Source of the DNA: a virus
IMG/VR virus record: IMGVR_UViG_3300031565_000014
Coordinates: 1-64,000 of that record
DNA: 64,000 nucleotides
Strand: one strand, 5' to 3'
Shown: piece after piece, positions 1-64,000 of the stretch
How the letters are laid out: the number at the start of each line of letters is the position of its first letter
Position numbering within the stretch: position 1 is the stretch's first letter
Notes under the pieces: generated by a model
What the model saw: only the letters and a program-made list of their open reading frames with translations
The model's database searches: none
Told to the model about the DNA's origin: nothing
Translations under genes and position numbers: made by a program

Positions 1-1
1 T

Positions 2-319
2 GGAGTTTATAGTCAATATGTTAAAGATACAATATCGTCTATTGCCAGTAGAAATCTTTTAGAGCAAGAAGGTTATCTTGCTATTACACTATTAGGTGCT
101 AGAGATGATTTAAGTGCATTCTCAGGAGAGAACGACAAAATAAGGAATGTAGACATACCTAATGATATTTGTGGGCTTGTGCCTGATCTAAAATTAGTTA
201 ATATCTATCATTACTTAAGTAAAGGAGGTTCTCCAATGAGAGTTTATATGTTTAAAAAGAGTGTTCAAGCGTTTGAACCAGAATTAATAAGTTTAAATAG
301 TGAAAAATTAAAATTATGA
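2..319 (+). CDS. 5'-truncated hypothetical protein
   Basis: Frame 2 is open from the window edge (GVYSQYVKDT...SEKLKL) to TGA 317-319, with an ATGA overlap with the next gene. Confidence 0.75.
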   Translation, partial: GVYSQYVKDTISSIASRNLLEQEGYLAITLLGARDDLSAFSGENDKIRNVDIPNDICGLVPDLKLVNIYHYLSKGGSPMRVYMFKKSVQAFEPELISLNSEKLKL

Positions 320-708
320 AAAAGTACATAGTGGGACTTATTGTAAGTCTATTTTTAATGGGATGTGACAAAGATGATGTAACACCTACAGCAAATTCTA
401 TGACAGGTATATGGAATATATATGAAGATTATTCTCCTACAAATGGTTCAGGTAATACTGCATTTATCCAGAAAGGTTATATAACTTCTATCACACCTGA
501 AGGGTCAATTGATCTAACGATAAATAATTACCCTTATTCTATAGCTACAGGTAAAATTTATGAACTAACCGGAGGAATTAATGCACAACAAATAGGTGAT
601 GTTCAAATTATTAATAATGATTTTATTATAGTTAGATTGTCTTTTAATGCTATTTACTATGCTCAAGGAGATTATGATTTCTGTAATGCTAAATATAAAA
701 AACAATGA
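316..708 (+). CDS. Predicted lipoprotein (SPase II signal), probably surface-exposed
   Basis: MKK + hydrophobic stretch + lipobox LMG-C, followed by DKDD, which resembles the Bacteroidota lipoprotein export signal. Confidence 0.75.
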   Translation: MKKYIVGLIVSLFLMGCDKDDVTPTANSMTGIWNIYEDYSPTNGSGNTAFIQKGYITSITPEGSIDLTINNYPYSIATGKIYELTGGINAQQIGDVQIINNDFIIVRLSFNAIYYAQGDYDFCNAKYKKQ

Positions 709-1115
709 TAAATTTACTTATAACCCCATTATTTATTTTAATGGGGTTTAACTTAGAATTAACAAAAGAAAATGTATATGAAGCTTGTATAGCATATGAG
801 ATAAAACATCCAAAAATAGTTGCTGCTCAAGCTTATTTAGAAACAGGTAATCTTGAATGTGAAAATTGTTCTTTAGATTATAATAACTTATTTGGTTTTT
901 TTATATGTAAAGAAAGAGATGCAGAAAATAATTGCATAAGTTCTGGATATATCTCATTCGATCATTGGGTGTTTAGTATAGCTTACTATAAGCGTTGGCA
1001 AGATAAACGCTATAAAGGGGGTAATTATTATAAGTTTTTAACTAAAATAAATTATGCTACCGCGCTTGATTATAACGATAAAGTTAAACAACTAGTAACG
1101 CAATATTTTGAATAA
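705..1115 (+). CDS. GH73-family (glucosaminidase) peptidoglycan hydrolase with N-terminal hydrophobic segment
   Basis: AQAYLETG (catalytic Glu), NNLFG, F..W..S...Y and YAT...Y motifs of the FlgJ/glucosaminidase family. Confidence 0.8.
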   Translation: MINLLITPLFILMGFNLELTKENVYEACIAYEIKHPKIVAAQAYLETGNLECENCSLDYNNLFGFFICKERDAENNCISSGYISFDHWVFSIAYYKRWQDKRYKGGNYYKFLTKINYATALDYNDKVKQLVTQYFE

Positions 1116-1188
1116 AAGTTTTAGCTATATAATAAGTTAATTTTGAATTTTAAAACATCTTATAGTTTTATATATCGTATATTTACAT

Positions 1189-1470
1189 ATGTTATATCAA
1201 CTACCAGATGGCAGAACAGTAGAGATAAGTTTAGATGATTATTTAAACTTAGACCATGCTGGTATTCAAAATCTTATGGCTAATAAGTATTATGGAGCAG
1301 AAATAAGAAATCCTTTTTTTAAATCAGCAAGTGATTCAAGAGGGGATAGTTATTTAGAAAAAGAAGAATTAGGTTTTGATGAGGATGATTTTGAAACTAA
1401 AGATGTTAGTGAAATACCATCTGAGTTTAAAATGTTAGATCAAGACTTTGATGAAGACAATGAAGATTAG
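1189..1470 (+). CDS. Small acidic hypothetical protein
   Basis: 93-aa ORF with a D/E-rich C-terminal half, followed by a terminator. Confidence 0.75.
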   Translation: MLYQLPDGRTVEISLDDYLNLDHAGIQNLMANKYYGAEIRNPFFKSASDSRGDSYLEKEELGFDEDDFETKDVSEIPSEFKMLDQDFDEDNED

Positions 1471-1511
1471 TTGAATAAGGGTTAGTTAGTTAATCTTTTA
1501 TTTGTTTGTGT

Positions 1512-1540
1512 GAGGAGGGCTGTAATGGCCCTCTTTTTTT
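1512..1540 (+). terminator. Rho-independent terminator
   Basis: GAGGGC...GCCCTC stem followed by a T7 tract. Confidence 0.8.
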
Positions 1541-1559
1541 GTTATAAAAAAATAAATAT

Positions 1560-2024
1560 ATGAAACAAGAAGCTTATTACAGAGGAAGAAATTCAGAATA
1601 CAACACAAATAATGGTAAACGAGCTAAAGCTCTTGACAGCATTGTTGTAGATTATAGTAAATATCAAAATTTTCTATATAAAAAGGCACTTTTAGGTTTA
1701 AAAATATATAACCAAAATGCCGTTAAAAGAATGAAAGAAGAAGAAATTACTACTATAATACGTAATCAAAAGAAAGCATTACGTGTTATTAGTGTTTACA
1801 AACAGAAAAAAGTTATTGAATTAAGTAATGGTTTATTAACAGCTATGTTTCCTAAAGGAAGAGTTACTAGTGAGCTACTTACACCAGAATTATCTAGATG
1901 GGGCAAACAGTATAAAGTAACGTTAAAAAATGAAGATTTAGGTATAACTAAAACAGAAATTATTAATTTACTTGTTGCTAACAACGTATTACCTGAAGAT
2001 TTTTATGAATTAAATTTAAAATAA
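1560..2024 (+). CDS. Basic hypothetical protein
   Basis: 154-aa ORF with an A-rich leader, in operon context. Confidence 0.7.
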   Translation: MKQEAYYRGRNSEYNTNNGKRAKALDSIVVDYSKYQNFLYKKALLGLKIYNQNAVKRMKEEEITTIIRNQKKALRVISVYKQKKVIELSNGLLTAMFPKGRVTSELLTPELSRWGKQYKVTLKNEDLGITKTEIINLLVANNVLPEDFYELNLK

Positions 2025-2025
2025 T

Positions 2026-2259
2026 ATGAGGGTAGAAGCAGTTTGCAATGGTAAAGTAACTTTGATTATTACTCCGGAAACATCTTTAGATGAAGAAATA
2101 TTAAAATCAATATTACAACAAAAAAATGAGATTGTAGAAATAAGAGGTACAGCAGCTTTAGTTCATAAAACTATAAGTTCTGGTTTATTAATTAGTTCTA
2201 CAGAAAGTAACATAGTGGATAAAAATAAAGATAGTGAAGTAAATGATAGTTTAACTTAA
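2026..2259 (+). CDS. Hypothetical protein
   Basis: 77-aa ORF tightly packed between neighbours. Confidence 0.65.
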   Translation: MRVEAVCNGKVTLIITPETSLDEEILKSILQQKNEIVEIRGTAALVHKTISSGLLISSTESNIVDKNKDSEVNDSLT

Positions 2260-2270
2260 AATATAATAAA

Positions 2271-3083
2271 ATGAATATAGTGGGTCAAGATAAATTAGTG
2301 AAAGAAATAGAAAAAATATTTAGTATTTTTGAAGCATCAGAAGGTGAAATTAAACCGCATTTTATTTTAACAGGGGAAAGTGGTAGTGGTAAAACATTTA
2401 CTATAAATAATCTTTCTGTAAAATACAAAATGAATTTTATTGAAGTAAATGCTGCTCAATTAACTAAAGAAGGTACAAGTGGTAATAGTTTATCTAAAGC
2501 TTTATCACCGTTAGCTAATACACAAAAACAGTTAACTGTTGTATTTGTTGATGAATTTGATAAATTATTTATATCAGGTAATTCAAATGATAGTTCAGCG
2601 CATGAGTCAACAACAGGTGTACAAAATGAGTTTTTAAAAGTTTTAGAATCAAGAACTACACAAGTATTTGGCGATTATGGTAAATATGTGTCTGTACCTG
2701 TTAATAACGTTTTATTTGTGTTTGCTGGTGCTTTTAACAATGAAGAAGACATTACTTTAGATAGATTACGTGAAATAGGATTAAAAACTGAATTTTTAGG
2801 CAGAGTAGGGTTAATTTACAATACTAAACCTCTAACGTTAGAAGATCTTAACAGAATAGTTGATAAAAGTGATTTACTAGATAAATATTGTAAGTTATTT
2901 AATGAAGATTTTGAAAAAGTAAGCATTTATATTAAAGGTTATATTAAGAAGTTTTTTGATAAAAATACTTTAGGAGCTAGAATGATTAACACACTTATAC
3001 AACAATACTTTATAAAAGGTGGTGTTTTAAATATAGATGATGCTAAAGAAGTTACATTTCAAAAAACTTTAAAATTAAAATAA
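2271..3083 (+). CDS. ClpX/HslU-like AAA+ ATPase lacking the N-terminal zinc domain and IGF loop
   Basis: IVGQD, Walker A GESGSGKT, Walker B VFVDEFDK, GVQNEFLKVLE, LFVFAGAF, EFLGRV and LGAR (sensor 2) align with the ClpX core. Confidence 0.85.
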   Translation: MNIVGQDKLVKEIEKIFSIFEASEGEIKPHFILTGESGSGKTFTINNLSVKYKMNFIEVNAAQLTKEGTSGNSLSKALSPLANTQKQLTVVFVDEFDKLFISGNSNDSSAHESTTGVQNEFLKVLESRTTQVFGDYGKYVSVPVNNVLFVFAGAFNNEEDITLDRLREIGLKTEFLGRVGLIYNTKPLTLEDLNRIVDKSDLLDKYCKLFNEDFEKVSIYIKGYIKKFFDKNTLGARMINTLIQQYFIKGGVLNIDDAKEVTFQKTLKLK

Positions 3084-3095
3084 AATATAAACAAT

Positions 3096-3178
3096 GAGAG
3101 GTAGAGTATAATGTCACGGAGGTTGTGTCACCTTATGAAAATAAGTATCTATCGCAGGTTCGAGTCCTGCTACCTCTC
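3096..3178 (+). tRNA. Non-canonical or pseudo tRNA (His-like features)
   Basis: Perfect T-arm GCAGG-TTCGAGT-CCTGC (3154-3170) and acceptor stem GAGAGGTA/TACCTCTC; irregular D-arm and anticodon arm; no encoded CCA. Confidence 0.55.
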
Positions 3179-3197
3179 CTAAAAAAACAAATAAATT

Positions 3198-3284
3198 ATG
3201 CTAGAAAAAGAGTTTATTCCTTATGATTTAACACAAGGTCTTAAAAAACTAATTAAAATTGTTAAATATGAAAAAGATAAGTAA
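3198..3284 (+). pseudogene. 28-aa mini-ORF, probable internally deleted gene remnant
   Basis: MLEKEFIPYDLTQGLKKLIKIVKYEKDK*; its LKKLIKIV segment recurs as the start-less remnant CLRKLIELV at ~3490-3516. Confidence 0.4.
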
Positions 3285-3456
3285 AGATTATTATGAAGGG
3301 TTTTCTTTTGGAATAGCTACAGCTATTTTTACATGCTTGGGTTTTGATCTTTTTAATGAAGGCTCCTGGGCATATTTAGGTATTGTGATGGTTGTTTTAG
3401 GAATATCAAATATTCTTAAAGTTGAATTACTTAGTGATAAATCAGATAAAAAATAA
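3259..3456 (+). CDS. Small two-TM membrane protein (likely start ATG 3268)
   Basis: Two hydrophobic helices: FSFGIATAIFTCLGF and WAYLGIVMVVLGI. Confidence 0.65.
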   Translation: MLNMKKISKDYYEGFSFGIATAIFTCLGFDLFNEGSWAYLGIVMVVLGISNILKVELLSDKSDKK

Positions 3457-3550
3457 AACTTTGACATACACAAAAAATTAAAACTAACTTGTCTTAGAAA
3501 ATTAATAGAACTTGTTAATAAAGAAATTGTAAATTATAGTAAAACAAGTA

Positions 3551-3946
3551 ATGATGATTGAAAAAAAGAAAAAATTATGTGTAGCTTGTGAAAAAGACCA
3601 ATATATTTGGAAAAACTACAAAGGAGATAAATATTGTCAACAATGTTGGTATAAACACAAAGATAATCCTATAAAAAATATTAAAAAAGTATCAGCTAAG
3701 AAACAAAGTTTAGATAATGAATACTCACAACTTAGAAGAATATTCTTAACTAAAAATCCTAAATGTCAAATGCATATTCCGGGTATATGTCAAAATGATG
3801 CCACAGACGTGCATCATATGTCAGGTCGTTTGTGTGATTATCTTAAAATAGAAACATGGAAACCTGCTTGTAGAGCTTGTCATTGTTGGACTGAGGAACA
3901 TCCTGAAGAAGCGCGAGATCTTGGATTTAGTAATACTAAATATTAA
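3551..3946 (+). CDS. Zn-finger + HNH-like endonuclease
   Basis: CxxC pairs (CVAC, CQQC), then C....C...ATDVHH...CRACH HNH-type motif. Confidence 0.7.
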   Translation: MMIEKKKKLCVACEKDQYIWKNYKGDKYCQQCWYKHKDNPIKNIKKVSAKKQSLDNEYSQLRRIFLTKNPKCQMHIPGICQNDATDVHHMSGRLCDYLKIETWKPACRACHCWTEEHPEEARDLGFSNTKY

Positions 3947-4172
3947 AATTATGAATAAAAAGTTACCTGATTTTATACCAGGAGGAGAATTGTGGAGAGA
4001 ATATGGTAAAACATATCAAAACTATAAAATGCCTTTTGGTAAATATAAAGACAGACCTTTAAAAAACGTACCATTCTCGTATTTAGAATGGTTAGAAGGT
4101 GAAAATGTTAATGATAACACTATTAAAAAGTACGTAAATATAATAAGAAAAAAAGCAGGCTTTAGAATATAA
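3921..4172 (+). CDS. DUF3820-like (MPFGKY) small protein (likely start 3951)
   Basis: MPFGKYKDRPLKNVPFSYLEWL signature. Confidence 0.7.
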   Translation: MDLVILNIKIMNKKLPDFIPGGELWREYGKTYQNYKMPFGKYKDRPLKNVPFSYLEWLEGENVNDNTIKKYVNIIRKKAGFRI

Positions 4173-4193
4173 ATAAATTAAATAGTCAACATT

Positions 4194-4748
4194 ATGAATA
4201 AAATAATATATTGTTTTGAAGAAGCAGATAGTACAGAAGAGTGTGTAGAAATTATTAATAACAACTATAAAGTTTCAAATTGGAAAAGAATAAGTAAGTT
4301 TAAACTTCCCGCTGAGTACAGAGATAAAGTACAAGTAAGAGTATTTAGTGATGGTTCTGAAGAGCTTACAGTAGTATTAGCTGAAGAATGTACATATTTA
4401 TGTACTAATCTTAATCTAACTACTTTAAGACCTATAATAGATCAAGTAAATAATCATGCTAAGAATTTTTATACATGGGATTATGGTCAGATTTATTTAA
4501 ACCCTTATACATTAGAATTATGGGTATCCTGTGGTGATGGTGGTATTTTTTATTCTACATTACATTATACACAAATTGTAGGAAATATTGAGAATTATCA
4601 AGATTGTGAGTTTCCAAAGAAAAACTTTGAAGATTTTATTCCTGAAATTAAAAGTACTACATATGAAGCTGAATATTCACCTGAATATGATGGTTCTGAC
4701 GGAGATTGGATACCTATAGGTAAAATAAAAGATATTTGTAATTATTAA
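4194..4748 (+). CDS. Hypothetical protein
   Basis: 184-aa ORF. Confidence 0.7.
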   Translation: MNKIIYCFEEADSTEECVEIINNNYKVSNWKRISKFKLPAEYRDKVQVRVFSDGSEELTVVLAEECTYLCTNLNLTTLRPIIDQVNNHAKNFYTWDYGQIYLNPYTLELWVSCGDGGIFYSTLHYTQIVGNIENYQDCEFPKKNFEDFIPEIKSTTYEAEYSPEYDGSDGDWIPIGKIKDICNY

Positions 4749-4765
4749 AAAATTAAAAGTGAATT

Positions 4766-5905
4766 ATGAACAGTGGAAAAACTAAATTAGAAAAACAAGA
4801 GAAACTTCAAGAAGAGGCTCTTAATATTATTTGGCCACATTTTAAATGTAGCGTAGATATGTCTGTAGGCTCAGGTAAAACTTATTTGGGTCTAAAACAC
4901 ATGCTTAAATTATATGAGGCAGATAATACTAGAAAATTTCTAGTTGTTCACCCTACTAAGTCAATAAAAGATTCCTGGTCGGAGGCTATAAGTGTACTTA
5001 AGTTAGATTATCTATTAGATAGTATAACTTTTGTCACTTATAGATCATTATTGAAAAGTTCATATGATTATCATTGTGTTTATTTTGATGAATGTCATAG
5101 CTTAAAAGCAAGTCATGAGCCATTTCTTATATTATTTAATGGGAAAATATTAGGTTTATCCGGGACAATGCCTGAAAAAGGTGTAAGAGCTGATTTAATT
5201 ACCAAATATATGCCTACTGTGTATAAATATACAACAGATGACGGTGTTAATGATGACATGCTTAATGATTATAAAATAATAGTTCATATGTTACCGCTAG
5301 ATGATAGAAAAAACTTACCTGTTAAAGGTAAATCTTGGTACACATCTGAGTTAAATAGTTATAATTATTGGACAAGTAGACTTGCTAAAGCTGATGAAAG
5401 CGGTAATGCTAAATCTTTACAAATATGTAGAGTTATGAGGATGAAAGAAATGCAAAATTTTCTAAGTAAAGAAGATTATGTAAAAGAATTATTAAATATA
5501 ATGCCTCCAAGTAGTAAAACTATAATATTTACTAATTATAAAGATCAAGCAGACAGGCTTTGTGAGCATAGTTATCATAGCGGTAATACAAATAGTAATA
5601 CAAATTTAGAATCTTTCAAAAATGGTGATATTACAAGATTATCTGCAGTATTACAACTTAATGAAGGGGTTAATATCCCTAAATTAGAATCTGGTATAAT
5701 ACTACATGCTTATGGTAATAATGTTAAAAGTCAACAACGAATTGGTAGACTAATGCGTCTAAATCCTGATCAAACAGCTACTATACATATATTATGTTAT
5801 CAAGCTACTATTGATGAAAAATGGGTTAAAAATGCTTTAAGTGCTTATGCACAAGATAAGATAAAGTATTATGATAGTATTAATAAATGTTTTATAAATA
5901 AATAA
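4766..5905 (+). CDS. Superfamily 2 (DExH) helicase
   Basis: GSGKT, FDECH, LSGT, LNEGVNIP and QRIGRLMR motifs. Confidence 0.9.
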   Translation: MNSGKTKLEKQEKLQEEALNIIWPHFKCSVDMSVGSGKTYLGLKHMLKLYEADNTRKFLVVHPTKSIKDSWSEAISVLKLDYLLDSITFVTYRSLLKSSYDYHCVYFDECHSLKASHEPFLILFNGKILGLSGTMPEKGVRADLITKYMPTVYKYTTDDGVNDDMLNDYKIIVHMLPLDDRKNLPVKGKSWYTSELNSYNYWTSRLAKADESGNAKSLQICRVMRMKEMQNFLSKEDYVKELLNIMPPSSKTIIFTNYKDQADRLCEHSYHSGNTNSNTNLESFKNGDITRLSAVLQLNEGVNIPKLESGIILHAYGNNVKSQQRIGRLMRLNPDQTATIHILCYQATIDEKWVKNALSAYAQDKIKYYDSINKCFINK

Positions 5906-5910
5906 AAGAT

Positions 5911-6264
5911 ATGAATAAAAAAATAAACGAAATAGATAATAAAGAAGATTTACAAAAATTCATATATAAGTCTATTAATGAAAATGATGTAAGATTCTAC
6001 ACTAGTAAGGTTAATAATGAAAGATTAGATGAATTTGTCGAAGATATCGCAGATGCTATTATTTTAGATAGAGCTAGTAAAACATCTGTAAATTCTGAAG
6101 ATATGAGTAATGTGGTAGAAGTATTATCGGATGTAGTTACTACAACAAAACATCTTAAAGATTATATTAATTACAATATCTTAAATGTGAGGATGCTTAG
6201 TGTGAGTCTTTGGATTGTTGTTTTAATGCATTTTATTTTCTCAATATTATTAATAGTCAAATGA
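5911..6264 (+). CDS. Hypothetical protein with C-terminal TM helix
   Basis: Hydrophobic C-terminus SVSLWIVVLMHFIFSILLIV. Confidence 0.65.
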   Translation: MNKKINEIDNKEDLQKFIYKSINENDVRFYTSKVNNERLDEFVEDIADAIILDRASKTSVNSEDMSNVVEVLSDVVTTTKHLKDYINYNILNVRMLSVSLWIVVLMHFIFSILLIVK

Positions 6265-6689
6265 GTAAATTAGATTGGATTATTTTTGGGGTAGTACTTT
6301 TAGTATTACCCCTTTTGTATGTTGTACTAGTTGCTTTTTATAAATATTTAAAAAAAAAATATAAGTATATTATAAAATTTAAAAAAGTAAGTAAACATAT
6401 ATCTGCAAAAGCTATTACGTCAGACGGTAGTATAATAGTTTTTGAAACAAAGCACGTACAAACTTATATTTATGAAAGAGACAAGCACAATGATTTGCTA
6501 GGACTTTTAAATGATGTTAACGAACACATACTAGATATGGGTGAATTTGAAACAGATGGATTAATGTATGTTAGAATTTCTGATTTAACTAAAAGTCAGT
6601 ATATTAATAGTATAACAAAATCTAGTAATGAATCAGGTTGCTCTTGTGAACAATGCAACTATTTAAAAAATAAATATAATGCAAAATAA
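6261..6689 (+). CDS. Membrane-anchored hypothetical protein (start ATG 6261)
   Basis: MSKLDWIIFGVVLLVLPLLYVVLVAF TM followed by a Lys cluster; C-terminal CSCEQC. Confidence 0.65.
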   Translation: MSKLDWIIFGVVLLVLPLLYVVLVAFYKYLKKKYKYIIKFKKVSKHISAKAITSDGSIIVFETKHVQTYIYERDKHNDLLGLLNDVNEHILDMGEFETDGLMYVRISDLTKSQYINSITKSSNESGCSCEQCNYLKNKYNAK

Positions 6690-6975
6690 CAGTATAGACA
6701 TTGATGAAGAAGTAGATATTGCTGTAGAGGAATTAATTAACTCTTCTTTAGGGCGAGCTATTGTAGTTTATAATGATGATGTTAACAGTTTTGAACATGT
6801 TATATATTGTTTAGTTAAGTACTGCTCTCATACGAGTATACAAGCTGAACAATGCGCTAATATTATCCATTTTAAAGGGAAATGTGATGTTAAAAGGGGT
6901 AATTTAAATAAATTAAAACCTATTCATGAAGCTTTATTAGAAAAAGGTTTAAGGTCAAAAATAGAAGAATTATGA
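6679..6975 (+). CDS. clpS: ClpS N-degron adaptor protein
   Basis: IVVYNDDVNSFEHVI...AEQCANIIHFKGKCDV...L...GL matches the ClpS family. Confidence 0.88.
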   Translation: MQNNSIDIDEEVDIAVEELINSSLGRAIVVYNDDVNSFEHVIYCLVKYCSHTSIQAEQCANIIHFKGKCDVKRGNLNKLKPIHEALLEKGLRSKIEEL

Positions 6976-7187
6976 TGAAAATAGCTGATATTAAAAATAG
7001 AAAAGATATACTAAAACACATAATAGACTATGAATATTTTCTTAAAGAATATACTTTACGCATTTATCAAGAATATGATGATTTTGTAGCTTTGACGTTT
7101 TTAAAAGAAGCAACCGATAACCCAATAATTCATTCTTATTGGTCTTCTGAATTAATAAATTTAATAAAAAATCATGTAAATGAGTGA
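6972..7187 (+). CDS. Hypothetical protein
   Basis: 71-aa ORF overlapping both neighbours. Confidence 0.6.
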   Translation: MMKIADIKNRKDILKHIIDYEYFLKEYTLRIYQEYDDFVALTFLKEATDNPIIHSYWSSELINLIKNHVNE

Positions 7188-7542
7188 TGTATTCCATGAA
7201 ACATTCTTTATAAAAGAAGGTGATAAACTAGTATTTGAAAATAAAGGACGTGAAGCAATGTTTGATAAATTTGTCAAGTGCTTAAAACAAGATAAAAGAT
7301 ATCGAGTATTTATAGAGGAAATAAATGATGATCATACGCAAGGTCAATTAAATAAAATACATAAATGTATAAGAATTATTGCACAAGATACTGGTAATGA
7401 CTTTAATACTATTAAAAATGAAATTAAAAGTAGAATAGGTTACGACGGTGAATCTTTTGCTAATGCTAGTTATGATGAGCTAGATTTTGCTATTAAAGAA
7501 ACAATAACATTAGGTGATGAATTAGGAATTAACTTACATTAA
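7180..7542 (+). CDS. Hypothetical protein, possibly NinB/Orf-like
   Basis: TQGQLNKIHKCIRIIAQDTG...IK..IK resembles the NinB core; the match is weak. Confidence 0.45.
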   Translation: MSDVFHETFFIKEGDKLVFENKGREAMFDKFVKCLKQDKRYRVFIEEINDDHTQGQLNKIHKCIRIIAQDTGNDFNTIKNEIKSRIGYDGESFANASYDELDFAIKETITLGDELGINLH

Positions 7543-7852
7543 GTTTTTTTCTAATCTCATCTACGTCTACTTCAGTATCTTGCATTAAATTTTGTTCTTC
7601 AGCAGACTTCTCTATAAGACCTATAAGATAAGATAGTGTAGCTATAGGTTGGTATTTCTTTAATGTAAGATTTAAAACGCCAGATGACTCAGTTTTTCCA
7701 AGATCTTTAATAAGTTCTTCTTGTTCTTCTTTAGTTAGTTCTTCAAATAATATTAAATAACTTGCTAATATTTCTTTATGCACGTTTAAACCTATTTTTA
7801 CAAGAGGAGCTGCGTCTTTTTTAAATGCTTTTACTGTTATAATCTCTGCCAT
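7529..7852 (-). CDS. Lone reverse-strand hypothetical protein
   Basis: 107-aa ORF filling the gap between + strand genes, with convergent stop overlap and phage-like codon usage. Confidence 0.7.
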   Translation of the reverse strand: MAEIITVKAFKKDAAPLVKIGLNVHKEILASYLILFEELTKEEQEELIKDLGKTESSGVLNLTLKKYQPIATLSYLIGLIEKSAEEQNLMQDTEVDVDEIRKKLNVS

Positions 7853-7872
7853 AAAGTAAATTTAAACAAAAA

Positions 7873-8406
7873 ATGATAGATATTGATAATATAGAGAAAA
7901 AACTTTATAATAAAATTACTAAAACTAATTGGGAGATAATATTAGATCCTTGGTTTAATACAAGAGAATTGCGTAATATTTTATCGTATTTATACGATGA
8001 ATATAAAAAAGGTATTATGTTTGAGCCTTTTGTTAACGACATTTTTAAATCTTTTGAACAATGTAATTATAATGATTTAAAGTGTATACTTATACTAGAT
8101 GATATTAATATTAGTAGTATTACTAACTTAGATAAAGGGACCTTAATTATATCACCTGAGCTAACAAGAATAGTAAACACTCCAGGATCACATATGAAAG
8201 GTTGGTCTAACTTTATTAAAAGTTTACTTAGGCAATTAGACAATACTCCCGGATTATTTTATGTATTTCAGGGAGAAAGATCTGCTAGATATTTTAATTT
8301 AGTAGAACATGACTTTAACCATGTATATAAAGTCAGCAATATTAACCAAGAGTTAATTGATAAAATTAATAATATAATAATTTATAAAAATGATAAAATT
8401 AGATAA
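7873..8406 (+). CDS. Degenerate (predicted inactive) family-1 uracil-DNA glycosylase homologue
   Basis: W..IL...F, P....IF..F..C....LKCILI, GTLII...LT.....PGSH..GW..F and LFYVFQG mirror UNG; the GQDPY and HPSPLS motifs are absent. Confidence 0.65.
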   Translation: MIDIDNIEKKLYNKITKTNWEIILDPWFNTRELRNILSYLYDEYKKGIMFEPFVNDIFKSFEQCNYNDLKCILILDDINISSITNLDKGTLIISPELTRIVNTPGSHMKGWSNFIKSLLRQLDNTPGLFYVFQGERSARYFNLVEHDFNHVYKVSNINQELIDKINNIIIYKNDKIR

Positions 8407-8641
8407 TAAATTTCATTTAGAAAATGATGCTAATCAATGGATATTACATTTTCAAGAAGAGGGTGAATTAAATCCTAAAACAGGTAAAAATACTATAAGA
8501 ACTAATGTCTGGTATTCCGGAACTATAAAGAATTGCCTTAATAGATATATTACAGAAGCTGTTAAACCTTCTAAAGATGTTAAAGAACTTATTAAAAATA
8601 TTAGTAATTTAGAAAAAATTATTAATAATATTAAACTTTAA
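8390..8641 (+). CDS. Hypothetical protein (DUF5405-like pattern)
   Basis: LENDANQWIL...WYSGTIKNCLNRY pattern. Confidence 0.55.
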   Translation: MIKLDNKFHLENDANQWILHFQEEGELNPKTGKNTIRTNVWYSGTIKNCLNRYITEAVKPSKDVKELIKNISNLEKIINNIKL

Positions 8642-8782
8642 GCATTGATTATTACTGCTAACGGTTTGGCATATAAGATTAGGGGAAATTGGCTAACAGT
8701 TTTGATGAGAGGTTGCAAACTCTATTCATTAACACCTTCAGATGGTGACACAACAGCCCCTATTTTTTATCATGAGTACTTC

Positions 8783-8850
8783 TATACCCGATAAGGCATA
8801 AAATGAGTATAAAAGCCATCATTATACCCGAAAAGGTATAATAACGATGG
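8783..8850. repeat. Tandem palindromic motif TATACC-N6-GG(T/C)ATA, two copies
   Basis: TATACCCGATAAGGCATA (8783-8800) and TATACCCGAAAAGGTATA (8823-8840); the second extends to the ATTATACC/GGTATAAT and CCATC/GATGG stems. Confidence 0.75.
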
Positions 8851-8941
8851 GATAAACCAACATTACTTACAACGCCAAAACAAAAGCCGTTTTAATGGCG
8901 TATACACGATGTTGTAAACTGTGCGGATTATTAACTAAAAA

Positions 8942-9148
8942 ATGATGAAGATGGATAAAATAACTGATTATAAAATAAGAATAGGTGATAAATTAGATTA
9001 CGTTGAATACGGAAGCAAAGAGCGATTACCTGTAAAAGTGGTTAATATACTATTTGATGGCTTTGTATTCTTGATTGAATTTAAACACGAAAATGACAGA
9101 GCGAGTGGTGTAACTCAATACCCTGATAAATTAAAGCAAAGGTTGTAG
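8942..9148 (+). CDS. Small beta-rich (SH3/KOW-like) hypothetical protein; cassette-borne
   Basis: 68 aa, IRIGDKL...VKVV; bracketed by complementary attC-like half sites. Confidence 0.65.
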   Translation: MMKMDKITDYKIRIGDKLDYVEYGSKERLPVKVVNILFDGFVFLIEFKHENDRASGVTQYPDKLKQRL

Positions 9149-9309
9149 CATTGTTTATAACTCCAAAACAAAAGGCGTTTTAATTCCTATTTGATAAACA
9201 AACACAAAATTAACAATTAAACACTAACACAGTAGGTAAACATTGACTTAGCTTATTTGATGGCTATTTGATTTATACATTGTTACCCACTTTTAAAATT
9301 ACGGATAAA

Positions 9310-9516
9310 ATGAAAATAATTATTGAAAAAAACCAAAATGAAAGCCAAACACCAATAGTAACAATAGATACTAAAACTTGCTTTTACCCGTACGCCATTA
9401 GAAACGCCATTGAATTAGCTTTGGAACTTGATGGGTATGATAAAGAAACAATAAGAGAAGTGTTTGGAATAATGCCTGACGTTGAATGTAAAGCAGAAAG
9501 CGAGTTCATTGCATAA
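9310..9516 (+). CDS. Hypothetical protein (start ATG 9310)
   Basis: MKIIIEKN...; the upstream in-frame TTG start lies inside the attC-like arm. Confidence 0.65.
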   Translation: MKIIIEKNQNESQTPIVTIDTKTCFYPYAIRNAIELALELDGYDKETIREVFGIMPDVECKAESEFIA

Positions 9517-9531
9517 TAAAAATATAAGTTT

Positions 9532-9594
9532 TAAAAGGTGCTCTGTATGGGTGGAGCCTGAGTTAAATGACAGCAGTAAGTTCGCAGCCTTTTA
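9532..9594 (+). ncRNA. Candidate structured intergenic element (multi-stem)
   Basis: GC-richer intergenic segment; outer stem TAAAAGGT/GCCTTTTA, inner GCTCTGT/GTGGAGC and CTG...CAG. Confidence 0.35.
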
Positions 9595-9610
9595 TTAAAT
9601 AAAAAGAACT

Positions 9611-10114
9611 ATGAAAAAAGAATTAATTGAAGCGTATAAAAATGGATTTATAGAGGGTTCTGTATCTGCTAAAATGAATATGAATCACGATGTCGAAGGA
9701 ATGGCTGAAAGTTATGTTTATTCAGTCCTCCAAAAAGCAAAAGATGAAAACAAACAAAAGTTTTTAAATCTTGTAGATGGTAAAGATGAAACATTCTTTT
9801 CGGATTTACGGGATAGTCCCCAACAAGGCGGTAAAACCTCAGAGTTGGAACAACCTAAAGACGTTGAAGAGTTAGTGCAAAAAATCTATGATAAATGGAA
9901 TCATAAGTGGAGAGAATCTGCAATATCAGCAGAGGAATCAATCAAAGAAGCTATAAAAGATGCCCTAAACTTAGCCAATCAAAGAAGTGTTTTGGATGAA
10001 TATTTCTACACGGATTTAATGAAGCTAATCAATGAACATTGTAAGAATGGATTAAGCAAACCTGACTTAGTGTCAAAAATGAAGTATGCAACTCAATCGT
10101 GTGTTATGAGCTAA
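9611..10114 (+). CDS. Mosaic hypothetical protein
   Basis: 167-aa ORF composed of short helical segments. Confidence 0.6.
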   Translation: MKKELIEAYKNGFIEGSVSAKMNMNHDVEGMAESYVYSVLQKAKDENKQKFLNLVDGKDETFFSDLRDSPQQGGKTSELEQPKDVEELVQKIYDKWNHKWRESAISAEESIKEAIKDALNLANQRSVLDEYFYTDLMKLINEHCKNGLSKPDLVSKMKYATQSCVMS

Positions 10115-10146
10115 ATGGATGCAAAACAAACTAAACAAATAAACCA

Positions 10147-10278
10147 ATGAGAAATAAATTAATTAACGCTAAGATTCACAAAGTAAGAAAGAGAATCAAA
10201 TCAAAAAAGAAACGTAAACTTTGGAGGGTTAAATACTTAAACTCTTTTAGAGATTTTTATAGTAAATCATGGGAGTAA
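10147..10278 (+). CDS. 43-aa highly basic peptide (below ORF-track cutoff)
   Basis: MRNKLINAKIHKVRKRIKSKKKRKLWRVKYLNSFRDFYSKSWE*, preceded by the same AACTAAACAAATAAAC leader as the next gene. Confidence 0.55.
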   Translation: MRNKLINAKIHKVRKRIKSKKKRKLWRVKYLNSFRDFYSKSWE

Positions 10279-10296
10279 AAACTAAACAAATAAACT

Positions 10297-10509
10297 ATGG
10301 CCGACATCAGCAAATGCTTAGATGCAAAAGACTGTAAATTAAAACATTTCTGTTATAGATATACAGCAGAAGATGGAATATTCCAATCGTGGTCTAATAT
10401 GGCGGATTGGTCTAAATCAGGTAAAACCTGTCACAATAGAATAAAAAGAGAATGCCCTATGTGTGGACAAACAAAAGTACATAAAATGGGATGTCAATTA
10501 AATAAATAA
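10297..10509 (+). CDS. Small Cys-rich (Zn-binding) protein
   Basis: DISKC.....C.....CYRY and CPMC...H...C motifs. Confidence 0.65.
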   Translation: MADISKCLDAKDCKLKHFCYRYTAEDGIFQSWSNMADWSKSGKTCHNRIKRECPMCGQTKVHKMGCQLNK

Positions 10510-10513
10510 AACT

Positions 10514-10825
10514 ATGGATAAAACAACATTAGAAAAAATAATAAGAAAAAAAGCTGAGCAAAGGTTCATTAAAGAAGAAAAAGAATTAACTGGTTTCTTA
10601 TATAATCATCCTTTAGCAAAAGTGTTGAAAGTAGGAGAAAGTTATTTAATAGCTTCTAGACAAAATAGTATATTTACTGAATTTAGTTTAAAAGATAAAG
10701 AGTTTTTTAGCAATTATGCAGAAGAAAAAGAAAAATTAATTAAAAAATATGAACAATTAGAGTATGATCAATTACTTAATAAGCTTGACGATATAAAGTA
10801 TATCTTTAACTATTCTAATGAATAG
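10514..10825 (+). CDS. Hypothetical protein
   Basis: 103-aa ORF. Confidence 0.65.
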   Translation: MDKTTLEKIIRKKAEQRFIKEEKELTGFLYNHPLAKVLKVGESYLIASRQNSIFTEFSLKDKEFFSNYAEEKEKLIKKYEQLEYDQLLNKLDDIKYIFNYSNE

Positions 10826-11272
10826 TTATTTAACTATAGCATACATTATTAATCCGCCTAAACAGACGCTTGCTACTCCTATACCTATCTTGAACCAAGT
10901 TTTTTGAACTTCTACTTTATTTAAACGTAAGTTAAGCTTTTTAACATCAGCAGTTAAACCGGTTATTATACTTTTTTGATTATTAATTATAACACCATCT
11001 TGTTCTATTTGATAATTTTTAATAATTATCATTGAATCAAGTGTGCATATTTTATTTTCAGCAATAGTATATAATATCTCTAGTTCATTAGCTCTAACAA
11101 GCTTTGTAGAAATTTTTTGAAGTTCAGGTATATTATAGCTTACTGATGTTAAACTATCCGGAATATTACCAATTTGCTCGTATGATACTGTCGAGAATGA
11201 CAGGGTCATTAGTGTTGTTAATATAAACATAAATGGTTTTATACTTATATTTAACTTTAGTTTTTTGTTCAT
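10826..11272 (-). CDS. Spanin-like coiled-coil protein with N-terminal signal and C-terminal TM
   Basis: Hydrophobic N-terminal segment, coiled coil and WFKIGIGVASVCLGGLIMYAIV tail; overlaps the upstream gene as in spanin pairs. Confidence 0.5.
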   Translation of the reverse strand: MNKKLKLNISIKPFMFILTTLMTLSFSTVSYEQIGNIPDSLTSVSYNIPELQKISTKLVRANELEILYTIAENKICTLDSMIIIKNYQIEQDGVIINNQKSIITGLTADVKKLNLRLNKVEVQKTWFKIGIGVASVCLGGLIMYAIVK

Positions 11273-11507
11273 CTAATGAAATTAATGTTAATTCAAGTTT
11301 TTTTAATTCTGTAATAGCACTATCACGTTGTTGTTCAGCTTTGTTAATATTTTCTAAATAAGGTTTTGGATCAAATAATTTAATAGGTTCTTTATTCCTC
11401 ATTAAAATAACAGTAATGATCAACACTGCTATAATAGTAAGTAAAATTGTTAATATAATGTTATTTTTCTTCATTAATATTAGAGTTTTTAGAAAAATGT
11501 CTAACAA
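11166..11507 (-). CDS. i-spanin-like protein (N-terminal TM + coiled coil)
   Basis: MKKNNIILTILLTIIAVLIITVIL then a coiled coil; directly downstream of the holin-like gene. Confidence 0.55.
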   Translation of the reverse strand: MLDIFLKTLILMKKNNIILTILLTIIAVLIITVILMRNKEPIKLFDPKPYLENINKAEQQRDSAITELKKLELTLISLDEQKTKVKYKYKTIYVYINNTNDPVILDSIIRANW

Positions 11508-11712
11508 CAGATGCTCCTAACATTGCTCCTGAGTAAAACCACATAGAATCAAGAATAGTAGGGTTAACGTCATAAAAATGTAGTCCTTCTAATATAGAGC
11601 CTATTGCAGCTAATAAGCCTACTAATATACCCATAAATTTCTTAGAAGATACTTTATTGTCAACTTTAAATTCAGTAAATAGGTCTTTTATAAATTTAGA
11701 AAATTTAGACAT
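11461..11712 (-). CDS. Holin-like two-TM protein
   Basis: SSKKFMGILVGLLAAIG and WFYSGAMLGASVV helices with a charged C-terminus. Confidence 0.6.
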   Translation of the reverse strand: MSKFSKFIKDLFTEFKVDNKVSSKKFMGILVGLLAAIGSILEGLHFYDVNPTILDSMWFYSGAMLGASVVRHFSKNSNINEEK

Positions 11713-11753
11713 GAGTTAAATATTAAGGTTATATACCAATATATAAAATATAG

Positions 11754-12239
11754 ATGGAAATAGAAAATAATAATAAAAGTATTATTGTAGATAAGTTATC
11801 TACAAATTTCAAAAGAGACTTAGAAAACACTCTTGGTTTTCAATGTATTGTTAATGTTTTTATATTAGATTATAAATTATTATCAATTGATGTACTATAT
11901 AATATAGTTTCAGATCTACTTATTGAACAATGGGGTAATTCCGCCAAGTTTAAAAATCATAAAATTAGTTTAAATTATAAAATGCATAAAACTAGCAAAA
12001 TTGAAATAGTAGCTTACAGGCAGTTATTTTGTTATATAAGTAAAAAATATTTAAAAATAAATTCAGACGGAGTTATTTCTAATAAAATTGGTCAAGATAG
12101 GAGTTTAGTTTGGTCCTCTATTGGTAAAGTAGAAGACATGATTTCTATAGGTGACTCACTTTATATGAATATCTATCAAGATATACTTGACAAAATGAAA
12201 AAATATTCAAAAACAACAAATTATGAAAAAACTGTATGA
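11754..12239 (+). CDS. DnaA C-terminal-like HTH DNA-binding protein
   Basis: EIVAYRQLFCYI...I...IGQDRSLV..SI.KVED resembles DnaA domain IV (RQIAMYL...RDHxTV). Confidence 0.65.
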   Translation: MEIENNNKSIIVDKLSTNFKRDLENTLGFQCIVNVFILDYKLLSIDVLYNIVSDLLIEQWGNSAKFKNHKISLNYKMHKTSKIEIVAYRQLFCYISKKYLKINSDGVISNKIGQDRSLVWSSIGKVEDMISIGDSLYMNIYQDILDKMKKYSKTTNYEKTV

Positions 12240-12798
12240 CATACTTAACAAAAAAAAATTAACTCCTGATGAATATTACGTATTATGGAGTATAGAACAC
12301 TCTCAAGAATGCTCTTTAACTAATGTTGAGGAATTAAAAATTAAACTTATTAACAATAAGATGCTAATAAATGATAAAGTTATACCTAGTATATCTGAAG
12401 TTATTAATAGATTAGATCTTATGCTTAGTGATGATCCGGCTAAAAGAATGAGTCTTACAACAAATTATTCAGAAAAAGTTGTAGAATATCAGGATATGTG
12501 GCCAAAAGGTAAAGTTGGTGTTCACAATAGAAGATTATGGAATAGTTCTAAAAATCTAGAAGCTGCTTTTAAATGGTTTTTTAATAATTATAATTTTGAT
12601 TGGGAAATAGTTTTACAAGCCACTAAATTATATCTAAACCAAGAAGAAGATATAAGCTACCCTTTTACAAGAACATCAAAATATTTTATTAGGAAAACTG
12701 ATCCTGGGATGAGTTCTCAGAGTGATTTAGCAGACTATTGTGAGTTAATTTTAAATGGTGGAATAGACGAAGAAGAAGAGGTAAAACACTTCGTGTAA
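12223..12798 (+). CDS. Putative replication initiator/loader-like protein
   Basis: Immediately upstream of DnaB; Y..MWP, ATKLY and SKYFI.K motifs. Confidence 0.45.
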   Translation: MKKLYDILNKKKLTPDEYYVLWSIEHSQECSLTNVEELKIKLINNKMLINDKVIPSISEVINRLDLMLSDDPAKRMSLTTNYSEKVVEYQDMWPKGKVGVHNRRLWNSSKNLEAAFKWFFNNYNFDWEIVLQATKLYLNQEEDISYPFTRTSKYFIRKTDPGMSSQSDLADYCELILNGGIDEEEEVKHFV

Positions 12799-12800
12799 TA

Positions 12801-12832
12801 TTTGATAAATTCATCTATTTTACTTAAATTTA
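12801..12832 (+). promoter_or_regulatory. Bacteroidota-type housekeeping promoter (-33/-7)
   Basis: TTTG (12801-12804), a 20-nt spacer and TAAATTTA (12825-12832); consensus is TTTG-N19-21-TAnnTTTG. Confidence 0.5.
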
Positions 12833-12868
12833 CATAAGTAAAAAAAACCAACAAATACAATCAAATAT

Positions 12869-13849
12869 ATGTCGAAATGGAAAAGTAACTTTGATGGTTA
12901 CAGGGAAGCTGTTGCTTATATTGCAGGTAGGCATAAAGGGGAAATAACAAGTTTTGAGCTTCCTTGGCCTTCATTAAATGACGCTTTAGTTGGAGGATTT
13001 GAGTGGCATACTACTAATATTATAGGAGCTAGACCTGGTACAGGAAAAACATTATTTAAAGATCAACTTATAAGAGAGGGTTTTATTAAAAATAAAGATC
13101 CTTTTAATGTACTTGAATTTCAACTTGAAATGCCTGCAAGAACTATGGCTATGAGGGAATTTAGTAATTTAATAGGTCTTAGTTATAAACAATTGTGTTC
13201 AGCTAGTAATGATGTTTATGCTCCTAATATAACTGCTCAAGATTTTGAAAAGTGTAAAGCTGTAATGAACCGTGAAATTCATCCACCACATCATATTGTA
13301 GAAGACGCTCCTACAGTAGATGAATTAGAAAAAACAGTAGAAGAATATATGGAGCAATATTCAGGAAAAGATAGTAGTGGTAGATTACAGTATACAAATA
13401 CTATTGTAACATTAGATCACACTATTCTTGTGAGATATGGTAAAGAAGGTAGAACAGAAATGTTATATAGGTTAGGGGAAACTTTAACTAAATTAAAAAA
13501 GAAATTTCCAATATGTTTTATAATAGTTAGTCAGCTTAATAGAGAAGTTGATCAACTATTGAGGTGCGAGCCAGGTAAAGCAGGTAACTATATTAAGGAT
13601 TCAGATATATTCGGTGCAGATGCTATGCTACAGCATGCTGACACATTAATAGCCTTAGACAGACCTGCTAAACGTAACTTAAACCCATATGGACCCAATA
13701 GATACATAATAGACAACAAAGACATGATATTTTTATTTTTATTAAAAAATAGAGCAGGTGATACAGGTCTAATGCATTTTATGGCAAAATATGAAACAAT
13801 GGAGATGGTTGAGAGCGCTGAACCACAAATAAAACAAAAAAATAAATGA
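12869..13849 (+). CDS. dnaB: DnaB-like replicative helicase (no N-terminal domain)
   Basis: GARPGTGKT, FQLEM, VTLDH, SQLNR, GADAMLQHAD and KNRAG motifs. Confidence 0.88.
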   Translation: MSKWKSNFDGYREAVAYIAGRHKGEITSFELPWPSLNDALVGGFEWHTTNIIGARPGTGKTLFKDQLIREGFIKNKDPFNVLEFQLEMPARTMAMREFSNLIGLSYKQLCSASNDVYAPNITAQDFEKCKAVMNREIHPPHHIVEDAPTVDELEKTVEEYMEQYSGKDSSGRLQYTNTIVTLDHTILVRYGKEGRTEMLYRLGETLTKLKKKFPICFIIVSQLNREVDQLLRCEPGKAGNYIKDSDIFGADAMLQHADTLIALDRPAKRNLNPYGPNRYIIDNKDMIFLFLLKNRAGDTGLMHFMAKYETMEMVESAEPQIKQKNK

Positions 13850-14466
13850 CAATAGCAGAAGAAAAAAAGCAAAAAACAGCAGAGCTTCGCAAACTTCATG
13901 AAGATTTTCTTGAAATGATGGGGGGTAATGTTAAGTTTTATGGTCACTTAGCTTATAAACCTAAAGAGTTTCCTGAGTTAGGAGCTTGTATTAGTGTTTT
14001 TGAGTCACAAATAAGTGACACTAATGGGTTCTATGTAGAACTTGTTGATAAAGATTTAATACGTAAAGAAAATGATAGCGGTAAGTTATATTATTACGCG
14101 TATAACCCTCATTTTAAAGAAGAAAACCCTTGTGTAGACAGAGGTAGTTTTAAAACGTATTTTATACCTATAGACACGCTTAAATTAGCAAACGATAGTG
14201 TAGGAGGTAAAACACCGCAGGAAGTGGGTAAAAAGCTTATAAGTACAACAGGAGCTATTAAGACAACATCTACAAAATTAAAAGCTCAAGATGTAATTAT
14301 CGCAGATAAACTCACTGCAAATGATGAATTTAACACAGTACAAAATGATGCACCTTTCACACACTTGACCATTAAAGACTTTATGGCAATAACATGGAGA
14401 GTTCCTATAAGTGATAAAGATTTTATTAATGATCGTATAAAAAGTTTAAATAGTTATAATGGGTAA
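13846..14466 (+). CDS. Hypothetical replication-module protein
   Basis: 206 aa, translationally coupled to DnaB and the AAA ATPase. Confidence 0.7.
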   Translation: MTIAEEKKQKTAELRKLHEDFLEMMGGNVKFYGHLAYKPKEFPELGACISVFESQISDTNGFYVELVDKDLIRKENDSGKLYYYAYNPHFKEENPCVDRGSFKTYFIPIDTLKLANDSVGGKTPQEVGKKLISTTGAIKTTSTKLKAQDVIIADKLTANDEFNTVQNDAPFTHLTIKDFMAITWRVPISDKDFINDRIKSLNSYNG

Positions 14467-15166
14467 ACGAGTGTTAATTATTGCCGAGTCAGGTTCCGGC
14501 AAGTCGCATAGTATGCAATTTTTAGAACCTAAAGAAACATTTATTATTAACATAGCAAGTAAAGATCTACCTTTCAAAGGTTGGAAAACAAAGTATCCTG
14601 AGTGGACACCTAAATTCCAAGAAGGTAGACTATTTAATTCACAAGTTGATAATGGTAAATTTGTCGCTAAAAATGTACTAGATTGTTTAGATTATATTAA
14701 TACTAGCAGACCTGAGATTAAAAATGTTATTATTGATGATTATCAGTATATTTCAGCATTTGAATTTTTTCATAGATCAGATGAGAAGGGATATGAAAAA
14801 TTTTCTGATATAGGTAATAATATTATGAAAACTGCTGAAAAACCGATGTATTTGAGAAATGATCTTATGGTATTTTACCTAACTCACTCTGAAGAAATCA
14901 CGGATTCAACAGGTAGAAGTAAGCAAAAAGCTAAAACAATAGGTAGATTAGTAGATGATAAGCTTACTCTTGAAGGTTTATTTCCTATAGTATTATACGG
15001 AAAAAAAAGAGACAATTTAGAAAAAAATATTGTAGAATTTGGTTTTGACACCAAAGCTAACACAAAGAATACGTGTAAATCACCTGAAGGAATGTTTGAG
15101 AGTGAATTTATACCTAATAACTTACAGTTAGTTAGAGAGGCAATATTAAATTATGAAAAAGACTAA
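14459..15166 (+). CDS. AAA_24/Sak4-like P-loop ATPase
   Basis: AESGSGKS, VIIDDYQY, LTHSE, KTIGRLVD and CKSPEGMF motifs. Confidence 0.82.
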   Translation: MGKRVLIIAESGSGKSHSMQFLEPKETFIINIASKDLPFKGWKTKYPEWTPKFQEGRLFNSQVDNGKFVAKNVLDCLDYINTSRPEIKNVIIDDYQYISAFEFFHRSDEKGYEKFSDIGNNIMKTAEKPMYLRNDLMVFYLTHSEEITDSTGRSKQKAKTIGRLVDDKLTLEGLFPIVLYGKKRDNLEKNIVEFGFDTKANTKNTCKSPEGMFESEFIPNNLQLVREAILNYEKD

Positions 15167-15178
15167 AATTAAATAAAT

Positions 15179-15901
15179 ATGGCATTAAGTACAGCAAATG
15201 TAACCGTAGGATCAGGTAAACTACGTAAAAATATAGAACCAGGTAATAGATATGTTAAAATTAACAATATTACTATGGAAAAACCTAAATGGCAAGGAGC
15301 TCATGAATCAGAAAGATTCATATATCTTGATGTAGAAACAGAACCTATTGATGGTGATTTTGAAGGATTTTACAGAGACCCTAATAATCCTGAATTAGGT
15401 AGATATTCTGGTCAAATTGGTAAAGTAGCTTCAAGTAAGTATACTTATAAAGACTATGAAACTCAAGATGGTACTTTTCTTAACATGACTGATCAAGTTA
15501 TGAAATTTTTAGCAGGTTTTTGTAAAGAATTAGACATTACAGATTGGTGGTTAAGTATTGATGGTAAATTTGATACTTTAGAAGATATTGTATTTGCTTT
15601 AAATGAGCATAAACCATTTAAAGATAAGTATATTCACATGTGTGTAGCAGGTAAAGAATGGGAGAAAGATGGTTATATTAACCATAACTTATATTTACCT
15701 AAATATAATAGAACAGCTGGTCCAGCATTCTCTATGGATGAAGAATTAGTATGTAAGTTTACTATTACAGATCACATTGATAAGCTTAAAAATAAAAAAG
15801 CTGAACAAACAGTATCTTCTTTTGGGGGAGTTACTCCAGCTGCTGATCAATCAGCACCTAGTGCGGCTGGCTCACCTACACCATTCAGTATGAAAGATTA
15901 A
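15179..15901 (+). CDS. Putative single-stranded DNA-binding protein
   Basis: Located between the Sak4-like ATPase and primase; beta-rich core with a flexible tail ending in PFSMKD. Confidence 0.55.
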   Translation: MALSTANVTVGSGKLRKNIEPGNRYVKINNITMEKPKWQGAHESERFIYLDVETEPIDGDFEGFYRDPNNPELGRYSGQIGKVASSKYTYKDYETQDGTFLNMTDQVMKFLAGFCKELDITDWWLSIDGKFDTLEDIVFALNEHKPFKDKYIHMCVAGKEWEKDGYINHNLYLPKYNRTAGPAFSMDEELVCKFTITDHIDKLKNKKAEQTVSSFGGVTPAADQSAPSAAGSPTPFSMKD

Positions 15902-15923
15902 AACCAACATATAATCTTTTATT

Positions 15924-15958
15924 AAAAAGGGGTTGATTTATTTCAATCCCTTTTTTTT
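15924..15958 (+). terminator. Rho-independent terminator
   Basis: AAAAAGGGGTTGA-loop-TCAATCCCTTTTTTTT. Confidence 0.8.
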
Positions 15959-15969
15959 ATATTAGCATT

Positions 15970-16923
15970 ATGATAAAAACTAATAAAAGCTGGAATGTTG
16001 ATGATGTACCTATTACTTGGATATTTGAACACTTTTGTGGTTTAACAGAAAAATTAAAAGGACAAGACGTTAAGATTAATTCTGTGTTTAATACAGAGCG
16101 TACACCTAGTATGAGTATTTATATTGACACACAAGGTAAGTATAAATTTAAAGATTTTTCATCAGGTTACGGAGGTAATGCTATAAATTTAGTAATGTAT
16201 CTTAAAAATTTGTCATACCATGCTGCTGTTAGTTTGATTCTTAAAACTTATAATAATAAAAGTGAGAAATATGAAATAAGCTTATTAAATGGTGTAAATT
16301 TTGTTAAAGATAAATACTCTGTTACAAGCTATGAGTTAAGACAGTGGAACATGTTAGACGCTGATTATTGGGGTGAGTATCAGATAGGGTCAGCTTTATT
16401 AGAAATGCATAATGTGAGGCCTTTAAAAAGCTTTACTATGTCGAATAATGATGATACTATTATTTTTAGTGATAATCATATTTATGGTTATTTTAGATCA
16501 GATGGTGAATTATATAAAATATATCAACCATTTAAGCTCAGACAAAAATTTATAAAAGTTAAAGATTTTTTACAAGGTTCTGAACAGTTAGTTTACGACA
16601 AGAAAAATTTAGTTATATGTTCCGGCCTAAAGGATTTAATGTCTTTTAAACTATTAAAGTTTAACACTGAAGTAGTAGCTCCTGATTCAGAAAATAGTAT
16701 GATAAAACCTGCTATTATGTTATTATTTAAAAATAAATATGAAAATATTTATACTCTATTTGATAACGATAGAGCTGGTAAATTATCAATGGAGAAATAT
16801 ACAGCATTGTATATAACTAAACCTATAAAGATAACACTAGATAAAGATGTAGCAGATTGCGTAAAAAATCACGGATTAATTAAATCTAAAGAACATATTA
16901 GTTCTTTAACACAATTTTTATAA
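15970..16923 (+). CDS. DnaG-like TOPRIM primase
   Basis: ERTPS...FKDFSSG degenerate zinc-binding region, ICSGLKD, APDSE, FDNDRAG and KDVAD motifs. Confidence 0.82.
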   Translation: MIKTNKSWNVDDVPITWIFEHFCGLTEKLKGQDVKINSVFNTERTPSMSIYIDTQGKYKFKDFSSGYGGNAINLVMYLKNLSYHAAVSLILKTYNNKSEKYEISLLNGVNFVKDKYSVTSYELRQWNMLDADYWGEYQIGSALLEMHNVRPLKSFTMSNNDDTIIFSDNHIYGYFRSDGELYKIYQPFKLRQKFIKVKDFLQGSEQLVYDKKNLVICSGLKDLMSFKLLKFNTEVVAPDSENSMIKPAIMLLFKNKYENIYTLFDNDRAGKLSMEKYTALYITKPIKITLDKDVADCVKNHGLIKSKEHISSLTQFL

Positions 16924-16924
16924 A

Positions 16925-17353
16925 ATGATAAAAGTATTTATTCCAGGAAATGTACCATCATTAAAAAACAGTAAAGTAAAAACTAGTAGAGGAATATTCC
17001 CAAGTAAAACAGTTAGCAAATATTTAGCTAAACAAGGTGTTAAATCTTATAGTGTTAGTAAAAAAACAGTAGAAGACTATAAAACACGAGATAATGAATT
17101 CAGAAAGACTTCAACACCTCTTAAACAAGTAATAGAAAAAGATAAACCTAATGTTGTTTATTTTCATTTTGTAAGAGATAGTAAAAGAAGATTTGATTTT
17201 CATAACGCAGTACAAATTATAGCAGATTTGTTAGTAGCTCACGATATCATAGAAGATGATGATATGACCTGCTTTATACCAATGCCTAAACAAAAAGATG
17301 GTTTATGGTATAGTTTAGATAAAGATAATCCTGGTGTTTGGATTTATGTATAA
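16925..17353 (+). CDS. RusA-like Holliday junction resolvase
   Basis: GNVPSLKN...RRFDFHN...DLL...IIEDDD. Confidence 0.72.
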   Translation: MIKVFIPGNVPSLKNSKVKTSRGIFPSKTVSKYLAKQGVKSYSVSKKTVEDYKTRDNEFRKTSTPLKQVIEKDKPNVVYFHFVRDSKRRFDFHNAVQIIADLLVAHDIIEDDDMTCFIPMPKQKDGLWYSLDKDNPGVWIYV

Positions 17354-17378
17354 AAAAAATAAATAAAAAATAAATAAA

Positions 17379-17900
17379 ATGAGTAAAACTAATAATGCAG
17401 AAATAAGTCAGTTAATTAAATTAGACAAAGAGGAAGCTAAAAGCTTAATTTATCAAATTATTTCAGAAGACCCTAATGATGTTCAATTGGGTATTTTAAA
17501 TTTAGTTAATATGGATTATTCCTGTTTAAATACTAAATCTTGGGTTAGTTACATCATATGGGTAGCTAAAGGTTACCCTATTCACATTAAAGAGGATAAC
17601 AAAAATGAAATTACAAAATGTAATATAATTACAGCACTTAAGTCTATTTTAAATAAAAAACAACAAAAAGAAATTTCTAAGTTATGTTACAATTTTGATA
17701 TCACTAAAAGTTCTTCAGATGAAGATATTGCTAGTGAAATGACTGGTGAATGGTTATTAGAAAGAATTAATAATTGTCCAGATCATCATAACATGATGTT
17801 AGAATATGTTAATGTATTTTTTAATGTAATTATCAAAGAGACTAAAAAATCAGGTTATATTCCTGAAAATGCTGAAATAAATATTACTTTAAAACAATAA
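17379..17900 (+). CDS. Helical hypothetical protein of the vWA/MoxR cluster
   Basis: ISEDPNDVQLG motif shared with the gene at 21882. Confidence 0.65.
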   Translation: MSKTNNAEISQLIKLDKEEAKSLIYQIISEDPNDVQLGILNLVNMDYSCLNTKSWVSYIIWVAKGYPIHIKEDNKNEITKCNIITALKSILNKKQQKEISKLCYNFDITKSSSDEDIASEMTGEWLLERINNCPDHHNMMLEYVNVFFNVIIKETKKSGYIPENAEINITLKQ

Positions 17901-17903
17901 AAT

Positions 17904-19205
17904 ATGGAAGATATACAATCAAGTATATCTAGGGCAAGTAAAAGACTGCAATTAACGCAGTCTTTTTACGGCTTATTCTTAAATATGCTTAACAAACGTT
18001 GGAATGATGAAATATCAACAGCATGTGTAAGTAAGAATAGTTATGCTCTAGGTTTTCAATTAAATATTAATCCTGTTTTTTGGAATAGTCTTAGTGATGA
18101 TGAACAAATAGGTGTTTTACAACATGAATGTATGCACATTTGTTTAATGCATTTATTTATGTGGGATGACTTTTCTGATAAAGAAATAGGTAATATAGCT
18201 GCTGATATAGAAATTAACCAGAATATAAAAAAAGGTTTACTCCCGGCAGACACTATGAGTGTTAATGAATTTAAAGAGAAATATGGACCTATTAGAGAAT
18301 CTATAATAAAAGAATGTACAGAAGTTGGTATGAGTAAGCCTAAAATAATGGAGCAACTTGTTAACCACATACCCACAAGAGGTGTTTTCTTAGAAGATTT
18401 TCCTGAACTAAACATGGAACCTAATAAAGGTGCAAGATACTATTATAGCAAATTAATAAAAGCTAAGGAAGATGGTGATTGTCCAAATTTAAATGATTTA
18501 CTAAGTCAAGGTGGCCCAACATCTTTTGAACATGATCTATGGTCACAACTTCAAGAATTAGATGAAGGTAGTAAAAAAATGTTACAAGCTCAATTAGAGC
18601 ATGAACTTAAAGAAGTTGCAGATAGTATTACTAAATCTAGAGGTACTATACCTGGTGAAATGCAAGGACTTATAAAAGCTCTTTTGCATACTGACCCTCC
18701 TAAGTTTGATTGGAAAGGTTACTTAAGAAGATTTTTAGGTAACTCTATTGATTATCATAGAAAATCAAGCAGAAGAAAGCTAAATAAAAGGTTTAACATG
18801 AATCCTGGAAGAAAGGTGAAACGTAAAAAACATATTTTAGTTGGTGTAGATACGTCGGGTTCTGTAAGTGATAATGAACTAAAAGAATTTTTTCATGAAA
18901 TAAATCATATCTATAAAGCTGGTACTAAAGTCACTGTTGTTCATTGTGATACTACTATTCAGAAAATAGAAGAATATAAACCCGGTATGGAGTTTAAAGT
19001 ATATGGTAGAGGAGGTACGTATTTTGAGCCTGTATTAGATTACTATAACGAACATTCTAGTGAATATACATGCTTAGTTTATGTTACAGATGGAGAAGCT
19101 AATGTACCACCTAGACCGAAAGGTAGAATGTTATGGGTATTATCATCACAATCTAACATGAATGAAGAATTAAAACAAACAGGTCAAGTAATTAAATTAA
19201 ATTAA
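17904..19205 (+). CDS. Metallopeptidase + vWA domain protein (DUF2201-like)
   Basis: HECMH (HExxH), NIAADIEIN, MIDAS DTSGS, GRGGT and VTDG motifs. Confidence 0.85.
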   Translation: MEDIQSSISRASKRLQLTQSFYGLFLNMLNKRWNDEISTACVSKNSYALGFQLNINPVFWNSLSDDEQIGVLQHECMHICLMHLFMWDDFSDKEIGNIAADIEINQNIKKGLLPADTMSVNEFKEKYGPIRESIIKECTEVGMSKPKIMEQLVNHIPTRGVFLEDFPELNMEPNKGARYYYSKLIKAKEDGDCPNLNDLLSQGGPTSFEHDLWSQLQELDEGSKKMLQAQLEHELKEVADSITKSRGTIPGEMQGLIKALLHTDPPKFDWKGYLRRFLGNSIDYHRKSSRRKLNKRFNMNPGRKVKRKKHILVGVDTSGSVSDNELKEFFHEINHIYKAGTKVTVVHCDTTIQKIEEYKPGMEFKVYGRGGTYFEPVLDYYNEHSSEYTCLVYVTDGEANVPPRPKGRMLWVLSSQSNMNEELKQTGQVIKLN

Positions 19206-19211
19206 TGAATT

Positions 19212-19652
19212 ATGCAAAACAAAAATTTTTCACATTTTGGTCTTAAAGACGCAGGCAATAAAGATTACGTAAACAATGGAGGTTCTAAAAAAATAGAACC
19301 AAGAAAACAAGCTATGGTAGATGGTTATGGCTTTGGTGATAGAATGCTAGAAAATGTAATGTTTATTATTACAATTCAAGATGATAACACTTTAAAAGCT
19401 GAGATTCATCCTGATTCTGCTTCATATTTTGAACAGTTAAATAAAGAGATGTGGTTAAAGGAGGATATTAAATACGCCATGCTAACAGATTTTTTTTATT
19501 CCATGGATGAAAATGAGGAAGTAGATCTAAATTTAATCATGCAAGATGGTAGATATAATTTTGAGCATGACAAAAATTTTAAACTATCTCCTGTTGTAAT
19601 AACAGATCAACAAATTGCAGCTATAAACGCTAATTTAGAAAATAATAATTAA
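19212..19652 (+). CDS. Hypothetical protein inserted between vWA and MoxR genes
   Basis: 146-aa ORF. Confidence 0.7.
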   Translation: MQNKNFSHFGLKDAGNKDYVNNGGSKKIEPRKQAMVDGYGFGDRMLENVMFIITIQDDNTLKAEIHPDSASYFEQLNKEMWLKEDIKYAMLTDFFYSMDENEEVDLNLIMQDGRYNFEHDKNFKLSPVVITDQQIAAINANLENNN

Positions 19653-19675
19653 ACAAATAAATAATTAAAATAAAT

Positions 19676-20953
19676 ATGTCAAAACAATCAAAAAATAGTA
19701 ATAATAGTTTAGCATTAACTACTAACGAATTAGTTAAATATGTGGATCACATGATTACTAATAATAGATATTTAGCAGCTAAAGGTGTTAGGCCTATTTG
19801 TATGAATATTGAAGGAGAGGCGGGGCTTGGAAAGACTTCTGTAGTAGAACAAGTAGCTCAAACTATGAACTTACAAATGGTTAAACTTAACTTATCTCAA
19901 ATGGAAGACATAGGTGATTTAGTAGGCTTCCCTATTAGAGAATTTATGCTTAAATATCAAGAGAAAGATTCAGATGGTAAGCCTGTGGGTAACGCAGTGG
20001 GTAAATGGGTAGATGAGAATTCTTATGATTATTATATTGGTCAGGGATGGGAGCCAACAGGTAAAAATAGAACTAATAACTGTGTTCCTGAGTGGCTTGC
20101 TAGCTTAAAACCAGGTAAAGGTGTAATTTTATTATTGGATGATTATAGTCGTGCTGACAATAGATTTACGCAAGCGTGTATGGAGCTTATTGACAGACAA
20201 TCATATGGTACATGGAAATTGCCGGCAGACTCTCATATCATTCTTACTTCAAATCCTGATGATGGTGATTATTTTGTTACACAATTAGATCCTGCTCAAA
20301 AGACTAGATTTACTACAGTTAAACTTAAGTTTGATAAAGAATGTTGGGCAGAATGGGCTGAAAATGCTGGAATTGACACTAGATGTATTAATTTTATTCT
20401 TAAACATCCTGAATTAATCACAGAATCTGCTAAAGATAAGAATAGTGGTTTTTATGTAAATGCAAGATCATCAACTACATTTTTTAATGCTATTTCTAGT
20501 TTTAAATCGTTTGAGCCTAACTTAGGTATGATTACTAATATTGGAGAAGGGTGTGTAGGTCCAGATTTTACTAATACATTTACTATATTTATTAATAATA
20601 AAATGGACAAATTAATGTCCCCAGAAGAGATGCTTACAAGTAAGCAAGATCATAAATTAGTTATTAATAGAATAATAGAGGATTGTAAAGGTGAAGATGG
20701 GAATTATAGAGCTGACATTGCTGGTATTTTAGCCTTAAGGTTAATTAATTTTGCAACTAAATATGCTAAAGAAAATCCTATTACAGCTGATCACATTACT
20801 AGACTAAAGTTACTTTGTACAACAGACGATTGCTTCACAAGCGATCTTAAGTATGTAATTGTTAAACGATTACTTGGTGATAGCACAGAAACTAAGAAAA
20901 AGTTTGAAAAACTTATGTTTGATCCAAATGTAGCAAAAATGCTAGTTAAATAA
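19676..20953 (+). CDS. MoxR-like AAA+ ATPase
   Basis: GEAGLGKT, DLVGFP, LLLDDYSRA, LTSNP and LDPAQKTRF motifs; adjacent to the vWA gene. Confidence 0.85.
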   Translation: MSKQSKNSNNSLALTTNELVKYVDHMITNNRYLAAKGVRPICMNIEGEAGLGKTSVVEQVAQTMNLQMVKLNLSQMEDIGDLVGFPIREFMLKYQEKDSDGKPVGNAVGKWVDENSYDYYIGQGWEPTGKNRTNNCVPEWLASLKPGKGVILLLDDYSRADNRFTQACMELIDRQSYGTWKLPADSHIILTSNPDDGDYFVTQLDPAQKTRFTTVKLKFDKECWAEWAENAGIDTRCINFILKHPELITESAKDKNSGFYVNARSSTTFFNAISSFKSFEPNLGMITNIGEGCVGPDFTNTFTIFINNKMDKLMSPEEMLTSKQDHKLVINRIIEDCKGEDGNYRADIAGILALRLINFATKYAKENPITADHITRLKLLCTTDDCFTSDLKYVIVKRLLGDSTETKKKFEKLMFDPNVAKMLVK

Positions 20954-20965
20954 AACAATAATAAT

Positions 20966-21889
20966 ATGTCTAAAATAATATTTTATGACATTGGTGACAC
21001 TACGATAGCTCGGTTTAACGAAATAACCGAGCTATCTATATCACCGCTGTCTTTAACAAATAAATTAACAGGTGTAATCTCAGAATTTTATCCAATTGTA
21101 AGTACTAGTAATCTTATAAATGAAAAAACAATAAAAGATAGCACAGAAAATATAAATTCAGGGGATAAAATATTTATTGGCCCTGGTTATACTAATAATA
21201 AAACATTTATAGAGGAACAAATAAAAAATAAAGGAGCTATAATTGTAAATAAATTAAAATCAGCCAATAAAATAATATTAAATGAAAGATGTTTACATGC
21301 ATCTTGCTATGGTTTTGTTTACCAGAAAAATATAAATTTAGTTACTAATTGTGATATTAACAGTCTAAATATAAACAACAATTATTCTTCTTATGAACTA
21401 GCAGTTACACCTTTGTATATTGACATTTATGTTGCAATGATTGACAATAATTTAAAAATAATTAATGAGGAAAACTTAATTTCAGAAAGTTACTTTGATA
21501 TATCAAAAGATAAATTACCTATGTTAAAGGAAATCTATCATGATAATAAAGAAACATTTATGACACTATTAACTAACTCTTTTTATGAGAAAAACGATTA
21601 TTATAAATTATGGGGTCTTTGTAAATATCTTAATCTATACCATTATGATTTTAAAACAAAGTCTCAAAAATTATTTTATGAAAAAAATAAATTTATTATT
21701 GAAACTTATAGTAAAAGGAGATTAATAGAAGTATTACATAACAGAGATGTTCTTACTAAGAAATGTTTTAATGAAATATGTACAGAAGATTTTAAAAACC
21801 ACCTAATAAAAAATATCTCTAGTAATTTTTTTACAGTAAAAGATCTAGAGTTTAATCAAGAATTTTTAAATAATTTAATAGATGACTAA
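20966..21889 (+). CDS. Hypothetical protein with BRCT-like segment; paralog of the next gene
   Basis: INSGDKIFIGPG...IKNKGAIIVNKLKSANKII. Confidence 0.6.
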   Translation: MSKIIFYDIGDTTIARFNEITELSISPLSLTNKLTGVISEFYPIVSTSNLINEKTIKDSTENINSGDKIFIGPGYTNNKTFIEEQIKNKGAIIVNKLKSANKIILNERCLHASCYGFVYQKNINLVTNCDINSLNINNNYSSYELAVTPLYIDIYVAMIDNNLKIINEENLISESYFDISKDKLPMLKEIYHDNKETFMTLLTNSFYEKNDYYKLWGLCKYLNLYHYDFKTKSQKLFYEKNKFIIETYSKRRLIEVLHNRDVLTKKCFNEICTEDFKNHLIKNISSNFFTVKDLEFNQEFLNNLIDD

Positions 21890-22994
21890 AACAACAAATT
21901 TTTTCGATATAGTAAAAGAAAGAAATAATTTAATTTATGATGATACAACGAATGAATATTCTTTAAAGCCTACTAAAGGAATATTACGTAGTAGTTATAG
22001 AAATTATTTAAGTGAGTATGGTACTATACCTACTAGTGAATATAAAATTAATAATGGTGATAAATTATACTTTTATAAAGGTTGTAATATTTTAAGAGAC
22101 AAAATTAGAAGCTACTCTGCGGCTAATGGAGATTGTTTAAGTATTACTATTAAATCTGAAACAGCAGATGCTTATTTTGTTGGTGATGACACTATTAATT
22201 ATCTTTTAGAAAAAACAGCAAGTAGTTATGAAATTTACAAAAAAGAGTTAATTAACACATTGCGTTTAATTGATAATACAGAAAAAGTAATAAATGATTT
22301 AAACAATGCTAATGATGAATCTATAATGATGAGTTATCATATAATTGGTCAATTAAAAGAATCATTAAAATCACAGAAAAAAGAAAATCATGATTTTAAT
22401 TACAGCTATGCTTATTACAGTTCTATAAGGTACACAGATTTATATAATGAACTTAAGAGTCATTATGATAATGGTGGGATTTTTTATGATGATAAAAGTT
22501 TGCTTAAAATATTAAACAATGAGCTAAGTGTTCTTGATGAAAATAATTTTGAGCAAATAGAATTAATGCTAATGTCTACAGATGAAAATAATGTAAAATT
22601 AGCTGCTGAGATGATGGCTAATTCTGATCCTATTAAATCAGCTTATGAACTAGCTTATTTTTTATGTAATTATGATAATAAATTACGTTATTCTGGAATG
22701 TGGAATTCTGTTAATTTTAAATCTTTAAGAAATTGTTTTGATCAAGAATTTCAATACAGTCAAACACTTGATGTAATAAATTATTGTACTGAACGTCATC
22801 TTATTGGTGATCATAACATTAATTTAATTAAAAAACATATTAAAAAAGAATTTGACAGTAAGTTAGACTTTAGACTTAAAAACTTAATAGTTATTGACAA
22901 AATTTCTTTGGGTAAACCTGTTATAAGTTCTATTAAGTCCAACAGATCTAAAATTAACAAAACAGAAGATTTGGAGGTGCTTGATGCTGAGTAA
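21882..22994 (+). CDS. Hypothetical protein; paralog of the previous gene
   Basis: INNGDKLYFYKG...ITIKSETADAYFV and MLMSTDENNVKLAAEMM. Confidence 0.65.
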   Translation: MTKTTNFFDIVKERNNLIYDDTTNEYSLKPTKGILRSSYRNYLSEYGTIPTSEYKINNGDKLYFYKGCNILRDKIRSYSAANGDCLSITIKSETADAYFVGDDTINYLLEKTASSYEIYKKELINTLRLIDNTEKVINDLNNANDESIMMSYHIIGQLKESLKSQKKENHDFNYSYAYYSSIRYTDLYNELKSHYDNGGIFYDDKSLLKILNNELSVLDENNFEQIELMLMSTDENNVKLAAEMMANSDPIKSAYELAYFLCNYDNKLRYSGMWNSVNFKSLRNCFDQEFQYSQTLDVINYCTERHLIGDHNINLIKKHIKKEFDSKLDFRLKNLIVIDKISLGKPVISSIKSNRSKINKTEDLEVLDAE

Positions 22995-23976
22995 CAAATC
23001 TAAAGAAGATGATTTTTATAAAAAGGAGTTTAGTTTTAGCTATAGTAGCATTAGTAAATTACTATATTCACCTGTTTTATTTTATGATCATTACATTTTA
23101 CGTGAAAGAGAAGATAGAGACTACAGTCACCTAATCGGAGGAAGGCTGATACATTGTCTATTATTAGAACCTGATGTGTTTAACACTAAGTATGCTGTTT
23201 CTAACAGTAAAATCCCAACAAAAACATTAAAACCTTTACTTGACAGTATAGCTTACAAAAATATTAATGATAACAATAATCTTGAAGATCATAAAGATGA
23301 CATTTTATTATACCTTAGTGGTATAAATCTTTACCAATCACTCAAAGATGATGCAGGAAGACTTGAAAAAGTTATTACAGCTGCTAATATTGAGTACTTT
23401 GAACATAAGAAATCTACAATAGGTAAAGAGATTATTGATCAAGACTTACTTACTAAATGTGAAGAGGCTGTAAAAATAATTAAATCAAATAAAAGTGTTC
23501 GTAAACTTTTACACTTAGATGGTGTAAACTTATTTACAAATAATGTAGAAGTACATAATGAGCGTGAATTAAGTTGTAAATTAAAAGGTTATGATTTTGG
23601 TTTAAGAGGTGTGCTAGATAATTATACAATTGACCACACTAATAAAATTATAACTATTAATGATTTTAAGACAACAGGTAAGGGAATATTAGAATTTCCG
23701 GAAAGCGTTGAATATTATAAATACTGGCTACAAGCATCCTTATACAAAAAATTATTATATAATAACTTAAACGAATCTATGAAAAATTGGAAGTTTATGT
23801 TTAATTTTATAGTAATAGACAAGTATAATCAGGTGTATCCTTTTCCTGTTAGCGATAACTCTTTAGGAAAATGGGAAGAAGAAACAAATAGTGTTTTAGA
23901 AAAAGTGAACTACCATTACTCGAATAAAAATTATTCTTTACCATATGAGTTAGCTACAGAAGGTGTAATCCTTTAA
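22981..23976 (+). CDS. PD-(D/E)XK exonuclease (RecE/DUF3799-like)
   Basis: SYSSI, GRLIHCLLLEP, RGVLD, INDFKTT and YWLQASLY motifs. Confidence 0.82.
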   Translation: MMLSNKSKEDDFYKKEFSFSYSSISKLLYSPVLFYDHYILREREDRDYSHLIGGRLIHCLLLEPDVFNTKYAVSNSKIPTKTLKPLLDSIAYKNINDNNNLEDHKDDILLYLSGINLYQSLKDDAGRLEKVITAANIEYFEHKKSTIGKEIIDQDLLTKCEEAVKIIKSNKSVRKLLHLDGVNLFTNNVEVHNERELSCKLKGYDFGLRGVLDNYTIDHTNKIITINDFKTTGKGILEFPESVEYYKYWLQASLYKKLLYNNLNESMKNWKFMFNFIVIDKYNQVYPFPVSDNSLGKWEEETNSVLEKVNYHYSNKNYSLPYELATEGVIL

Positions 23977-23977
23977 A

Positions 23978-24562
23978 GTGGTAAGAATGGATGATATATG
24001 TAAGAATTATTTTCAAAAGTCTAGAATTTTTTTATACCCTGCATTAAAAATTCCTCGTAAGTCAAGTATTATACCAATTGATACTTACCTTACATGGGAA
24101 GGAAACTATAGTTTAAATGATAACAAATTATTGTGTGTATATTACACAAGGGACGATGTAGAATTTAAAACTTTTGAAAAAAAATATCTTTTAGACAATG
24201 AACTATTCGTTAGATGTCATACTTTAACACCAGACATAAGTGTATATATATTTGATTTTTCAAAATATAAACATGAATATAAGTGTGTTACAGAAGGTAG
24301 ATATTCTAAGATGGGTTTAGACTATAAGAAATCATTAATGGAGTATCACAAGCCAACAGATGAAGCAACAACAACTGTTTCAACATATTTGTTGTCTTAT
24401 TTATATCCACACAATTGGTATGCTCTTTATGCTGAATTTTTATTAATGAATGAAAATGTGCTTAAAGAGACTGTGGAATTATGTGATAAACCGGACTTAA
24501 TTAAGGAAAATTTTGTAGTTTCCCAAAAAAGTCCTAAAATTGTAAAATTAAGTAGTTACTAA
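23978..24562 (+). CDS. Hypothetical protein
   Basis: 194-aa ORF with KSRIFLYPAL. Confidence 0.7.
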   Translation: MVRMDDICKNYFQKSRIFLYPALKIPRKSSIIPIDTYLTWEGNYSLNDNKLLCVYYTRDDVEFKTFEKKYLLDNELFVRCHTLTPDISVYIFDFSKYKHEYKCVTEGRYSKMGLDYKKSLMEYHKPTDEATTTVSTYLLSYLYPHNWYALYAEFLLMNENVLKETVELCDKPDLIKENFVVSQKSPKIVKLSSY

Positions 24563-24578
24563 AAAAATTAAAACCAAT

Positions 24579-24980
24579 ATGAGTAAATATGGCGATAACA
24601 TGCTAATCGTACATTCAGCATGGCAAGGTAAAAAAACATTTGGGTTAATGCCTTTAAATATGGAATGTCCTTATAATGAGGCTATTCTAGACCCAGAAAC
24701 AAAACAATTAGTAATTTTCATGAAACAAACTAAAGAAGCTTACCATATGGTAACTAAATTAGATGCTTATGGAGAACCTATTGTTGACAAAATGAAAAAT
24801 AAAGTACAACAACAAAGAGTTAAAATAGAAACATTTTCTGAACACGTTCTTTACGAAGATAGTGACATTAGAAGTTTTATTAAAACTTTTGCTGTAAATG
24901 ATAACTTTGACATAGATTTTTATCTTAAAGACAAAGCTATTGTTGCAGAGAAGCCTAAGTCTAAACTTATTGTAGACTAA
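24579..24980 (+). CDS. Hypothetical protein
   Basis: 133 aa; a promoter-like TTTG-N19-TAAAATTG lies upstream (24512-24542). Confidence 0.7.
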   Translation: MSKYGDNMLIVHSAWQGKKTFGLMPLNMECPYNEAILDPETKQLVIFMKQTKEAYHMVTKLDAYGEPIVDKMKNKVQQQRVKIETFSEHVLYEDSDIRSFIKTFAVNDNFDIDFYLKDKAIVAEKPKSKLIVD

Positions 24981-24999
24981 TATTATTAATTTTAGCTTT

Positions 25000-25026
25000 A
25001 AAGAGAGGGTATTCCCCTCTTTTTTT
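25000..25026 (+). terminator. Rho-independent terminator
   Basis: AAAGAGAGGG-TATT-CCCCTCTTTTTTT. Confidence 0.65.
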
Positions 25027-25045
25027 GGCTTCCAGCATTACATAT

Positions 25046-27037
25046 ATGTCACATTGGGTCTATGACTTTGAAACATTACCAAATTGTTTTGTAGCTGTAT
25101 TTGAAGATTATAAAAAAGAAGAACGTAAAATTTTTAGAATAGATGATTATGTTAATGATTATCAAAAATTTTTAAGTTTTTTAGAATCCTGTAAAGATGA
25201 TGGTTCTTATCATATAGGATTTAATAATATTTCTTTTGATTCTCAAATTACAGAATACTTAATAAGAAATGAAGCTCAATATAGTCTTCTTTCTGGCTCA
25301 GAATTATCTAAGGAAATTAAAAAACATGCTAATTATGTTATTACTAAAAGTAATAATAATGAATGGCTTGATTTTGCTCCTTATGAATTTCATATAAATC
25401 AAATAGACTTATATAAACTTAATCATTGGAATAACCCTAATAAACGTGCTAGTCTTAAGTGGATACAGTTTAGTATGGACTGGGAGCACTTAGAAGATAT
25501 GCCTATTGAACATGACTATGTTCTTCAAAATGAACAAGAAGTTCAAATGGTTATAAATTACTGTATTAACGACGTTGCTAGTACTAAGAAAATACTACAT
25601 ATTAGTAAAGATCAAATTGATCTTAGAGCTAGTTTAACTGAGGAATACAAAATTAATCTTTACAGTGCTGCTGAACCTACGATTGCTAAATCCCTGTTTG
25701 CTTTATTTTTAGCAAATAAGACAGGTCAAAAGGTAAAAGACATTAAGAAAAATAAAACTATTCTTGATAGAATAGAGGCTAAACCTCTATTATTGCCTTA
25801 TTTGAAATTTAATGATCCTGAATTTAAAAATGTATTAAATGTATTTAATAACTTAGTTATTGATCCAAATAATACTAAAGGTTCACTAAGTGTTGCTGCT
25901 AATTATAAAGGCTCTCTTTTAGAGTTTGGTCTTGGTGGTTTACATGGAGCAACTAATTCAGGAGTATATGAATCTGATTCAGAGTACGTGATCATGTCAA
26001 GTGATGTTGTTAGTTATTACCCAAATTTAGCTATTCGTAACAAATGGGCACCAGCTCATATGCCTAAAAAAGAATTTTGTGAGCTATATGAATGGTTTTT
26101 TGATGAAAGACGTAAAATACCTAAGACAGATCCTAGAAATTACACATATAAGATTGTTTTAAACAGTACTTATGGTTTGAGTAATGATAGACATAGCTTT
26201 TTGTATGATCCGTCCTTTACAATGCGTATAACACTAAATGGTCAACTTAGTTTAACTTTACTATTAGAGATGATATGTGAAGCTATTCCAGAAGCACAAC
26301 CTTTACTTCAAAATACAGACGGTCTAGAAACTAAAATTCCTAGAAAATACAAAAAGAAATATTTAGAAGTATGCGCTGAGTGGGAAAAATTAACATTATT
26401 AGAGTTAGAACATGACACTTACAAAAAATTGATTATATCAGATGTAAACAGTTATATTGCTGTTAAAACGTTTAAAGAAGTTTCTAAAGAAAAATATAGT
26501 GAATTAAAAATTAAAGATCCTATTGCTGTATTTAAAGAGCTTAATGGCACCTATTATTACGCATCTACAAAATGTAAGGGGCGTTTTGAGTTTGAAAATT
26601 TAGCATTACATAAAAATAAATCCGGGTTAGTAATAAGAAAAGCTATATACAATTATTTTGTACATGGTGTAATACCTGAAAATTATTTACCAACAAATAA
26701 AAATATTTTTGATTATTGTCTTGGTGTAAGACAACGAAACAAAGATTGGAAGTTTTATATTAAATCAGCTAAGACTGGTGAAATAGAATATAAACTTTTA
26801 CAAAAAACATTAAGATATTTCATTTCTATATCAGGAGATGTTATAGTTAAAGTTGCTGAAGATGGTAGAGAAAATAGGTTAGAAGCCGGGATATGGAAAC
26901 AAACGATATATAATCAAGTTATTGAGAAAAAGTGGGCTGATTATAAGATAGATGAGAGATATTATATATCTAGCATTTATAAAGAAATAAATAACATAAT
27001 TTTAGAAAACAAAAAAGGCCAATTTGGTCTGTTTTAA
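25046..27037 (+). CDS. Family B DNA polymerase with 3'-5' exonuclease (start ATG 25046)
   Basis: ExoI YDFET, ExoII FNNISFD, ExoIII YCIND; polymerase motifs SDVVSYYPN, KIVLNSTYG and NTDG. Confidence 0.92.
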   Translation: MSHWVYDFETLPNCFVAVFEDYKKEERKIFRIDDYVNDYQKFLSFLESCKDDGSYHIGFNNISFDSQITEYLIRNEAQYSLLSGSELSKEIKKHANYVITKSNNNEWLDFAPYEFHINQIDLYKLNHWNNPNKRASLKWIQFSMDWEHLEDMPIEHDYVLQNEQEVQMVINYCINDVASTKKILHISKDQIDLRASLTEEYKINLYSAAEPTIAKSLFALFLANKTGQKVKDIKKNKTILDRIEAKPLLLPYLKFNDPEFKNVLNVFNNLVIDPNNTKGSLSVAANYKGSLLEFGLGGLHGATNSGVYESDSEYVIMSSDVVSYYPNLAIRNKWAPAHMPKKEFCELYEWFFDERRKIPKTDPRNYTYKIVLNSTYGLSNDRHSFLYDPSFTMRITLNGQLSLTLLLEMICEAIPEAQPLLQNTDGLETKIPRKYKKKYLEVCAEWEKLTLLELEHDTYKKLIISDVNSYIAVKTFKEVSKEKYSELKIKDPIAVFKELNGTYYYASTKCKGRFEFENLALHKNKSGLVIRKAIYNYFVHGVIPENYLPTNKNIFDYCLGVRQRNKDWKFYIKSAKTGEIEYKLLQKTLRYFISISGDVIVKVAEDGRENRLEAGIWKQTIYNQVIEKKWADYKIDERYYISSIYKEINNIILENKKGQFGLF

Positions 27038-27047
27038 AAATATAAAT

Positions 27048-28205
27048 ATGAGAGTATCAACAAATAAAACATCAAAAGAAACTTTATTTAATGTAGAAGT
27101 TCCTGAAAATAAGACTATTATTTCTTATGAGGATATGGATAACATTTGTCAAAAAGCTCTTAATGATGCAGGTTATAAGATTAAAAATACAGTATTTAGA
27201 TCAAGTGTAGTAAGTGATGCAGCTTATGCTATTCACTTTTTAGATAAAACAGGAGATTTTACACCTGTTTTAATTTGGTCTAATAATTATAACAAAAAAA
27301 CTAGAGCTTACTTGGCTATAGGTTTTTATGTAGAAGGAACAAACGGACATAACGTTGTTATTACAGAGTCATCTCATAATAACGCAAAAAATAGTGATGA
27401 TATTAAAAAAGATTATGAAGAAATTTTAGCTAAGTTAGTGCCTAATATAGAAAATATAGATTATATATCTAAAACAATGTACCTTAAAATGTCTAACATG
27501 TTTATGACAGACGAAGATTTTGGTGCTGAATTAGGTAAATTATTTATGAATAACACTCTTAAAGGTGAACAACTTACTCAAGCTAAAAAAGAATCTATTA
27601 AACCTGAGTATAATTATTCAGCAGCAATAGAGTCTGTTTGGGTAAAATTTAATTCTGTTTTAAAATCTATGAGTAAAACACATCCTCAAAATTATCTTTT
27701 AGATAATGAGTGGGTTGTTAATGTATTTGAAAATTACGAACCTGAAACTATTGTAAGTGAGTATAATACCTTAAGTGACGCTTCTGAATCTAATGAAATA
27801 CTATCTATTACTACTGAAGAAATGATAGATAACATAGAATTAGAAATTAAAGAAGAAAAAGAAATAGAAGAAGTTATTGATAAAAATCAGTTAACTATTT
27901 TAGACCAAATAGAAGATATGGAAGCTTCTGGTGAAATAGTAACAGAAGTTAAAGCAGAGGAAGTGGAAGAAGAAGATATCCCGGTTTGTCCTTCTCCGGA
28001 AGCTCAAGCTGAAGATAAAACTGAAGATATTATAGAATCTTCTGAAGAAGTAGTTGAAGAAACAATAGAAACACCTATTAATGTTTTTAACTTAGCAACT
28101 CAACCAGAAGAAGAAACATTAACAATGGAAGAGCCTATAGTTGAATCTATTGATGAAGAATTTACTTTAATAGAAGATGATTCTAGTGATGAATTTAGTA
28201 TATAA
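27048..28205 (+). CDS. DUF932-like N-terminal domain with long acidic tail
   Basis: LIWSNNYNK...AIGFYV resembles DUF932; the C-terminal ~150 aa are very Glu-rich. Confidence 0.5.
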   Translation: MRVSTNKTSKETLFNVEVPENKTIISYEDMDNICQKALNDAGYKIKNTVFRSSVVSDAAYAIHFLDKTGDFTPVLIWSNNYNKKTRAYLAIGFYVEGTNGHNVVITESSHNNAKNSDDIKKDYEEILAKLVPNIENIDYISKTMYLKMSNMFMTDEDFGAELGKLFMNNTLKGEQLTQAKKESIKPEYNYSAAIESVWVKFNSVLKSMSKTHPQNYLLDNEWVVNVFENYEPETIVSEYNTLSDASESNEILSITTEEMIDNIELEIKEEKEIEEVIDKNQLTILDQIEDMEASGEIVTEVKAEEVEEEDIPVCPSPEAQAEDKTEDIIESSEEVVEETIETPINVFNLATQPEEETLTMEEPIVESIDEEFTLIEDDSSDEFSI

Positions 28206-28210
28206 ACTAA

Positions 28211-28238
28211 GGAGGGAGTTACGGCTCCCTCTATATTT
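28211..28238 (+). terminator. Terminator-like hairpin
   Basis: GAGGGAG-TTACGG-CTCCCTC followed by a weak TATATTT tail. Confidence 0.55.
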
Positions 28239-28245
28239 ATAAATT

Positions 28246-28653
28246 ATGAGTGAAATAAACAATAATAATGATTACACAAAATTTTTAGTTGAAAAAATTA
28301 ATTCAATCGCTGAACAATCTAAAAATATTTTGGATAATCTTGAAGAAATTAAAGCTAAAGAGCACCTTATGTTTATAAGAGTTGGTAATGATGGTTTATT
28401 TAAAGGTAAAATGTCATGGAACAACTGGTATAATTGTGTTTACATAAATTATGATGTAAAAAGTGCTTGTATACTTAATAAAAGCAGTTTGTCTACTATT
28501 AACTTAGACAGACCATACCAAAGATTATTAGCTAATAAGAACACTTTAGAATTAATTCATGCTAAACATGCTGATGATAGAAGAGTGGGTCAAACTTTAT
28601 TAAATGGACTGGCCTTCAGTATTTATGGAGAAACTAATTATGAAATACTTTAA
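28246..28653 (+). CDS. Hypothetical protein
   Basis: 135-aa ORF. Confidence 0.65.
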   Translation: MSEINNNNDYTKFLVEKINSIAEQSKNILDNLEEIKAKEHLMFIRVGNDGLFKGKMSWNNWYNCVYINYDVKSACILNKSSLSTINLDRPYQRLLANKNTLELIHAKHADDRRVGQTLLNGLAFSIYGETNYEIL

Positions 28654-28655
28654 TT

Positions 28656-28826
28656 ATGAATGAACAAATTGAAGAAGAAATATCTAAAAATAAGTATGTA
28701 GATACTATAGAATTTTTAGAAAAAACAATGCCTAATGATGCTAACTTCGGTGCAGCTGTTAAGGCATTTATTAATAAACGTAGAAAGTTAATCGAGAAAT
28801 ACCAAAATGATAGAAATACTAAATAA
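28656..28826 (+). CDS. 56-aa hypothetical protein (below ORF-track cutoff)
   Basis: MNEQIEEEISKNKYVDTIEFLEKTMPNDANFGAAVKAFINKRRKLIEKYQNDRNTK* fills the gap between genes. Confidence 0.6.
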   Translation: MNEQIEEEISKNKYVDTIEFLEKTMPNDANFGAAVKAFINKRRKLIEKYQNDRNTK

Positions 28827-29193
28827 AGTTAAAGAGTTTAGTGATGCTACTAATCACAAATCATCTAGTGAAATCACTATTCCTAGATTTGACACATGTG
28901 AATTAAGGTTTAAACTTATGGCTGAAGAAAATCAAGAATATCTTCATGCTTGCGCTGATCGCAATATGATAGAAGTAGCTGACGCTCTTGGTGATATGCT
29001 TTACGTGTTAGCTGGTACAATACTAGCACACGGCATGCAAGACAAAGTTATTGAAGTTTTTGATGAAATACACCGATCAAATATGAGTAAGTTAGATGAA
29101 AACGGAAAACCTATTTATAGAGAGGACGGTAAAGTGTTGAAAGGTGATAATTATTTTAAACCAAATATTAGTAGTATAATTAATGGAAGATAG
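28807..29193 (+). CDS. MazG-like nucleoside triphosphate pyrophosphohydrolase
   Basis: EENQEY, EVADALGDMLYV, SNMSKL and REDGKVLKG motifs. Confidence 0.85.
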   Translation: MIEILNKVKEFSDATNHKSSSEITIPRFDTCELRFKLMAEENQEYLHACADRNMIEVADALGDMLYVLAGTILAHGMQDKVIEVFDEIHRSNMSKLDENGKPIYREDGKVLKGDNYFKPNISSIINGR

Positions 29194-29380
29194 TATAGTA
29201 GAGTCTGTTAGAGAAGACTTAAAACAAAGATCTGAAGTAGGTATTAAAAAATACGGAGTTACTTTAGATAGAGAAGACTTGTCTTTAAAAGACTGGTTAA
29301 ATCATGCATATGAGGAATCTCTCGATAAAGCCTTATATTTAAAAAGGGCAATTAAAGAACTTGAAACATTAAAGCGTTAA
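29183..29380 (+). CDS. Small all-alpha phage protein (NTP-PPase-like pattern)
   Basis: R...G.KKYG.TL......WL.HA.EE.LD...Y motif. Confidence 0.6.
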   Translation: MEDSIVESVREDLKQRSEVGIKKYGVTLDREDLSLKDWLNHAYEESLDKALYLKRAIKELETLKR

Positions 29381-29389
29381 ATAATAAAT

Positions 29390-29432
29390 AAAAAAGGGGG
29401 TGTACTAGTGTTAGTATTCCCCCCTTTTTTTT
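29390..29432. terminator. Bidirectional terminator between the convergent gene blocks
   Basis: A6-GGGGG-TGTACTA...TAGTATT-CCCCCC-T8. Confidence 0.88.
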
Positions 29433-29445
29433 ACGTAGTTGCTAA

Positions 29446-32400
29446 TTATCTCAGATTATCAAAAGTAGCCTGATCTCTAATACCCTTACCTGGATCAACA
29501 GCCTTACCTCTAAAGTAAAATGATTGTAATAAATGATTATAAAACTTAAAACTTTCTGCTTTCTGCCAAGCAAAAGGTCCTATATCTTTCTTATAATATG
29601 CTCTTTCGTCACCAATACCCCATCTAACTAAATCCTGAGTAAGCGTAAATAACTTATCTACAGTTGGTCCAAATATAACAGAAGTGTTATCTTTAAAGCT
29701 AAGCATTTGACTTATACCAGAAAGAGAAGGTGAGAAAGCTTCATTCTCACTTTTAACAAGCATTAATTGATAAATTACGTGAGCATGCATCCAGCCTCCC
29801 ATATTGAATGATGGTCTATTAGGATCATCAGATACCCAAGGTAGAGGTAATGGTCCTGATAAATTTCTCACTTTCTTAAATCTATCTTTATCATCATCGT
29901 CATAACCTAATAAGAACATAGATGCTGTAAGCAATCCTATAACAGCTAATTCTGCAGTTACAGCTTTAAGTGCTGATTTCTCTTCTTTAGTTAAACTATT
30001 TACTTGACCATTTCTTAAACCATTATACAATACAGCAAGGCCTACTAAAGCTTCTGCATAGTACCCTGTGTGCATATCGCCGTAAGCTAAATCAAACGTA
30101 CCACCTGCTTTTCTTTCTCCAGTAACTGCTGTAGATCCTAAAGCTTTCCAATAATTAGATATTTCAGGATCTACACTTGCACCATTAAGCCTTCTTCTAT
30201 ACATGGAATAAGCAAATTTTCTTAATGATATAAATGCTTTCCATCCTAAGTTTCTATCAACAAGTGGTTGTGAAAATTTAGAATAAGTACCTGCAGTACC
30301 TTCCAATATAGTCTGCATTTTAATTTTATATTCATTAAATTTTCTACCTCCTATAGCCCATTCTTTATCAACTATATTATCTTTTAATTGTATTTGACCA
30401 TCTTTAATTTCATAAGCGTCCTTAAGTTCTATTTTACTAATACTACCGTCTTCTTGAGTTTGCTCTACTTTCTGATTAATAAGTAAAGCTCCAAATAATT
30501 CAAAAGCACCTTCTTGTTCCATTAATTTTCTAAATGAAGTCATCCACGTTAAGTTAATAACGTCCCTTGTAGCGGAAGAAGTAGCGTATTCACCTAATTT
30601 AGATGAAAATCTATCTTCCATAAAATCAAATACTTCTAATAATTGAAAATTATAACTTTTAGCACCAACTTTGTATCTTTGTTTACTTATTTCAGTCATT
30701 AACTGCCAACCAAAAGCTTTACCTTTAATCATAGCAGTAGGGCTTACGTCTACACCGGCTATACCATTAATAAAATTATGATATGTTTGAGAAAATCTGT
30801 TTTTAATATCTGATGGAAAATTAAGACCTAAGTAAGATCTAGATGTTTCAGATATCATAGTATTAAGCGCCTTAATTAACCCAGGGTTATTAGCGCCCCA
30901 TCCTGCAACATTTTGCCCATAAAATTCTCTTTCTGTTAAAGCTTTAATCACTTTAGCTCTTGTAGTCTCACCTTTTTTATTGAATAATCCCCAAGCTCTT
31001 TTAGATTTTTTACCGCTAATTTCTGAAGATTCTTTAGCGTTAAGTTCATCTACAAGACTTACTAAAGATTGCGCAACAGGGTTGATCTTAATAAGTTCTT
31101 TTTGCTCATTAGCAGAATTCATATATTTTAGAGTAGACTGTATAACATCTAAAGATGTGATGTCTAAACCTATATTAAATGTACCTTTAATTACTAATGA
31201 TCTAGATGGGTTCATTTGTTCTGCTAAATTTAAAAACATGCCAACATCTTCTACATCGCTTAAATCATTAGGGTCAATATCATCTAAGTTTAAACCTGCT
31301 TCTTCAATATCATCTTTTTGAGCTTTAAACATCGCTGTAAACTGCTTACCTACAGTCTTAAGCTTAAGCTTTAAGTTTTCTAATTCATTTTTAGTAAAAT
31401 CTTTTGTCTGTAAAGTCTCAGTTTTATCTTTTCTAAATCTAGCTATTTCATTACCTAATTTAGCAGAATCTTCTAAGCCTTCTTGTGCTTTATAATGAGC
31501 TTTACGTAAAATTTCAAGAATCCTAAACATGTCAGGATCACTTTGTTTCATTTTTTCGTAATCTTTGTTGATGTACCTATCCCAACCTTCTAAAGACGTA
31601 TCCATGTCTTCAGCAGCTTTAGGTAGCCAATTACCCCACACATCTACTGTTTCACCTACTATACGTTTATTTTTATAATTTTCTTTAACTTCCCTAGTAA
31701 AGAATTCAAATATAGGTTGGCCAGGAATAGTCTCTATTGTATTACCTGATTCATCAAGTATTTTAATATTACTTAAATATTTAGAATTATTAGGTACGTT
31801 ATTACTCCATATAGAAGTTCTTAAATAAGCTGTAACCTCATTTTTATAAGAAATTCCTTCTATTTCCTCATCTTTTACTATTTTTTTACTAATATGAGAT
31901 CTTTCAAAAAATTCTTTAAACTCCTCACTTTGATTTATGTAATATCTATATATATTCTCACTAAGAAATTTGTCAGCATTAGCTTTAGATAAACTAGCTG
32001 TTTTTAAAGTAGATTTTAAGTGTTCACCATTATCTATATCGTGAATCCAAGTATTCATAATATCTATATAATCAGTAGATGCTTCTCTTGTTGTAATATT
32101 AGATATATTTTTAAATACTTTACCTATTGCTTTCCTTATACTTAAAGGAACTGGATTGTCTTCTTTTTTAGTGTTAAGTTCTTCTAATCTTGAAATATTT
32201 TCTTCAGTTAGATCTTCCTCCTCATATGAATTTAATATTGAATACTCTCTAGATTCAGCAGGTGTTAATCCTGATATACCTGGAATATTGTCTCTAAGAT
32301 CTAATATTTTTTGATCAACGTCTTTAACTTTAGTAATTAAAGTATCATTCATCTCAGAAGCCTTAACTTCACCGTTTTTATCTTTATTAGAAGTTTTTAT

Positions 32401-35400
32401 ACCTTGAATAATTTCTCTTAGTTCTTCTAGATTTTTAGGATCCTTTATACCAGCTTGTTCAAAAAGTTTAGATAATTCGTTATATTCTCTATTTAAATCT
32501 TCAAAATATTGATCATTAGGTGATTTTCTAGTATTTTTAGATATCCAATGTTCTCTTAATCTAGCGTATTCCTCTTTCCCTTCATCTGTTGAGAGATCAT
32601 AAGAAGTCTCTAAAAACTTTTCATATTCCTGAAGAGCTGTTTGAAAAGCTCCTTCTTTTTCAGTATACTTATAAAAAACATTATTAGAATTTCTATATTT
32701 AATAAGAGCCTTAGCTTCTGCTAGTGCTACACCTGTTTTTTTATTACCATACTCGTCTACTGTAGAATATAATCTTCTATATTCTTTCCATAAAACATTA
32801 ATAAGATCTAGTTCTTTTTGTTTTTCACTAGGATCTTCTTCTTTCTCACTTCTGTCAGTATACTCTTGAATTTTCTCAAGTATTTCAGATCTTTTAATAA
32901 AAGCATCTTTACCAATATTATATATTACACCATCAATAGTTTCAGTAGTTTCTAATAAAACTTTCTTAGGTGCATAAAACTCTTTAACATATGGTTGTTG
33001 GAAAAAGTTTAATTTATGTTGCTCTAAAGCAGCTCTTGCATCTAAATATTCTCTATAAGCACTTTCTTCATTAGTTTCTTGCCATTTAGTTCTAGCTTGG
33101 AAAGCTTCATACTTAAGCTTTTCTAAACCTGTTTTATGATCTTTATATTTATCTAAAAAAGCATATACTTTTCTTTCTTCTAACTCACCAGCTTCGTTTC
33201 TAAATAATTTTGTAGCTTCATAAGTTATAGCTTGACCTATTTGATCTACTCTATCAAAATGTCTATTAGTTCTTACTTTTTCTAATAATGGAGCAAGTTC
33301 TTCTAAAATTTGATTTTGCTCTCTTTGCGTTTTAAGAGCTGCATCACTTTTAGATAGTTTAATTAATTTTGCGTAACCTGATATTAATGGGTCCTGTGAA
33401 TTCATAGGAGATGTTAACCAAGAAAGCATGTTTGAGTCTTTAGACTTATTAGCTAAAATATCAGCAATCTTTTTAGCGTGATTTTCAATAGTTTTTATTT
33501 CATTCTCTAATTTTTTAATCTCACTATCTCTATTTACTTTTGAATTAGCGCTTTCATTTTTAAGTTCTTTTATACGTTCTTTTCTATCATTGATTAATTC
33601 ATCTCTTAAGCTTTTAGATTGATCTATTATAACAGAGCTAACACCTTTTTGTTGTATTTTTTTTATGTGAGAGTCTACTGATTTTAATTTACCTTGTATA
33701 ACACCTAATAAATCCATTATACCTGAATTATTAGGGAAGCCTTGTTCTGTGAGTATTTCGTTGACGCTTGTTACAAAAGTTTCATAAGACTTAATAGTTT
33801 GATAAGTAGCCATTGCTAATTGTAAGTCGGATAACTCAATTGTAGCTTGTTTTGTTAAATCAAAGAGTCTAGGAACCATAGCTTCTAACATAGTTTTAGT
33901 TTCCTCTAAACTACTTACTATAGCTTTAGTTCTTTCATGAGTTAACGCTTCTGTTGACTCAACTTTACTACGTATTTCATCATAATTATTATGAGTAATA
34001 GTTTCGTATTTACCTAACACACTAGCCATTTTCTGTAATGGATTATCACCGTATACAGTAGCTAAAAGCTCATTAAGACCTTTTATGTCTTTATTCTTCT
34101 TTAACTCTCTTAATTGAGAAGAAGTATGTGTATAAAAAGCATCAAGCATTTGTAAAACATCAGAATTATCTAAGTTTTTAGCTAAGTCTTCAGCTAATTT
34201 ATTAGATTCATCTATGGACATACGCTTATATGCAACATAGTCAGCTTTAGTTATTTCTATAGGCTCTATTCTAACATATTTAGATTTTAATATTTTAGCT
34301 AAATCTTTTACTGATGTATTTAAACCTAATTTAGAAACTGTAACATTTTTACCAAATACTCTTCTAAGCATTTGTCTAATATTATAAATTATCTTCTTAA
34401 TTAAAGAAGTAAATTCAGGAGTATTATTATCTAATAAAGATTCTTCTAAAGATTTGACTAAAGCTTCATCTGTTACAGCTGGGTCATTAATATCACTATT
34501 ATATTCTTCAGCAGATTCTTTTAATAAACGAGCCCCTTTTTCAGTAGAAGCTAACTCTGCAATTAGTTTATCATAAAGAGGTTTGTTTTCATTTCTAAGA
34601 GCTGTTACAAAAGGATGAGAGAATTCGTGAAATACTGTAGACATATTCATCTGTCCTTCTACAAAGTGAACAACACCATTATAATAAAAAGCTGGTTGAC
34701 CATTGTATGGATTTTTAGCATTTTTAGTAATTTGATAAGCTTGCGTCGCACTAACTACAGAATAAGGTACCCCTAGTTTTTCTGATAATCTATCAGCAAC
34801 AGCTCTAACTATTTCTAAAGAATTTTGAGATTCTACTTCAAAAGAATTAGATATAGACTCCATTGTACTAATAGATTCTATTTCACTAATTATTCTATCA
34901 GCATCCACTAAAGGGTCAGAAGATTCAACTTGTTGCTTTAGTGGGCTTTTTTTTGACGTAGTTTCTGAAGATTTACTAACTATTAATATGTTATTAGGAT
35001 TAAATATAACATTCTGCTTTATACCGATACCTTCCTTATCATTAGTATGGAGCTCAACTGAATCAGCCTTAGTTGTATTTATAATATTACTCTCATATTT
35101 ACGTAACGCACTTAACTGTGAAGGTTTAGCCAACATCTCAGGAGTAGGTTCTGTTCTATCAATAGTCTGAGCTTTTAAAAATACAGGAATAACATTAACC
35201 CCATATTTTTTAGCATGACTATATTCTTGTGAAAAAAACATACCGTTTTCTATGTCATGAGCATTGTATCTTTTTTTAGAAGGATCGAATTTATCAAAAG
35301 TACCGTTTGTACCATGAAAAAATAAAATAGGCTCACCATTAACATCTAGATACTTAGATGCTAACCCTGGTTGATTATCCCAGTCCCCGTACCATGACTT

Positions 35401-35556
35401 AAAAGAATTAGTATGAACTTGTGCATAAAATGCAAAAGCTTCATCATTAGATACCCCTAAACTTTTAAATTTTTCAAATAATAAACTAGGTTCCCCGTTT
35501 TTAGCATTAACACCTGTTAAATTACCCTGATTATCTCTAACTAAAGTACAACTCAT
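29446..35556 (-). CDS. Giant polyvalent virion cargo protein: N-terminal ART-PolyVal-like domain, zincin HEFSH, C-terminal TM
   Basis: FKSWYGDW...NGEPILFFHGT...GMFFS...A..YG..VIPVFL; TVFHEFSHP; long helical body; downstream of the vRNAP gene. Confidence 0.75.
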   Translation of the reverse strand: MSCTLVRDNQGNLTGVNAKNGEPSLLFEKFKSLGVSNDEAFAFYAQVHTNSFKSWYGDWDNQPGLASKYLDVNGEPILFFHGTNGTFDKFDPSKKRYNAHDIENGMFFSQEYSHAKKYGVNVIPVFLKAQTIDRTEPTPEMLAKPSQLSALRKYESNIINTTKADSVELHTNDKEGIGIKQNVIFNPNNILIVSKSSETTSKKSPLKQQVESSDPLVDADRIISEIESISTMESISNSFEVESQNSLEIVRAVADRLSEKLGVPYSVVSATQAYQITKNAKNPYNGQPAFYYNGVVHFVEGQMNMSTVFHEFSHPFVTALRNENKPLYDKLIAELASTEKGARLLKESAEEYNSDINDPAVTDEALVKSLEESLLDNNTPEFTSLIKKIIYNIRQMLRRVFGKNVTVSKLGLNTSVKDLAKILKSKYVRIEPIEITKADYVAYKRMSIDESNKLAEDLAKNLDNSDVLQMLDAFYTHTSSQLRELKKNKDIKGLNELLATVYGDNPLQKMASVLGKYETITHNNYDEIRSKVESTEALTHERTKAIVSSLEETKTMLEAMVPRLFDLTKQATIELSDLQLAMATYQTIKSYETFVTSVNEILTEQGFPNNSGIMDLLGVIQGKLKSVDSHIKKIQQKGVSSVIIDQSKSLRDELINDRKERIKELKNESANSKVNRDSEIKKLENEIKTIENHAKKIADILANKSKDSNMLSWLTSPMNSQDPLISGYAKLIKLSKSDAALKTQREQNQILEELAPLLEKVRTNRHFDRVDQIGQAITYEATKLFRNEAGELEERKVYAFLDKYKDHKTGLEKLKYEAFQARTKWQETNEESAYREYLDARAALEQHKLNFFQQPYVKEFYAPKKVLLETTETIDGVIYNIGKDAFIKRSEILEKIQEYTDRSEKEEDPSEKQKELDLINVLWKEYRRLYSTVDEYGNKKTGVALAEAKALIKYRNSNNVFYKYTEKEGAFQTALQEYEKFLETSYDLSTDEGKEEYARLREHWISKNTRKSPNDQYFEDLNREYNELSKLFEQAGIKDPKNLEELREIIQGIKTSNKDKNGEVKASEMNDTLITKVKDVDQKILDLRDNIPGISGLTPAESREYSILNSYEEEDLTEENISRLEELNTKKEDNPVPLSIRKAIGKVFKNISNITTREASTDYIDIMNTWIHDIDNGEHLKSTLKTASLSKANADKFLSENIYRYYINQSEEFKEFFERSHISKKIVKDEEIEGISYKNEVTAYLRTSIWSNNVPNNSKYLSNIKILDESGNTIETIPGQPIFEFFTREVKENYKNKRIVGETVDVWGNWLPKAAEDMDTSLEGWDRYINKDYEKMKQSDPDMFRILEILRKAHYKAQEGLEDSAKLGNEIARFRKDKTETLQTKDFTKNELENLKLKLKTVGKQFTAMFKAQKDDIEEAGLNLDDIDPNDLSDVEDVGMFLNLAEQMNPSRSLVIKGTFNIGLDITSLDVIQSTLKYMNSANEQKELIKINPVAQSLVSLVDELNAKESSEISGKKSKRAWGLFNKKGETTRAKVIKALTEREFYGQNVAGWGANNPGLIKALNTMISETSRSYLGLNFPSDIKNRFSQTYHNFINGIAGVDVSPTAMIKGKAFGWQLMTEISKQRYKVGAKSYNFQLLEVFDFMEDRFSSKLGEYATSSATRDVINLTWMTSFRKLMEQEGAFELFGALLINQKVEQTQEDGSISKIELKDAYEIKDGQIQLKDNIVDKEWAIGGRKFNEYKIKMQTILEGTAGTYSKFSQPLVDRNLGWKAFISLRKFAYSMYRRRLNGASVDPEISNYWKALGSTAVTGERKAGGTFDLAYGDMHTGYYAEALVGLAVLYNGLRNGQVNSLTKEEKSALKAVTAELAVIGLLTASMFLLGYDDDDKDRFKKVRNLSGPLPLPWVSDDPNRPSFNMGGWMHAHVIYQLMLVKSENEAFSPSLSGISQMLSFKDNTSVIFGPTVDKLFTLTQDLVRWGIGDERAYYKKDIGPFAWQKAESFKFYNHLLQSFYFRGKAVDPGKGIRDQATFDNLR

Positions 35557-38500
35557 TATTTTTTACAATTATTTAAACTATCCATAGCATCCTGTATTTC
35601 ATTCTGTATACCTTTTTGAATAACTTCATCAGATATTTCTCTTGGTAGAATATTAGGCATGACCTCTTTAGTTTCATTAGAGGGGTCATTAGATAATCTA
35701 AAGTTTTCTGCAAGTTGCTCATTAAGGTATTTATATGTTTTAGGAGCACTATTTTTCAAAGATACTCCATAATTTTCAAAAAATGACACAGGATTACCTT
35801 TTTCTGTTAATTCTTTTAAGTCACTTACGATATTATCAATTAATGTTTTGTTATAATCAAAATTTTCTTCACCTAAAGATTCTCCCATATTTTTAATATG
35901 CATCGGGTAAGTATTATTAAAACTAGTAGCTTCTTCTGTTACAAATGTAGTACTTTGGTTGTTTTTAATAATTTGTTCGTCTGTTACTTTATCAACCTCA
36001 GTAGCTTGTTGTTTTGGTTTATTGACAAAATCTTTAAATCCTTCTATATCTTGTCTTCCTGTAGCATTAACATACTCTTGAAACTTTTCTTGAGCTTCTT
36101 GTTTTTGTTGTGGGGTTATTTCTTGACTTAAACTTGTACTTGTAAGTTGAGGAGGTGATACTTCTGTTCTTTGTTTAATTTCATAATAAGCTTCCTTAAT
36201 ACTTTCAACTTTTCTAGCATTTTGATCTAAAGCTGATATAGAGCTTCCTCTTTCAAAAGAAGATACAACCATAGATTTAAAAGCCATTGCTCTTGATAAA
36301 TTTTTTATATTTTCATCAAGTTTTTCTGGTGTAAGATTTTTATACCAGTCAATAATGCTACCTTCTTCATCTGCTAATAAATTATTTGCAAACCAAAGGT
36401 CACTACCAGCACCTGTAAATGATCCAATAATACCAGAAATAAAACTATCCCAGTTTGTATATTTTTCTTTATCTTCTTTATTTAATTCTGGATATTTTTC
36501 TTTATTAAAATCAAAATAAGGTTTTCCATATTGTGAAGTATAAAACTTTATATTGTTATAGTACGCCCAATTACTTAATAATGCTTTTTCATCATCAGGT
36601 AAAGACTTTAATATTTCTTTCCAATATTTTTCTTTAATAGAGCGAGGTATATTTCTTGCTATATCTTTAGATATAGCTTCTTTTAATTCTCCTTTATTTT
36701 TAGGATAGCCATCTTTTCCTTGTAAAAAAAAGAAATTATCCATTGAAGAAGTTTGTAATTTTTTACCCCAAAGAGAACCCTTAAATACATCTACTTCATA
36801 ACCAGTTATTGTAGATAAATCTACTGTAGCATTATCCATTGCCTTTGCTACAAGTTCTACCATATCATCAATATATTCCTCTTTGGTAGGAAAATATTTA
36901 CTTAATCTAATAACAGCTTCATTGGATCCACTTATATCAAAATCTTTACTTTTTAATATTCCAATGGTTATTAAAGCTTTACCATTAGCATAGACTTCCT
37001 CAACTTCTTCGTTTTTAAATTTTCTTCCTTCTCTCTCAAAATCTAAGTGAGCTTTTTCATGTTCAACTAAAAATCTAACAAGTTGTTCTTTGGAACCATT
37101 GACTAGCCTATCATAAACATTTAAGTTTTTAAGAACAGTATTAAGAATAGGAAGTTGGTTATCTAAAACTTCTTTGTTAGAGTATTTATCTAATAATTCT
37201 TTGTTGATATAAACTTGTCCATCAACTACACCTGCAAATATTTCTTTACCTTGTGTATTATATATTTTTCCTATTTTATAATCTAAAACACTAGGAAGAT
37301 TAGATTTAAACCCAGCAGCTTCATATACTTCATTAGCTAATTCAGGAGTAGATTCAAATAGTTCTGCTTTAGGTACAGAATTCTCAACCTCTTCAGTAAA
37401 ATCTGGTCTTACTATCTGAAATGCATTTTCTACAGCTAAAGGTACTACAGTATAGTTATTGTTATCTTCTACTAGTGTTGTAGGTATACTTTCAACTTCT
37501 GCTGTACTTAAAGCTTCAAGAGCTCTTTGATTAATTACAGATTCATAATGGCCTAACGTAGATCCTGGAAATTCATTATCAAAATCTTTTCTTGTGTATA
37601 AAGTATGTTGATATTCATGCTCTATTACAAAATTTTGCCATTCTTCATAAGTTGTAAAAGTATCTGGGGCTAGAGCATCTGCTTTAGAATTTATTTTTTC
37701 ACCATGAATAGTCTCAAATAAGTTTCTAGGACTAGTCCAAGCTTTTTTACTAAAACCCTCTAGTAAAAGTTCTTTATCTAATAATATAACTCCTTCACTA
37801 TATTTAGCAGCAATTCTAGTATTTTGTTTACTTCTAATATTGTTAGAGTATTTCACTGGAACACCTTTATATGCTGATATTTCTATTACGTTAATTTGTG
37901 AAATATGATCATCTTTTTCATTAGGAACAGTGTAATCTTGTATTTTATATCTTATCTTGTTATCAACACGATTAACTTTATTAAATTTAGCTGTGTAACT
38001 ATTTAATATCTTAGTAGTAACTTTAACATCATTAATTTGATTACTTAACATTTGTACAAAATCTCCTTGAGGCATGTATCTCAAAATAGAATTCATACTT
38101 TTAGTATTATGACCTGATTGTAAAAAAGCATACATAGGTAATTTTGTGAAAAAATCTCTAACAAAAATATCTTTATGGTTTTGAAGTTCTTTAATATTTT
38201 CACTAACTCTTTCAACTAATTCACCTTTTGGTTTAGAAGTTATAGGTCCTATATTTTTTACATCACTATTTAAAGTAGGTAACTCTTTAAATTGTGTAAA
38301 TACAGCATATTCTTCTGCTAACTCAGGATACATTTTTGTTATTCTTAAAAACTGATCAGCAACAGTATTTGTTTTAGATGAAAATAAACTATTAATATTA
38401 AAGATATTACTTAACGCCATATCTCTAATTATTCTCTCATATGTTAATAAGTTAATTTTATTTTCAATATTATCTCCTGGTAGTAAATGTAAAAAATTAT

Positions 38501-41500
38501 TATCTGCCTCTTCAGGAGAATTTTTATATTCTTCAAACATAGGTGTACCCATAACTTCATTTATAGGCATAGAATGTCTTAAATATTCTCTTTCTATTAC
38601 AAAATTCTCATATTCTTGCTCGCTATTCTTACCTTCATGAGTAAAAGTAAATAAAGGTACAGGAGCTAACCCAAGTTTAAAATATTCAGATGCATTTGTA
38701 AAGTCTTTTCTTTTATATTGTTCTCTAATTTTATCCTTAGAAATATATAAAACTTTGTCAAGCACAGCAGCACCATATTTTAAATTAGATATTTCTTTTT
38801 TAGTTAAACTTGTTTTAGTAGCTAAACTTTTATAAAAATCTTTAGATCTAGATTCTAATAAACTATTTTGTAATAAATATTTAATTAAATTATTTCTGTA
38901 AGCTTCTACATATTTTGCTTGATTACCTTTACCAAAAGTTTCTCTAAGCGTTGTTTGAAACCCAGGATCAGACGTAATAGACTTTATTTTATCATTTAAA
39001 GTTTTGTCATTTCTAAGAATTAACACTTGAGACCATAAATCTGATTGAAAGTCAGATATATTAAAAGTACCAATAGGCGAACCTTCTAATAAACTATCTA
39101 CAAATTCTTCAGCGTAGATTTTTCCTGTTCTTAAAGAAGGTATGTTTGCTTCTTTTTGGTGTATATCATATAATGTTCTAGATACAGTTGTATCATAGTT
39201 CATATGTAACTTAAGTTGTGTTAAATCTTCTGCTATATTTTGTAATTCAATAAAATGTAGAAAAGCCCCAAATGCGTCTTTTTTATCTTTTTCAGATAAA
39301 CTTTCAACATTTATAGATACTAATGAAGAAGTTTTAATAGCATTTTCACCTATTAGCTCTTTACGTCTATCTTGTATTTGTTTTAAAAACTCAGTGTCAT
39401 ATGCTGGATTTTTAAGTTTTTCTGTTTTAAAGTTATCACTATCGTATTTTTTAAGTATATCATTTAATGCTTTAATTTTAGGATTACCTTGAGTAAAATT
39501 AGATCCTTCATGCGCTTCAACAAATAAAGATTCATAATAGTTTTGAGACTCTACGTATTCTTTTACATAAGGGTTAGAAACAAAATCAGCCGCTTTATCA
39601 AAAGGTACACCAGCCATAACTAACATAACTAATGTAGGTTCTACTTTCTTATTACCTTGTACATTAAAAATCCAAGCATCCTTTTCTATATCTACCCAAC
39701 CATTAATTAATAAGTTAAGTATATAAAAAATATCTTCTCCTTCTGTATCTTTTAATCTAGATAAATCTATTCCTCCGTTTTTAGCAACGTTATGTGGTAA
39801 CAATAAATTGAGAGCAATATCACTTTGCGTTTTAATAATTTCACCATCTTTATCTTTAGTATCTAACATCATATAAGGATTAAGGTGGAACCCTATTCTA
39901 TTAAACTCAGATTTAAAAGTTAAATCAATAGCTGCTTGACCTAAAGTGGCCATTCCTTCATTATTTTTACGATGCTTATCTAAATTATAACTGGAGAGCA
40001 ATATCTGAAATGCATGTATTCCTTTTTTAGCGTGATCTTGGTCTATTAAACTTTGAGAGGAGTTATAGCTCATAAATTTACCTAATTCATTAGCCTTATT
40101 TTTAACAGTATCACCATCAATAGAGGTAATTAAATTTGCAAAATTATCAGGTTTAAGTAGTATATCAGTTAAAACATCTACTAAACTTGTTTGGATAGCT
40201 GCTGCTGAAGAATTAGCTAGATTAAGTTTAACTTTATTAATTTCTTCTTTAGTATTTGCTATATCTTCTTTTATTTTTTGAGTCTTTTCAGTAGCGTCAA
40301 GTTCAAATAATTCATTTCTATCACTAAGTAGATTAGTAATATGGTCATTAAGTTTTTCTATATTATTTTCTACATAGGCTATTTCGTCATTAACATTTTC
40401 TGTAACACTTCTAAGTTTTAATAACTCAAGCTCTTCTTTAGCTAATTTAACTTTACTGTTAAGATCACTTATTGATTCTTTAAACTCATTATATATTTCA
40501 GATTTAGCTGCAATTACTTCAGGAGTAACTTCATTGTATAATGTTTCGTATAATTCTTTTTGCTTTTCTATTAACTCACTTAAATTATTTTTAAGAGATT
40601 GTGTACTATCTTTTATACTTTTATCATATTTATATTTATGTGTTTTACCGTCTAAGTTCATTAAACTTGGCATCATTATAAACATTTTGTCAACGTCAAA
40701 ATCTGAACCTGTTTTAGCTACTATTTCTGATGGTGCTATAATAATATTACCTGCATGTGTTGGTAAGAACTCAGCTATCTCCATTACATCCATAGAATTA
40801 AGACCTTGAGTTGGTATCCTTACGCCCACCATAGTAAGGATCTCTTTATTTTCAGAGATCCATTCTTTGTCTTCAATTAAAAGATTTAAAGCTTTAAGTG
40901 TAGATATATTTTCATCTTTTGCTTTCTTAAGAACATCAGCTCTAAGTAGTAAGTGCTTAAATTTACCTTGCATTGAAATTTTTACCTGCATAGCTTTAGT
41001 TCCCGTTTTGGGATCATAGCTATAAAATTTAAGACCGTTAGTACCGTATTCTTCTTTTTCTGCCTTAGTAGCATTTCTAGGCATGTCATTGTCAGTTAAA
41101 ATACTAGATGACGCTTGAATAAGAGGTTCTCCTGCTACTTTAGGCTTAACTATACGCTTATTAGCTAAAGATACTAAAGCTGTTTCTATTTTCTCAGCAG
41201 AAGGTGAAAAAGATAAATCTACTTTTAAATTTCCATTTTTATCTACCTGTATAAATTCTAGCTCATTGTCTCCTAAGTCTCTTTCAGATAATTCAGTCTG
41301 TATAGCATTAGTAAGATTTTCTAAACCCTTTTTAGAAAATGTTTTAACACCATCTTCATTTGTAGTATACTCTAAACCTAATTCTTCTATTAAATCTTCT
41401 TTATTTTTAGCAACTAATGCATCAAGTAAACTTTGATATTTTTCTGCAAGAACTTTATTTTCTTCAGAGGTACTATCACCCCCGTCAAACATACCAATAG

Positions 41501-44500
41501 TGACTAACTTACGCATTTGAGTAGGTAAAGTAGTTTTACCTTTGTATTTTTCATTTACGTCTGTTTGATCTTTTAGATATGCTAAAAATATTTCATTAAC
41601 TGTAAAGGGTAAAGTCTCTTTTAATTCTCTTGAATTATCAAAATCTTTATATATTACATCAGGTTTTCCGTTGGAAGTAACTGAGTTTATTTTAGAAGCA
41701 GATTCAAATATAGTATAATCTATACCTTGCTCCATCATTTGATCATGAAGTTTGTCAGCATTTTCACCAAACACTCCAGGAATTAATGGCAGTAAACTAT
41801 ATTTATGAAATGCTTGCAATGATATAGATCTATTTGAAGCTGGGTCTAAGTTATTAGCTAATGGCCCATAATATTGATACTTTCTTGGAGGAAAATATTT
41901 AACTACATCGTCAGTGTTTATATCTTCTTTATTAACTATTTTTTGAAATAACGTTTCTTGTTTATTCCAGTCCCACTTACCGCTAATAATAGATAATGTT
42001 CTATATGTATCTAATGACATATACCCCTGAGCATCTCCCTCAGTCATTTTCAAATAAGCTTCTAATCTTCTTTCTGTATCAACTTTGCTATAACCAAAAT
42101 CTTCAGTTAAAGTTTTAAACATGGCGTCATAAGCTGTAGATCTTACGTTGTTATCAGCTATTACAGATGTTCTAAGCTTACCGTCCCAAGAAGTAGATTT
42201 AGTAAATCCTTTAGATTCTGCTAAAGGTCTACCTACACTAGTATTTACAAACTCATTCGTACTTACATCATTGGAAAATTGTACACCTCCTGAAGCTATA
42301 GCTCCAATACGTTTATGAAAATCTTCTTTAGCCATATTAAACTGAGCAGGATCACCATATAATAACCCGAGCATGTCTAAATTTCTTAAAACATAATTAT
42401 AAGAAAATGCTTTAACTGCTAAATTTTTAGCTACATGACCTTTAGCCCCAGTTCTTAGCTCTATTTTTTGTCGTAAATTATCAGAAATATAAGGCATTTT
42501 ATTAAAATCATTCATGTCAAGATCTACAGCCTTAGACATAAATAATGATAAATCATTATAAATCATATCTCTAATAGCAGCTAATTCGCTATTATCTAAA
42601 ACACCACTATTCATAGATTGCTCTAATGTTACAATCTCTGTTGATGGATCACTAATATTATAATAATTTTTTATAGTTTCTTTTGTCTCATCGCTAAGTA
42701 TTTTATCAAATAAAACAAAGTCTTTACCATTCTCATAAAAATTACTTGAATTACTAATATTACTGTAAGGACTATCTTTTTTATTAAACTCAATCATTCT
42801 AGCTATTTCAGCATCTATAAAAGGAATAACCATTGCTGTAAATTGCTCATTAGCTATACTTAAGTTAGCTTCTTTAAAGTTTTCTAAGTCTATATATAAA
42901 TATTTATCTTGATTACTATCATTAACATTTCTTATTACAACAGCTGTAGCAGTAGATTTAGTACCATAACGCATTTGTTCAGATGCCCCTTTTAATAGAA
43001 GGTAATTCATGTTTTCTATTAATTTGTCACCTTGTGTTAATTTATTAGTTTTTTCACCGTTCTCATGGACAGACTCAGCAGTATTTGAAACGCCTAATAA
43101 TTCTTTACTTTCTATGCTACTATCTTTTCTTCTTTTACCGCTAGTATCAAACATAGCTCGTTTAGTCATACTAGCTGAAGCCCAAGCATAGTCTGGTCCT
43201 AAATGATGTAATTCTTCAATAGTATCTACAGTTTGATGCTTACCATTAAGTTGGTCAACATGTTCTACACTATTTAGTAAATTAATCATTACTGTCTGTG
43301 TAGAGAAAGTTTTATTAGTATAAACAGGATTATTACTAGCATCAGGCACCATAGCCACACTTACTGTAGGTGAGTTTTTTGCTATGATTTTTGCTATACT
43401 TTTTAAATGCTTATTATCATCACTAAATATTTCACTTAATGACCTATACATTTTAGGTTCATAGTCAGTACCTTCTTTTTCAGCCTTTTCTTTTTTCTTT
43501 AAATTATTTTCATGAGACTTAACTAAAGACCGTAATAAAAAATTTAAATTTAGTTTTGAATCCCCTTTTCCTTGAGTAGCTTCTCTTAACTCTTTAGCTA
43601 GTTCACTATTATAACCTATATCTGATAAGTCAAAACCTATATCTGTAAGAAATCCTACTATTCTAGTGCCCTCTATAAAATCTACTTTATGTTCACCGTG
43701 TTGTGGACTGAACTTTCTATATTTATCATAAATAGCTTCAAGATCTAAAATATTCCCATATCTAGGATCTTTAATAATCATGTGTTTACTAGGATCTGCT
43801 GTTTTAAATGCGTTATCAAGATTATTTACAGTTTTATCTACAATAGCATCATTATGTTTATGTATTAAATCATGTGTAACTATTCCATCATCATTTTTGT
43901 GTTTTCTATTTAAAGTGACTGAAACAGGTGTTGAATTTAAACCAAAAGACTTATGGAATTCAAACCATGTAGCAGCTGTACTAATATTAATATCTTTAGT
44001 ATTTCCTAATCTAGCTAGCAATATATTAACTATATTACTATATGGTTTAGTAGATTTAGCATAAGAATCTAAAACTTCATACATGGCATCAATACCTCTT
44101 GTATCTGTAAGTAAGTTAGTTAATAAAGTACTTACTTGAAAACTATCTGCAAGCATAGGTACACCAAATCTATCTAATCTAAAGTTTCCTTCTGAGTCTA
44201 CAAAAGGTAGTGTAGACATTAAATAGTCTATTATGTCTGTTCTATAATTACTTGGGTCTACATTAGACTTACTAAGTAACTCTACTCCAAGGTCTTTATC
44301 GGCAACTTCTTCATCAATATTTTCAGCTAATTTTTCTTTTTTAGATTCTTTTGATGATATATTATTACCAAATATAGAATTAGCAAGATGATGATCAGCT
44401 ATTAATTTAAAATTATTTAATACTTGTTCAAAAATTTCTTGTGTTCTACCTGTAGCATCTTCCGGGTAGTTTTTGTTATTATATTTATCTAATAAACTAT

Positions 44501-47500
44501 TATAAGCATTAGCATAAGCGTTATTTCTTATTGCACTACTTTTGAAAAACTGAGTAGTAAACTTATTAGTGTCGTTCATCTTATTTTTTAAGTCAAGATA
44601 TTCAGACATCATAGAGTCAAACATTGACATTACTTGTTTAGTTTCATCTTTACTAAGATTAATATTAGCACTTGATGGTGCTATTATTTTACCTTTGTTG
44701 AGTTTACCAAACATCATGTTACTAACACTAGCATTATATTCGTTTAAATTACCAACTCTAAGTTTATCATAAAGTTCTTTAACAGAATTTTGTGTGTTAA
44801 TGGTGCTATAGTCTATTGCTTTAGTCCCTTTAAAAAAGTTTTTTAAGAAGTTTAAAATTCTTTTAAATATATTATTAGTTGCAGTTCTACCTTTAAAGAC
44901 TTTAGTACCATCTGATAACATGTAAGATCTAAAATCTTCAGCTAAGAATTCTTCTATTTCTAAATAACTAGCATCTTTAAATTTAACTTGTTGTCCATTA
45001 TGATTAGTAAAACTACCGGATAACTTACTTACTTCATTGTATAATTTAGTTTTATCTCCAACAGTTAAAAATAATTGAGAAAAAGCATGCCATGATTCAT
45101 GATATAAATCTGTAAAATTACTTCCATTAAATAATGTTATTCCAGCAGAGCTAAATGTAGCGTATGCGTCAGAATTAACTATATTAAATGCTTGTTTGTA
45201 ACCTAGTAGTTTATTAATATCTGAAGATTCATACCATTTTTGAGCCTTCTCTATTTGTTCTTTAGTTACACCTGAGTCTAATTTTTTAGATCTCATTAAT
45301 TCATCAGGGTCTACTTCCGTCTCTGTAAAAGGGTTAGGTGTAAATTTAGTTTTAGCTTTAACTTCATTAGTTTGTTGTGTTGGTTTAGATAACTCTCCCC
45401 CTTTATATGGAGCAACTCTATTCTTCTTTTTTAATTCCGTTGCTATAAGTTCTAATAATTGTTTTTTCGCAACACTCATGGAAGCTCCCATACCTCTAAG
45501 CATATCTTCAACACCTTTTTCTCCAGCTTCTTTTAATCTTTTTCTTTCAGCATTAAGTATATCTAATTTCTTTTTATAATCAGCATATTCAGCAGTTTTA
45601 CTTAAATCTACTGATATTGGATAGAAAGTTTTACCGTCTACATCATCTATAGACAATTCTATTACTCCATTATTATCTTTTCTAATAGTATTTTGGTGTG
45701 TATTAAAGACTATGCTTTTTCCTCCTTTTGATATATCAGCTTGTTTATAACTTTTACCATAGCCTGACATGTCTATTGGAGAATATATTATTTCAACCTC
45801 ATTAGTTTGTTGTGCTGTCGAAGTCGTTAGAATAGGGCCTGCAGTAGTACCATAAGGAGTTGTCTGGGTCATAGTACCCGCAGTCTCATTTATTTCTTTA
45901 GTTTCTTCTTGAATAGCTTGATCTGAAGGAGTAAATTTAAAATATGGGTGTTTTCTAAAAATAACCTTTTTACCCTTATAATTAAGTGTTTCATTAGTAG
46001 TATAAGCGTTTTGAATTATGAAGTCATCATAACTCATTGTTTCCATAGTTATCTCGTTATTTTCTACTTTAATAGGAGCACTAATATTTTTCCCTATAAA
46101 ACTACTTAATATATTAATTCTATTTTTTTGATTTTTAGTTACCCCGTCTACTACTTCCCCATCACCTAAAGGAGAATTAAAAAAACTATCTTTCAAGTAT
46201 TCAGGTGTAACATTAATTTCAGCAACATTTTTGCCTTTAACATTAGTGACTAGTCTAATGTTTGTAGGAAGAACTTCTTTTGAATTATAGTCGTATTTAA
46301 AATATAATTGATCACCAACTAATGTAGTTAATATCTCATGTCTTTCTTTTGCATTAAGTACTTTGTTTTTACCTAATTTTCTTGGATTAGAAAGAGCTGG
46401 GTTAAAAAGTAATTCTGAAATTATATTTTGTTGAGCTTGTGTAAGTTTATTTTGTCTTACGGTAATATTATCTTGCTTATTAGGATTAGTTAACGTAATC
46501 TGGTAAACACCACGTTTAACTTCTGTAAGAGCATATCCTTGATATGTTTCAGAAAAATCAACATCCTTAAGTTGTGTTTTACTTTTTTCTCCTAAGTTTA
46601 CTATAGGAAATCCTTCACTTAAATATTCTATGTCTAGTAAAATAGCTTTACCGGACTCTAAAAGCTTATTTTGGAGCTCTACAAGCTTGTTATATTCATC
46701 TTGTATATATTTAGATGCTTCTTTACTATTTATCTTCTTAGAATGCGCTATTTCTTTTGGCGTTTGTATAGTAGATGCTCTTTGTCTAACACCATCAACT
46801 ATTACGTCAAATTCTTTACCTTCTTTTATTTCTTTTTTTAATGAAGTATGTGTCCAGTTACCGTCGGTATCTTTAACAGGTTTTCTTGTTTTAAAATAAA
46901 TAGCCTTGTAGCCTTCTTTTTTTTCTTTTGAAATATTGTAGTTTTCATCAAAATATAAAGTATTACCTTCATTATCTGTAACTACTACATTTGCTGCTTT
47001 ATTAAATTCTTCAGGATTCTTTTCTTTAAAGTCTTTATCTTGCTCATAAAGATCATTACTTTTTTCAAGTTCTTCTGATGTTACCATCTTTAATCTGAAA
47101 CCTGTATGACCATTATAAGTTAATGTTGTAAAATCAGGATTACCTGGGAATTCAGAACTAAGCTTTCTTAATAAACCATAAGCGTAAAATCCTTCACTAT
47201 TTACATTGCCATATGAAGCTTCCCAAAAGTAAGTAACATTAGGTGTTTCAGGTCTATCAGAAGCTTTAGTAACTTCTTTAGGTGGTTCAACTGCTTCAAC
47301 TCTTTTATTAGTTGGTACAGCTGCATCTATCTTACTTCTATTAACAGCAATTTGTACTGGAGTTAATGTAGACTCTAAGTACTCTACTATTTTAGTAGGA
47401 TCTTGAAATAAAGTAGCTGTTTCACTAATCTCATTAAAGTTATCTTTAAAATAAGATAGAAACTCACTATCATCAACCATTGCTTGAAGAGCATACATAG

Positions 47501-47681
47501 GCATAATATGTACAGCTTCTAAGGCAAGTTCATGACCTACTTCTTCTGCTAAACTATTATACTGATTTTGTAATAAACTCTTTAAGTTTAAGAGTTGATT
47601 ATTATCAACTAAAGTTTGTAATTCTTTATACACACTAGCGTATACGTATTCTAAAGCTTCATCTCCTAATGCACAAATCAT
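35556..47681 (-). CDS. Virion RNA polymerase (crAss-type) fused to accessory zincin domains
   Basis: Catalytic GSDFDVDK (40689-40703) preceded by GVRIPTQG; HExxH motifs at ~45090, ~37610 and ~37050. Confidence 0.88.
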   Translation of the reverse strand: MICALGDEALEYVYASVYKELQTLVDNNQLLNLKSLLQNQYNSLAEEVGHELALEAVHIMPMYALQAMVDDSEFLSYFKDNFNEISETATLFQDPTKIVEYLESTLTPVQIAVNRSKIDAAVPTNKRVEAVEPPKEVTKASDRPETPNVTYFWEASYGNVNSEGFYAYGLLRKLSSEFPGNPDFTTLTYNGHTGFRLKMVTSEELEKSNDLYEQDKDFKEKNPEEFNKAANVVVTDNEGNTLYFDENYNISKEKKEGYKAIYFKTRKPVKDTDGNWTHTSLKKEIKEGKEFDVIVDGVRQRASTIQTPKEIAHSKKINSKEASKYIQDEYNKLVELQNKLLESGKAILLDIEYLSEGFPIVNLGEKSKTQLKDVDFSETYQGYALTEVKRGVYQITLTNPNKQDNITVRQNKLTQAQQNIISELLFNPALSNPRKLGKNKVLNAKERHEILTTLVGDQLYFKYDYNSKEVLPTNIRLVTNVKGKNVAEINVTPEYLKDSFFNSPLGDGEVVDGVTKNQKNRINILSSFIGKNISAPIKVENNEITMETMSYDDFIIQNAYTTNETLNYKGKKVIFRKHPYFKFTPSDQAIQEETKEINETAGTMTQTTPYGTTAGPILTTSTAQQTNEVEIIYSPIDMSGYGKSYKQADISKGGKSIVFNTHQNTIRKDNNGVIELSIDDVDGKTFYPISVDLSKTAEYADYKKKLDILNAERKRLKEAGEKGVEDMLRGMGASMSVAKKQLLELIATELKKKNRVAPYKGGELSKPTQQTNEVKAKTKFTPNPFTETEVDPDELMRSKKLDSGVTKEQIEKAQKWYESSDINKLLGYKQAFNIVNSDAYATFSSAGITLFNGSNFTDLYHESWHAFSQLFLTVGDKTKLYNEVSKLSGSFTNHNGQQVKFKDASYLEIEEFLAEDFRSYMLSDGTKVFKGRTATNNIFKRILNFLKNFFKGTKAIDYSTINTQNSVKELYDKLRVGNLNEYNASVSNMMFGKLNKGKIIAPSSANINLSKDETKQVMSMFDSMMSEYLDLKNKMNDTNKFTTQFFKSSAIRNNAYANAYNSLLDKYNNKNYPEDATGRTQEIFEQVLNNFKLIADHHLANSIFGNNISSKESKKEKLAENIDEEVADKDLGVELLSKSNVDPSNYRTDIIDYLMSTLPFVDSEGNFRLDRFGVPMLADSFQVSTLLTNLLTDTRGIDAMYEVLDSYAKSTKPYSNIVNILLARLGNTKDINISTAATWFEFHKSFGLNSTPVSVTLNRKHKNDDGIVTHDLIHKHNDAIVDKTVNNLDNAFKTADPSKHMIIKDPRYGNILDLEAIYDKYRKFSPQHGEHKVDFIEGTRIVGFLTDIGFDLSDIGYNSELAKELREATQGKGDSKLNLNFLLRSLVKSHENNLKKKEKAEKEGTDYEPKMYRSLSEIFSDDNKHLKSIAKIIAKNSPTVSVAMVPDASNNPVYTNKTFSTQTVMINLLNSVEHVDQLNGKHQTVDTIEELHHLGPDYAWASASMTKRAMFDTSGKRRKDSSIESKELLGVSNTAESVHENGEKTNKLTQGDKLIENMNYLLLKGASEQMRYGTKSTATAVVIRNVNDSNQDKYLYIDLENFKEANLSIANEQFTAMVIPFIDAEIARMIEFNKKDSPYSNISNSSNFYENGKDFVLFDKILSDETKETIKNYYNISDPSTEIVTLEQSMNSGVLDNSELAAIRDMIYNDLSLFMSKAVDLDMNDFNKMPYISDNLRQKIELRTGAKGHVAKNLAVKAFSYNYVLRNLDMLGLLYGDPAQFNMAKEDFHKRIGAIASGGVQFSNDVSTNEFVNTSVGRPLAESKGFTKSTSWDGKLRTSVIADNNVRSTAYDAMFKTLTEDFGYSKVDTERRLEAYLKMTEGDAQGYMSLDTYRTLSIISGKWDWNKQETLFQKIVNKEDINTDDVVKYFPPRKYQYYGPLANNLDPASNRSISLQAFHKYSLLPLIPGVFGENADKLHDQMMEQGIDYTIFESASKINSVTSNGKPDVIYKDFDNSRELKETLPFTVNEIFLAYLKDQTDVNEKYKGKTTLPTQMRKLVTIGMFDGGDSTSEENKVLAEKYQSLLDALVAKNKEDLIEELGLEYTTNEDGVKTFSKKGLENLTNAIQTELSERDLGDNELEFIQVDKNGNLKVDLSFSPSAEKIETALVSLANKRIVKPKVAGEPLIQASSSILTDNDMPRNATKAEKEEYGTNGLKFYSYDPKTGTKAMQVKISMQGKFKHLLLRADVLKKAKDENISTLKALNLLIEDKEWISENKEILTMVGVRIPTQGLNSMDVMEIAEFLPTHAGNIIIAPSEIVAKTGSDFDVDKMFIMMPSLMNLDGKTHKYKYDKSIKDSTQSLKNNLSELIEKQKELYETLYNEVTPEVIAAKSEIYNEFKESISDLNSKVKLAKEELELLKLRSVTENVNDEIAYVENNIEKLNDHITNLLSDRNELFELDATEKTQKIKEDIANTKEEINKVKLNLANSSAAAIQTSLVDVLTDILLKPDNFANLITSIDGDTVKNKANELGKFMSYNSSQSLIDQDHAKKGIHAFQILLSSYNLDKHRKNNEGMATLGQAAIDLTFKSEFNRIGFHLNPYMMLDTKDKDGEIIKTQSDIALNLLLPHNVAKNGGIDLSRLKDTEGEDIFYILNLLINGWVDIEKDAWIFNVQGNKKVEPTLVMLVMAGVPFDKAADFVSNPYVKEYVESQNYYESLFVEAHEGSNFTQGNPKIKALNDILKKYDSDNFKTEKLKNPAYDTEFLKQIQDRRKELIGENAIKTSSLVSINVESLSEKDKKDAFGAFLHFIELQNIAEDLTQLKLHMNYDTTVSRTLYDIHQKEANIPSLRTGKIYAEEFVDSLLEGSPIGTFNISDFQSDLWSQVLILRNDKTLNDKIKSITSDPGFQTTLRETFGKGNQAKYVEAYRNNLIKYLLQNSLLESRSKDFYKSLATKTSLTKKEISNLKYGAAVLDKVLYISKDKIREQYKRKDFTNASEYFKLGLAPVPLFTFTHEGKNSEQEYENFVIEREYLRHSMPINEVMGTPMFEEYKNSPEEADNNFLHLLPGDNIENKINLLTYERIIRDMALSNIFNINSLFSSKTNTVADQFLRITKMYPELAEEYAVFTQFKELPTLNSDVKNIGPITSKPKGELVERVSENIKELQNHKDIFVRDFFTKLPMYAFLQSGHNTKSMNSILRYMPQGDFVQMLSNQINDVKVTTKILNSYTAKFNKVNRVDNKIRYKIQDYTVPNEKDDHISQINVIEISAYKGVPVKYSNNIRSKQNTRIAAKYSEGVILLDKELLLEGFSKKAWTSPRNLFETIHGEKINSKADALAPDTFTTYEEWQNFVIEHEYQHTLYTRKDFDNEFPGSTLGHYESVINQRALEALSTAEVESIPTTLVEDNNNYTVVPLAVENAFQIVRPDFTEEVENSVPKAELFESTPELANEVYEAAGFKSNLPSVLDYKIGKIYNTQGKEIFAGVVDGQVYINKELLDKYSNKEVLDNQLPILNTVLKNLNVYDRLVNGSKEQLVRFLVEHEKAHLDFEREGRKFKNEEVEEVYANGKALITIGILKSKDFDISGSNEAVIRLSKYFPTKEEYIDDMVELVAKAMDNATVDLSTITGYEVDVFKGSLWGKKLQTSSMDNFFFLQGKDGYPKNKGELKEAISKDIARNIPRSIKEKYWKEILKSLPDDEKALLSNWAYYNNIKFYTSQYGKPYFDFNKEKYPELNKEDKEKYTNWDSFISGIIGSFTGAGSDLWFANNLLADEEGSIIDWYKNLTPEKLDENIKNLSRAMAFKSMVVSSFERGSSISALDQNARKVESIKEAYYEIKQRTEVSPPQLTSTSLSQEITPQQKQEAQEKFQEYVNATGRQDIEGFKDFVNKPKQQATEVDKVTDEQIIKNNQSTTFVTEEATSFNNTYPMHIKNMGESLGEENFDYNKTLIDNIVSDLKELTEKGNPVSFFENYGVSLKNSAPKTYKYLNEQLAENFRLSNDPSNETKEVMPNILPREISDEVIQKGIQNEIQDAMDSLNNCKK

Positions 47682-50600
47682 TACTTACAATTATTTTTAA
47701 GGGCGTTAATAAAACCAGATTTAAAATCTTTAGAATCTTGCTTAATTTTTGCCAAAGCTTTATCTTTATCTAATTTTTTAGAATTCACTTGCAAAGTGGC
47801 AATCATTGCTTTAACAGAATCTTTACTTAACATAGATTTTTCTTTTTTAACAGCTGTTTTAGTAACAGTGCTTGTTTTCTTAACTTGCTTAGTTTCACCA
47901 TCAGCATCTTTTATTGTAGTACTATCTTTATCTTGCTTAACTACTTTTTGTTGTTTACCTTCTACTTCTACAAAAGATCCTTCGGCTACTTCTCCAACAG
48001 GTCCTGGTTTATTTATAGAATTTTTATAATCAGCAATTACTTCATCGACTAAGTTATTTATAAAAATAGTGAAATTTGCTGTACCTCCCAGTAATTTTTC
48101 TAATTTATTTTCTTTACTCTTGAGTAATTTCTCAATTTTTGTGTAAACTTTATCTCTTAAAGCATTATCTTTTATTGTATGTATAGAAGGAATTTTAGGT
48201 ATCACATCCTTCATTACATTTTTTACATATTTACTTGTAGAAACAATGTCTGCTTCATCTAAAATTTCATCTGTAATCTCATTTGTAATTTCTTGAACTA
48301 TATAAACATGTGACTTTCCTTGTCCTTTAGACCAAGCTTTTAATTGTGGCGTTTCTTCCGTAATTATACTGGTATTATATACTTCTGTAGAATCTCTATA
48401 ACCTACATAGGATATTTTAAATAATTTATTACCATGTTTAAATATTTTAGTCTGAGCTACACCAATACCTTTAATTTTATCTGTATAAGATTTAATAACA
48501 AAACCTGTATCTTTAAGTGAAGCTAATGCTTCTGTTTCTTGCTCGTTTAGTGGACTTTCTTCAAGATCTATTGCAATATTAGGGTCTATTCCAGTTGGTA
48601 TTTTTTGACCTTTAGCTGGAATTATACTATCATCTTCAACTTTCTTTTTAACAGTTTCTTTATCTACATAACCTTTTACAGCTTTTTTAAGTAAAGATGT
48701 TATTGGTGATCTTTTTAGTTTAATTAATCCGGGAACACCATCAACAGTACTTTCTGGAGTAACTTGTTCAAATCCTTCAGCAGATGTAACATTTACTGTA
48801 TCACCATCCATTTCATAATTAGAAACTAAAGTAAAGATGTTAATACTACTTGATTCTATTCCTTCAGAAGATCTTAGTAAATCCTCATATATTGTTTGTT
48901 GGTCAGACCATCCTTTAACTCTAGGTTCAAATTCACCTTCGTTAAATATGTATTTAGCTGCTGTAGTTTGATTCCCTGCTTTAAGTGTTTTAAAATCTAT
49001 AATAGCTATTGTACCATCTGGAGCAACAGCTACTAAATCTAAAGTACCACCAACACCGTCAAGACCTGTAGCTTTCTTTTCAGCGTCTGTAAATTCCATA
49101 TAAGTAAATACATCATTAGCTACAAATTTATAACCTTGTTTTTCTAGATTATCTTTAAGTGTAAAGAAAGCATCTACCATTATCTCAAATTGCTCTTGCT
49201 CTATGTTTACTTTAAATCTACTAGATTTAGCATTCATCTCATTAGCTGTTTCTAGATAATTTTCTCTGTTTGCTTTAACTTCTTCTTTTGTTTTACCGTC
49301 AAATATATCTCTACCAACTATATCAGCTAAGTTACCTCTAGCAGCTCCTTGAGCCATATTGTCATTAGATTCAGTTGTTGTGCCATTTACTCTATCTTTA
49401 AAATTAGACTGTCTTTCTAATTTAAGTTTACCATCTGTATAAATAGATGTTTGTGACTTACTTCCACCATCTTGTTGTGTTGATTTTAGTTCTGCTTTTA
49501 ATTCTGTAGCTTTTTTCCAAGCTTCTAATAGTTTAAAAAATTCAGCTTTATTATTTCTCCAAACAGCTTTTATAAGAGTAGTGCCTTGCATTTTCATATA
49601 TTCAGAAACAGATTGTTCATCTATTCCCCAATCTTCTACAATATTTTGAATATCTGATAATAAAAGATTTTCTTTTCCGTTTCTATCTAAATTAGTATTT
49701 GAAAATTCATCTATTGTTTTTGATATTTCCTCACTTTCAAGAAAAATCATTTCTCTATCTATAAGTGCTTCTAGTTCAACTTTTTTAGCTTCAGTTTCAT
49801 TAGATTGTTGTGTTGGTTTAGAAATAGTTGTTGTAACTGTTTTAAAGTTTTTATTCTTCTCTTGTAACGCAGATAGCTTATCTAAAGTTTCTTGTTGCTT
49901 ATCTACTTTAACGGCTTCCTCGTCAACTACTTCTTTAACTTTAGCTTTTTCAGCATCTTCTTTAGCTTGAGTTTCACCTAGTATTTTATATTTAGATTTA
50001 AGATTCTGTATAACTTTAGGATTTTTTTCAAATAAGATATCTACATCACCATAAGCTTCTTGTTCATCTTTGTCTAATGCTGTAAAGGCATCAACTATTT
50101 CATTAAAGAAATCTATAGATAAATCATTACCCCCTTCTGATTGAGGAAATATAAAAGTAGCATATTTAAATATATTAGGATATTTCTCTTGATCAATTGC
50201 GTCCTCTATTTTACCTTCACCCTCTTCTTTAGTAATCTCTTCTTGAATAGGTTTAAGTATACCTTTAGCAAGATATTGTATTACTTCCGCAACAACTGTT
50301 GGGTTTTGAACAGGCTTTAATGTGTGAGCATCAAAAATTTCATTAGGAAATCTTTGTTCACTTTCTTCATCAAATATTTTAGCAAGATCTTCTGGTAATA
50401 AAAATACACCAAATTTATCTAGAAGTTCGTTGGCTAACTTATTCATTTCCTCTGACGTATAATGAGTCTCAAGAACTTCTTTTAAATAATCTTTACGATT
50501 AGCCCATTTATCTCTATAAGATTGTTCTAATGCTGTAAAGTGATTCATGAAACCTTTAGGATCTGCTAATACATTAATAGATTTAGATAAATTGTTACCA

Positions 50601-53302
50601 TCTTCTCTTAAAGCATAAAGATCTTTATATTTAACAAACATTTCATCAAAGTTTGTTGCATCAAATATTTCTCCGTTAACTTCAGCTAATGTTTTAAAAT
50701 AATTTTTAAGATCTAAGTATGTATCTCTAAGACTACCATCTCTTTCAAAATGTTTTGTTCTTATGTAAGCTTCTTGATCTTTTAATTCTTTAAGTTTATT
50801 TTGATATTTTTCTGTTAAATCAAGAGACTCATATTCACTTATTTCTTTTTGTAATTCTTTTAAATATTCTTTTAGATTCTCACTTTCTTCTTTAGTTTTT
50901 TCAGTATTAACATTAACTGTTTCAAATAATCTTTTTAAAGATCTTGCTTGCTGTCTTTTATTTTTTAATAATTTAACTTCTTCTGGTGTTTTATTTTCAG
51001 CGTAACTTAATGCTTCTATTTCTGCATTTAATAATGATAATTGTTGAGCCATTCCTTCTACAGAAAATGTTGCTTGAACATCTTGTGGAGAAATTTTAGT
51101 TTTACCACCATAACTTACAGATTTAAAAACACTAAACATATTATTATTTAGTAGCTCATCTCCTAATTTAGTAATTCTACTAATTGTGTTGTCAAAGTCT
51201 TCTTGAAGAAAAGTGACATCATCAATAGCAGCTTCCCAAGCATTATAACCTATTACTTGAGCAATGTCTTCTGATGAAGGTTCTTTTAACTTAGATATAT
51301 TAGGGTTAAAAGGATTAATTTTTTCTAATTTTTTTCTAGTTTGTTGTATCTTGTGAACTCTATTTAAATCATTATATATACTATTTCTAATAGACTCACC
51401 TGATTGTCCTTTAACTCCAAACGCACTTACTAACTCATCATCAGATAAGCTAGCTAACTCATTATAAATACTTTTAAAATGTTCGAATTTCTGAGGGCTT
51501 TTAATTATATCTAAAGCTCTTGCAATGTCTTTAGCACTTTTAGCATCCTGATAAGCTTTTTGGTCACCAGTCATTTCAGCTTCATCCATCTTACTTTGAC
51601 TTGTACTTTGATTTCTTAATGCTTCTATGTTTGAATTAAAAAAATCTTGAGGGTTATTCTTAAGCCAATCATTTAAAATATCTGCTGTTTTTTCAGCATT
51701 TTTAATTATTTGTTCTTTTTTTTCTTTTTTTTCTGCAGCTTTTTTCTTAAATATTTTTGCGTCTGCATAGTCAAAAGTTTTAATACCTGTTTTCTGTGCT
51801 AACGTTATAGGTGCTCCCATAAGAAAACCTGACATAAAAACCTCAAAACCTTGACCATTCGCCATAGATTTAATTCCATCTGCCATATAATTCCAATAAC
51901 CACCTTCTAAATTATCTGAATATAAATCTTTTGCATAAGATGTAGCGCCTTCACTTATAGACTCTTGGAAATATTCTTGAATACCTTCTGAAAAATTTGC
52001 TTTAGAATATTTAAGTGCACCTAATGCTGTTGCCTTTAAACCGGCTTTAGGGTTTTTTAAGGTAGCTTTACTAAATAACTTATTTGTACCATCTTTAACT
52101 ACTTTAACAGCCTGTTGTGTAGCATCTTTAAGACCTTCTTTGTTAAGGATCATCTTGTAACCTTGGCCTTGAAATAAATCTGTAGAAACACCTCCTTTAA
52201 ATTTTTTAAAAATAGGAGCAAAACTAACTTTGTTGGTCATATAGATTAAACCTAAGTTAGAGTAAAAAGACATATCTTGTGCAGCAAGTGCGGCATTACT
52301 TATTTTCTCCATGTCATCTACACCGGGAGCCTTACCATTTTGAGTTATATATTCATCATATAAATCATCTTTAACAGAATTAAAAGCCATACCTGCTTCT
52401 AACTGAGATTCTGACACAACCATGTTAAGCTCTCTTACATCCCTATAGAAGTTAGCAGCTGTTTTACTTGTTTTAGCTAAATTGGTAAGATTATCCATCT
52501 TATCCCAATTACGTAATGTATTTGTAGTTCCTGACAAAGGATTTAAAAAATCACCAACTTTATTAGCATTTTTATAAAAATTATTAGCTTTAGACATATT
52601 GCTAACATCTTTAACCTTATCAAAAGATTTAACAGCTTTAGTATAATCAAACATATTACTAAAAGCTTTACCCAGCTTACCAGCATTGTAACCTGTTCTA
52701 ACACCTGCAGCAGGAGCAGCTCCTCCAAATGTTACCGCGGAGCCTATAGCCATAATAGCTTCTTCTGCAAATATTTCAGCAATCATACCTACAGTATAAC
52801 CTGAGTTTAAATATAGATTAGTTGTAAAACCACCAATACCACCTTTAGATGATGAACCAATATTAGCAGCTCGTTCATACTCTCTTGCTTCACTTAAGTC
52901 TGGAGAAAAATCTCCTCCTAACATTCTCCCCATTGACTTTATGTTAGACATAGCGCCTATTTTTGCCAAAGTACCCCACTGACCACTTGCTCTCGACATT
53001 TCATCAAGCCAAGAACTATTAGCATTATACACTGCTTCATTATCTCTATAAGGAGAGAAACCTAACTTATTAAATTTAGGATGATTATAATATCTTTCAT
53101 AATTAAAACCCTTACTACTAGCGTCAAAATATTGAGCACCCATTTGAGAAAAAGGATCTTTAACACCAGAGCTTACATTTCTTAAATCATTATAAGAGTC
53201 GAGCGGTGTTGAGTTAGCATCATCTGCAAAATTAATATTAGCATAATCCATGTTGTTTATCTTAAGTGGATCACCTAAGTTAAGTTTACTATAATCAGGC
53301 AT
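47681..53302 (-). CDS. Giant virion/ejected protein with embedded PD-(D/E)XK nuclease domain
   Basis: Gly/Ala-rich TM-like segments, EGIQEYFQE, and GGTLDLV...IIDFKT...QQTIY. Confidence 0.72.
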   Translation of the reverse strand: MPDYSKLNLGDPLKINNMDYANINFADDANSTPLDSYNDLRNVSSGVKDPFSQMGAQYFDASSKGFNYERYYNHPKFNKLGFSPYRDNEAVYNANSSWLDEMSRASGQWGTLAKIGAMSNIKSMGRMLGGDFSPDLSEAREYERAANIGSSSKGGIGGFTTNLYLNSGYTVGMIAEIFAEEAIMAIGSAVTFGGAAPAAGVRTGYNAGKLGKAFSNMFDYTKAVKSFDKVKDVSNMSKANNFYKNANKVGDFLNPLSGTTNTLRNWDKMDNLTNLAKTSKTAANFYRDVRELNMVVSESQLEAGMAFNSVKDDLYDEYITQNGKAPGVDDMEKISNAALAAQDMSFYSNLGLIYMTNKVSFAPIFKKFKGGVSTDLFQGQGYKMILNKEGLKDATQQAVKVVKDGTNKLFSKATLKNPKAGLKATALGALKYSKANFSEGIQEYFQESISEGATSYAKDLYSDNLEGGYWNYMADGIKSMANGQGFEVFMSGFLMGAPITLAQKTGIKTFDYADAKIFKKKAAEKKEKKEQIIKNAEKTADILNDWLKNNPQDFFNSNIEALRNQSTSQSKMDEAEMTGDQKAYQDAKSAKDIARALDIIKSPQKFEHFKSIYNELASLSDDELVSAFGVKGQSGESIRNSIYNDLNRVHKIQQTRKKLEKINPFNPNISKLKEPSSEDIAQVIGYNAWEAAIDDVTFLQEDFDNTISRITKLGDELLNNNMFSVFKSVSYGGKTKISPQDVQATFSVEGMAQQLSLLNAEIEALSYAENKTPEEVKLLKNKRQQARSLKRLFETVNVNTEKTKEESENLKEYLKELQKEISEYESLDLTEKYQNKLKELKDQEAYIRTKHFERDGSLRDTYLDLKNYFKTLAEVNGEIFDATNFDEMFVKYKDLYALREDGNNLSKSINVLADPKGFMNHFTALEQSYRDKWANRKDYLKEVLETHYTSEEMNKLANELLDKFGVFLLPEDLAKIFDEESEQRFPNEIFDAHTLKPVQNPTVVAEVIQYLAKGILKPIQEEITKEEGEGKIEDAIDQEKYPNIFKYATFIFPQSEGGNDLSIDFFNEIVDAFTALDKDEQEAYGDVDILFEKNPKVIQNLKSKYKILGETQAKEDAEKAKVKEVVDEEAVKVDKQQETLDKLSALQEKNKNFKTVTTTISKPTQQSNETEAKKVELEALIDREMIFLESEEISKTIDEFSNTNLDRNGKENLLLSDIQNIVEDWGIDEQSVSEYMKMQGTTLIKAVWRNNKAEFFKLLEAWKKATELKAELKSTQQDGGSKSQTSIYTDGKLKLERQSNFKDRVNGTTTESNDNMAQGAARGNLADIVGRDIFDGKTKEEVKANRENYLETANEMNAKSSRFKVNIEQEQFEIMVDAFFTLKDNLEKQGYKFVANDVFTYMEFTDAEKKATGLDGVGGTLDLVAVAPDGTIAIIDFKTLKAGNQTTAAKYIFNEGEFEPRVKGWSDQQTIYEDLLRSSEGIESSSINIFTLVSNYEMDGDTVNVTSAEGFEQVTPESTVDGVPGLIKLKRSPITSLLKKAVKGYVDKETVKKKVEDDSIIPAKGQKIPTGIDPNIAIDLEESPLNEQETEALASLKDTGFVIKSYTDKIKGIGVAQTKIFKHGNKLFKISYVGYRDSTEVYNTSIITEETPQLKAWSKGQGKSHVYIVQEITNEITDEILDEADIVSTSKYVKNVMKDVIPKIPSIHTIKDNALRDKVYTKIEKLLKSKENKLEKLLGGTANFTIFINNLVDEVIADYKNSINKPGPVGEVAEGSFVEVEGKQQKVVKQDKDSTTIKDADGETKQVKKTSTVTKTAVKKEKSMLSKDSVKAMIATLQVNSKKLDKDKALAKIKQDSKDFKSGFINALKNNCK

Positions 53303-53307
53303 ATATT

Positions 53308-56300
53308 TTAATTATTAAGTAATGTTAAAGCTTTTTGATGTGCTTCTGGAGTACTGTATGCAGTTGGGTGCGATAATACTAATGGTATATTATTAGGATT
53401 TTCTATTATACTAATAAGAGCTTTTTTAGTTAATCCTCCATATAAATAATTAGCATCATCAGTAGAAATATTTTTTGATGTTTTTAGATAATCAAAAATA
53501 TTTTTTTTACTATAGTTTATAGCAACAAATTTATCTTGTTCTTGTAATAATTCTAGCTCATAATTACCATAATCTGTTTCTCCAACGGATGAATAGTTAT
53601 AAGATTCTACAGTTTCTTGCACAAACGCATCTTTGTAAGGATCATAAACAGGAACTGTAAACTCTACAGAAGATTGAGCACCATTAACATTAGTCAATGT
53701 AACCTTACCATAGTCTTCTCCACGAATAGAATTTAAGCTATAATTATCTCCTTTTTTGTCAAGTAAAGCTCTGGAATTTAATGTAGCACTTGACTCGCCA
53801 GCAGATACTCCATATTTAGGTAAATCTGAATTATTAATATACATTGTATACTTACTAGCCACTTTATTAGCTTCAGCTGCCTCATTATTAATATGGAAAG
53901 TTACTTCAGATACATTTTCATCTACTTCTCTTCTGTCAAAAGTTACTATAGGGGATTTAGGTTTTATACCATTTTTTGTTTTATAGTCGTTTTGTAATAA
54001 ACCAAGTAACGAATTTATGTCAGCCTCATTTGCTGTTGAACCTCCTCCTCCTGATGTTACTAAATATACGCTACCTTCGGGCACAGATGGAACACTTTCA
54101 AAATTCATTGTATTTGCAAGTAAGTTACCATCTATAACACTAAAAGCTGAAACATCGTTAACAAACTCTCTTAACTGACTTCTAACTACGTCATCTTCAC
54201 CAATAGTTACAGCACCAGTAGTAACACCATATTTACCCATAGCTAAACCTGATGTGCCCCCTAAATCTCCAAATTTACTATTATCTAAAACTTTATCTTG
54301 AGAGTTATAATGTTCAAAAAGTCCTTCGGTATAACTTGAATACTTAGCGTGCATATTAGCTAAACCAGCTAAAGCCTCTCTGTCAAATACATAAGTATCA
54401 TAGGGAGTTCCCATTTTTCTTGCCCATCGGTCTATGTCAAGAACACTTTTAGTAAGTAAATTATTTAGAGCATCATCTGATAGTGTTATTCCTAATTTTT
54501 CTTCTATGAACTTTTTAGCTTCAGGTTTAGTGTAACCTTCTTTCCAAGGAGTAATACCAAAGAAAACATTTTCAGCTTCACTTAATAATTCATTAGCTTC
54601 TGATGTCCCCGTAAAACCTATCAAAGCACCATCTGCAAAATATTTTTCATAATCACCTTTTACTAACATATTGTTAGCTAGATTATTAAAATTTTTAACA
54701 TTACCATTCTCATCAATAAAATCAGAATTACCAGATTTAACAGCATAGTCAGCTGTTATTTGCTTATGCTCTGTTATTGCTTTTTTCTTAACTTGCTCTG
54801 CTTTATTTAATTGTATTTTTGTTTCAGGAGTATATACACTATTGTATATTTTATTTTCTACATAGTCTGAAGCATATTTATTTTTTTCAACGTTCAACTG
54901 AAATAGTCTTGATAACTTTTCAGCAGGAGCACCATTGATCCCTATATTTGCGTAACTTACTGTAGATCCTATTTTACCACCAACCTCTAATATTTTTTCA
55001 AAAAATTTACCATTATACTTAGCTGGTATACTTGCAGGAAGTATATCAGTTTTACTGTCAGGAAAATCATTTATAAATGCTTTTAGCTCGCCTGGTTCTA
55101 TACCATACTTTAACATTTCAGTTAATGACATATTTTTTAAAACATCTTTAGCTACCTTTTTAAGTTGGTCACCTATTTTTGTTGTTGTTTGAGCTACTCC
55201 TTTAAAATTTGAACCTTCTTTATCTGAGTATAAAGCATTATATTCTGCTGTTAGCTTGTCAGATACACTGACACTTAATTTCTGATGTTCGTCTTTAACA
55301 GTATTAATAACACTATTAATTTTATCTACATACTTATCATAACCTTCTTGATCAGGTAACCAGTCAACAATTGAAGGTTCATCATATGTTTTAGTTTTTA
55401 GTTTAGGTATTTTCTCTAATTTTTCTAACTCAATAGCATCTCTATCTGCTTGAATGTTTTTAATTTTATCTAGTAGATCACGATTATCAGTAAGAAGTGC
55501 TATGTCTTCTACTGACATGTCACCTTTAATAAATTCTTTTAATAGTGAATTTTCATTATTAATAGCATCTCTCTGCATAGCATTTTGATGACTAATCGCT
55601 TGAACAACAAAAGGATTTGCTTTTAAAGTTTGTGATGTATTAATGTTAGCAATAGCTCTTGCTGAATTCATTATATCACCATTCATCATAGCGCTTGCTA
55701 TAATATTATCAGACATAGCAGGATTTTGAATAACCCCCTCTATTCCTACGTTTTCTATTGCAGAATTAGTACTATTAGCTGTATTTTGAATTCTAGCTGA
55801 GCTTCCTTCATAAATATTTAAATCTTGTTGTAACTTTTCTAATTCTGCTTCTAATATAGATTTTGGTGTAATTTTTTTAACACCACCATTTGATATATAG
55901 TCTATTTCACGTTTTGCAGAACTAACCTTACCTTTAGCTTCTTTAGCTGCTTGATTATTTAAATTTTGAGCATTCTTAACTTTAGCTATTTGCTGTTCTT
56001 GAGCTGCTGTTATATCTCCGTATATTTGAGCATAAGATTCTTGATCACTAACTCTTAGTAACTTAGCTTTCCCTTTATAAAAGTTTATAGCTCGTTGATT
56101 AGTGCTCATTGCAGCTGATATAAAATCTGATAAAGGTCTTTCAGCTATTGAACCATTCTTTTGTGTAACTAACCAATTACCGTTAGGTGCTTCTTGTATA
56201 ATTTCAAAACCGGCTTCTTTAGCTAATTTCTGAGCTTCCTTCATCATATTGAAATTATCAACATAATTACTCATACCTGTTTTAAGAGATTGCTCGTCTG

Positions 56301-56766
56301 TAGTATTAGCAAATTCTTGACGTTCTATGTTTAATAAATCAACACCACCTTGCCAATATTTATCACCGCATTTTTCATCATCCATGCACGTTCTTAAAGC
56401 TTCTGATCTTTGCATTTCTTGATTCCAATGTCTAGTCCACGTAATATCATAAACCATATGGTCATCTTCGTAAAAGGGTTTAAAAACCCCTCTTGCAGCA
56501 TCTACGTTTTGTGGTAAAGAAAGATCACTATTAGATATCTTTCTTAGTTGACTTTCCATGTTACCCAACCATTCATCTCTACGTTCTTGATTAGCTCCTC
56601 TAGTTAATGGAGCATTTAGTATGCTATTATATGCACTATTAATTTGCTCCCAACCTTGATCATATTGACCTTGTTTTGTTGCAAGAGCTCCTTGAAAAAA
56701 GTTATAATCAGGATTGAATGTTACATTAGGGATGTAGTCTGTTACACCCTGTAAGTATGTTGCCAT
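53308..56766 (-). CDS. Large virion cargo protein
   Basis: 1152 aa, helical Q/N-rich N-terminus, located in the cargo operon. Confidence 0.65.
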   Translation of the reverse strand: MATYLQGVTDYIPNVTFNPDYNFFQGALATKQGQYDQGWEQINSAYNSILNAPLTRGANQERRDEWLGNMESQLRKISNSDLSLPQNVDAARGVFKPFYEDDHMVYDITWTRHWNQEMQRSEALRTCMDDEKCGDKYWQGGVDLLNIERQEFANTTDEQSLKTGMSNYVDNFNMMKEAQKLAKEAGFEIIQEAPNGNWLVTQKNGSIAERPLSDFISAAMSTNQRAINFYKGKAKLLRVSDQESYAQIYGDITAAQEQQIAKVKNAQNLNNQAAKEAKGKVSSAKREIDYISNGGVKKITPKSILEAELEKLQQDLNIYEGSSARIQNTANSTNSAIENVGIEGVIQNPAMSDNIIASAMMNGDIMNSARAIANINTSQTLKANPFVVQAISHQNAMQRDAINNENSLLKEFIKGDMSVEDIALLTDNRDLLDKIKNIQADRDAIELEKLEKIPKLKTKTYDEPSIVDWLPDQEGYDKYVDKINSVINTVKDEHQKLSVSVSDKLTAEYNALYSDKEGSNFKGVAQTTTKIGDQLKKVAKDVLKNMSLTEMLKYGIEPGELKAFINDFPDSKTDILPASIPAKYNGKFFEKILEVGGKIGSTVSYANIGINGAPAEKLSRLFQLNVEKNKYASDYVENKIYNSVYTPETKIQLNKAEQVKKKAITEHKQITADYAVKSGNSDFIDENGNVKNFNNLANNMLVKGDYEKYFADGALIGFTGTSEANELLSEAENVFFGITPWKEGYTKPEAKKFIEEKLGITLSDDALNNLLTKSVLDIDRWARKMGTPYDTYVFDREALAGLANMHAKYSSYTEGLFEHYNSQDKVLDNSKFGDLGGTSGLAMGKYGVTTGAVTIGEDDVVRSQLREFVNDVSAFSVIDGNLLANTMNFESVPSVPEGSVYLVTSGGGGSTANEADINSLLGLLQNDYKTKNGIKPKSPIVTFDRREVDENVSEVTFHINNEAAEANKVASKYTMYINNSDLPKYGVSAGESSATLNSRALLDKKGDNYSLNSIRGEDYGKVTLTNVNGAQSSVEFTVPVYDPYKDAFVQETVESYNYSSVGETDYGNYELELLQEQDKFVAINYSKKNIFDYLKTSKNISTDDANYLYGGLTKKALISIIENPNNIPLVLSHPTAYSTPEAHQKALTLLNN

Positions 56767-56774
56767 AAGATATC

Positions 56775-56832
56775 TTTTATAATACTAATATACTAAATTA
56801 TAATAGTATGATTGTAAACTATTAAAGTTTAT
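56775..56832 (-). promoter_or_regulatory. Putative promoter/operator for the vRNAP operon
   Basis: Minus strand: TAAACT-N5-AGTTTA inverted repeat, then TATATTAGTATTATAA; a similar TATATTGGTATATAA precedes the holin. Confidence 0.4.
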
Positions 56833-56850
56833 CACTTTATAAGTAAGTTA

Positions 56851-59253
56851 TTATTTAAAACCGTATGCACTTAGTGGTGGGTTTTGATTTGCTTTATATG
56901 TATTCTTAGGAGAAGTTAAAGCATCAGCTTCCTCCTCTGCTTTACTTTGTATTTTCTTTTCATCCCACTTAGGGTGTCTGTTAAACCAATCTTTATATGC
57001 ATTTTGATATGCTTCATCCCATGCTTTTTTAGCATCATTTTCACTATAAGCACCATCTCCTGTAATAGGACGACCATCACCTGATCTACCAAATTCTCTA
57101 GTTAATGGATCAAAGTCATATTGAGGATACATCTCATTTACTATTTGGTTTTTAAAGGCTCTATGTAAACCATCTATATAACTTTGTCTTAATTTCTCTC
57201 TAGCAGCAGCTTTAGAATTGTCATATTGTTGATTAGCTATTGTAGTCTTATCATACTGATCAGTAAGTCTAAGCGCATTAGCAGCATTATATTGATTAAT
57301 CATTTGTTTGTTAGCTTGCTCAAATTGATTAGCTACACCAACATTACGTTCATCATATTGTGCGGTGATATTCGCCGCATTTCTTGCAGAGTCTCCTTGT
57401 ATTTTAGATAATCTTGAACCTAAAGCTTGTGGTCCAGCAAACATAGCAGATGCATCAGAAGCAATGTTAGCTTGTTCAGCATTTGCTGCTAAGGCTCTTG
57501 TAGGATCATAAAAAGTAGGATCCATAACTTCTACATCTACACCTGGAGACCAAGGTAAATATTTATTTATTCTACCATAATCCCCTGCAGCTCCTGCTGT
57601 ATTAATGATGTCTTCCATCCACCATCTATTAGGATCTTCATTAGTAGCTTCATTGAAAGGTTTTTCCGGAATAGCTCCTGCTTTTTTCTCAGGTGCTAGT
57701 TCTTCAGGTGCCTGCTCTTGATACCCGCCATATAATCCTTGAAACATTGTTGTATCACCGGGTTGTAGGTCTAAAGGAGAAATAGGCTGCCCTTCTTTTC
57801 TTGCTTGGTGGTCTTTATTACCAGTTTGTGTTAACATTAATTGAGAACCATCGTTATTAGAACCATATTTAATAAGATCAGGATTTTCAACAGAAGCGTC
57901 ATTTAATGCTAAATATAAAGCTTGAACAACTCCTACATCTTCAGGAGATAAAGCAGCATCCCCAAAATCTTTATAATAATCTCTATTTTTACCAACAGCC
58001 CCTCTATCATACCCTTTATTCATTTCATTAGTTAGAGGATTTCTGCCTGCAATATCTGAGTTAGAAATCATCTGCTCTACTTGACCTTGGTATGTACTAA
58101 ACAAATTTAATACTTCGTCATCACTATATTTTAATATTTTTTGTTTTACTTCTTCTGTTACTCTAGGATCATCAGCATTATCTACTATATCTATAAATTT
58201 ATTTATAACAAAATTTTTAAATTCAGGATCAGTTTTAAATCTTTCTTTAATTATGTTAAGACCGTTTTTAATACTAGAAACACCTGCTTTAGGTTTATTT
58301 TCATTAGAATTAGACGGTAGATTTTCTTCTTTCAATTTTTCTTCTTTAAGCCATGTTTGGTGGCTTGTTGCTTTAATTGGGTTACCACTTGCATCATATA
58401 CTACACGATCAGCATATTTTTCATTTAAATTTTCATCTTTAGCTTTAATAATATTTCCTTGATCATCATATAATTCTTGGTAATAATATTTACCATTACT
58501 AAACACAGGGTTGCTAACTTCTCTACCATCTTTATATTTGTCTAATTCCCCACCATTAGCATACTTAGAGGCACCTCCACACTTATAACATGGAGCATTG
58601 CCACCATAACGCATCATTTGTTCTTGAGGAGCTTCTTGACTCATTTGTGGTAAAATATCTTCAGGGTTAACACCTATAGAAGCTAAGTATTCCATAGATA
58701 CATTAGGTATACCATCTGGGAAACCTTTTATAGATTCTTGGACAAGAGCTAGTTTACCTAAAGATTGAGTATTATTTTTAAGCATACTCATGGCCGTATC
58801 TTTAGTTATTTTGTCTGACTTAATATCATTGATTATATTTTTATATTCGTTGATATCAAATTTAGCGGCTATTTTAGCAGGTGTAACTCCTTTAGTGCCA
58901 CCCATGTTAAATTCTTTTAGAATAGCTTTATCTTTTATTTTCATATCTCTATTATCTGAAAATATAAAAGATCCTTCTGGAATATTTAAAGGTGTCCCAC
59001 CTTGACTATGACGTTTACCCCCTACTTTATATAGTTCAGGTAACATGTCTGATGTCATATTTGTGTAAACATATTCTCCTTTTTCAGCTTCTAAATTAGC
59101 TGCCTCTCTATCTACAGGTTTAAGTGTATTAGACACAGTAGTATCCGGAGTATTAACATACTCGTCATTATTATTATAACTAGGTTCTAATTTGTTATAA
59201 TGTGACCCGCCATCTTTAGATTTCGGTAATCCTGTTATTCTTACTTTTCTCAT
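56851..59253 (-). CDS. Virion cargo protein with xxGG linkers
   Basis: NLEAEKGE...GKRHSQGG...FIFSD N-terminal module, a RYGG/KCGG/ANGG cluster and a Q/A/N-rich coiled C-terminus. Confidence 0.65.
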   Translation of the reverse strand: MRKVRITGLPKSKDGGSHYNKLEPSYNNNDEYVNTPDTTVSNTLKPVDREAANLEAEKGEYVYTNMTSDMLPELYKVGGKRHSQGGTPLNIPEGSFIFSDNRDMKIKDKAILKEFNMGGTKGVTPAKIAAKFDINEYKNIINDIKSDKITKDTAMSMLKNNTQSLGKLALVQESIKGFPDGIPNVSMEYLASIGVNPEDILPQMSQEAPQEQMMRYGGNAPCYKCGGASKYANGGELDKYKDGREVSNPVFSNGKYYYQELYDDQGNIIKAKDENLNEKYADRVVYDASGNPIKATSHQTWLKEEKLKEENLPSNSNENKPKAGVSSIKNGLNIIKERFKTDPEFKNFVINKFIDIVDNADDPRVTEEVKQKILKYSDDEVLNLFSTYQGQVEQMISNSDIAGRNPLTNEMNKGYDRGAVGKNRDYYKDFGDAALSPEDVGVVQALYLALNDASVENPDLIKYGSNNDGSQLMLTQTGNKDHQARKEGQPISPLDLQPGDTTMFQGLYGGYQEQAPEELAPEKKAGAIPEKPFNEATNEDPNRWWMEDIINTAGAAGDYGRINKYLPWSPGVDVEVMDPTFYDPTRALAANAEQANIASDASAMFAGPQALGSRLSKIQGDSARNAANITAQYDERNVGVANQFEQANKQMINQYNAANALRLTDQYDKTTIANQQYDNSKAAAREKLRQSYIDGLHRAFKNQIVNEMYPQYDFDPLTREFGRSGDGRPITGDGAYSENDAKKAWDEAYQNAYKDWFNRHPKWDEKKIQSKAEEEADALTSPKNTYKANQNPPLSAYGFK

Positions 59254-59258
59254 AATGT

Positions 59259-62200
59259 TTAATCTAAATATTCTATTGTACCTCCGTTAGCTAAAATATA
59301 TTGAATATCTTCATCAGACATTTCATATTCGCCGCCTTCTTGATAATTAACGCTAGTTCCTCCAAATTTATTCATAGCTAAAGAAGGATCGTCCATCTGA
59401 TCTAACTTAGCACTATATTCTTTTTGTAATTTCTGATGAAGCTTAGCTTTCTTTTTATCTTCAATATCCATAGCCTCAATTTTATCTTGTTCAACAATTA
59501 GATTACGCATCCATCTTTCTTCATTGTTTACTAATCTATGAGGCTCCAAATTTGCAGCAACTTGACCTGTTCCTCTTTTTTGCATGTGAGGAGCATCCAT
59601 TTGTTGAAATCTTTGCTGAGCTTGATCAAATTCATTTTCTAAACGAGGAACATCACCGACATACCTCATTACTCTATTATCACTACCTTTAGCATATCGT
59701 GACGGATCCACCCACGGATTATTACTGTTACCAGAATACATATTAAACTCATCCACTCCACCAGGACTATAAGAAACAGAACCATCTTCACCAGCAATAA
59801 CCGCATGATAACTTCCACTACGTCCTGAAGTATTGTTATAATGGCCCCTAATAAGATCTCCTGACTCAGGTATTGTACCTGCAGGTAAAAGATCAAAACC
59901 TAAGTTTTTAGCTTGGCTATTAAAGCTACCATTACCTGTAACAATTGGCAAAGGGTCACCAGCACCCACTTTCACACTACCAAAAGTCATGTCTGGAGAA
60001 TCAGAAGGGACTGTTGCTCCTGCATTTTGCATTACTTGACAAGCGTATGTGTTGCAAGCGAAACCATTTTGGCCAACCCAATTTGCTGTTGCTGGAGGAA
60101 GAGATTGTCTTGGGTTATTCATTGCTGCAATCTTATAAGCTTCTTCTGGAATAGCATTTCTAACGTTCTGTACTCTCGTATTTTCTTGAGCATGTGCGTT
60201 TCTAGCAGCATCTATTTTATCTCCTTGAGCAAACCATTCCTCTATAGCACCACCATTTTGATATCTATTATAATTTCTATTTTGAGCATATGTTTTATCA
60301 TCAGGTCTAAATAAGCCTGTGTTCATTTCATAGTCTCCTCTGTCTCCAGACATTGATGGTTTAGTTGTAAACACACTATCAGCCATCCTGTCCTTACTTA
60401 ATTCTCTTTCTCTTTCAGCTCTAGCTCTACTTTCTAAAAAACCGTTTAGCATACTTAAGCCAGCTAAAGCACCAGATGCCCCAGCTTGACCTATCCACGC
60501 ATTATTCTTAGGTTTTTTAGCCCCCATTTGAGGAGGTAAACTAGATCCTAATGGCTTATCTACACCAGCATCTGTTAAAGTTCCAGGAGAGTTTTCTATT
60601 ACTCCAGCACTTTTAGGTGTCATTTTAGTTAAACCATCTGGGTTAATACTACTTCCTATGCTAGGCGTGTTAGCTATGTTAGGTGTATTAGCTATTGTAC
60701 CTGCAGGAATTTGTTGCATTTTTAAAGGGTCTTGTGACATACTATAGTCTACACCTAGAGGATCACCATAGTCTAAGGGTTCTGGAGCTAATGGATCATC
60801 CAACATTGGTACATTCATAGTCTGTCTATAATCCTCTTGGAGACCATTAGGATTATTAGCATTATTATTATTAAATCCATTATTATTATTTAATCCTTGA
60901 TAATTTTGCCAATCACCTTTACCATCATATAGATCATTAACATTATTTAACTGTGCATCATATTCTTCTCTAGTTATTTGACCAGATTCTAATTGTTGTT
61001 TTAATATACTCATATCAGAAGCATAGATATCTCTTGAGATACCTTGTCCTCCGACTCCTACATAAGCACCACCTGTTTGAAACATCTGAGGCTTTTTTAG
61101 CTCTTTTAGACCTGAATACATTTCTTCTAACTTACTATTGATAACGTTATTTCTAAGTAATTCAGCAAAGTTAGTCTTTTTATTTTTAGTATAATCTTTA
61201 TTCTCTTCTTGAGGAACATAATTAGGTTCTACTTTAAAATCTTTCTTACTTAGGTTAGCATATTGCATTAGCATACTAGGATCCATCTGGCTAAACTGTT
61301 CTGCAGGATAAGCATCATAAGAACCGCCTTCATCAAACATAGCAATAGGTCTAGCATTACCACGTTTAACTTGTTTGTAATGATCTTTAGATTGCATATA
61401 AACATCTCTAATATTTTTTATATTTTCCCTATCTTGTTGTCTAAAATCACGCGTTCCTTCTTCATAAGGGTTTTTTCTATATGTTGCGAAGGCACGAGCA
61501 TCCATTATTTTATCATAATCTCTTTTACCACTAAACTTGTCAGCATAGTCATAATATCCTGGTTGATTGACAAAAGGTGCGTTTAAATTAGAAGCAAGTA
61601 TATTTAAACCTTCTTGTTGATATACATTAGGATCTTCACCGTATACTCCAGGTACTTGTTCGCCGGCCTGTGCTTTATGTAAAGAACCTTCACCATCTTG
61701 CATCATAGACATTATCTCTTCATCAGATTTACCTTCTCTTCTAAGTTGCTCTATATATTCAGGAGAAGACAAGTCTATAGACTGCATTTGGTTAAACATA
61801 CGTCTATCCATGTTAGATGTGTCTATTTTAAAATCAGGAATAGATTTTTTAAAATCAGGCATAGGTACTTCAAAACTTCTTATTTTATAGCTGTCTTGTG
61901 TTTGACTCATTCCTTGATCTGCATTAAACCCTTCAGGATAATAATTATCATAGAAGTTTTGCATTTTAATTTCTTCAGGTGTAGCGCCCGGTTTATTATA
62001 AAACTCCATAGGTCCAGGACCTTCATATTTATTCTGTGAATTATAGTTAATATTTTCATAAGGGATATAAGGATTAGTGTTACCTCCACCATCTTGCATC
62101 TTCTTCTTAAAGAACTTATTAAAGTTTTTTAGGTTATCGTCATATTTACCAAATTTATTAGACTGCATTTGCTTTGTGTAATCAGCATACTTAGGATCTG

Positions 62201-63854
62201 ACATTTGAGAAACAGGTACACTTACTACTCTGTAGCCTTCACCATACTCACTATCTAAACCTCCTGAGTAATCATCGGAGTCAAAAGAAAATCTATCTTG
62301 ACCCACGCCATACTCACCTTTTATTACTGGTTTAGAATTAGTAAAATTATAAATATTTGCATTATTTTCACCAACTTGTTCTGGATTAACTACACCTACA
62401 GACGATCTATAGTTTAATACTTTAGGTTTATTACCTCTAGTATCTACTAAAAATTGATAATATTGTTCAGGTGTGACTTCTCTACCAGCGGCACCACCAT
62501 CTTGGTATTTTCCTTTATCATATTGAACCATCTCTTCTTCAGTCATAGGTCTTGTAGGTGATGTTGGCCCCATACCTCTGTAACCTCCATAGTTATTTAT
62601 CTTATATTCATTAGCTTCATCTAAAGCATCCAAGTTTTCATAATTAGCATAATTTTTCATGTAATCATAATAGTCATCATTCTCTAAAGGATTACTATAT
62701 ACTCTATCAGCAATAAGCTTTAAAGCTTCTTTTTCATTTTTAGGCTTTAAATGATCTTTCTTTAAAGAGTTTAACGCCTTCTGGGTCATGTTACCTTGTT
62801 CATTTTTTACCTCAGGATATTCAAGGTTAAGCTGGTAATTACGAAACTCATCAGTAAAAGGAATAGCTTCTCTTGCCGCATCTCTTTCTGTCATGTAATC
62901 TTCGAAAGCTTCAGTACCGTATTTTATATGAGGAGGTATATTATAAAGAAATGGCGAAGTGTTATCATAAAACATTGCACGTCTAGTTTCTACAGGGATA
63001 TCCAAGCTTGATTGGTAATAGTTATTAGCATCTTCTTCTTTTTCAAAATATTGAACTTCTTTTCTTTTTAAAGCTTCATCATAAGCATCTATAGGTTCTC
63101 TAATTTCTGACCAATTATCATCTTCATCTTGAAATAATGTAGGAAATACTACCCATCCTTTTCCTGGAATATATTCTTTCATCATACCATGAGCAATTGG
63201 TTCTTGAGGTCTCCCTACCCATCCTTCTCTAGAAGGTAATTTTGGTTTGCCTCCTCCATTTTGGTATTTAATTAAACCTCCATATTTTTTCTCTTGCTTC
63301 CAATCACCATCATCAGCAAAACTTATAGCAGCTTTAACGTCTTCTCCAAAATAATTTACTTCTCCTCTTTTTTTAGCTTCAGCATAAGCTTCACCAACGT
63401 CTTGAATTTCTTTCCAGTCGTCCTTACCATTTTGAAATAATGTAGGGAAAGCTACCCAACCTTCACCGGGAATGTATTCTCGTGCCATTAAATGTGTAGA
63501 AGGTCTATTATCATTTTCAGGATCTAATACTATGTCACCTTCTCTATAAGGTACAAATGTAGTTGATCTTTGCTTTACACCACCATCTTGGTACATAGGA
63601 AATTCATCTACATAATCAGCACCAGGAAAGTTATATTCTCCTCCAGGCATCATGATTATAGATCGCCCATTATTATCAACACCCATTACAGGGTAGTTAA
63701 CTCCTTGCATGGTAATATCTCCTCCAGGAATCCTTGTGTTCTGACCAGGATGAGCCCATTGACCTCTTGGATCATAAATCATATCCTTACTATAAGGGTT
63801 AGACTGCTTAGTCTGACTTGACTTAACTTTTATTTTTCCTTTATTTAAACTCAT
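59259..63854 (-). CDS. Modular virion cargo protein with repeated QxGG linkers and NlpC/P60-like module
   Basis: About 10 [YMF]QxGG-like motifs, a duplicated GWVxFPTLFQ module and CNTYAC...GDLI...HAVI. Confidence 0.7.
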   Translation of the reverse strand: MSLNKGKIKVKSSQTKQSNPYSKDMIYDPRGQWAHPGQNTRIPGGDITMQGVNYPVMGVDNNGRSIIMMPGGEYNFPGADYVDEFPMYQDGGVKQRSTTFVPYREGDIVLDPENDNRPSTHLMAREYIPGEGWVAFPTLFQNGKDDWKEIQDVGEAYAEAKKRGEVNYFGEDVKAAISFADDGDWKQEKKYGGLIKYQNGGGKPKLPSREGWVGRPQEPIAHGMMKEYIPGKGWVVFPTLFQDEDDNWSEIREPIDAYDEALKRKEVQYFEKEEDANNYYQSSLDIPVETRRAMFYDNTSPFLYNIPPHIKYGTEAFEDYMTERDAAREAIPFTDEFRNYQLNLEYPEVKNEQGNMTQKALNSLKKDHLKPKNEKEALKLIADRVYSNPLENDDYYDYMKNYANYENLDALDEANEYKINNYGGYRGMGPTSPTRPMTEEEMVQYDKGKYQDGGAAGREVTPEQYYQFLVDTRGNKPKVLNYRSSVGVVNPEQVGENNANIYNFTNSKPVIKGEYGVGQDRFSFDSDDYSGGLDSEYGEGYRVVSVPVSQMSDPKYADYTKQMQSNKFGKYDDNLKNFNKFFKKKMQDGGGNTNPYIPYENINYNSQNKYEGPGPMEFYNKPGATPEEIKMQNFYDNYYPEGFNADQGMSQTQDSYKIRSFEVPMPDFKKSIPDFKIDTSNMDRRMFNQMQSIDLSSPEYIEQLRREGKSDEEIMSMMQDGEGSLHKAQAGEQVPGVYGEDPNVYQQEGLNILASNLNAPFVNQPGYYDYADKFSGKRDYDKIMDARAFATYRKNPYEEGTRDFRQQDRENIKNIRDVYMQSKDHYKQVKRGNARPIAMFDEGGSYDAYPAEQFSQMDPSMLMQYANLSKKDFKVEPNYVPQEENKDYTKNKKTNFAELLRNNVINSKLEEMYSGLKELKKPQMFQTGGAYVGVGGQGISRDIYASDMSILKQQLESGQITREEYDAQLNNVNDLYDGKGDWQNYQGLNNNNGFNNNNANNPNGLQEDYRQTMNVPMLDDPLAPEPLDYGDPLGVDYSMSQDPLKMQQIPAGTIANTPNIANTPSIGSSINPDGLTKMTPKSAGVIENSPGTLTDAGVDKPLGSSLPPQMGAKKPKNNAWIGQAGASGALAGLSMLNGFLESRARAERERELSKDRMADSVFTTKPSMSGDRGDYEMNTGLFRPDDKTYAQNRNYNRYQNGGAIEEWFAQGDKIDAARNAHAQENTRVQNVRNAIPEEAYKIAAMNNPRQSLPPATANWVGQNGFACNTYACQVMQNAGATVPSDSPDMTFGSVKVGAGDPLPIVTGNGSFNSQAKNLGFDLLPAGTIPESGDLIRGHYNNTSGRSGSYHAVIAGEDGSVSYSPGGVDEFNMYSGNSNNPWVDPSRYAKGSDNRVMRYVGDVPRLENEFDQAQQRFQQMDAPHMQKRGTGQVAANLEPHRLVNNEERWMRNLIVEQDKIEAMDIEDKKKAKLHQKLQKEYSAKLDQMDDPSLAMNKFGGTSVNYQEGGEYEMSDEDIQYILANGGTIEYLD

Positions 63855-63857
63855 AGC

Positions 63858-64000
63858 TTATCTTGGACTTATAACTTGCTTCTCTTTATTCAATTTAAAC
63901 AAAAATTTTGAATCTCCTGATACTCTTTTCTTTAAAATTAAAGACGAGAGATAATGTCTAAACTTTTTTCTTTGTAATTCTGGTTTATTATAGTCAATAT
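63858..64000 (-). CDS. 3' end of a truncated gene, probably the crAss-like tail/muzzle (stabilization) protein
   Basis: Open frame IDYNKPELQRKKFRHY...QVISPR*; the identity is inferred from position upstream of the cargo genes. Confidence 0.5.
   Translation of the reverse strand, partial: IDYNKPELQRKKFRHYLSSLILKKRVSGDSKFLFKLNKEKQVISPR

Follow-up and report, generated by a model that had tools for sequence, protein, structure and literature searches.

A probable decayed cassette array in a virus record and its link to a family of folded sites in phages and Bacteroidota

Integrons, the textbook gene-capture device of bacteria, are defined by one integrase family. The classical form, which serves here for comparison, combines the IntI integrase, an attI site and cassettes bounded by attC sites, with arms that read RYYYAAC and GTTRRRY. 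An attC site, tens to ~140 nt long, has outer arms (R''/R'), inner arms (L''/L') and a variable loop, and extrahelical bases mark its recombining strand. IntI carries a specific extra domain between its catalytic patches. A different route to gene exchange is offered by the PeSLs of T4-type phages, regulatory motifs that are thought to act through homologous recombination.

According to the available part of the IntegronFinder 2.0 paper, integrons are all but absent from Bacteroidetes. Clusters of attC sites without an integrase (CALINs) have been described in 17 phages, including the virulent Polaribacter phage P12002L (Qi et al. 2023, PMC9892861). In the available sections of that paper, the P12002L CALIN encodes DNA methyltransferases and has two sites, found by classical attC tools, and the phage sites are read as bacterial integron components carried by phages.

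The window analysed here is a stretch of 64,000 nt from virus record IMGVR_UViG_3300031565_000014 (positions 1 to 64,000). A sequence-only reading had pointed to an integron-like attC cassette array at 8642..9300 of a putatively crAss-like phage, an affiliation that was considered here by gene architecture. Comparison with relatives leads us to regard 8642-9516 as probably a short, decayed mobile-cassette array of an integron-like system that occurs in Bacteroidota and phages and would use an Xer-like recombinase. The case as a whole is built on comparative sequence analysis.

Parts of the flagged stretch

The following parts were recognized on the + strand of the window.

8642..8662 (+): orphan cassette-end arm, GCATTGATT then ATT-ACTGCT-AAC, directly 3' of the stop of an 83-aa gene (8390-8641)
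8651-8662: left arm ATTACTGCTAAC
8663..8860 (+): decayed stretch without ORF, with left half-site GGTTTGGC... as in loci L013 and L014
8678-8685 and 8757-8764: inverted repeat ATTAGGGG / CCCCTATT
8861..8922 (+): site S1, with R'' arm ATT-ACTTAC-AAC (8862-8873), hairpin remnant with the family CGTTTTAATG loop (8874-8900), TATAC (8901-8905) and R' arm GTTGTAAAC-TGT (8911-8922)
8861-8873: left arm CATTACTTACAAC
8861-8896 and 9149-9184 (+): 36-nt direct repeat bracketing the gene-1 unit, 86% identical, spacing 288
8901-8919: right arm TATACACGATGTTGTAAAC
8911-8924: GTTGTAAACTGTGC, reverse-complementary to 9148-9161 at 11/14 positions
8942..9148 (+): gene 1, 68 aa, cassette cargo
9148-9161: left arm GCATTGTTTATAAC
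9150..9161 (+): the gene-1 cassette's own R'' arm, ATT-GTTTAT-AAC
9162..9293 (+): site S2, hybrid, with duplicated left half (9163-9184), long AT-rich spacer, TATAC (9274-9278) and R' arm GTTACCCAC (9282-9290)
9274-9290: right arm TATACATTGTTACCCAC
9310..9516 (+): gene 2, 68 aa, cassette cargo, own right end lost

A string check of the window recovered all eight motif strings of the sequence-only reading at their coordinates or in their region, and confirmed the 11/14 near reverse complement between the string upstream of gene 1 and the one at its stop. The duplicated core noticed at ~8876 and ~9163 proved to be part of the 36-nt direct repeat. Its 22 nt gave two matches at ≤3 mismatches (0.00 expected), also two in the whole 72,772-base record. 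The exact 22-nt core was absent from viral_contigs, indicating a duplication specific to the window's lineage. In the 72.8 kb record as a whole, the + strand has four copies of TATAC-N3-6-GTT. Two of them lie in the flagged stretch, making the pattern a local feature rather than a genome-wide intergenic grammar.

Several parts are damaged, in line with the suggestion that some sites are truncated or hybrid. In S1 the 5' half of the family stem (GTATAWGG) is replaced; the CGTTTTAATG loop has one copy in the 72.8 kb record. From TATAC onward, S2 differs very little from the site that precedes gene-2 homologues in loci L007-L011. The orphan arm at 8642..8662 matches the gene-1 end at 81% (repeat family D7), and its partner GTTAGCAGT was not found upstream in a site context at ≤2 mismatches. 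In the decayed stretch, TATACCCGAWAAGGYATAA occurs twice (8783-8801 and 8823-8841; two matches vs 0.11 expected) and resembles the hairpin tips of bacterial sites. A 49-aa ORF is listed at 8645-8794, overlapping this stretch.

The gene-1 cassette retains mutually complementary ends, as had been claimed: the arm at 9150..9161 pairs with GTTGTAAAC (8911-8919) at 8/9 positions, and the mismatch is G.T on the + strand. A simulated circle junction of this cassette gave a fold z of -3.95. S1 (8861-8925) folded as DNA with z of -2.3 (+) and -2.7 (-); 9149-9296 folded no better than shuffles (z +0.09/-0.49). The proposed internal hairpin ATTAGGGG...CCCCTATT is present as a pair of strings, but the stretch that holds it (8651-8775) also folded no better than shuffles (z -0.11/+0.19). 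Within the window, the family covariance model described below ranked 8862-8922 (+) first, at only 12.5 bits and a non-significant E of 2.4. That the grammar goes beyond chance is established by sequence relatives, not by window statistics.

No tyrosine recombinase was found in the 72.8 kb record (61% complete by CheckV), in agreement with the earlier remark that no integrase was in view. ARAGORN gave no tRNA or tmRNA genes. The region had no megablast or blastn match among GenBank phages, and searches with the neighbouring 177-aa, 167-aa and 379-aa proteins as queries found no close relative for an empty-site comparison. Circular forms, which the sequence-only reading had proposed to look for in reads, did not appear: no solid circle junction was found in the Logan assembled contigs of the three possible source runs that hold the stretch. 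Possible variant joints were seen in contigs from 8929 to 9142 (X6, side 21) and from 9176 to 9601 (X5, depth 2.7, side 29), together with a possible back-joint from 10749 to 8615 in X6 contigs (depth 2.2); all three fell below the tool's reliability marks and were excluded from the evidence. X1 contigs stop at ~8914-8941 and 9776-9848, which may reflect assembly only.

A family of folded sites with cassette-specific ends

Read along its better-folding strand, a site of the family consists of ATT-n6-AAC, 5 nt, a covarying hairpin, 3 nt and GTT-n6-AGT. The hairpin of an intact site has a GTATAWGG...TATAC stem, often with a GTTTTAAT loop. A custom covariance model, a check that had been proposed for Bacteroidota and phage contigs, found the family in both. 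Over 100 viral contigs have it, as do the cultured phages JQ of Tenacibaculum and P12002L of Polaribacter (several sites each) and Bacteroidota chromosomes. In phages a constant distance separates the module from the gene downstream of it, and the leader AGT(A/G)CGG-ATTAA is conserved. One member is the published P12002L_attC1 (locus L127, minus strand, ~30000-30064), for which section 3.4 of PMC9892861 reports that tests in E. coli with IntI1, a class 1 integrase, yielded no verified recombinants; in the same work verified IntI1 recombinants were obtained with P12002L_attC2, which looks different.

Measured from AAC to GTT, site length is 44-62 nt for phages and 43-128 nt for bacteria, within the range of attC architecture. 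Their identity as attC sites, which the sequence-only reading had assumed, did not hold in canonical form. The only conserved arm bases are AAC and GTT(A/G). Among phage sites, 15/67 have an R' that matches GTTRRRY and 4/67 an R'' that matches RYYYAAC; among bacterial sites, each of the two counts is 2/74. Covariation supports the hairpin. Among phage sites 97% of cells were paired, with 54 double-change cells against 15.9 in shuffles (0/500 reached 54), and the bacterial alignment, which was fitted to the model, gave 98.5% paired and 150 against 38.7. The consensus stem showed no consistent bulge of the kind expected for extrahelical bases; the sites have instead an invariant G.T and unequal 5/3-nt spacers. 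The 5-nt spacer differs among otherwise identical sites and tracks neither neighbour.

A strand asymmetry was clear. Departures from pairing in the hairpins comprised 21 G.U and at most one A.C, and mismatches between own ends 19 of G.T type and four of A.C type. The favoured strand folds more stably as DNA in 61/67 phage and 70/74 bacterial sites. Phage genes are sense to the folding strand (30/30 in one count, 22/22 in another), and bacterial-array genes antisense to it in 19/21 intervals. The same strand bias despite opposite gene direction argues for a role at the level of DNA rather than RNA.

Pairing was found between the two ends of a cassette, not between the arms of a site. In a viral_contigs scan, the exact reverse complement of GTTn6 lay ≤1.8 kb downstream in 30/69 sites; when arms were permuted among sites (200 permutations), the mean was 3.3 and the maximum 8. 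The two arms of the same array site matched at the random level (2.09 vs 2.05 of 6). In bacterial arrays the mean own-end match was 4.43 of 6 (14/21 at ≥5), compared with 1.9 for same-site arms. Own ends can pair over 12-14 bp, and the full stem is available only when a cassette is circular or looped out; the integrated site has only the 3-bp AAC/GTT stem.

Homologues of both 68-aa genes are framed alike, as GTT-n6 ... n6'-AAC, with n6 varying among cassettes and complementary within each, which supports the proposal that both small genes lie in cassettes framed by structured, recombination-type sites. Paired ends are kept in 2/3 close gene-1 homologues (GTTATATTT/AAATATAAC in L003 and GTTATTATT/AATTATAAC in L004, with GTTGTAAAC/GTTTATAAC in the window) and in 8/13 gene-2 homologues, for instance GTTACCCAC/GTGGGTAAC in L007, GTTGTGCGCA/TGCGCACAAC in L012 and GTTACCTGC/GCAGGTAAC in both L013 and L014. 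Both genes also have homologues without any site (L005, L015-L018), and one L012 cassette is flanked by a direct repeat, TACGCATAAC, and not by own-end complements. Gene 1 has no Pfam or PHROG family; none of its 42 homologue clusters is named, and an Atlas search gave matches up to 0.91 without a common family. By tblastn neither 68-aa protein matched GenBank phages.

Gene 2 has 13 homologous loci with up to 91% identity. The sequence shared by gene-2 loci sets in directly behind the upstream AAC and stops at the AAC that closes the cassette, and the neighbours differ. The same cassettes were found in different contexts across relatives; gene order is not fixed, and the motifs recur as gene-flanking sites elsewhere. 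With the paired ends kept in homologues, none of the three observations that would have contradicted the sequence-only reading was made. The unit boundary would fall just after AAC, in the 5' arm, ahead of the hairpin when read on the gene-sense strand, so that the site travels upstream of its gene. By these homology breakpoints the gene-1 unit would be 8874-9161, and not the 8912-~9200 first proposed. In L007-L011 gene 2 ends with GTGGGTAAC or GTGGCTAAC. For gene 2 of the window, homology stops ~12 nt before the stop codon and GTGGGTAAC was not found within 3 kb at ≤2 mismatches. Different hairpin classes, arm types and genes are combined in more than one way (L024/L068/L082, L051/L055/L063, L098/L100), showing that ordinary homologous recombination within the conserved module must also occur.

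The linked recombinase and the cargo

By sequence comparison, the site family is tied to an Xer/XerA-like tyrosine recombinase that lacks the integron-integrase insert. A tyrosine recombinase located elsewhere, as had been supposed, exists in some phages and in Bacteroidota chromosomes, tightly linked to arrays. Model sites were found ≤20 kb from 14/20 bacterial homologues of the array-linked recombinase and from 0/20 control XerC/D-like paralogues. A further 78 viral loci were chosen by recombinase homology alone. They held 81 sites, 80 just upstream of the recombinase and 81/81 on its strand; where at least 2.5 kb of upstream sequence was available, 41/52 loci had a site, at a median distance of 1,032 nt. 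Of six site-bearing virus records with a PF00589 gene, five have it within ~5 kb of a site. Relatives of the recombinase occur at 491 places in IMG/VR. The gene lies at the 3' end of the array in some phages and at the head of the chromosomal array in many Bacteroidota. It is absent from 42/48 site-bearing phage records, including 10/12 of those at least 90% complete, and from JQ and P12002L.

The linked enzyme is not an integron integrase. TIGR02249 matched it in two separate stretches (201 bits, below the 265-bit cut-off), and residues 187-244 of the IntI4 chain (2a3v) have no counterpart in it. The two-stretch pattern recurred in four phage enzymes (267-280 aa), a second bacterial enzyme (376 aa) and two further genomes. 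The closest relatives were the XerC-like 4a8e (160.9 bits) and NF040815 (228 bits). In a quick, midpoint-rooted tree the housekeeping Xer paralogues of the same genomes formed a separate clade (support 99). Bacterial array-linked enzymes often have an N-terminal extension of ~90-110 aa.

Orphan DNA methyltransferases make up most of the phage cassette cargo (17/30) and presumably act against restriction; small ORFs such as genes 1 and 2 are also carried. The cassette pool is common to arrays with and without the recombinase, with methyltransferases up to 80% identical. Comparison of the phage cargo with 1.14 Mb of bacterial loci revealed a single shared locus, L194, a methyltransferase locus.

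Competing readings and known systems

We consider it unlikely that the sites are a regulatory module resembling T4-type PeSLs, with genes shuffled by ordinary homologous recombination only and without a dedicated recombinase. The fixed distance and conserved leader upstream of phage genes, the varied combinations of hairpin class, arm type and gene, and the lack of a recombinase in most site-bearing phages all fit such a module, which has precedents in the available text of two papers on PeSLs (PMC2839356, PMC4122927). However, it leaves unexplained the own-end n6 complementarity, the opposite site-to-gene orientation in bacterial arrays and the clustering in one orientation beside one recombinase family. 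A simple scan, which does not extend to Bacteroidota and phage-polymerase promoters, gave 16 sigma-70-like promoter matches against 16.6 expected, and no terminator was found at the sites on the + strand. The strand bias might alternatively reflect RNA-level pairing, in which an mRNA would be processed or protected through a stem between its 5' and 3' ends, with the intergenic hairpins as RNA elements. G.U-type pairs are indeed favoured on the phage sense strand and a G.U is invariant in the stem, but the antisense bacterial genes (19/21 intervals) share the same bias, the sites are linked to a DNA recombinase and no Rfam family matched anywhere in the window at gathering thresholds; we judge this explanation improbable.

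Another enzyme that acts on single-stranded DNA could in principle recognize a hairpin and cut beside guide-paired sequence, as an IS200/IS605-type Y1/HUH transposase would. The units would be cut after the same word (AAC) on both sides, have a subterminal hairpin and show pairing of the neighbouring sequence with the distal end, and the unit ends resemble the guide-target pairing of IS608. Since the tight linkage is to a tyrosine recombinase and a search confined to virus records found PF01797 (Y1_Tnp) in 0/18 of those with sites, 13 of which are ≥90% complete, we regard this as very unlikely. It is scarcely credible that the window motifs resemble such sites merely by chance, as AT-rich sequence between genes might. 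The low in-window score and the failure of two of the three stretches to fold would suit chance, but the flanks of both genes share homology with the intact sites that surround related genes, and the recurrence of the 22-nt core exceeds expectation.

We thus favour a mobile-cassette array. In the proposed mechanism, a cassette would have the form [spacer-hairpin-spacer-GTTn6-gene(s)-n6'AAC]. An Xer/XerA-like tyrosine recombinase would recognize the folded single strand, and strand exchange at or just after AAC would insert or excise the cassette, much like an integron integrase at attC. Inferred here are the chemistry, the exact position of the crossover and the origin of the enzyme. The two small genes of the window probably arrived as cassettes at some earlier time, when a host or a co-infecting phage would have provided a recombinase in trans, and would now be fixed and immobile. 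With no recombinase in the record, half-stems lost and the right end of gene 2 lost, the window copy looks like a fossil, a decayed remnant without its recombinase.

More tentatively, and with slightly less than even confidence, we propose that the family represents a second, IntI-independent integron-like system of Bacteroidota and their phages, with an Xer/XerA-like recombinase, folded single-strand sites whose long, cassette-specific outer stem exists only in the excised form, and two mirror-image platforms. Chromosomes would have the recombinase first and cargo antisense, and phages the recombinase last and cargo sense; unrelated virulent phages would trade cassettes of anti-restriction methyltransferases, and arrays without recombinase, such as that of the window, would be fallout. 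If true, Flavobacteriia, Cytophagia and relatives would widely possess a capture system that runs parallel to integrons but uses another recombinase, and a self-contained platform of a capture system would exist in phages. This would explain how virulent marine and soil phages exchange cassettes of methyltransferases and small genes without lysogeny. The signature (model R1 plus own-end pairing) would serve to find phage accessory genes, likely including anti-defence genes, and nature would thereby offer a collection of structure-specific sites whose outer stems are programmable. Phage CALINs have already been published (Qi 2023). The recombinase link and the features that define the family were not found in print: a search, with most subscription journals outside its reach, found no paper that connects an Xer-like recombinase with attC-like arrays of Bacteroidota or phages.

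The family resembles classical integrons in its arrays of mostly one-gene cassettes, in imperfect palindromes with AAC ... GTT outer arms, and in the complementarity of a cassette's first bases to the arm at its far end, a legacy of the circular form. In both systems one strand folds better and, relative to that strand, a tyrosine recombinase occupies the same end of the array. Unlike IntI, the family recombinase lacks the IntI-specific insert and scores as XerA/Xer-like. The family arms beyond AAC/GTTR are cassette-specific and not RYYYAAC/GTTRRRY, their R stem of 12-14 bp is absent from integrated sites, and the stem has an invariant G.T and 5/3-nt spacers with no consistent bulge. In phage cassettes, in further contrast to classical ones, the folding strand is also the gene's strand, and the site precedes the gene.

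Xer/XerA proteins are the closest relatives of the linked recombinase in sequence and structure. It differs from the housekeeping Xer paralogues, which form a separate clade and have no family sites nearby (0/20). To our knowledge, PeSLs have neither own-end complementarity nor a linked recombinase, and the present family has both. T4-type PeSLs are similar in that they are short conserved modules between genes, next to small, variable early genes of hyperplastic regions, and go together with gene shuffling among phages (available text of PMC2839356 and PMC4122927). Relative to the available sections of Qi et al. (PMC9892861), the present comparison adds a separate site family, covariation of own ends, a linked non-IntI recombinase, recombinase platforms in phages and an inverted gene orientation.

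The array in the window and its surroundings

The strings quoted in the sequence-only reading, which had proposed an integron-like attC cassette array at window 8642..9300, are all present at the positions it gave. A 36-nt direct repeat that includes the duplicated core (8861-8896 and 9149-9184, 86% identical, spacing 288 nt) flanks the 68-aa gene at 8942-9148 (gene 1) on both sides. Two matches to the 22-nt core were found in the window, against 0.00 expected, and two in the entire 72,772-base virus record. With just 4 copies of TATAC-N3-6-GTT on the + strand of the full 72.8 kb record, 2 of them within the flagged stretch, the site grammar is a local feature. GC content is slightly higher at ~8.6-10.1 kb, and neither Rfam families nor tRNA genes were found in the window. 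Small + strand ORFs preceding a replication module make up the cassette neighbourhood, and these gene surroundings fit the 'crAss-like' label of that reading.

Features of the window
6679-6975, +: ClpS-like Clp-protease adaptor (PF02617, 50.8 bits)
8642-8860: nothing but fragments
8861-8922: site S1; both arms (ATT-n6'-AAC left, GTT-n6 right), TATAC and loop motif kept, 5' half-stem gone
9162-9293: site S2; right half only, joined by a duplicate of the odd left half of S1
9310-9516, +: second 68-aa ORF (gene 2); far arm lost
Near the cassette stretch: replication module (DnaB-like helicase, primase, DNA polymerase)
Minus strand: giant ORFs of 800-4041 aa

With such losses, and no recombinase found in the virus record, which is 61% complete, we read the array as an old capture in decay.

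Several further observations concern this region. The twice-repeated TATACCCGAWAAGGYATAA (8783-8841) looks like the tips of longer-stemmed bacterial sites. Contigs of the possible source run break at two places, 8914-8941, which falls exactly on the S1 right arm, and 9776-9848; the breaks could be population variants or a matter of assembly only. A 433-aa protein (17904-19205, +) matches PHROG 1314 ('HNH endonuclease') from end to end at 217.9 bits, and the 167-aa ORF immediately right of the cassettes (9611-10114, +) has a weak match to this PHROG (E 7.7e-4).

Relatives, site family and the cassette unit

The question of the window's motifs is decided by relatives. Gene 1 has three close homologues among viral contigs. 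Two of them (L003, L004) are framed as in the window, with TATAC-n3-GTT-n6-(A/T)GTGCGG upstream and TAGCATT-n6'-AAC downstream; at the third (L005) this frame is absent. The copies in the window, L003 and L004 have different n6 (GTAAAC, ATATTT, ATTATT), each complementary to its own far end fully or with one base short. Gene 2 has 13 homologous loci. Five (L007-L011) carry GTTACCCAC upstream and GTGGGTAAC downstream (GTGGCTAAC in L009); the flanks are GTTGTGCGCA and TGCGCACAAC in L012, and GTTACCTGC and GCAGGTAAC in L013 and L014. No such frame was found at L015-L018, and L019 is interrupted by a contig end. In the site-less L015-L018, another short motif, AACCTTTAA(C/A)ACCAA, is repeated directly before successive start codons. 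The L012 array contains three consecutive cassettes, each with perfect 10-nt own-end complements.

A degenerate site pattern matched 101 stretches in viral contigs, and the 80 loci with DNA fetched yielded 70 distinct sites, most commonly of the form ATT-n6-AAC-GCATT-GTATAAGGTGC-GTTTTAAT-GCACTTTATAC-GTT-GTT-n6-AGT. Downstream DNA was long enough at 69 sites, of which 30 had the exact reverse complement of GTTn6 within 1.8 kb downstream, preceded by (A)TT in 27 of the 30; permuting arms among sites gave a mean of 3.3 and a maximum of 8 exact matches. A looser search recovered 61 exact cassettes and 63 with one mismatch. Inside a single integrated site, the pair of arms showed no excess of complementarity (2.09 of 6 positions, versus 2.05 for random pairs).

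When six gene-2 loci were aligned, homology began right after the preceding arm's AAC and ended at the AAC of the cassette itself, past which the DNA was unrelated, and the hairpin class mostly moved with the downstream gene (L030/L037, L076/L097). These limits, together with the hairpin's travelling, point to spacer-hairpin-spacer-GTTn6-gene-n6'AAC as the unit, with a crossover that would lie at the AAC or right after it. The gene-1 unit would then be window 8874-9161, whose 288 nt equal the repeat spacing. Some loci depart from this scheme: L024 and L082 have a common gene and different hairpins; in L051, L055 and L063 the arms and leader are alike and the genes differ; and the 68-aa ORF cassette at L012 1341-1615, which follows a minimal site of ~25 nt (AAC-ggttggcggc-TATAC-gta-GTT), has the direct repeat TACGCATAAC on both sides in place of own-end complements. 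Such cases make it clear that homologous exchange within the conserved module happens as well.

As their main ORF, 17 of the 30 exact cassettes carry one for a DNA-modification enzyme (10 N6_N4_Mtase, 3 C5 methylases, 2 D12-class, 1 MT-A70 and 1 Mom); 12 of the rest have no Pfam family and 1 has a weak PTH2 match. Unrelated modification enzymes (C5, Mom, D12, N6_N4) in L035, L070, L074, L076, L082, L097 and L103 share the tail ...(Q/T)(T/S)LF-stop, which suggests that their reading frames reach into a nucleotide element that is conserved close to the cassette 3' arm.

A hairpin that probably acts as DNA, and a linked recombinase

The hairpin of 67 phage sites was paired in 97% of cells, with 54 double-change cells versus 15.9 in shuffles (0/500 shuffles reached 54), and its stem contains an invariant G.T. 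Many bacterial sites (L134, L172, L195, L139, L203 and others) have longer covarying stems with CCCGAAGGG-, CCCGCAGGG- or GACGWTAGGAAG-type tips. Such a structure could act in mRNA or in DNA. Non-Watson-Crick departures were of G.T type in 21 cases and of A.C type in at most 1 within the hairpin, and 19 versus 4 between own ends. Folded as DNA, one and the same strand gave the more stable structure at 61/67 phage sites and 70/74 bacterial ones. Phage genes lie on this favoured strand (longest ORF forward in 30/30 cassettes and 22/22 intervals), whereas bacterial array genes lie on the opposite strand in 19/21 intervals. That the strand bias is unchanged despite opposite gene orientation speaks for a structure acting as DNA, not mRNA. 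One Winogradskyella contig (L194 2062-2821) carries a phage-style cassette, whose methyltransferase gene runs in the sense direction of the site; a prophage or acquisition from a phage may account for it.

The site pattern matched in many Bacteroidota genomes, and on one Flavobacteriales chromosome an array adjoins a 366-aa tyrosine recombinase (L249). This enzyme scored best as XerA-type (NF040815, 228 bits), reached 201 bits against the integron-integrase model, under the 265-bit cut-off, and lacks a counterpart of IntI4 residues 187-244. In 20-kb windows, the covariance model of the site family matched (26 matches) around 14/20 homologues of the L249 enzyme and around 0/20 XerC/D-like paralogues from the same genome set. 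Among 48 site-bearing virus records, 6 had a tyrosine recombinase, in 5 within ~5 kb of a site; no Y1/HUH transposase was found in 18 such records.

Searching viral contigs with four phage enzymes gave 491 places, and 78 of the best 80 were scanned, leaving out L298 (the query's own locus) and L361 (in L297's contig). All 81 model matches lay on the recombinase strand and 80/81 upstream of the recombinase. At least one match was present in 41/52 loci having at least 2.5 kb upstream, the nearest at a median of 1,032 nt; in L292, GCAGCTAAC closes the last cassette 46 nt ahead of the recombinase start codon. In a quick midpoint-rooted tree, control Xer proteins formed one clade (support 99), with array-linked and phage enzymes outside. 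Methyltransferase cargo, up to 80% identical, is common to recombinase-bearing platforms and recombinase-less arrays. From these sequences we infer the mechanism of cassette movement.

Two bacterial genomes deserve separate mention. A Saprospiraceae chromosome (G010:C1:5051780-5052523) has a true integron-integrase model match (292.5 bits, above cut-off) with two stop codons inside, ~300 kb distant from its family site. An Ichthyobacteriaceae genome (G009, contigs C5 and C6, ~700-714 kb) has many array-type recombinase copies near a family site, several with in-frame TGA codons.

Relation to integrons and phage attC clusters

Two cultured phages carry the family: Tenacibaculum phage JQ (MT002873.2) has an array of at least 8 cassettes at ~350-4700 and no annotated integrase, and Polaribacter phage P12002L (NC_028924) has minus-strand sites around methyltransferase genes. 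The accessible text of Qi et al. 2023 (PMC9892861) describes integrase-less attC clusters in 17 phages, including P12002L, and already notes methyltransferases as phage cassette cargo. Its P12002L_attC1 primer sequence corresponds to a family site (~30000-30064, minus strand), for which, alone among the six sites tested there, no IntI1 recombinants were verified. Since that work reports CALIN-type clusters including this site, attC-like cassettes in virulent phage without integrase are, as a general phenomenon, known from the literature. For Bacteroidetes, the accessible part of the IntegronFinder 2.0 paper gives only integrase-alone elements (In0) and later a single complete integron, that of Salinibacter. 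Bacteroidota are named among integron-bearing phyla in a review, likewise seen in excerpt. Within limited literature coverage, we found no publication on the sites as a separate family with cassette-specific outer stems, on their tie to an Xer-like recombinase without the IntI insert, on phages carrying entire platforms, or on mirror-image phage versus chromosomal versions.

The phage CALINs, as the accessible text of Qi et al. 2023 (PMC9892861) presents them, are integrase-less attC clusters with methyltransferases, and P12002L_attC1 is a member shared with the present family. In classical integrons the IntI insert is present, whereas the recombinase linked to the arrays described here is Xer-like and the insert is missing.

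Follow-up and report, generated by a model that had tools for sequence, protein, structure and literature searches.

Organization of the locus

The window analysed, 64,000 nt in length, comprises positions 1 to 64,000 of the IMG/VR record IMGVR_UViG_3300031565_000014 and belongs to an uncultured crAss-like phage. Its principal feature is a 1531-aa ORF with an ATG start, designated ORF A (Table 1). On the 72.8-kb contig, the genes for CrAss_Ring_2 (69837-70523) and CrAss_Ring_1 (68878-69837) are followed by a 1675-aa virion structural gene, ORF A and ORF B, while a 4041-aa ORF downstream of ORF A matches PhicrAss001 gp50 (E 6e-22). By its position, the 1675-aa gene corresponds to the muzzle gene of crassviruses (gp44). 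Placed after the ring genes and this large gene in the tail-tip position, and before the RNA-polymerase-like giants (the gp50 match), ORF A lies at the position of the PhicrAss001 cargo genes. Another ORF of the window, of 2036 aa, carries an ART-PolyVal domain. The 72.8-kb contig is incomplete; the ORF A protein was also seen on a 119-kb contig.

The order ring 2, ring 1, large structural gene and motif-rich genes recurs in related loci (45 IMG/VR loci were taken; gene order was listed for 18, and distinct orders were compiled for the 42 loci with ORFs of at least 150 aa). In these 18 loci, the motif described below is restricted to the 2-4 genes that follow the large gene. The virion-cargo context proposed in the sequence-only reading is supported by the ring genes and by the gene order in relatives, and the ORF A protein is probably carried in the particle and injected. 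From its gene position and the example of PhicrAss001, we infer that it is packaged and ejected, and would be delivered together with the DNA.

Table 1. Features of ORF A and its neighbours in the window (residue numbers refer to ORF A).
Feature	Position	Strand	Basis
ORF A, 1531 aa	59259..63854	(-)	
Basic N-terminal leader, MSLNKGKIKVK..., residues 1-24	63783..63854	(-)	alignment, consensus
N-terminal domain (NTD), residues 25-92, ends PMYQDGG	63579..63782	(-)	alignment + AF2
Seam 1, YQDGG, residues 88-92	63579..63593	(-)	motif scan
R1 module, residues about 101-195, ends in double seam KKYGG-LI-KYQNGG	63270..63554	(-)	
Seam 2, YQNGG, residues 197-201; KKYGG (189-193) just upstream	63252..63266	(-)	motif scan
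R2 module, residues about 210-280, no seam at end	63015..63227	(-)	tandem copy of R1
Seam 3, YQDGG, residues 450-454	62493..62507	(-)	motif scan
Seam 4, MQDGG, residues 586-590	62085..62099	(-)	motif scan
Degenerate seam MQDGE, residues 718-722	61689..61703	(-)	motif scan
Degenerate seam FDEGG, residues 840-844	61323..61337	(-)	motif scan
Seam 5, FQTGG, residues 925-929	61068..61082	(-)	motif scan
Gly/Ala-rich, mildly hydrophobic stretch (about 1118-1142) and conserved region, residues 1079-1203	60246..60620	(-)	
Seam 6, YQNGG, residues 1198-1202	60249..60263	(-)	motif scan
Cys/His module, residues 1204-1420, helical extension to about 1500; between two seams	59595..60245	(-)	
Seam 7, YQEGG, residues 1504-1508; NKFGG (1495-1499) before it	59331..59345	(-)	motif scan
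Acidic C-terminal tail EYEMSDEDIQYILANGGTIEYLD, residues 1509-1531	59262..59330	(-)	relatives' consensus
ORF B, 800 aa, next gene, basic leader MRKVRITGLPKSKDGG	56851..59253	(-)	
3' end of 1675-aa virion structural gene (extends to 68885 in contig)	63858..64000	(-)	

The Gly-Gly seams of ORF A

The exact motif [YMF]-Q-x-G-G occurs seven times in ORF A, versus 0.08 +/- 0.29 (maximum 2) in 500 shuffles of the same protein. The looser pattern [FYWM]..GG is found ten times (1.69 expected; 0 of 1000 shuffles as high). Together with about four degenerate copies, these counts confirm the observation of the sequence-only reading, whose motif coordinates all agree to within about 20 nt; one of its motifs, KAQAGE, falls outside the pattern. 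The seams divide the protein into spans of 92, 109, 253, 136, 132, 122, 85, 273 and 306 aa, with 23 aa left over as the tail, in keeping with the units of ~100-300 aa suggested earlier (85-306 aa as measured).

The seam consensus is P-x-[MYF]-[QK]-x-G-G-x-[ILV], and 48% of 1483 Gly-Gly pairs have a bulky residue at position -3, versus a background of 19%. The exact motif was absent from all other ORFs of at least 80 aa in the 72.8-kb contig; ORF B contains three relaxed copies, and in it [FYWM]x0-2GG occurs eight times (1.4 expected). The same motif is present in metagenome relatives of ORF A. In a tblastn search with ORF A, none of 50,697 phage records matched, and no description of the seam pattern was found in the literature.

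The motif also recurs at the DNA level, as had been claimed: an 18-nt string is present in five copies in the gene (78-89% identity), and ACCACCNTCTTGRWA gave three matches versus 0.05 expected. This recurrence is real but trivial, being merely the motif written in the gene's preferred codons (Gly GGT 10, GGA 3, GGC 3; Tyr TAC and TAT). Codons vary between the seam copies, so it is the peptide, not the DNA, that is conserved. With only about 15-18 nt of ordinary codons recurring, the proposal that this DNA drives recombination is not supported.

Modules, borders and shuffling among relatives

The NTD is the most conserved module of ORF A (48-74% identity among the 45 loci) and is predicted to be all-beta (pLDDT 83-97). 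In the AF2 model of residues 1-300 it is confident to residue 90, and confidence is below 50 from G91 to 120 and again at 190-230. The preceding leader is kept in relatives as M.NK[KR]VL.K...KAKAP. R1 and R2 form a tandem duplication of 141 nt at 74% identity, with 303-nt spacing. In relatives, the homologue of residues 1079-1203 forms the C-terminal part of the second cargo gene and runs directly into the tail. Four relatives carry a region homologous to residues 1079-1238 close to the C-terminal end of that gene; in L009 it stops 25 aa before the end, at the start of the tail.

The seams coincide with module borders. Among 736 distinct ends of high-scoring pairs (HSPs) from 35 family proteins, 25.1% fell within -2 to +6 of the last Gly, versus 2.6% for random positions, a statistic that is inflated, since HSPs tend to end at any conserved island. 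More generally, many loci are closely related, and the counts are not of independent events. The peak of HSP ends lies exactly on the last Gly. Only 1 of 98 motifs lay inside a Pfam envelope (6.4 expected, P=0.01, 23 envelopes). Both results agree with the earlier claim that module boundaries fall at the motif.

Comparison of relatives, of the kind suggested at the outset, likewise shows gain or shuffling of modules, so that the proposed modular and expandable build holds. The Cys/His module lies here between RYQNGG and the NYQEGG-tail. In another family protein, P0002, it precedes the hydrophobic region and is bracketed by KFQTGG and KFVEGG. Most (23 of 29) of the standalone Cys/His forms of less than 400 aa lack the motif, and most (23 of 28) of the forms of at least 600 aa carry at least one. 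Pfam content also varies, the relatives' proteins of this kind carrying Amidase_2, YkuD, SLT, CHAP, LysM, PG_binding_1, SET and ART-PolyVal.

The Cys/His module

Three positions of the Cys/His module are nearly invariant: C1267 (56 of 57 sequences), H1350 (55 of 57) and D1333 (54 of 57). Neither the ORF A module nor 44 of the 63 family members matched Pfam, and a profile of 25 members found no PDB sequence at E<=10. The AF2 model (mean pLDDT 41.5) is too poor to give a fold. Look-alikes detected with a language model include CHAP and NlpC/P60 clusters (0.89-0.91), which serve as a lead only. The module is probably a cell-wall amidase or peptidase; a cell-wall role of ORF A is suggested by the Amidase_2, YkuD, SLT, CHAP, LysM and PG_binding_1 domains of similar proteins in relatives.

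A proposed hinge or docking role for the seams

In the reading that we prefer, and consider about equally likely to be right or wrong, the seam joins the modules of an ejected cargo protein as a hinge or docking peptide that stays uncut. In line with a joint, AF2 confidence drops from G91 onwards and again at 190-230, a bulky residue is frequent at -3, and residues after Gly-Gly are conserved. ORF A would then resemble beads on a string: a basic leader, a beta-sandwich NTD, two R modules, five modules without family assignment, a Gly/Ala-rich stretch that may insert into membranes, the Cys/His module and the acidic tail. At each joint, the bulky residue and Gln would close the preceding module, the Gly-Gly would provide a tight turn or hinge, and the hydrophobic residue thereafter would open the next piece. 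Such joints could allow each module to unfold and refold alone while the chain threads through the portal and tail, and may also offer a docking handle, both within a chain and between chains. Since the same joint brackets every module, in-frame gain, loss or swapping would yield working proteins, which explains the variety of the relatives. Against this reading, a plain hinge would require no conserved aromatic residue or Met, nor the Gln, so that some partner reading the motif is implied.

The termini of the cargo proteins follow a pattern of their own. The acidic tail of ORF A fits the relatives' consensus MTEEEIxxFLANGGE[LV]EY[LI], and ORF B, conserved in most related loci, begins with a basic leader. 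Of 239 distinct adjacent-gene junctions in related loci, 28 have an acidic tail, and at 27 of these the next gene starts M.K[VI]RI.K; among the remaining 211 junctions, 10 have such a gene (Fisher P 3e-26). This rule, by which a tail is followed by a basic "KVRI" leader, is new in this analysis, and the ORF A-ORF B junction conforms to it. Where the tail occurs internally, PKAQ (the leader's second half) or a further seam comes next. There are 4 WL[DN]KY elements at N-termini and 23 at C-termini, and of the 37 internal ones, 26 are flanked by Gly-Gly.

All these observations would suit a docking code, in which seam, tail and leader are bound in trans by the portal, tail lumen, capsid or next cargo protein, so that the motifs load cargo into proheads and set the order of exit, each tail docking on the leader of the next protein. 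In PhicrAss001, gp45 contacts the portal, the tail barrel and probably the muzzle through separate short segments (PMC10172136). However, the tail-leader rule may simply reflect conserved gene order in related phages. As a self-standing explanation, we consider this code doubtful. More broadly, and still tentatively, the seam, tail and leader may constitute a virion "cargo code" read by a component of the particle, for which the portal, tail lumen, capsid, a maturation protease that has escaped recognition, or the next cargo protein might be candidates. If so, all bracketed modules would travel as a single train, packaged and injected in the order of their genes, and an abundant phage order would possess a natural plug-and-play cassette for protein delivery.

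Proposed cleavage at Gly-Gly

The sequence-only reading had inferred that the motif serves as a cleavage or packaging signal. In such polyprotein processing, a maturation protease would cut after Gly-Gly, in the capsid or after injection, freeing separate effectors and trimming off both short leaders at the N-terminus and the tail at the C-terminus. SUMO/Ulp proteases act on the C-terminal pattern Q-x-G-G, and adenovirus and African swine fever virus cut their core polyproteins at Gly-Gly; both facts favour processing. Moreover, the conserved residues mostly precede Gly-Gly, and the break in homology comes directly behind the last Gly. Many family proteins carry the motif in their first 25 residues (P0066, P0070, P0073, P0085, P0123; L005, L018, L037, L041) or 6-30 residues from the C-terminus, so that both ends resemble pro-peptides.

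The residues beyond the cut argue otherwise. Position P2' is conserved (Ile enriched 3.6-fold; Leu, Val and Thr 2-fold). The motif is included in a ~20-aa acidic tail element, ..EEIxxY[KQ]xGGYIVEEL (31 C-terminal and 20 internal copies), where a cut would free a stub of 6-8 residues, yet this stub is conserved to its last residue.

Nor did a search for the cognate protease, as had been proposed, yield a candidate. In five relatives (CheckV completeness 98-100% for four and 88% for one), Peptidase_C48 (PF02902, positive control detected) and Peptidase_C39 (PF03412, control detected in 7 of 14) were found in 0 of 5, and S78 peptidase in none; C5 (PF00770) likewise gave 0 of 5, but its control also gave no signal anywhere. 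The Cys/His module had no match in the same relatives, in a search run without a positive control. Pfam scans of the ORFs of the incomplete contig detected no cysteine protease family, C39 and clan CE families included, and ORF A itself matched no peptidase family, zincin-like metallopeptidases included, at E<=0.1. A divergent protease may have escaped these searches.

Again by analogy, PhicrAss001 points to an uncut joint. Segment 425-552 of gp45 was resolved by cryo-EM, bound to the portal, and its Gly-Gly pairs at 427-428, 434-435 and 447-448 fall inside this continuous segment, as given in the accessible portion of PMC10172136. Virion bands of 150, 270 and >300 kDa, in the part of PMC6235969 available, would be compatible with large cargo proteins left unprocessed, and the terms "proteoly", "cleav" and "protease" do not occur in the available text of the crAss001 atlas paper. 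Taken together, cleavage at the seams is unsupported and somewhat disfavoured, and we regard processing as unlikely.

Still less probable is an evolutionary scar, i.e., a motif derived from one ancestral linker, spread by duplication and recombination and now merely tolerated: the R1/R2 duplication and the shuffling of modules would fit it, but the five-residue core is kept across unrelated flanking modules and in loci whose NTDs are as little as 48-74% identical, and codons differ between copies of a conserved peptide.

Comparison with known systems

Adenovirus and African swine fever virus, whose virion polyproteins are cut at Gly-Gly, and the SUMO/Ulp system share with ORF A a short Gly-Gly-ending motif at the borders of virion components. 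In the two viruses, a clan CE protease is encoded in the genome and cleavage has been shown, whereas no such protease was found in the searches run on the ORF A clade. The ejection proteins of podoviruses (T7 gp14/gp15/gp16 and P22 gp7/gp16/gp20) are packed in the capsid, exit unfolded before the DNA, and comprise parts that insert into membranes as well as a domain that degrades the cell wall. They resemble ORF A as proposed here, a packed and ejected protein with putative cell-wall and membrane parts; they are not known to have a recurring joint motif or shuffled modules.

The polyvalent proteins (Iyer, Burroughs, Anand, de Souza and Aravind 2017, PMC5512222) are long single chains of unrelated effector and cell-wall domains that are co-delivered with DNA. 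ORF A is similarly multi-domain (NTD, two R modules and the Cys/His module), and its relatives share ART-PolyVal, SET, SLT, CHAP and Amidase_2 with polyvalent-type proteins. That paper proposes processing by zincin-like metallopeptidase domains, common but not obligatory; ORF A lacks such a domain by Pfam. In the passages searched, the words "linker" and "glycine" each occur 0 times, and no conserved joint peptide is described.

The closest counterpart by gene position is PhicrAss001 gp45 (cargo protein C1; PF25725, crAss_CARG1; Bayfield et al. 2023, PMC10172136), which is virion-borne and thought to be ejected from N- to C-terminus, with separate short segments attached to the portal and inside the tail. 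PF25725 (the portal-bound domain, gp45 residues 424-555; gp45 control E 2.3e-66) and PF25712 (crassvirus cargo protein 2) gave no match at E<=1 in ORF A, ORF B or nine ORF B homologues, the NTD HMM did not match gp45, and hhalign of the ORF B family against gp45 gave Probab=0.15. At 842 aa, gp45 has neither an enzymatic module nor [YMF]QxGG, whereas ORF A has about twice that length, its modules are exchangeable, and the conserved module at its N-terminus is a different one. Both proteins contain a Gly-rich hydrophobic stretch. Moreover, gp45 is enriched in aromatic-x0-2-GG (10 versus 3.7 expected; 7 of 1000 shuffles), and its FGGWLNTQGG (426-435) resembles the double seam of the ORF A family, GGWL[DN]KYQxGG.

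The seam motif in ORF A

A single minus-strand ORF spans 59259-63854, and its 1531-aa product (A) carries seven exact copies of the [YMF]-Q-x-G-G peptide that joins its modules (the seam), at residues 88, 197, 450, 586, 925, 1198 and 1504, compared with 0.08 expected and a maximum of 2 in 500 shuffles of A. Degenerate copies were found at residues 718 (MQDGE), 840 (FDEGG), 189-193 (KKYGG) and 1495-1499 (NKFGG), and the pattern [FYWM]xxGG occurs 10 times versus 1.7 expected, a number reached in 0 of 1000 shuffles. The exact motif is absent from every other ORF of at least 80 aa in the 72.8-kb contig. The motif coordinates given in the sequence-only reading are right; one string that it had listed as a copy, KAQAGE, is not one. 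The recurrence of DNA strings that it had also reported is present (an 18-nt string in five copies at 78-89% identity in the DNA of A; a degenerate 15-mer with three matches versus 0.05 expected), but is explained as the peptide written in the preferred codons of A. The Gly and Tyr codons are mixed among the seam copies. The seams delimit units of 85-306 aa, in addition to a 23-aa tail.

Genomic setting and anatomy of A

The GC content is ~29%, and the plus-strand half carries replication genes, including a DnaB-like helicase, a primase, a family-B-like polymerase and a PD-(D/E)XK nuclease.

Features of the contig (minus-strand genes in order of transcription, then plus-strand genes) and of ORF A (N- to C-terminus)
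Feature	Position	Strand	Remarks
CrAss_Ring_2	69837-70523	-	E 1.6e-19
CrAss_Ring_1	68878-69837	-	E 2.5e-14
1675-aa virion structural protein	63858-68885	-	
A	59259-63854	-	1531 aa
B, next gene	56851-59253	-	800 aa
1152-aa ORF		-	downstream of B
1873-aa ORF		-	downstream of B
4041-aa ORF	35556-47681	-	downstream of B
2036-aa ORF	29446-35556	-	downstream of B
DUF2201_N putative metallopeptidase and VWA-like protein adjoining MoxR-like ATPase	17904-19205 and 19676-20953	+	in replication block
ClpS adaptor homologue	6679-6975	+	PF02617, E 1.5e-13
AAA/Cdc48-subfamily ATPase	2271-3083	+	PF00004, E 2.6e-14
Small glucosaminidase	705-1115	+	PF01832, E 6e-11
Basic leader	A residues 1-24		
NTD	A residues 25-92		most conserved module; all-beta, pLDDT 83-97 (AF2, 23 sequences)
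R1 and R2	A residues 101-195 and 210-280		tandem duplication
N-, G-, D-, P-rich stretch	A residues 931-1110		
Gly/Ala-rich mildly hydrophobic stretch	A residues ~1118-1142		
Acidic tail	A residues 1509-1531		common to relatives

The 4041-aa ORF matches residues 1837-2340 of gp50 of PhicrAss001 (E 6e-22) and gives a weak match to gp47 (E 4e-4); it may unite RNA-polymerase-like cargo subunits that PhicrAss001 encodes one by one. The 2036-aa ORF, a polyvalent-type protein that closes the cargo block, has an ART-PolyVal ADP-ribosyltransferase domain (residues 71-157, E 1.2e-11) and one relaxed (looser) seam only. On the plus strand, the ATPase aside, the DUF2201_N/MoxR-like pair is the sole protease-like gene pair of the contig. 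The ClpS homologue and the AAA/Cdc48-subfamily ATPase may form a phage-borne N-degron or unfoldase pair; a ClpS N-degron idea was dropped, with nothing in its support. The glucosaminidase, separate from the cell-wall module within A, is probably a lysis enzyme.

Within A, the AF2 confidence falls under 50 over the stretch between G91 and residue 120. The duplication that gave R1 and R2 is visible in the DNA (141 nt at 63037-63177 and 63340-63480, 74% identity, spaced by 303 nt or 101 aa). R1 (pLDDT 71-88) closes with a double seam, i.e., two close copies, which is disordered in the model, and R2 has no seam. For the five units of residues 281-929 no relatives were found, while residues 1079-1238 have counterparts (E 6e-12 to 3e-6) in four relatives, in the C-terminal portion of their second cargo gene. 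The Cys/His module (residues 1204-1420) belongs to an unnamed family with 63 representatives among 1.84 billion, 44 of which lack a Pfam match; C1267, H1350 and D1333 are conserved in 56, 55 and 54 of 57 sequences, respectively, and CHAP and NlpC/P60 clusters are among its language-model look-alikes, as a lead only. The AF2 model of residues 1190-1531 (3 sequences) had a mean pLDDT of 41.5 and was not used for fold searches.

In tblastn searches of 50,697 phage records, A gave no match at E<=1e-5; no member of its clade is in culture. Neither A nor B matched PDB sequences at E<=1 (phmmer) or belongs to a PHROGs family. The model of residues 1-300 matched nothing in the PDB at E<=0.001 (Foldseek); a wide VIA search gave a best Z of 5.6, to small cupin-like beta sandwiches, under the stated noise level. 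At E<=0.001 in BFVD, the same model matched uncharacterised phage proteins only, besides a LysM protein of Virus NIOZ-UU157; one Cellulophaga phage phi4:1 structural protein was also matched weakly.

Distribution of the seam among relatives

Scanning of IMG/VR with the NTD yielded 45 loci. A word-indexed search gave 34 relatives with lengths of 842-2680 aa, together with 11 that are shorter, most having only the NTD in common with A. At least one exact motif occurs in 24 of the 34 and at least one relaxed copy in 32, the highest number being 10 relaxed copies; P0095, a protein found via the Cys/His module, has 12. Over all loci, the exact motif is present 49 times in 40 NTD proteins (38,748 aa) and 75 times in other ORFs of at least 150 aa (219,848 aa), the latter mostly in neighbouring cargo genes. 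In the 18 loci for which each gene was listed, motifs were missing from the positions of the ring genes and the large gene, with one exception, and the 2-4 genes after the large gene had 1-6 each. Position -3 of GG is Y, M, F, W or L in 715 of the 1483 pairs of the family (48% versus a background of 19%), and the widened family consensus is P-x-[MYF]-[QK]-[DEK]-G-G-[WYE]-[ILV].

Some seams read P-C-[YF]-x-C-G-G, and the N-termini of some cargo proteins are rich in Cys (MNKCKGGCQMKAGGKTCAKCGC), as noted for L040 14078-14542, L044 14603-17449, L045 14966-16375 and B residues 221-227; here and there, the Gly-Gly turn may thus resemble a zinc knuckle. Two ORFs, for an N and a C part, make up the B-type protein in L023 (15353-18510), L024 (16350-19493) and L034 (16747-19925), and L024 has an extra 204-aa ORF between cargo genes.

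Seams as borders of modules and genes

Module boundaries had been proposed to lie at the motif, and this is borne out by HSP ends, Pfam envelopes and the placement of modules in relatives. Among 736 distinct HSP ends (35 proteins), 25.1% are located at -2..+6 relative to the last Gly versus 2.6% at random (maximum 4.3%), figures to be read with the tendency of HSPs to stop at any conserved island and the near-duplication of many loci. The mode of the ends is exactly the last Gly, and HSP starts show far less of this. Just 1 of 98 motifs is inside a Pfam envelope, versus 6.4 expected (P=0.01; 23 envelopes, 20 relatives). The Cys/His module lacks a motif in 23 of the 29 proteins where it stands alone (<400 aa), and has motifs alongside in 23 of 28 proteins of at least 600 aa. 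In P0002, the closest relative of A (42% identity), this module is situated between KFQTGG and KFVEGG, upstream of the hydrophobic region, and in A between RYQNGG and NYQEGG, downstream of it. In locus L009, the stretch homologous to A 1124-1208 stops 25 aa before the C-terminus, at the start of the tail, the very point where A has a 300-aa module inserted. Domains in the relatives comprise Amidase_2, YkuD, SLT, CHAP, LysM, PG_binding_1, SET, ART-PolyVal, DUF5872 and DUF5754.

A similar arrangement was observed between genes. Among 239 distinct adjacent-gene junctions of related loci, the product following an acidic-tail protein starts with a basic leader, M.K[VI]RI.K, in 27 of 28 cases, versus 10 of 211 at other junctions; common ancestry of gene order may account for part of this rule. 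The junction of A and B conforms (tail at 59262-59330, then leader at 59206-59253, both minus strand), and a fuller leader, M.KVRI.K..LPKAQ, occurs in related loci L003-L046. Where the tail occurs internally, what comes next is either PKAQ, which forms the latter half of the leader, or a further seam, so that gene junctions and internal seams share the same layout. Gene ends sometimes divide the double seam GG-W-L-[DN]-K-Y-Q-x-GG, some proteins finishing in ...GGWL[DN]KY and some beginning with M..WL[DN]KY.QGG.

Possible roles of the seam

The reading to which we give about an even chance is that the seam is an uncut hinge or joint, and possibly a docking handle too, linking modules that fold on their own in a cargo protein that is ejected and attacks the cell wall. 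It overlaps with that of a docking or address code read in trans, which we consider rather unlikely.

A putative protease site is improbable. In favour of cutting, the strongest conservation precedes GG and homology ends exactly after it, yet the positions after GG are also conserved. Also in favour, the motifs are often located within 25 residues of the N-terminus or 6-30 residues from the C-terminus, yet the tail element ..E-E-I-x-x-Y-[KQ]-x-G-G-Y-I-V-E-E-L (31 copies at C-termini, 20 internal) holds the motif and is conserved to its last residue. Peptidase_C48, C39 and S78 are absent from five relatives (four an estimated 98-100% complete, one 88%) in searches whose controls were detected; Peptidase C5 also gave no match in the five, but there its control was detected nowhere. 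Pfam scans of the contig revealed no cysteine protease, and the Cys/His module of A is unmatched in the five relatives, a weak point given without positive control. By analogy, PhicrAss001 would also argue against cutting: in the atlas paper (PMC10172136), Gly-Gly pairs of gp45 (427-428, 434-435 and 447-448) lie within the continuous portal-bound segment 425-552 of the cryo-EM structure, and PMC6235969 reports virion bands of 150, 270 and >300 kDa.

A scar without present function is very improbable. A transglutaminase-type Q/K cross-link was dropped, with nothing in its support.

Significance and comparison with known crassviruses

Crassvirus cargo proteins and polyvalent proteins are already known; searches of the literature on phage QxGG and WL[DN]KY-type motifs, polyvalent proteins and crassvirus cargo returned no description of the conserved joint peptide. 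Among the matches listed for the Crassvirales prohead protease, none concerned cargo processing by title or abstract, and among those for the gp45 cargo of crAss001 only the atlas paper was relevant. The loading and ejection of megadaltons of protein by crassviruses are still poorly understood, and a conserved joint peptide around exchangeable modules is a concrete experimental handle on cleavage as well as on packaging and ejection. Were it read in trans, it could account for the continual swapping of cell-wall and anti-host modules, and might serve to bring foreign proteins into phage particles; if only a hinge, it would still be a useful marker of cargo genes in uncultured crAss-like genomes.

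In Cellulophaga phage phi14:2, for which virion MS data exist, the cargo-position proteins gp079-gp081 lack [YMF]QxGG, so that its proteomics cannot decide the cleavage question; gp081 alone is weakly enriched in bulky-x0-2-GG (5 versus 1.5). By BLAST, the 1675-aa protein matched neither phi14:2 gp082 nor the C-terminal part of the PhicrAss001 muzzle gp44, and for this gene "muzzle" therefore denotes position alone. Homology of the region of A to gp44, gp45 or gp46 was not demonstrated, and a relationship of B or the NTD to gp45, suspected by eye, was unsupported by sequence comparisons. In PhicrAss001, as described in PMC10172136, the ring proteins are followed by the muzzle gp44, cargo C1 (gp45), cargo C2 (gp46) and then by RNA-polymerase-like giants, and gp45 leaves with its N-terminus first, distinct segments of it being bound at the portal and within the tail barrel. 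The order of ring proteins, large gene, cargo and giants is the same around A, which thus occupies a cargo position.
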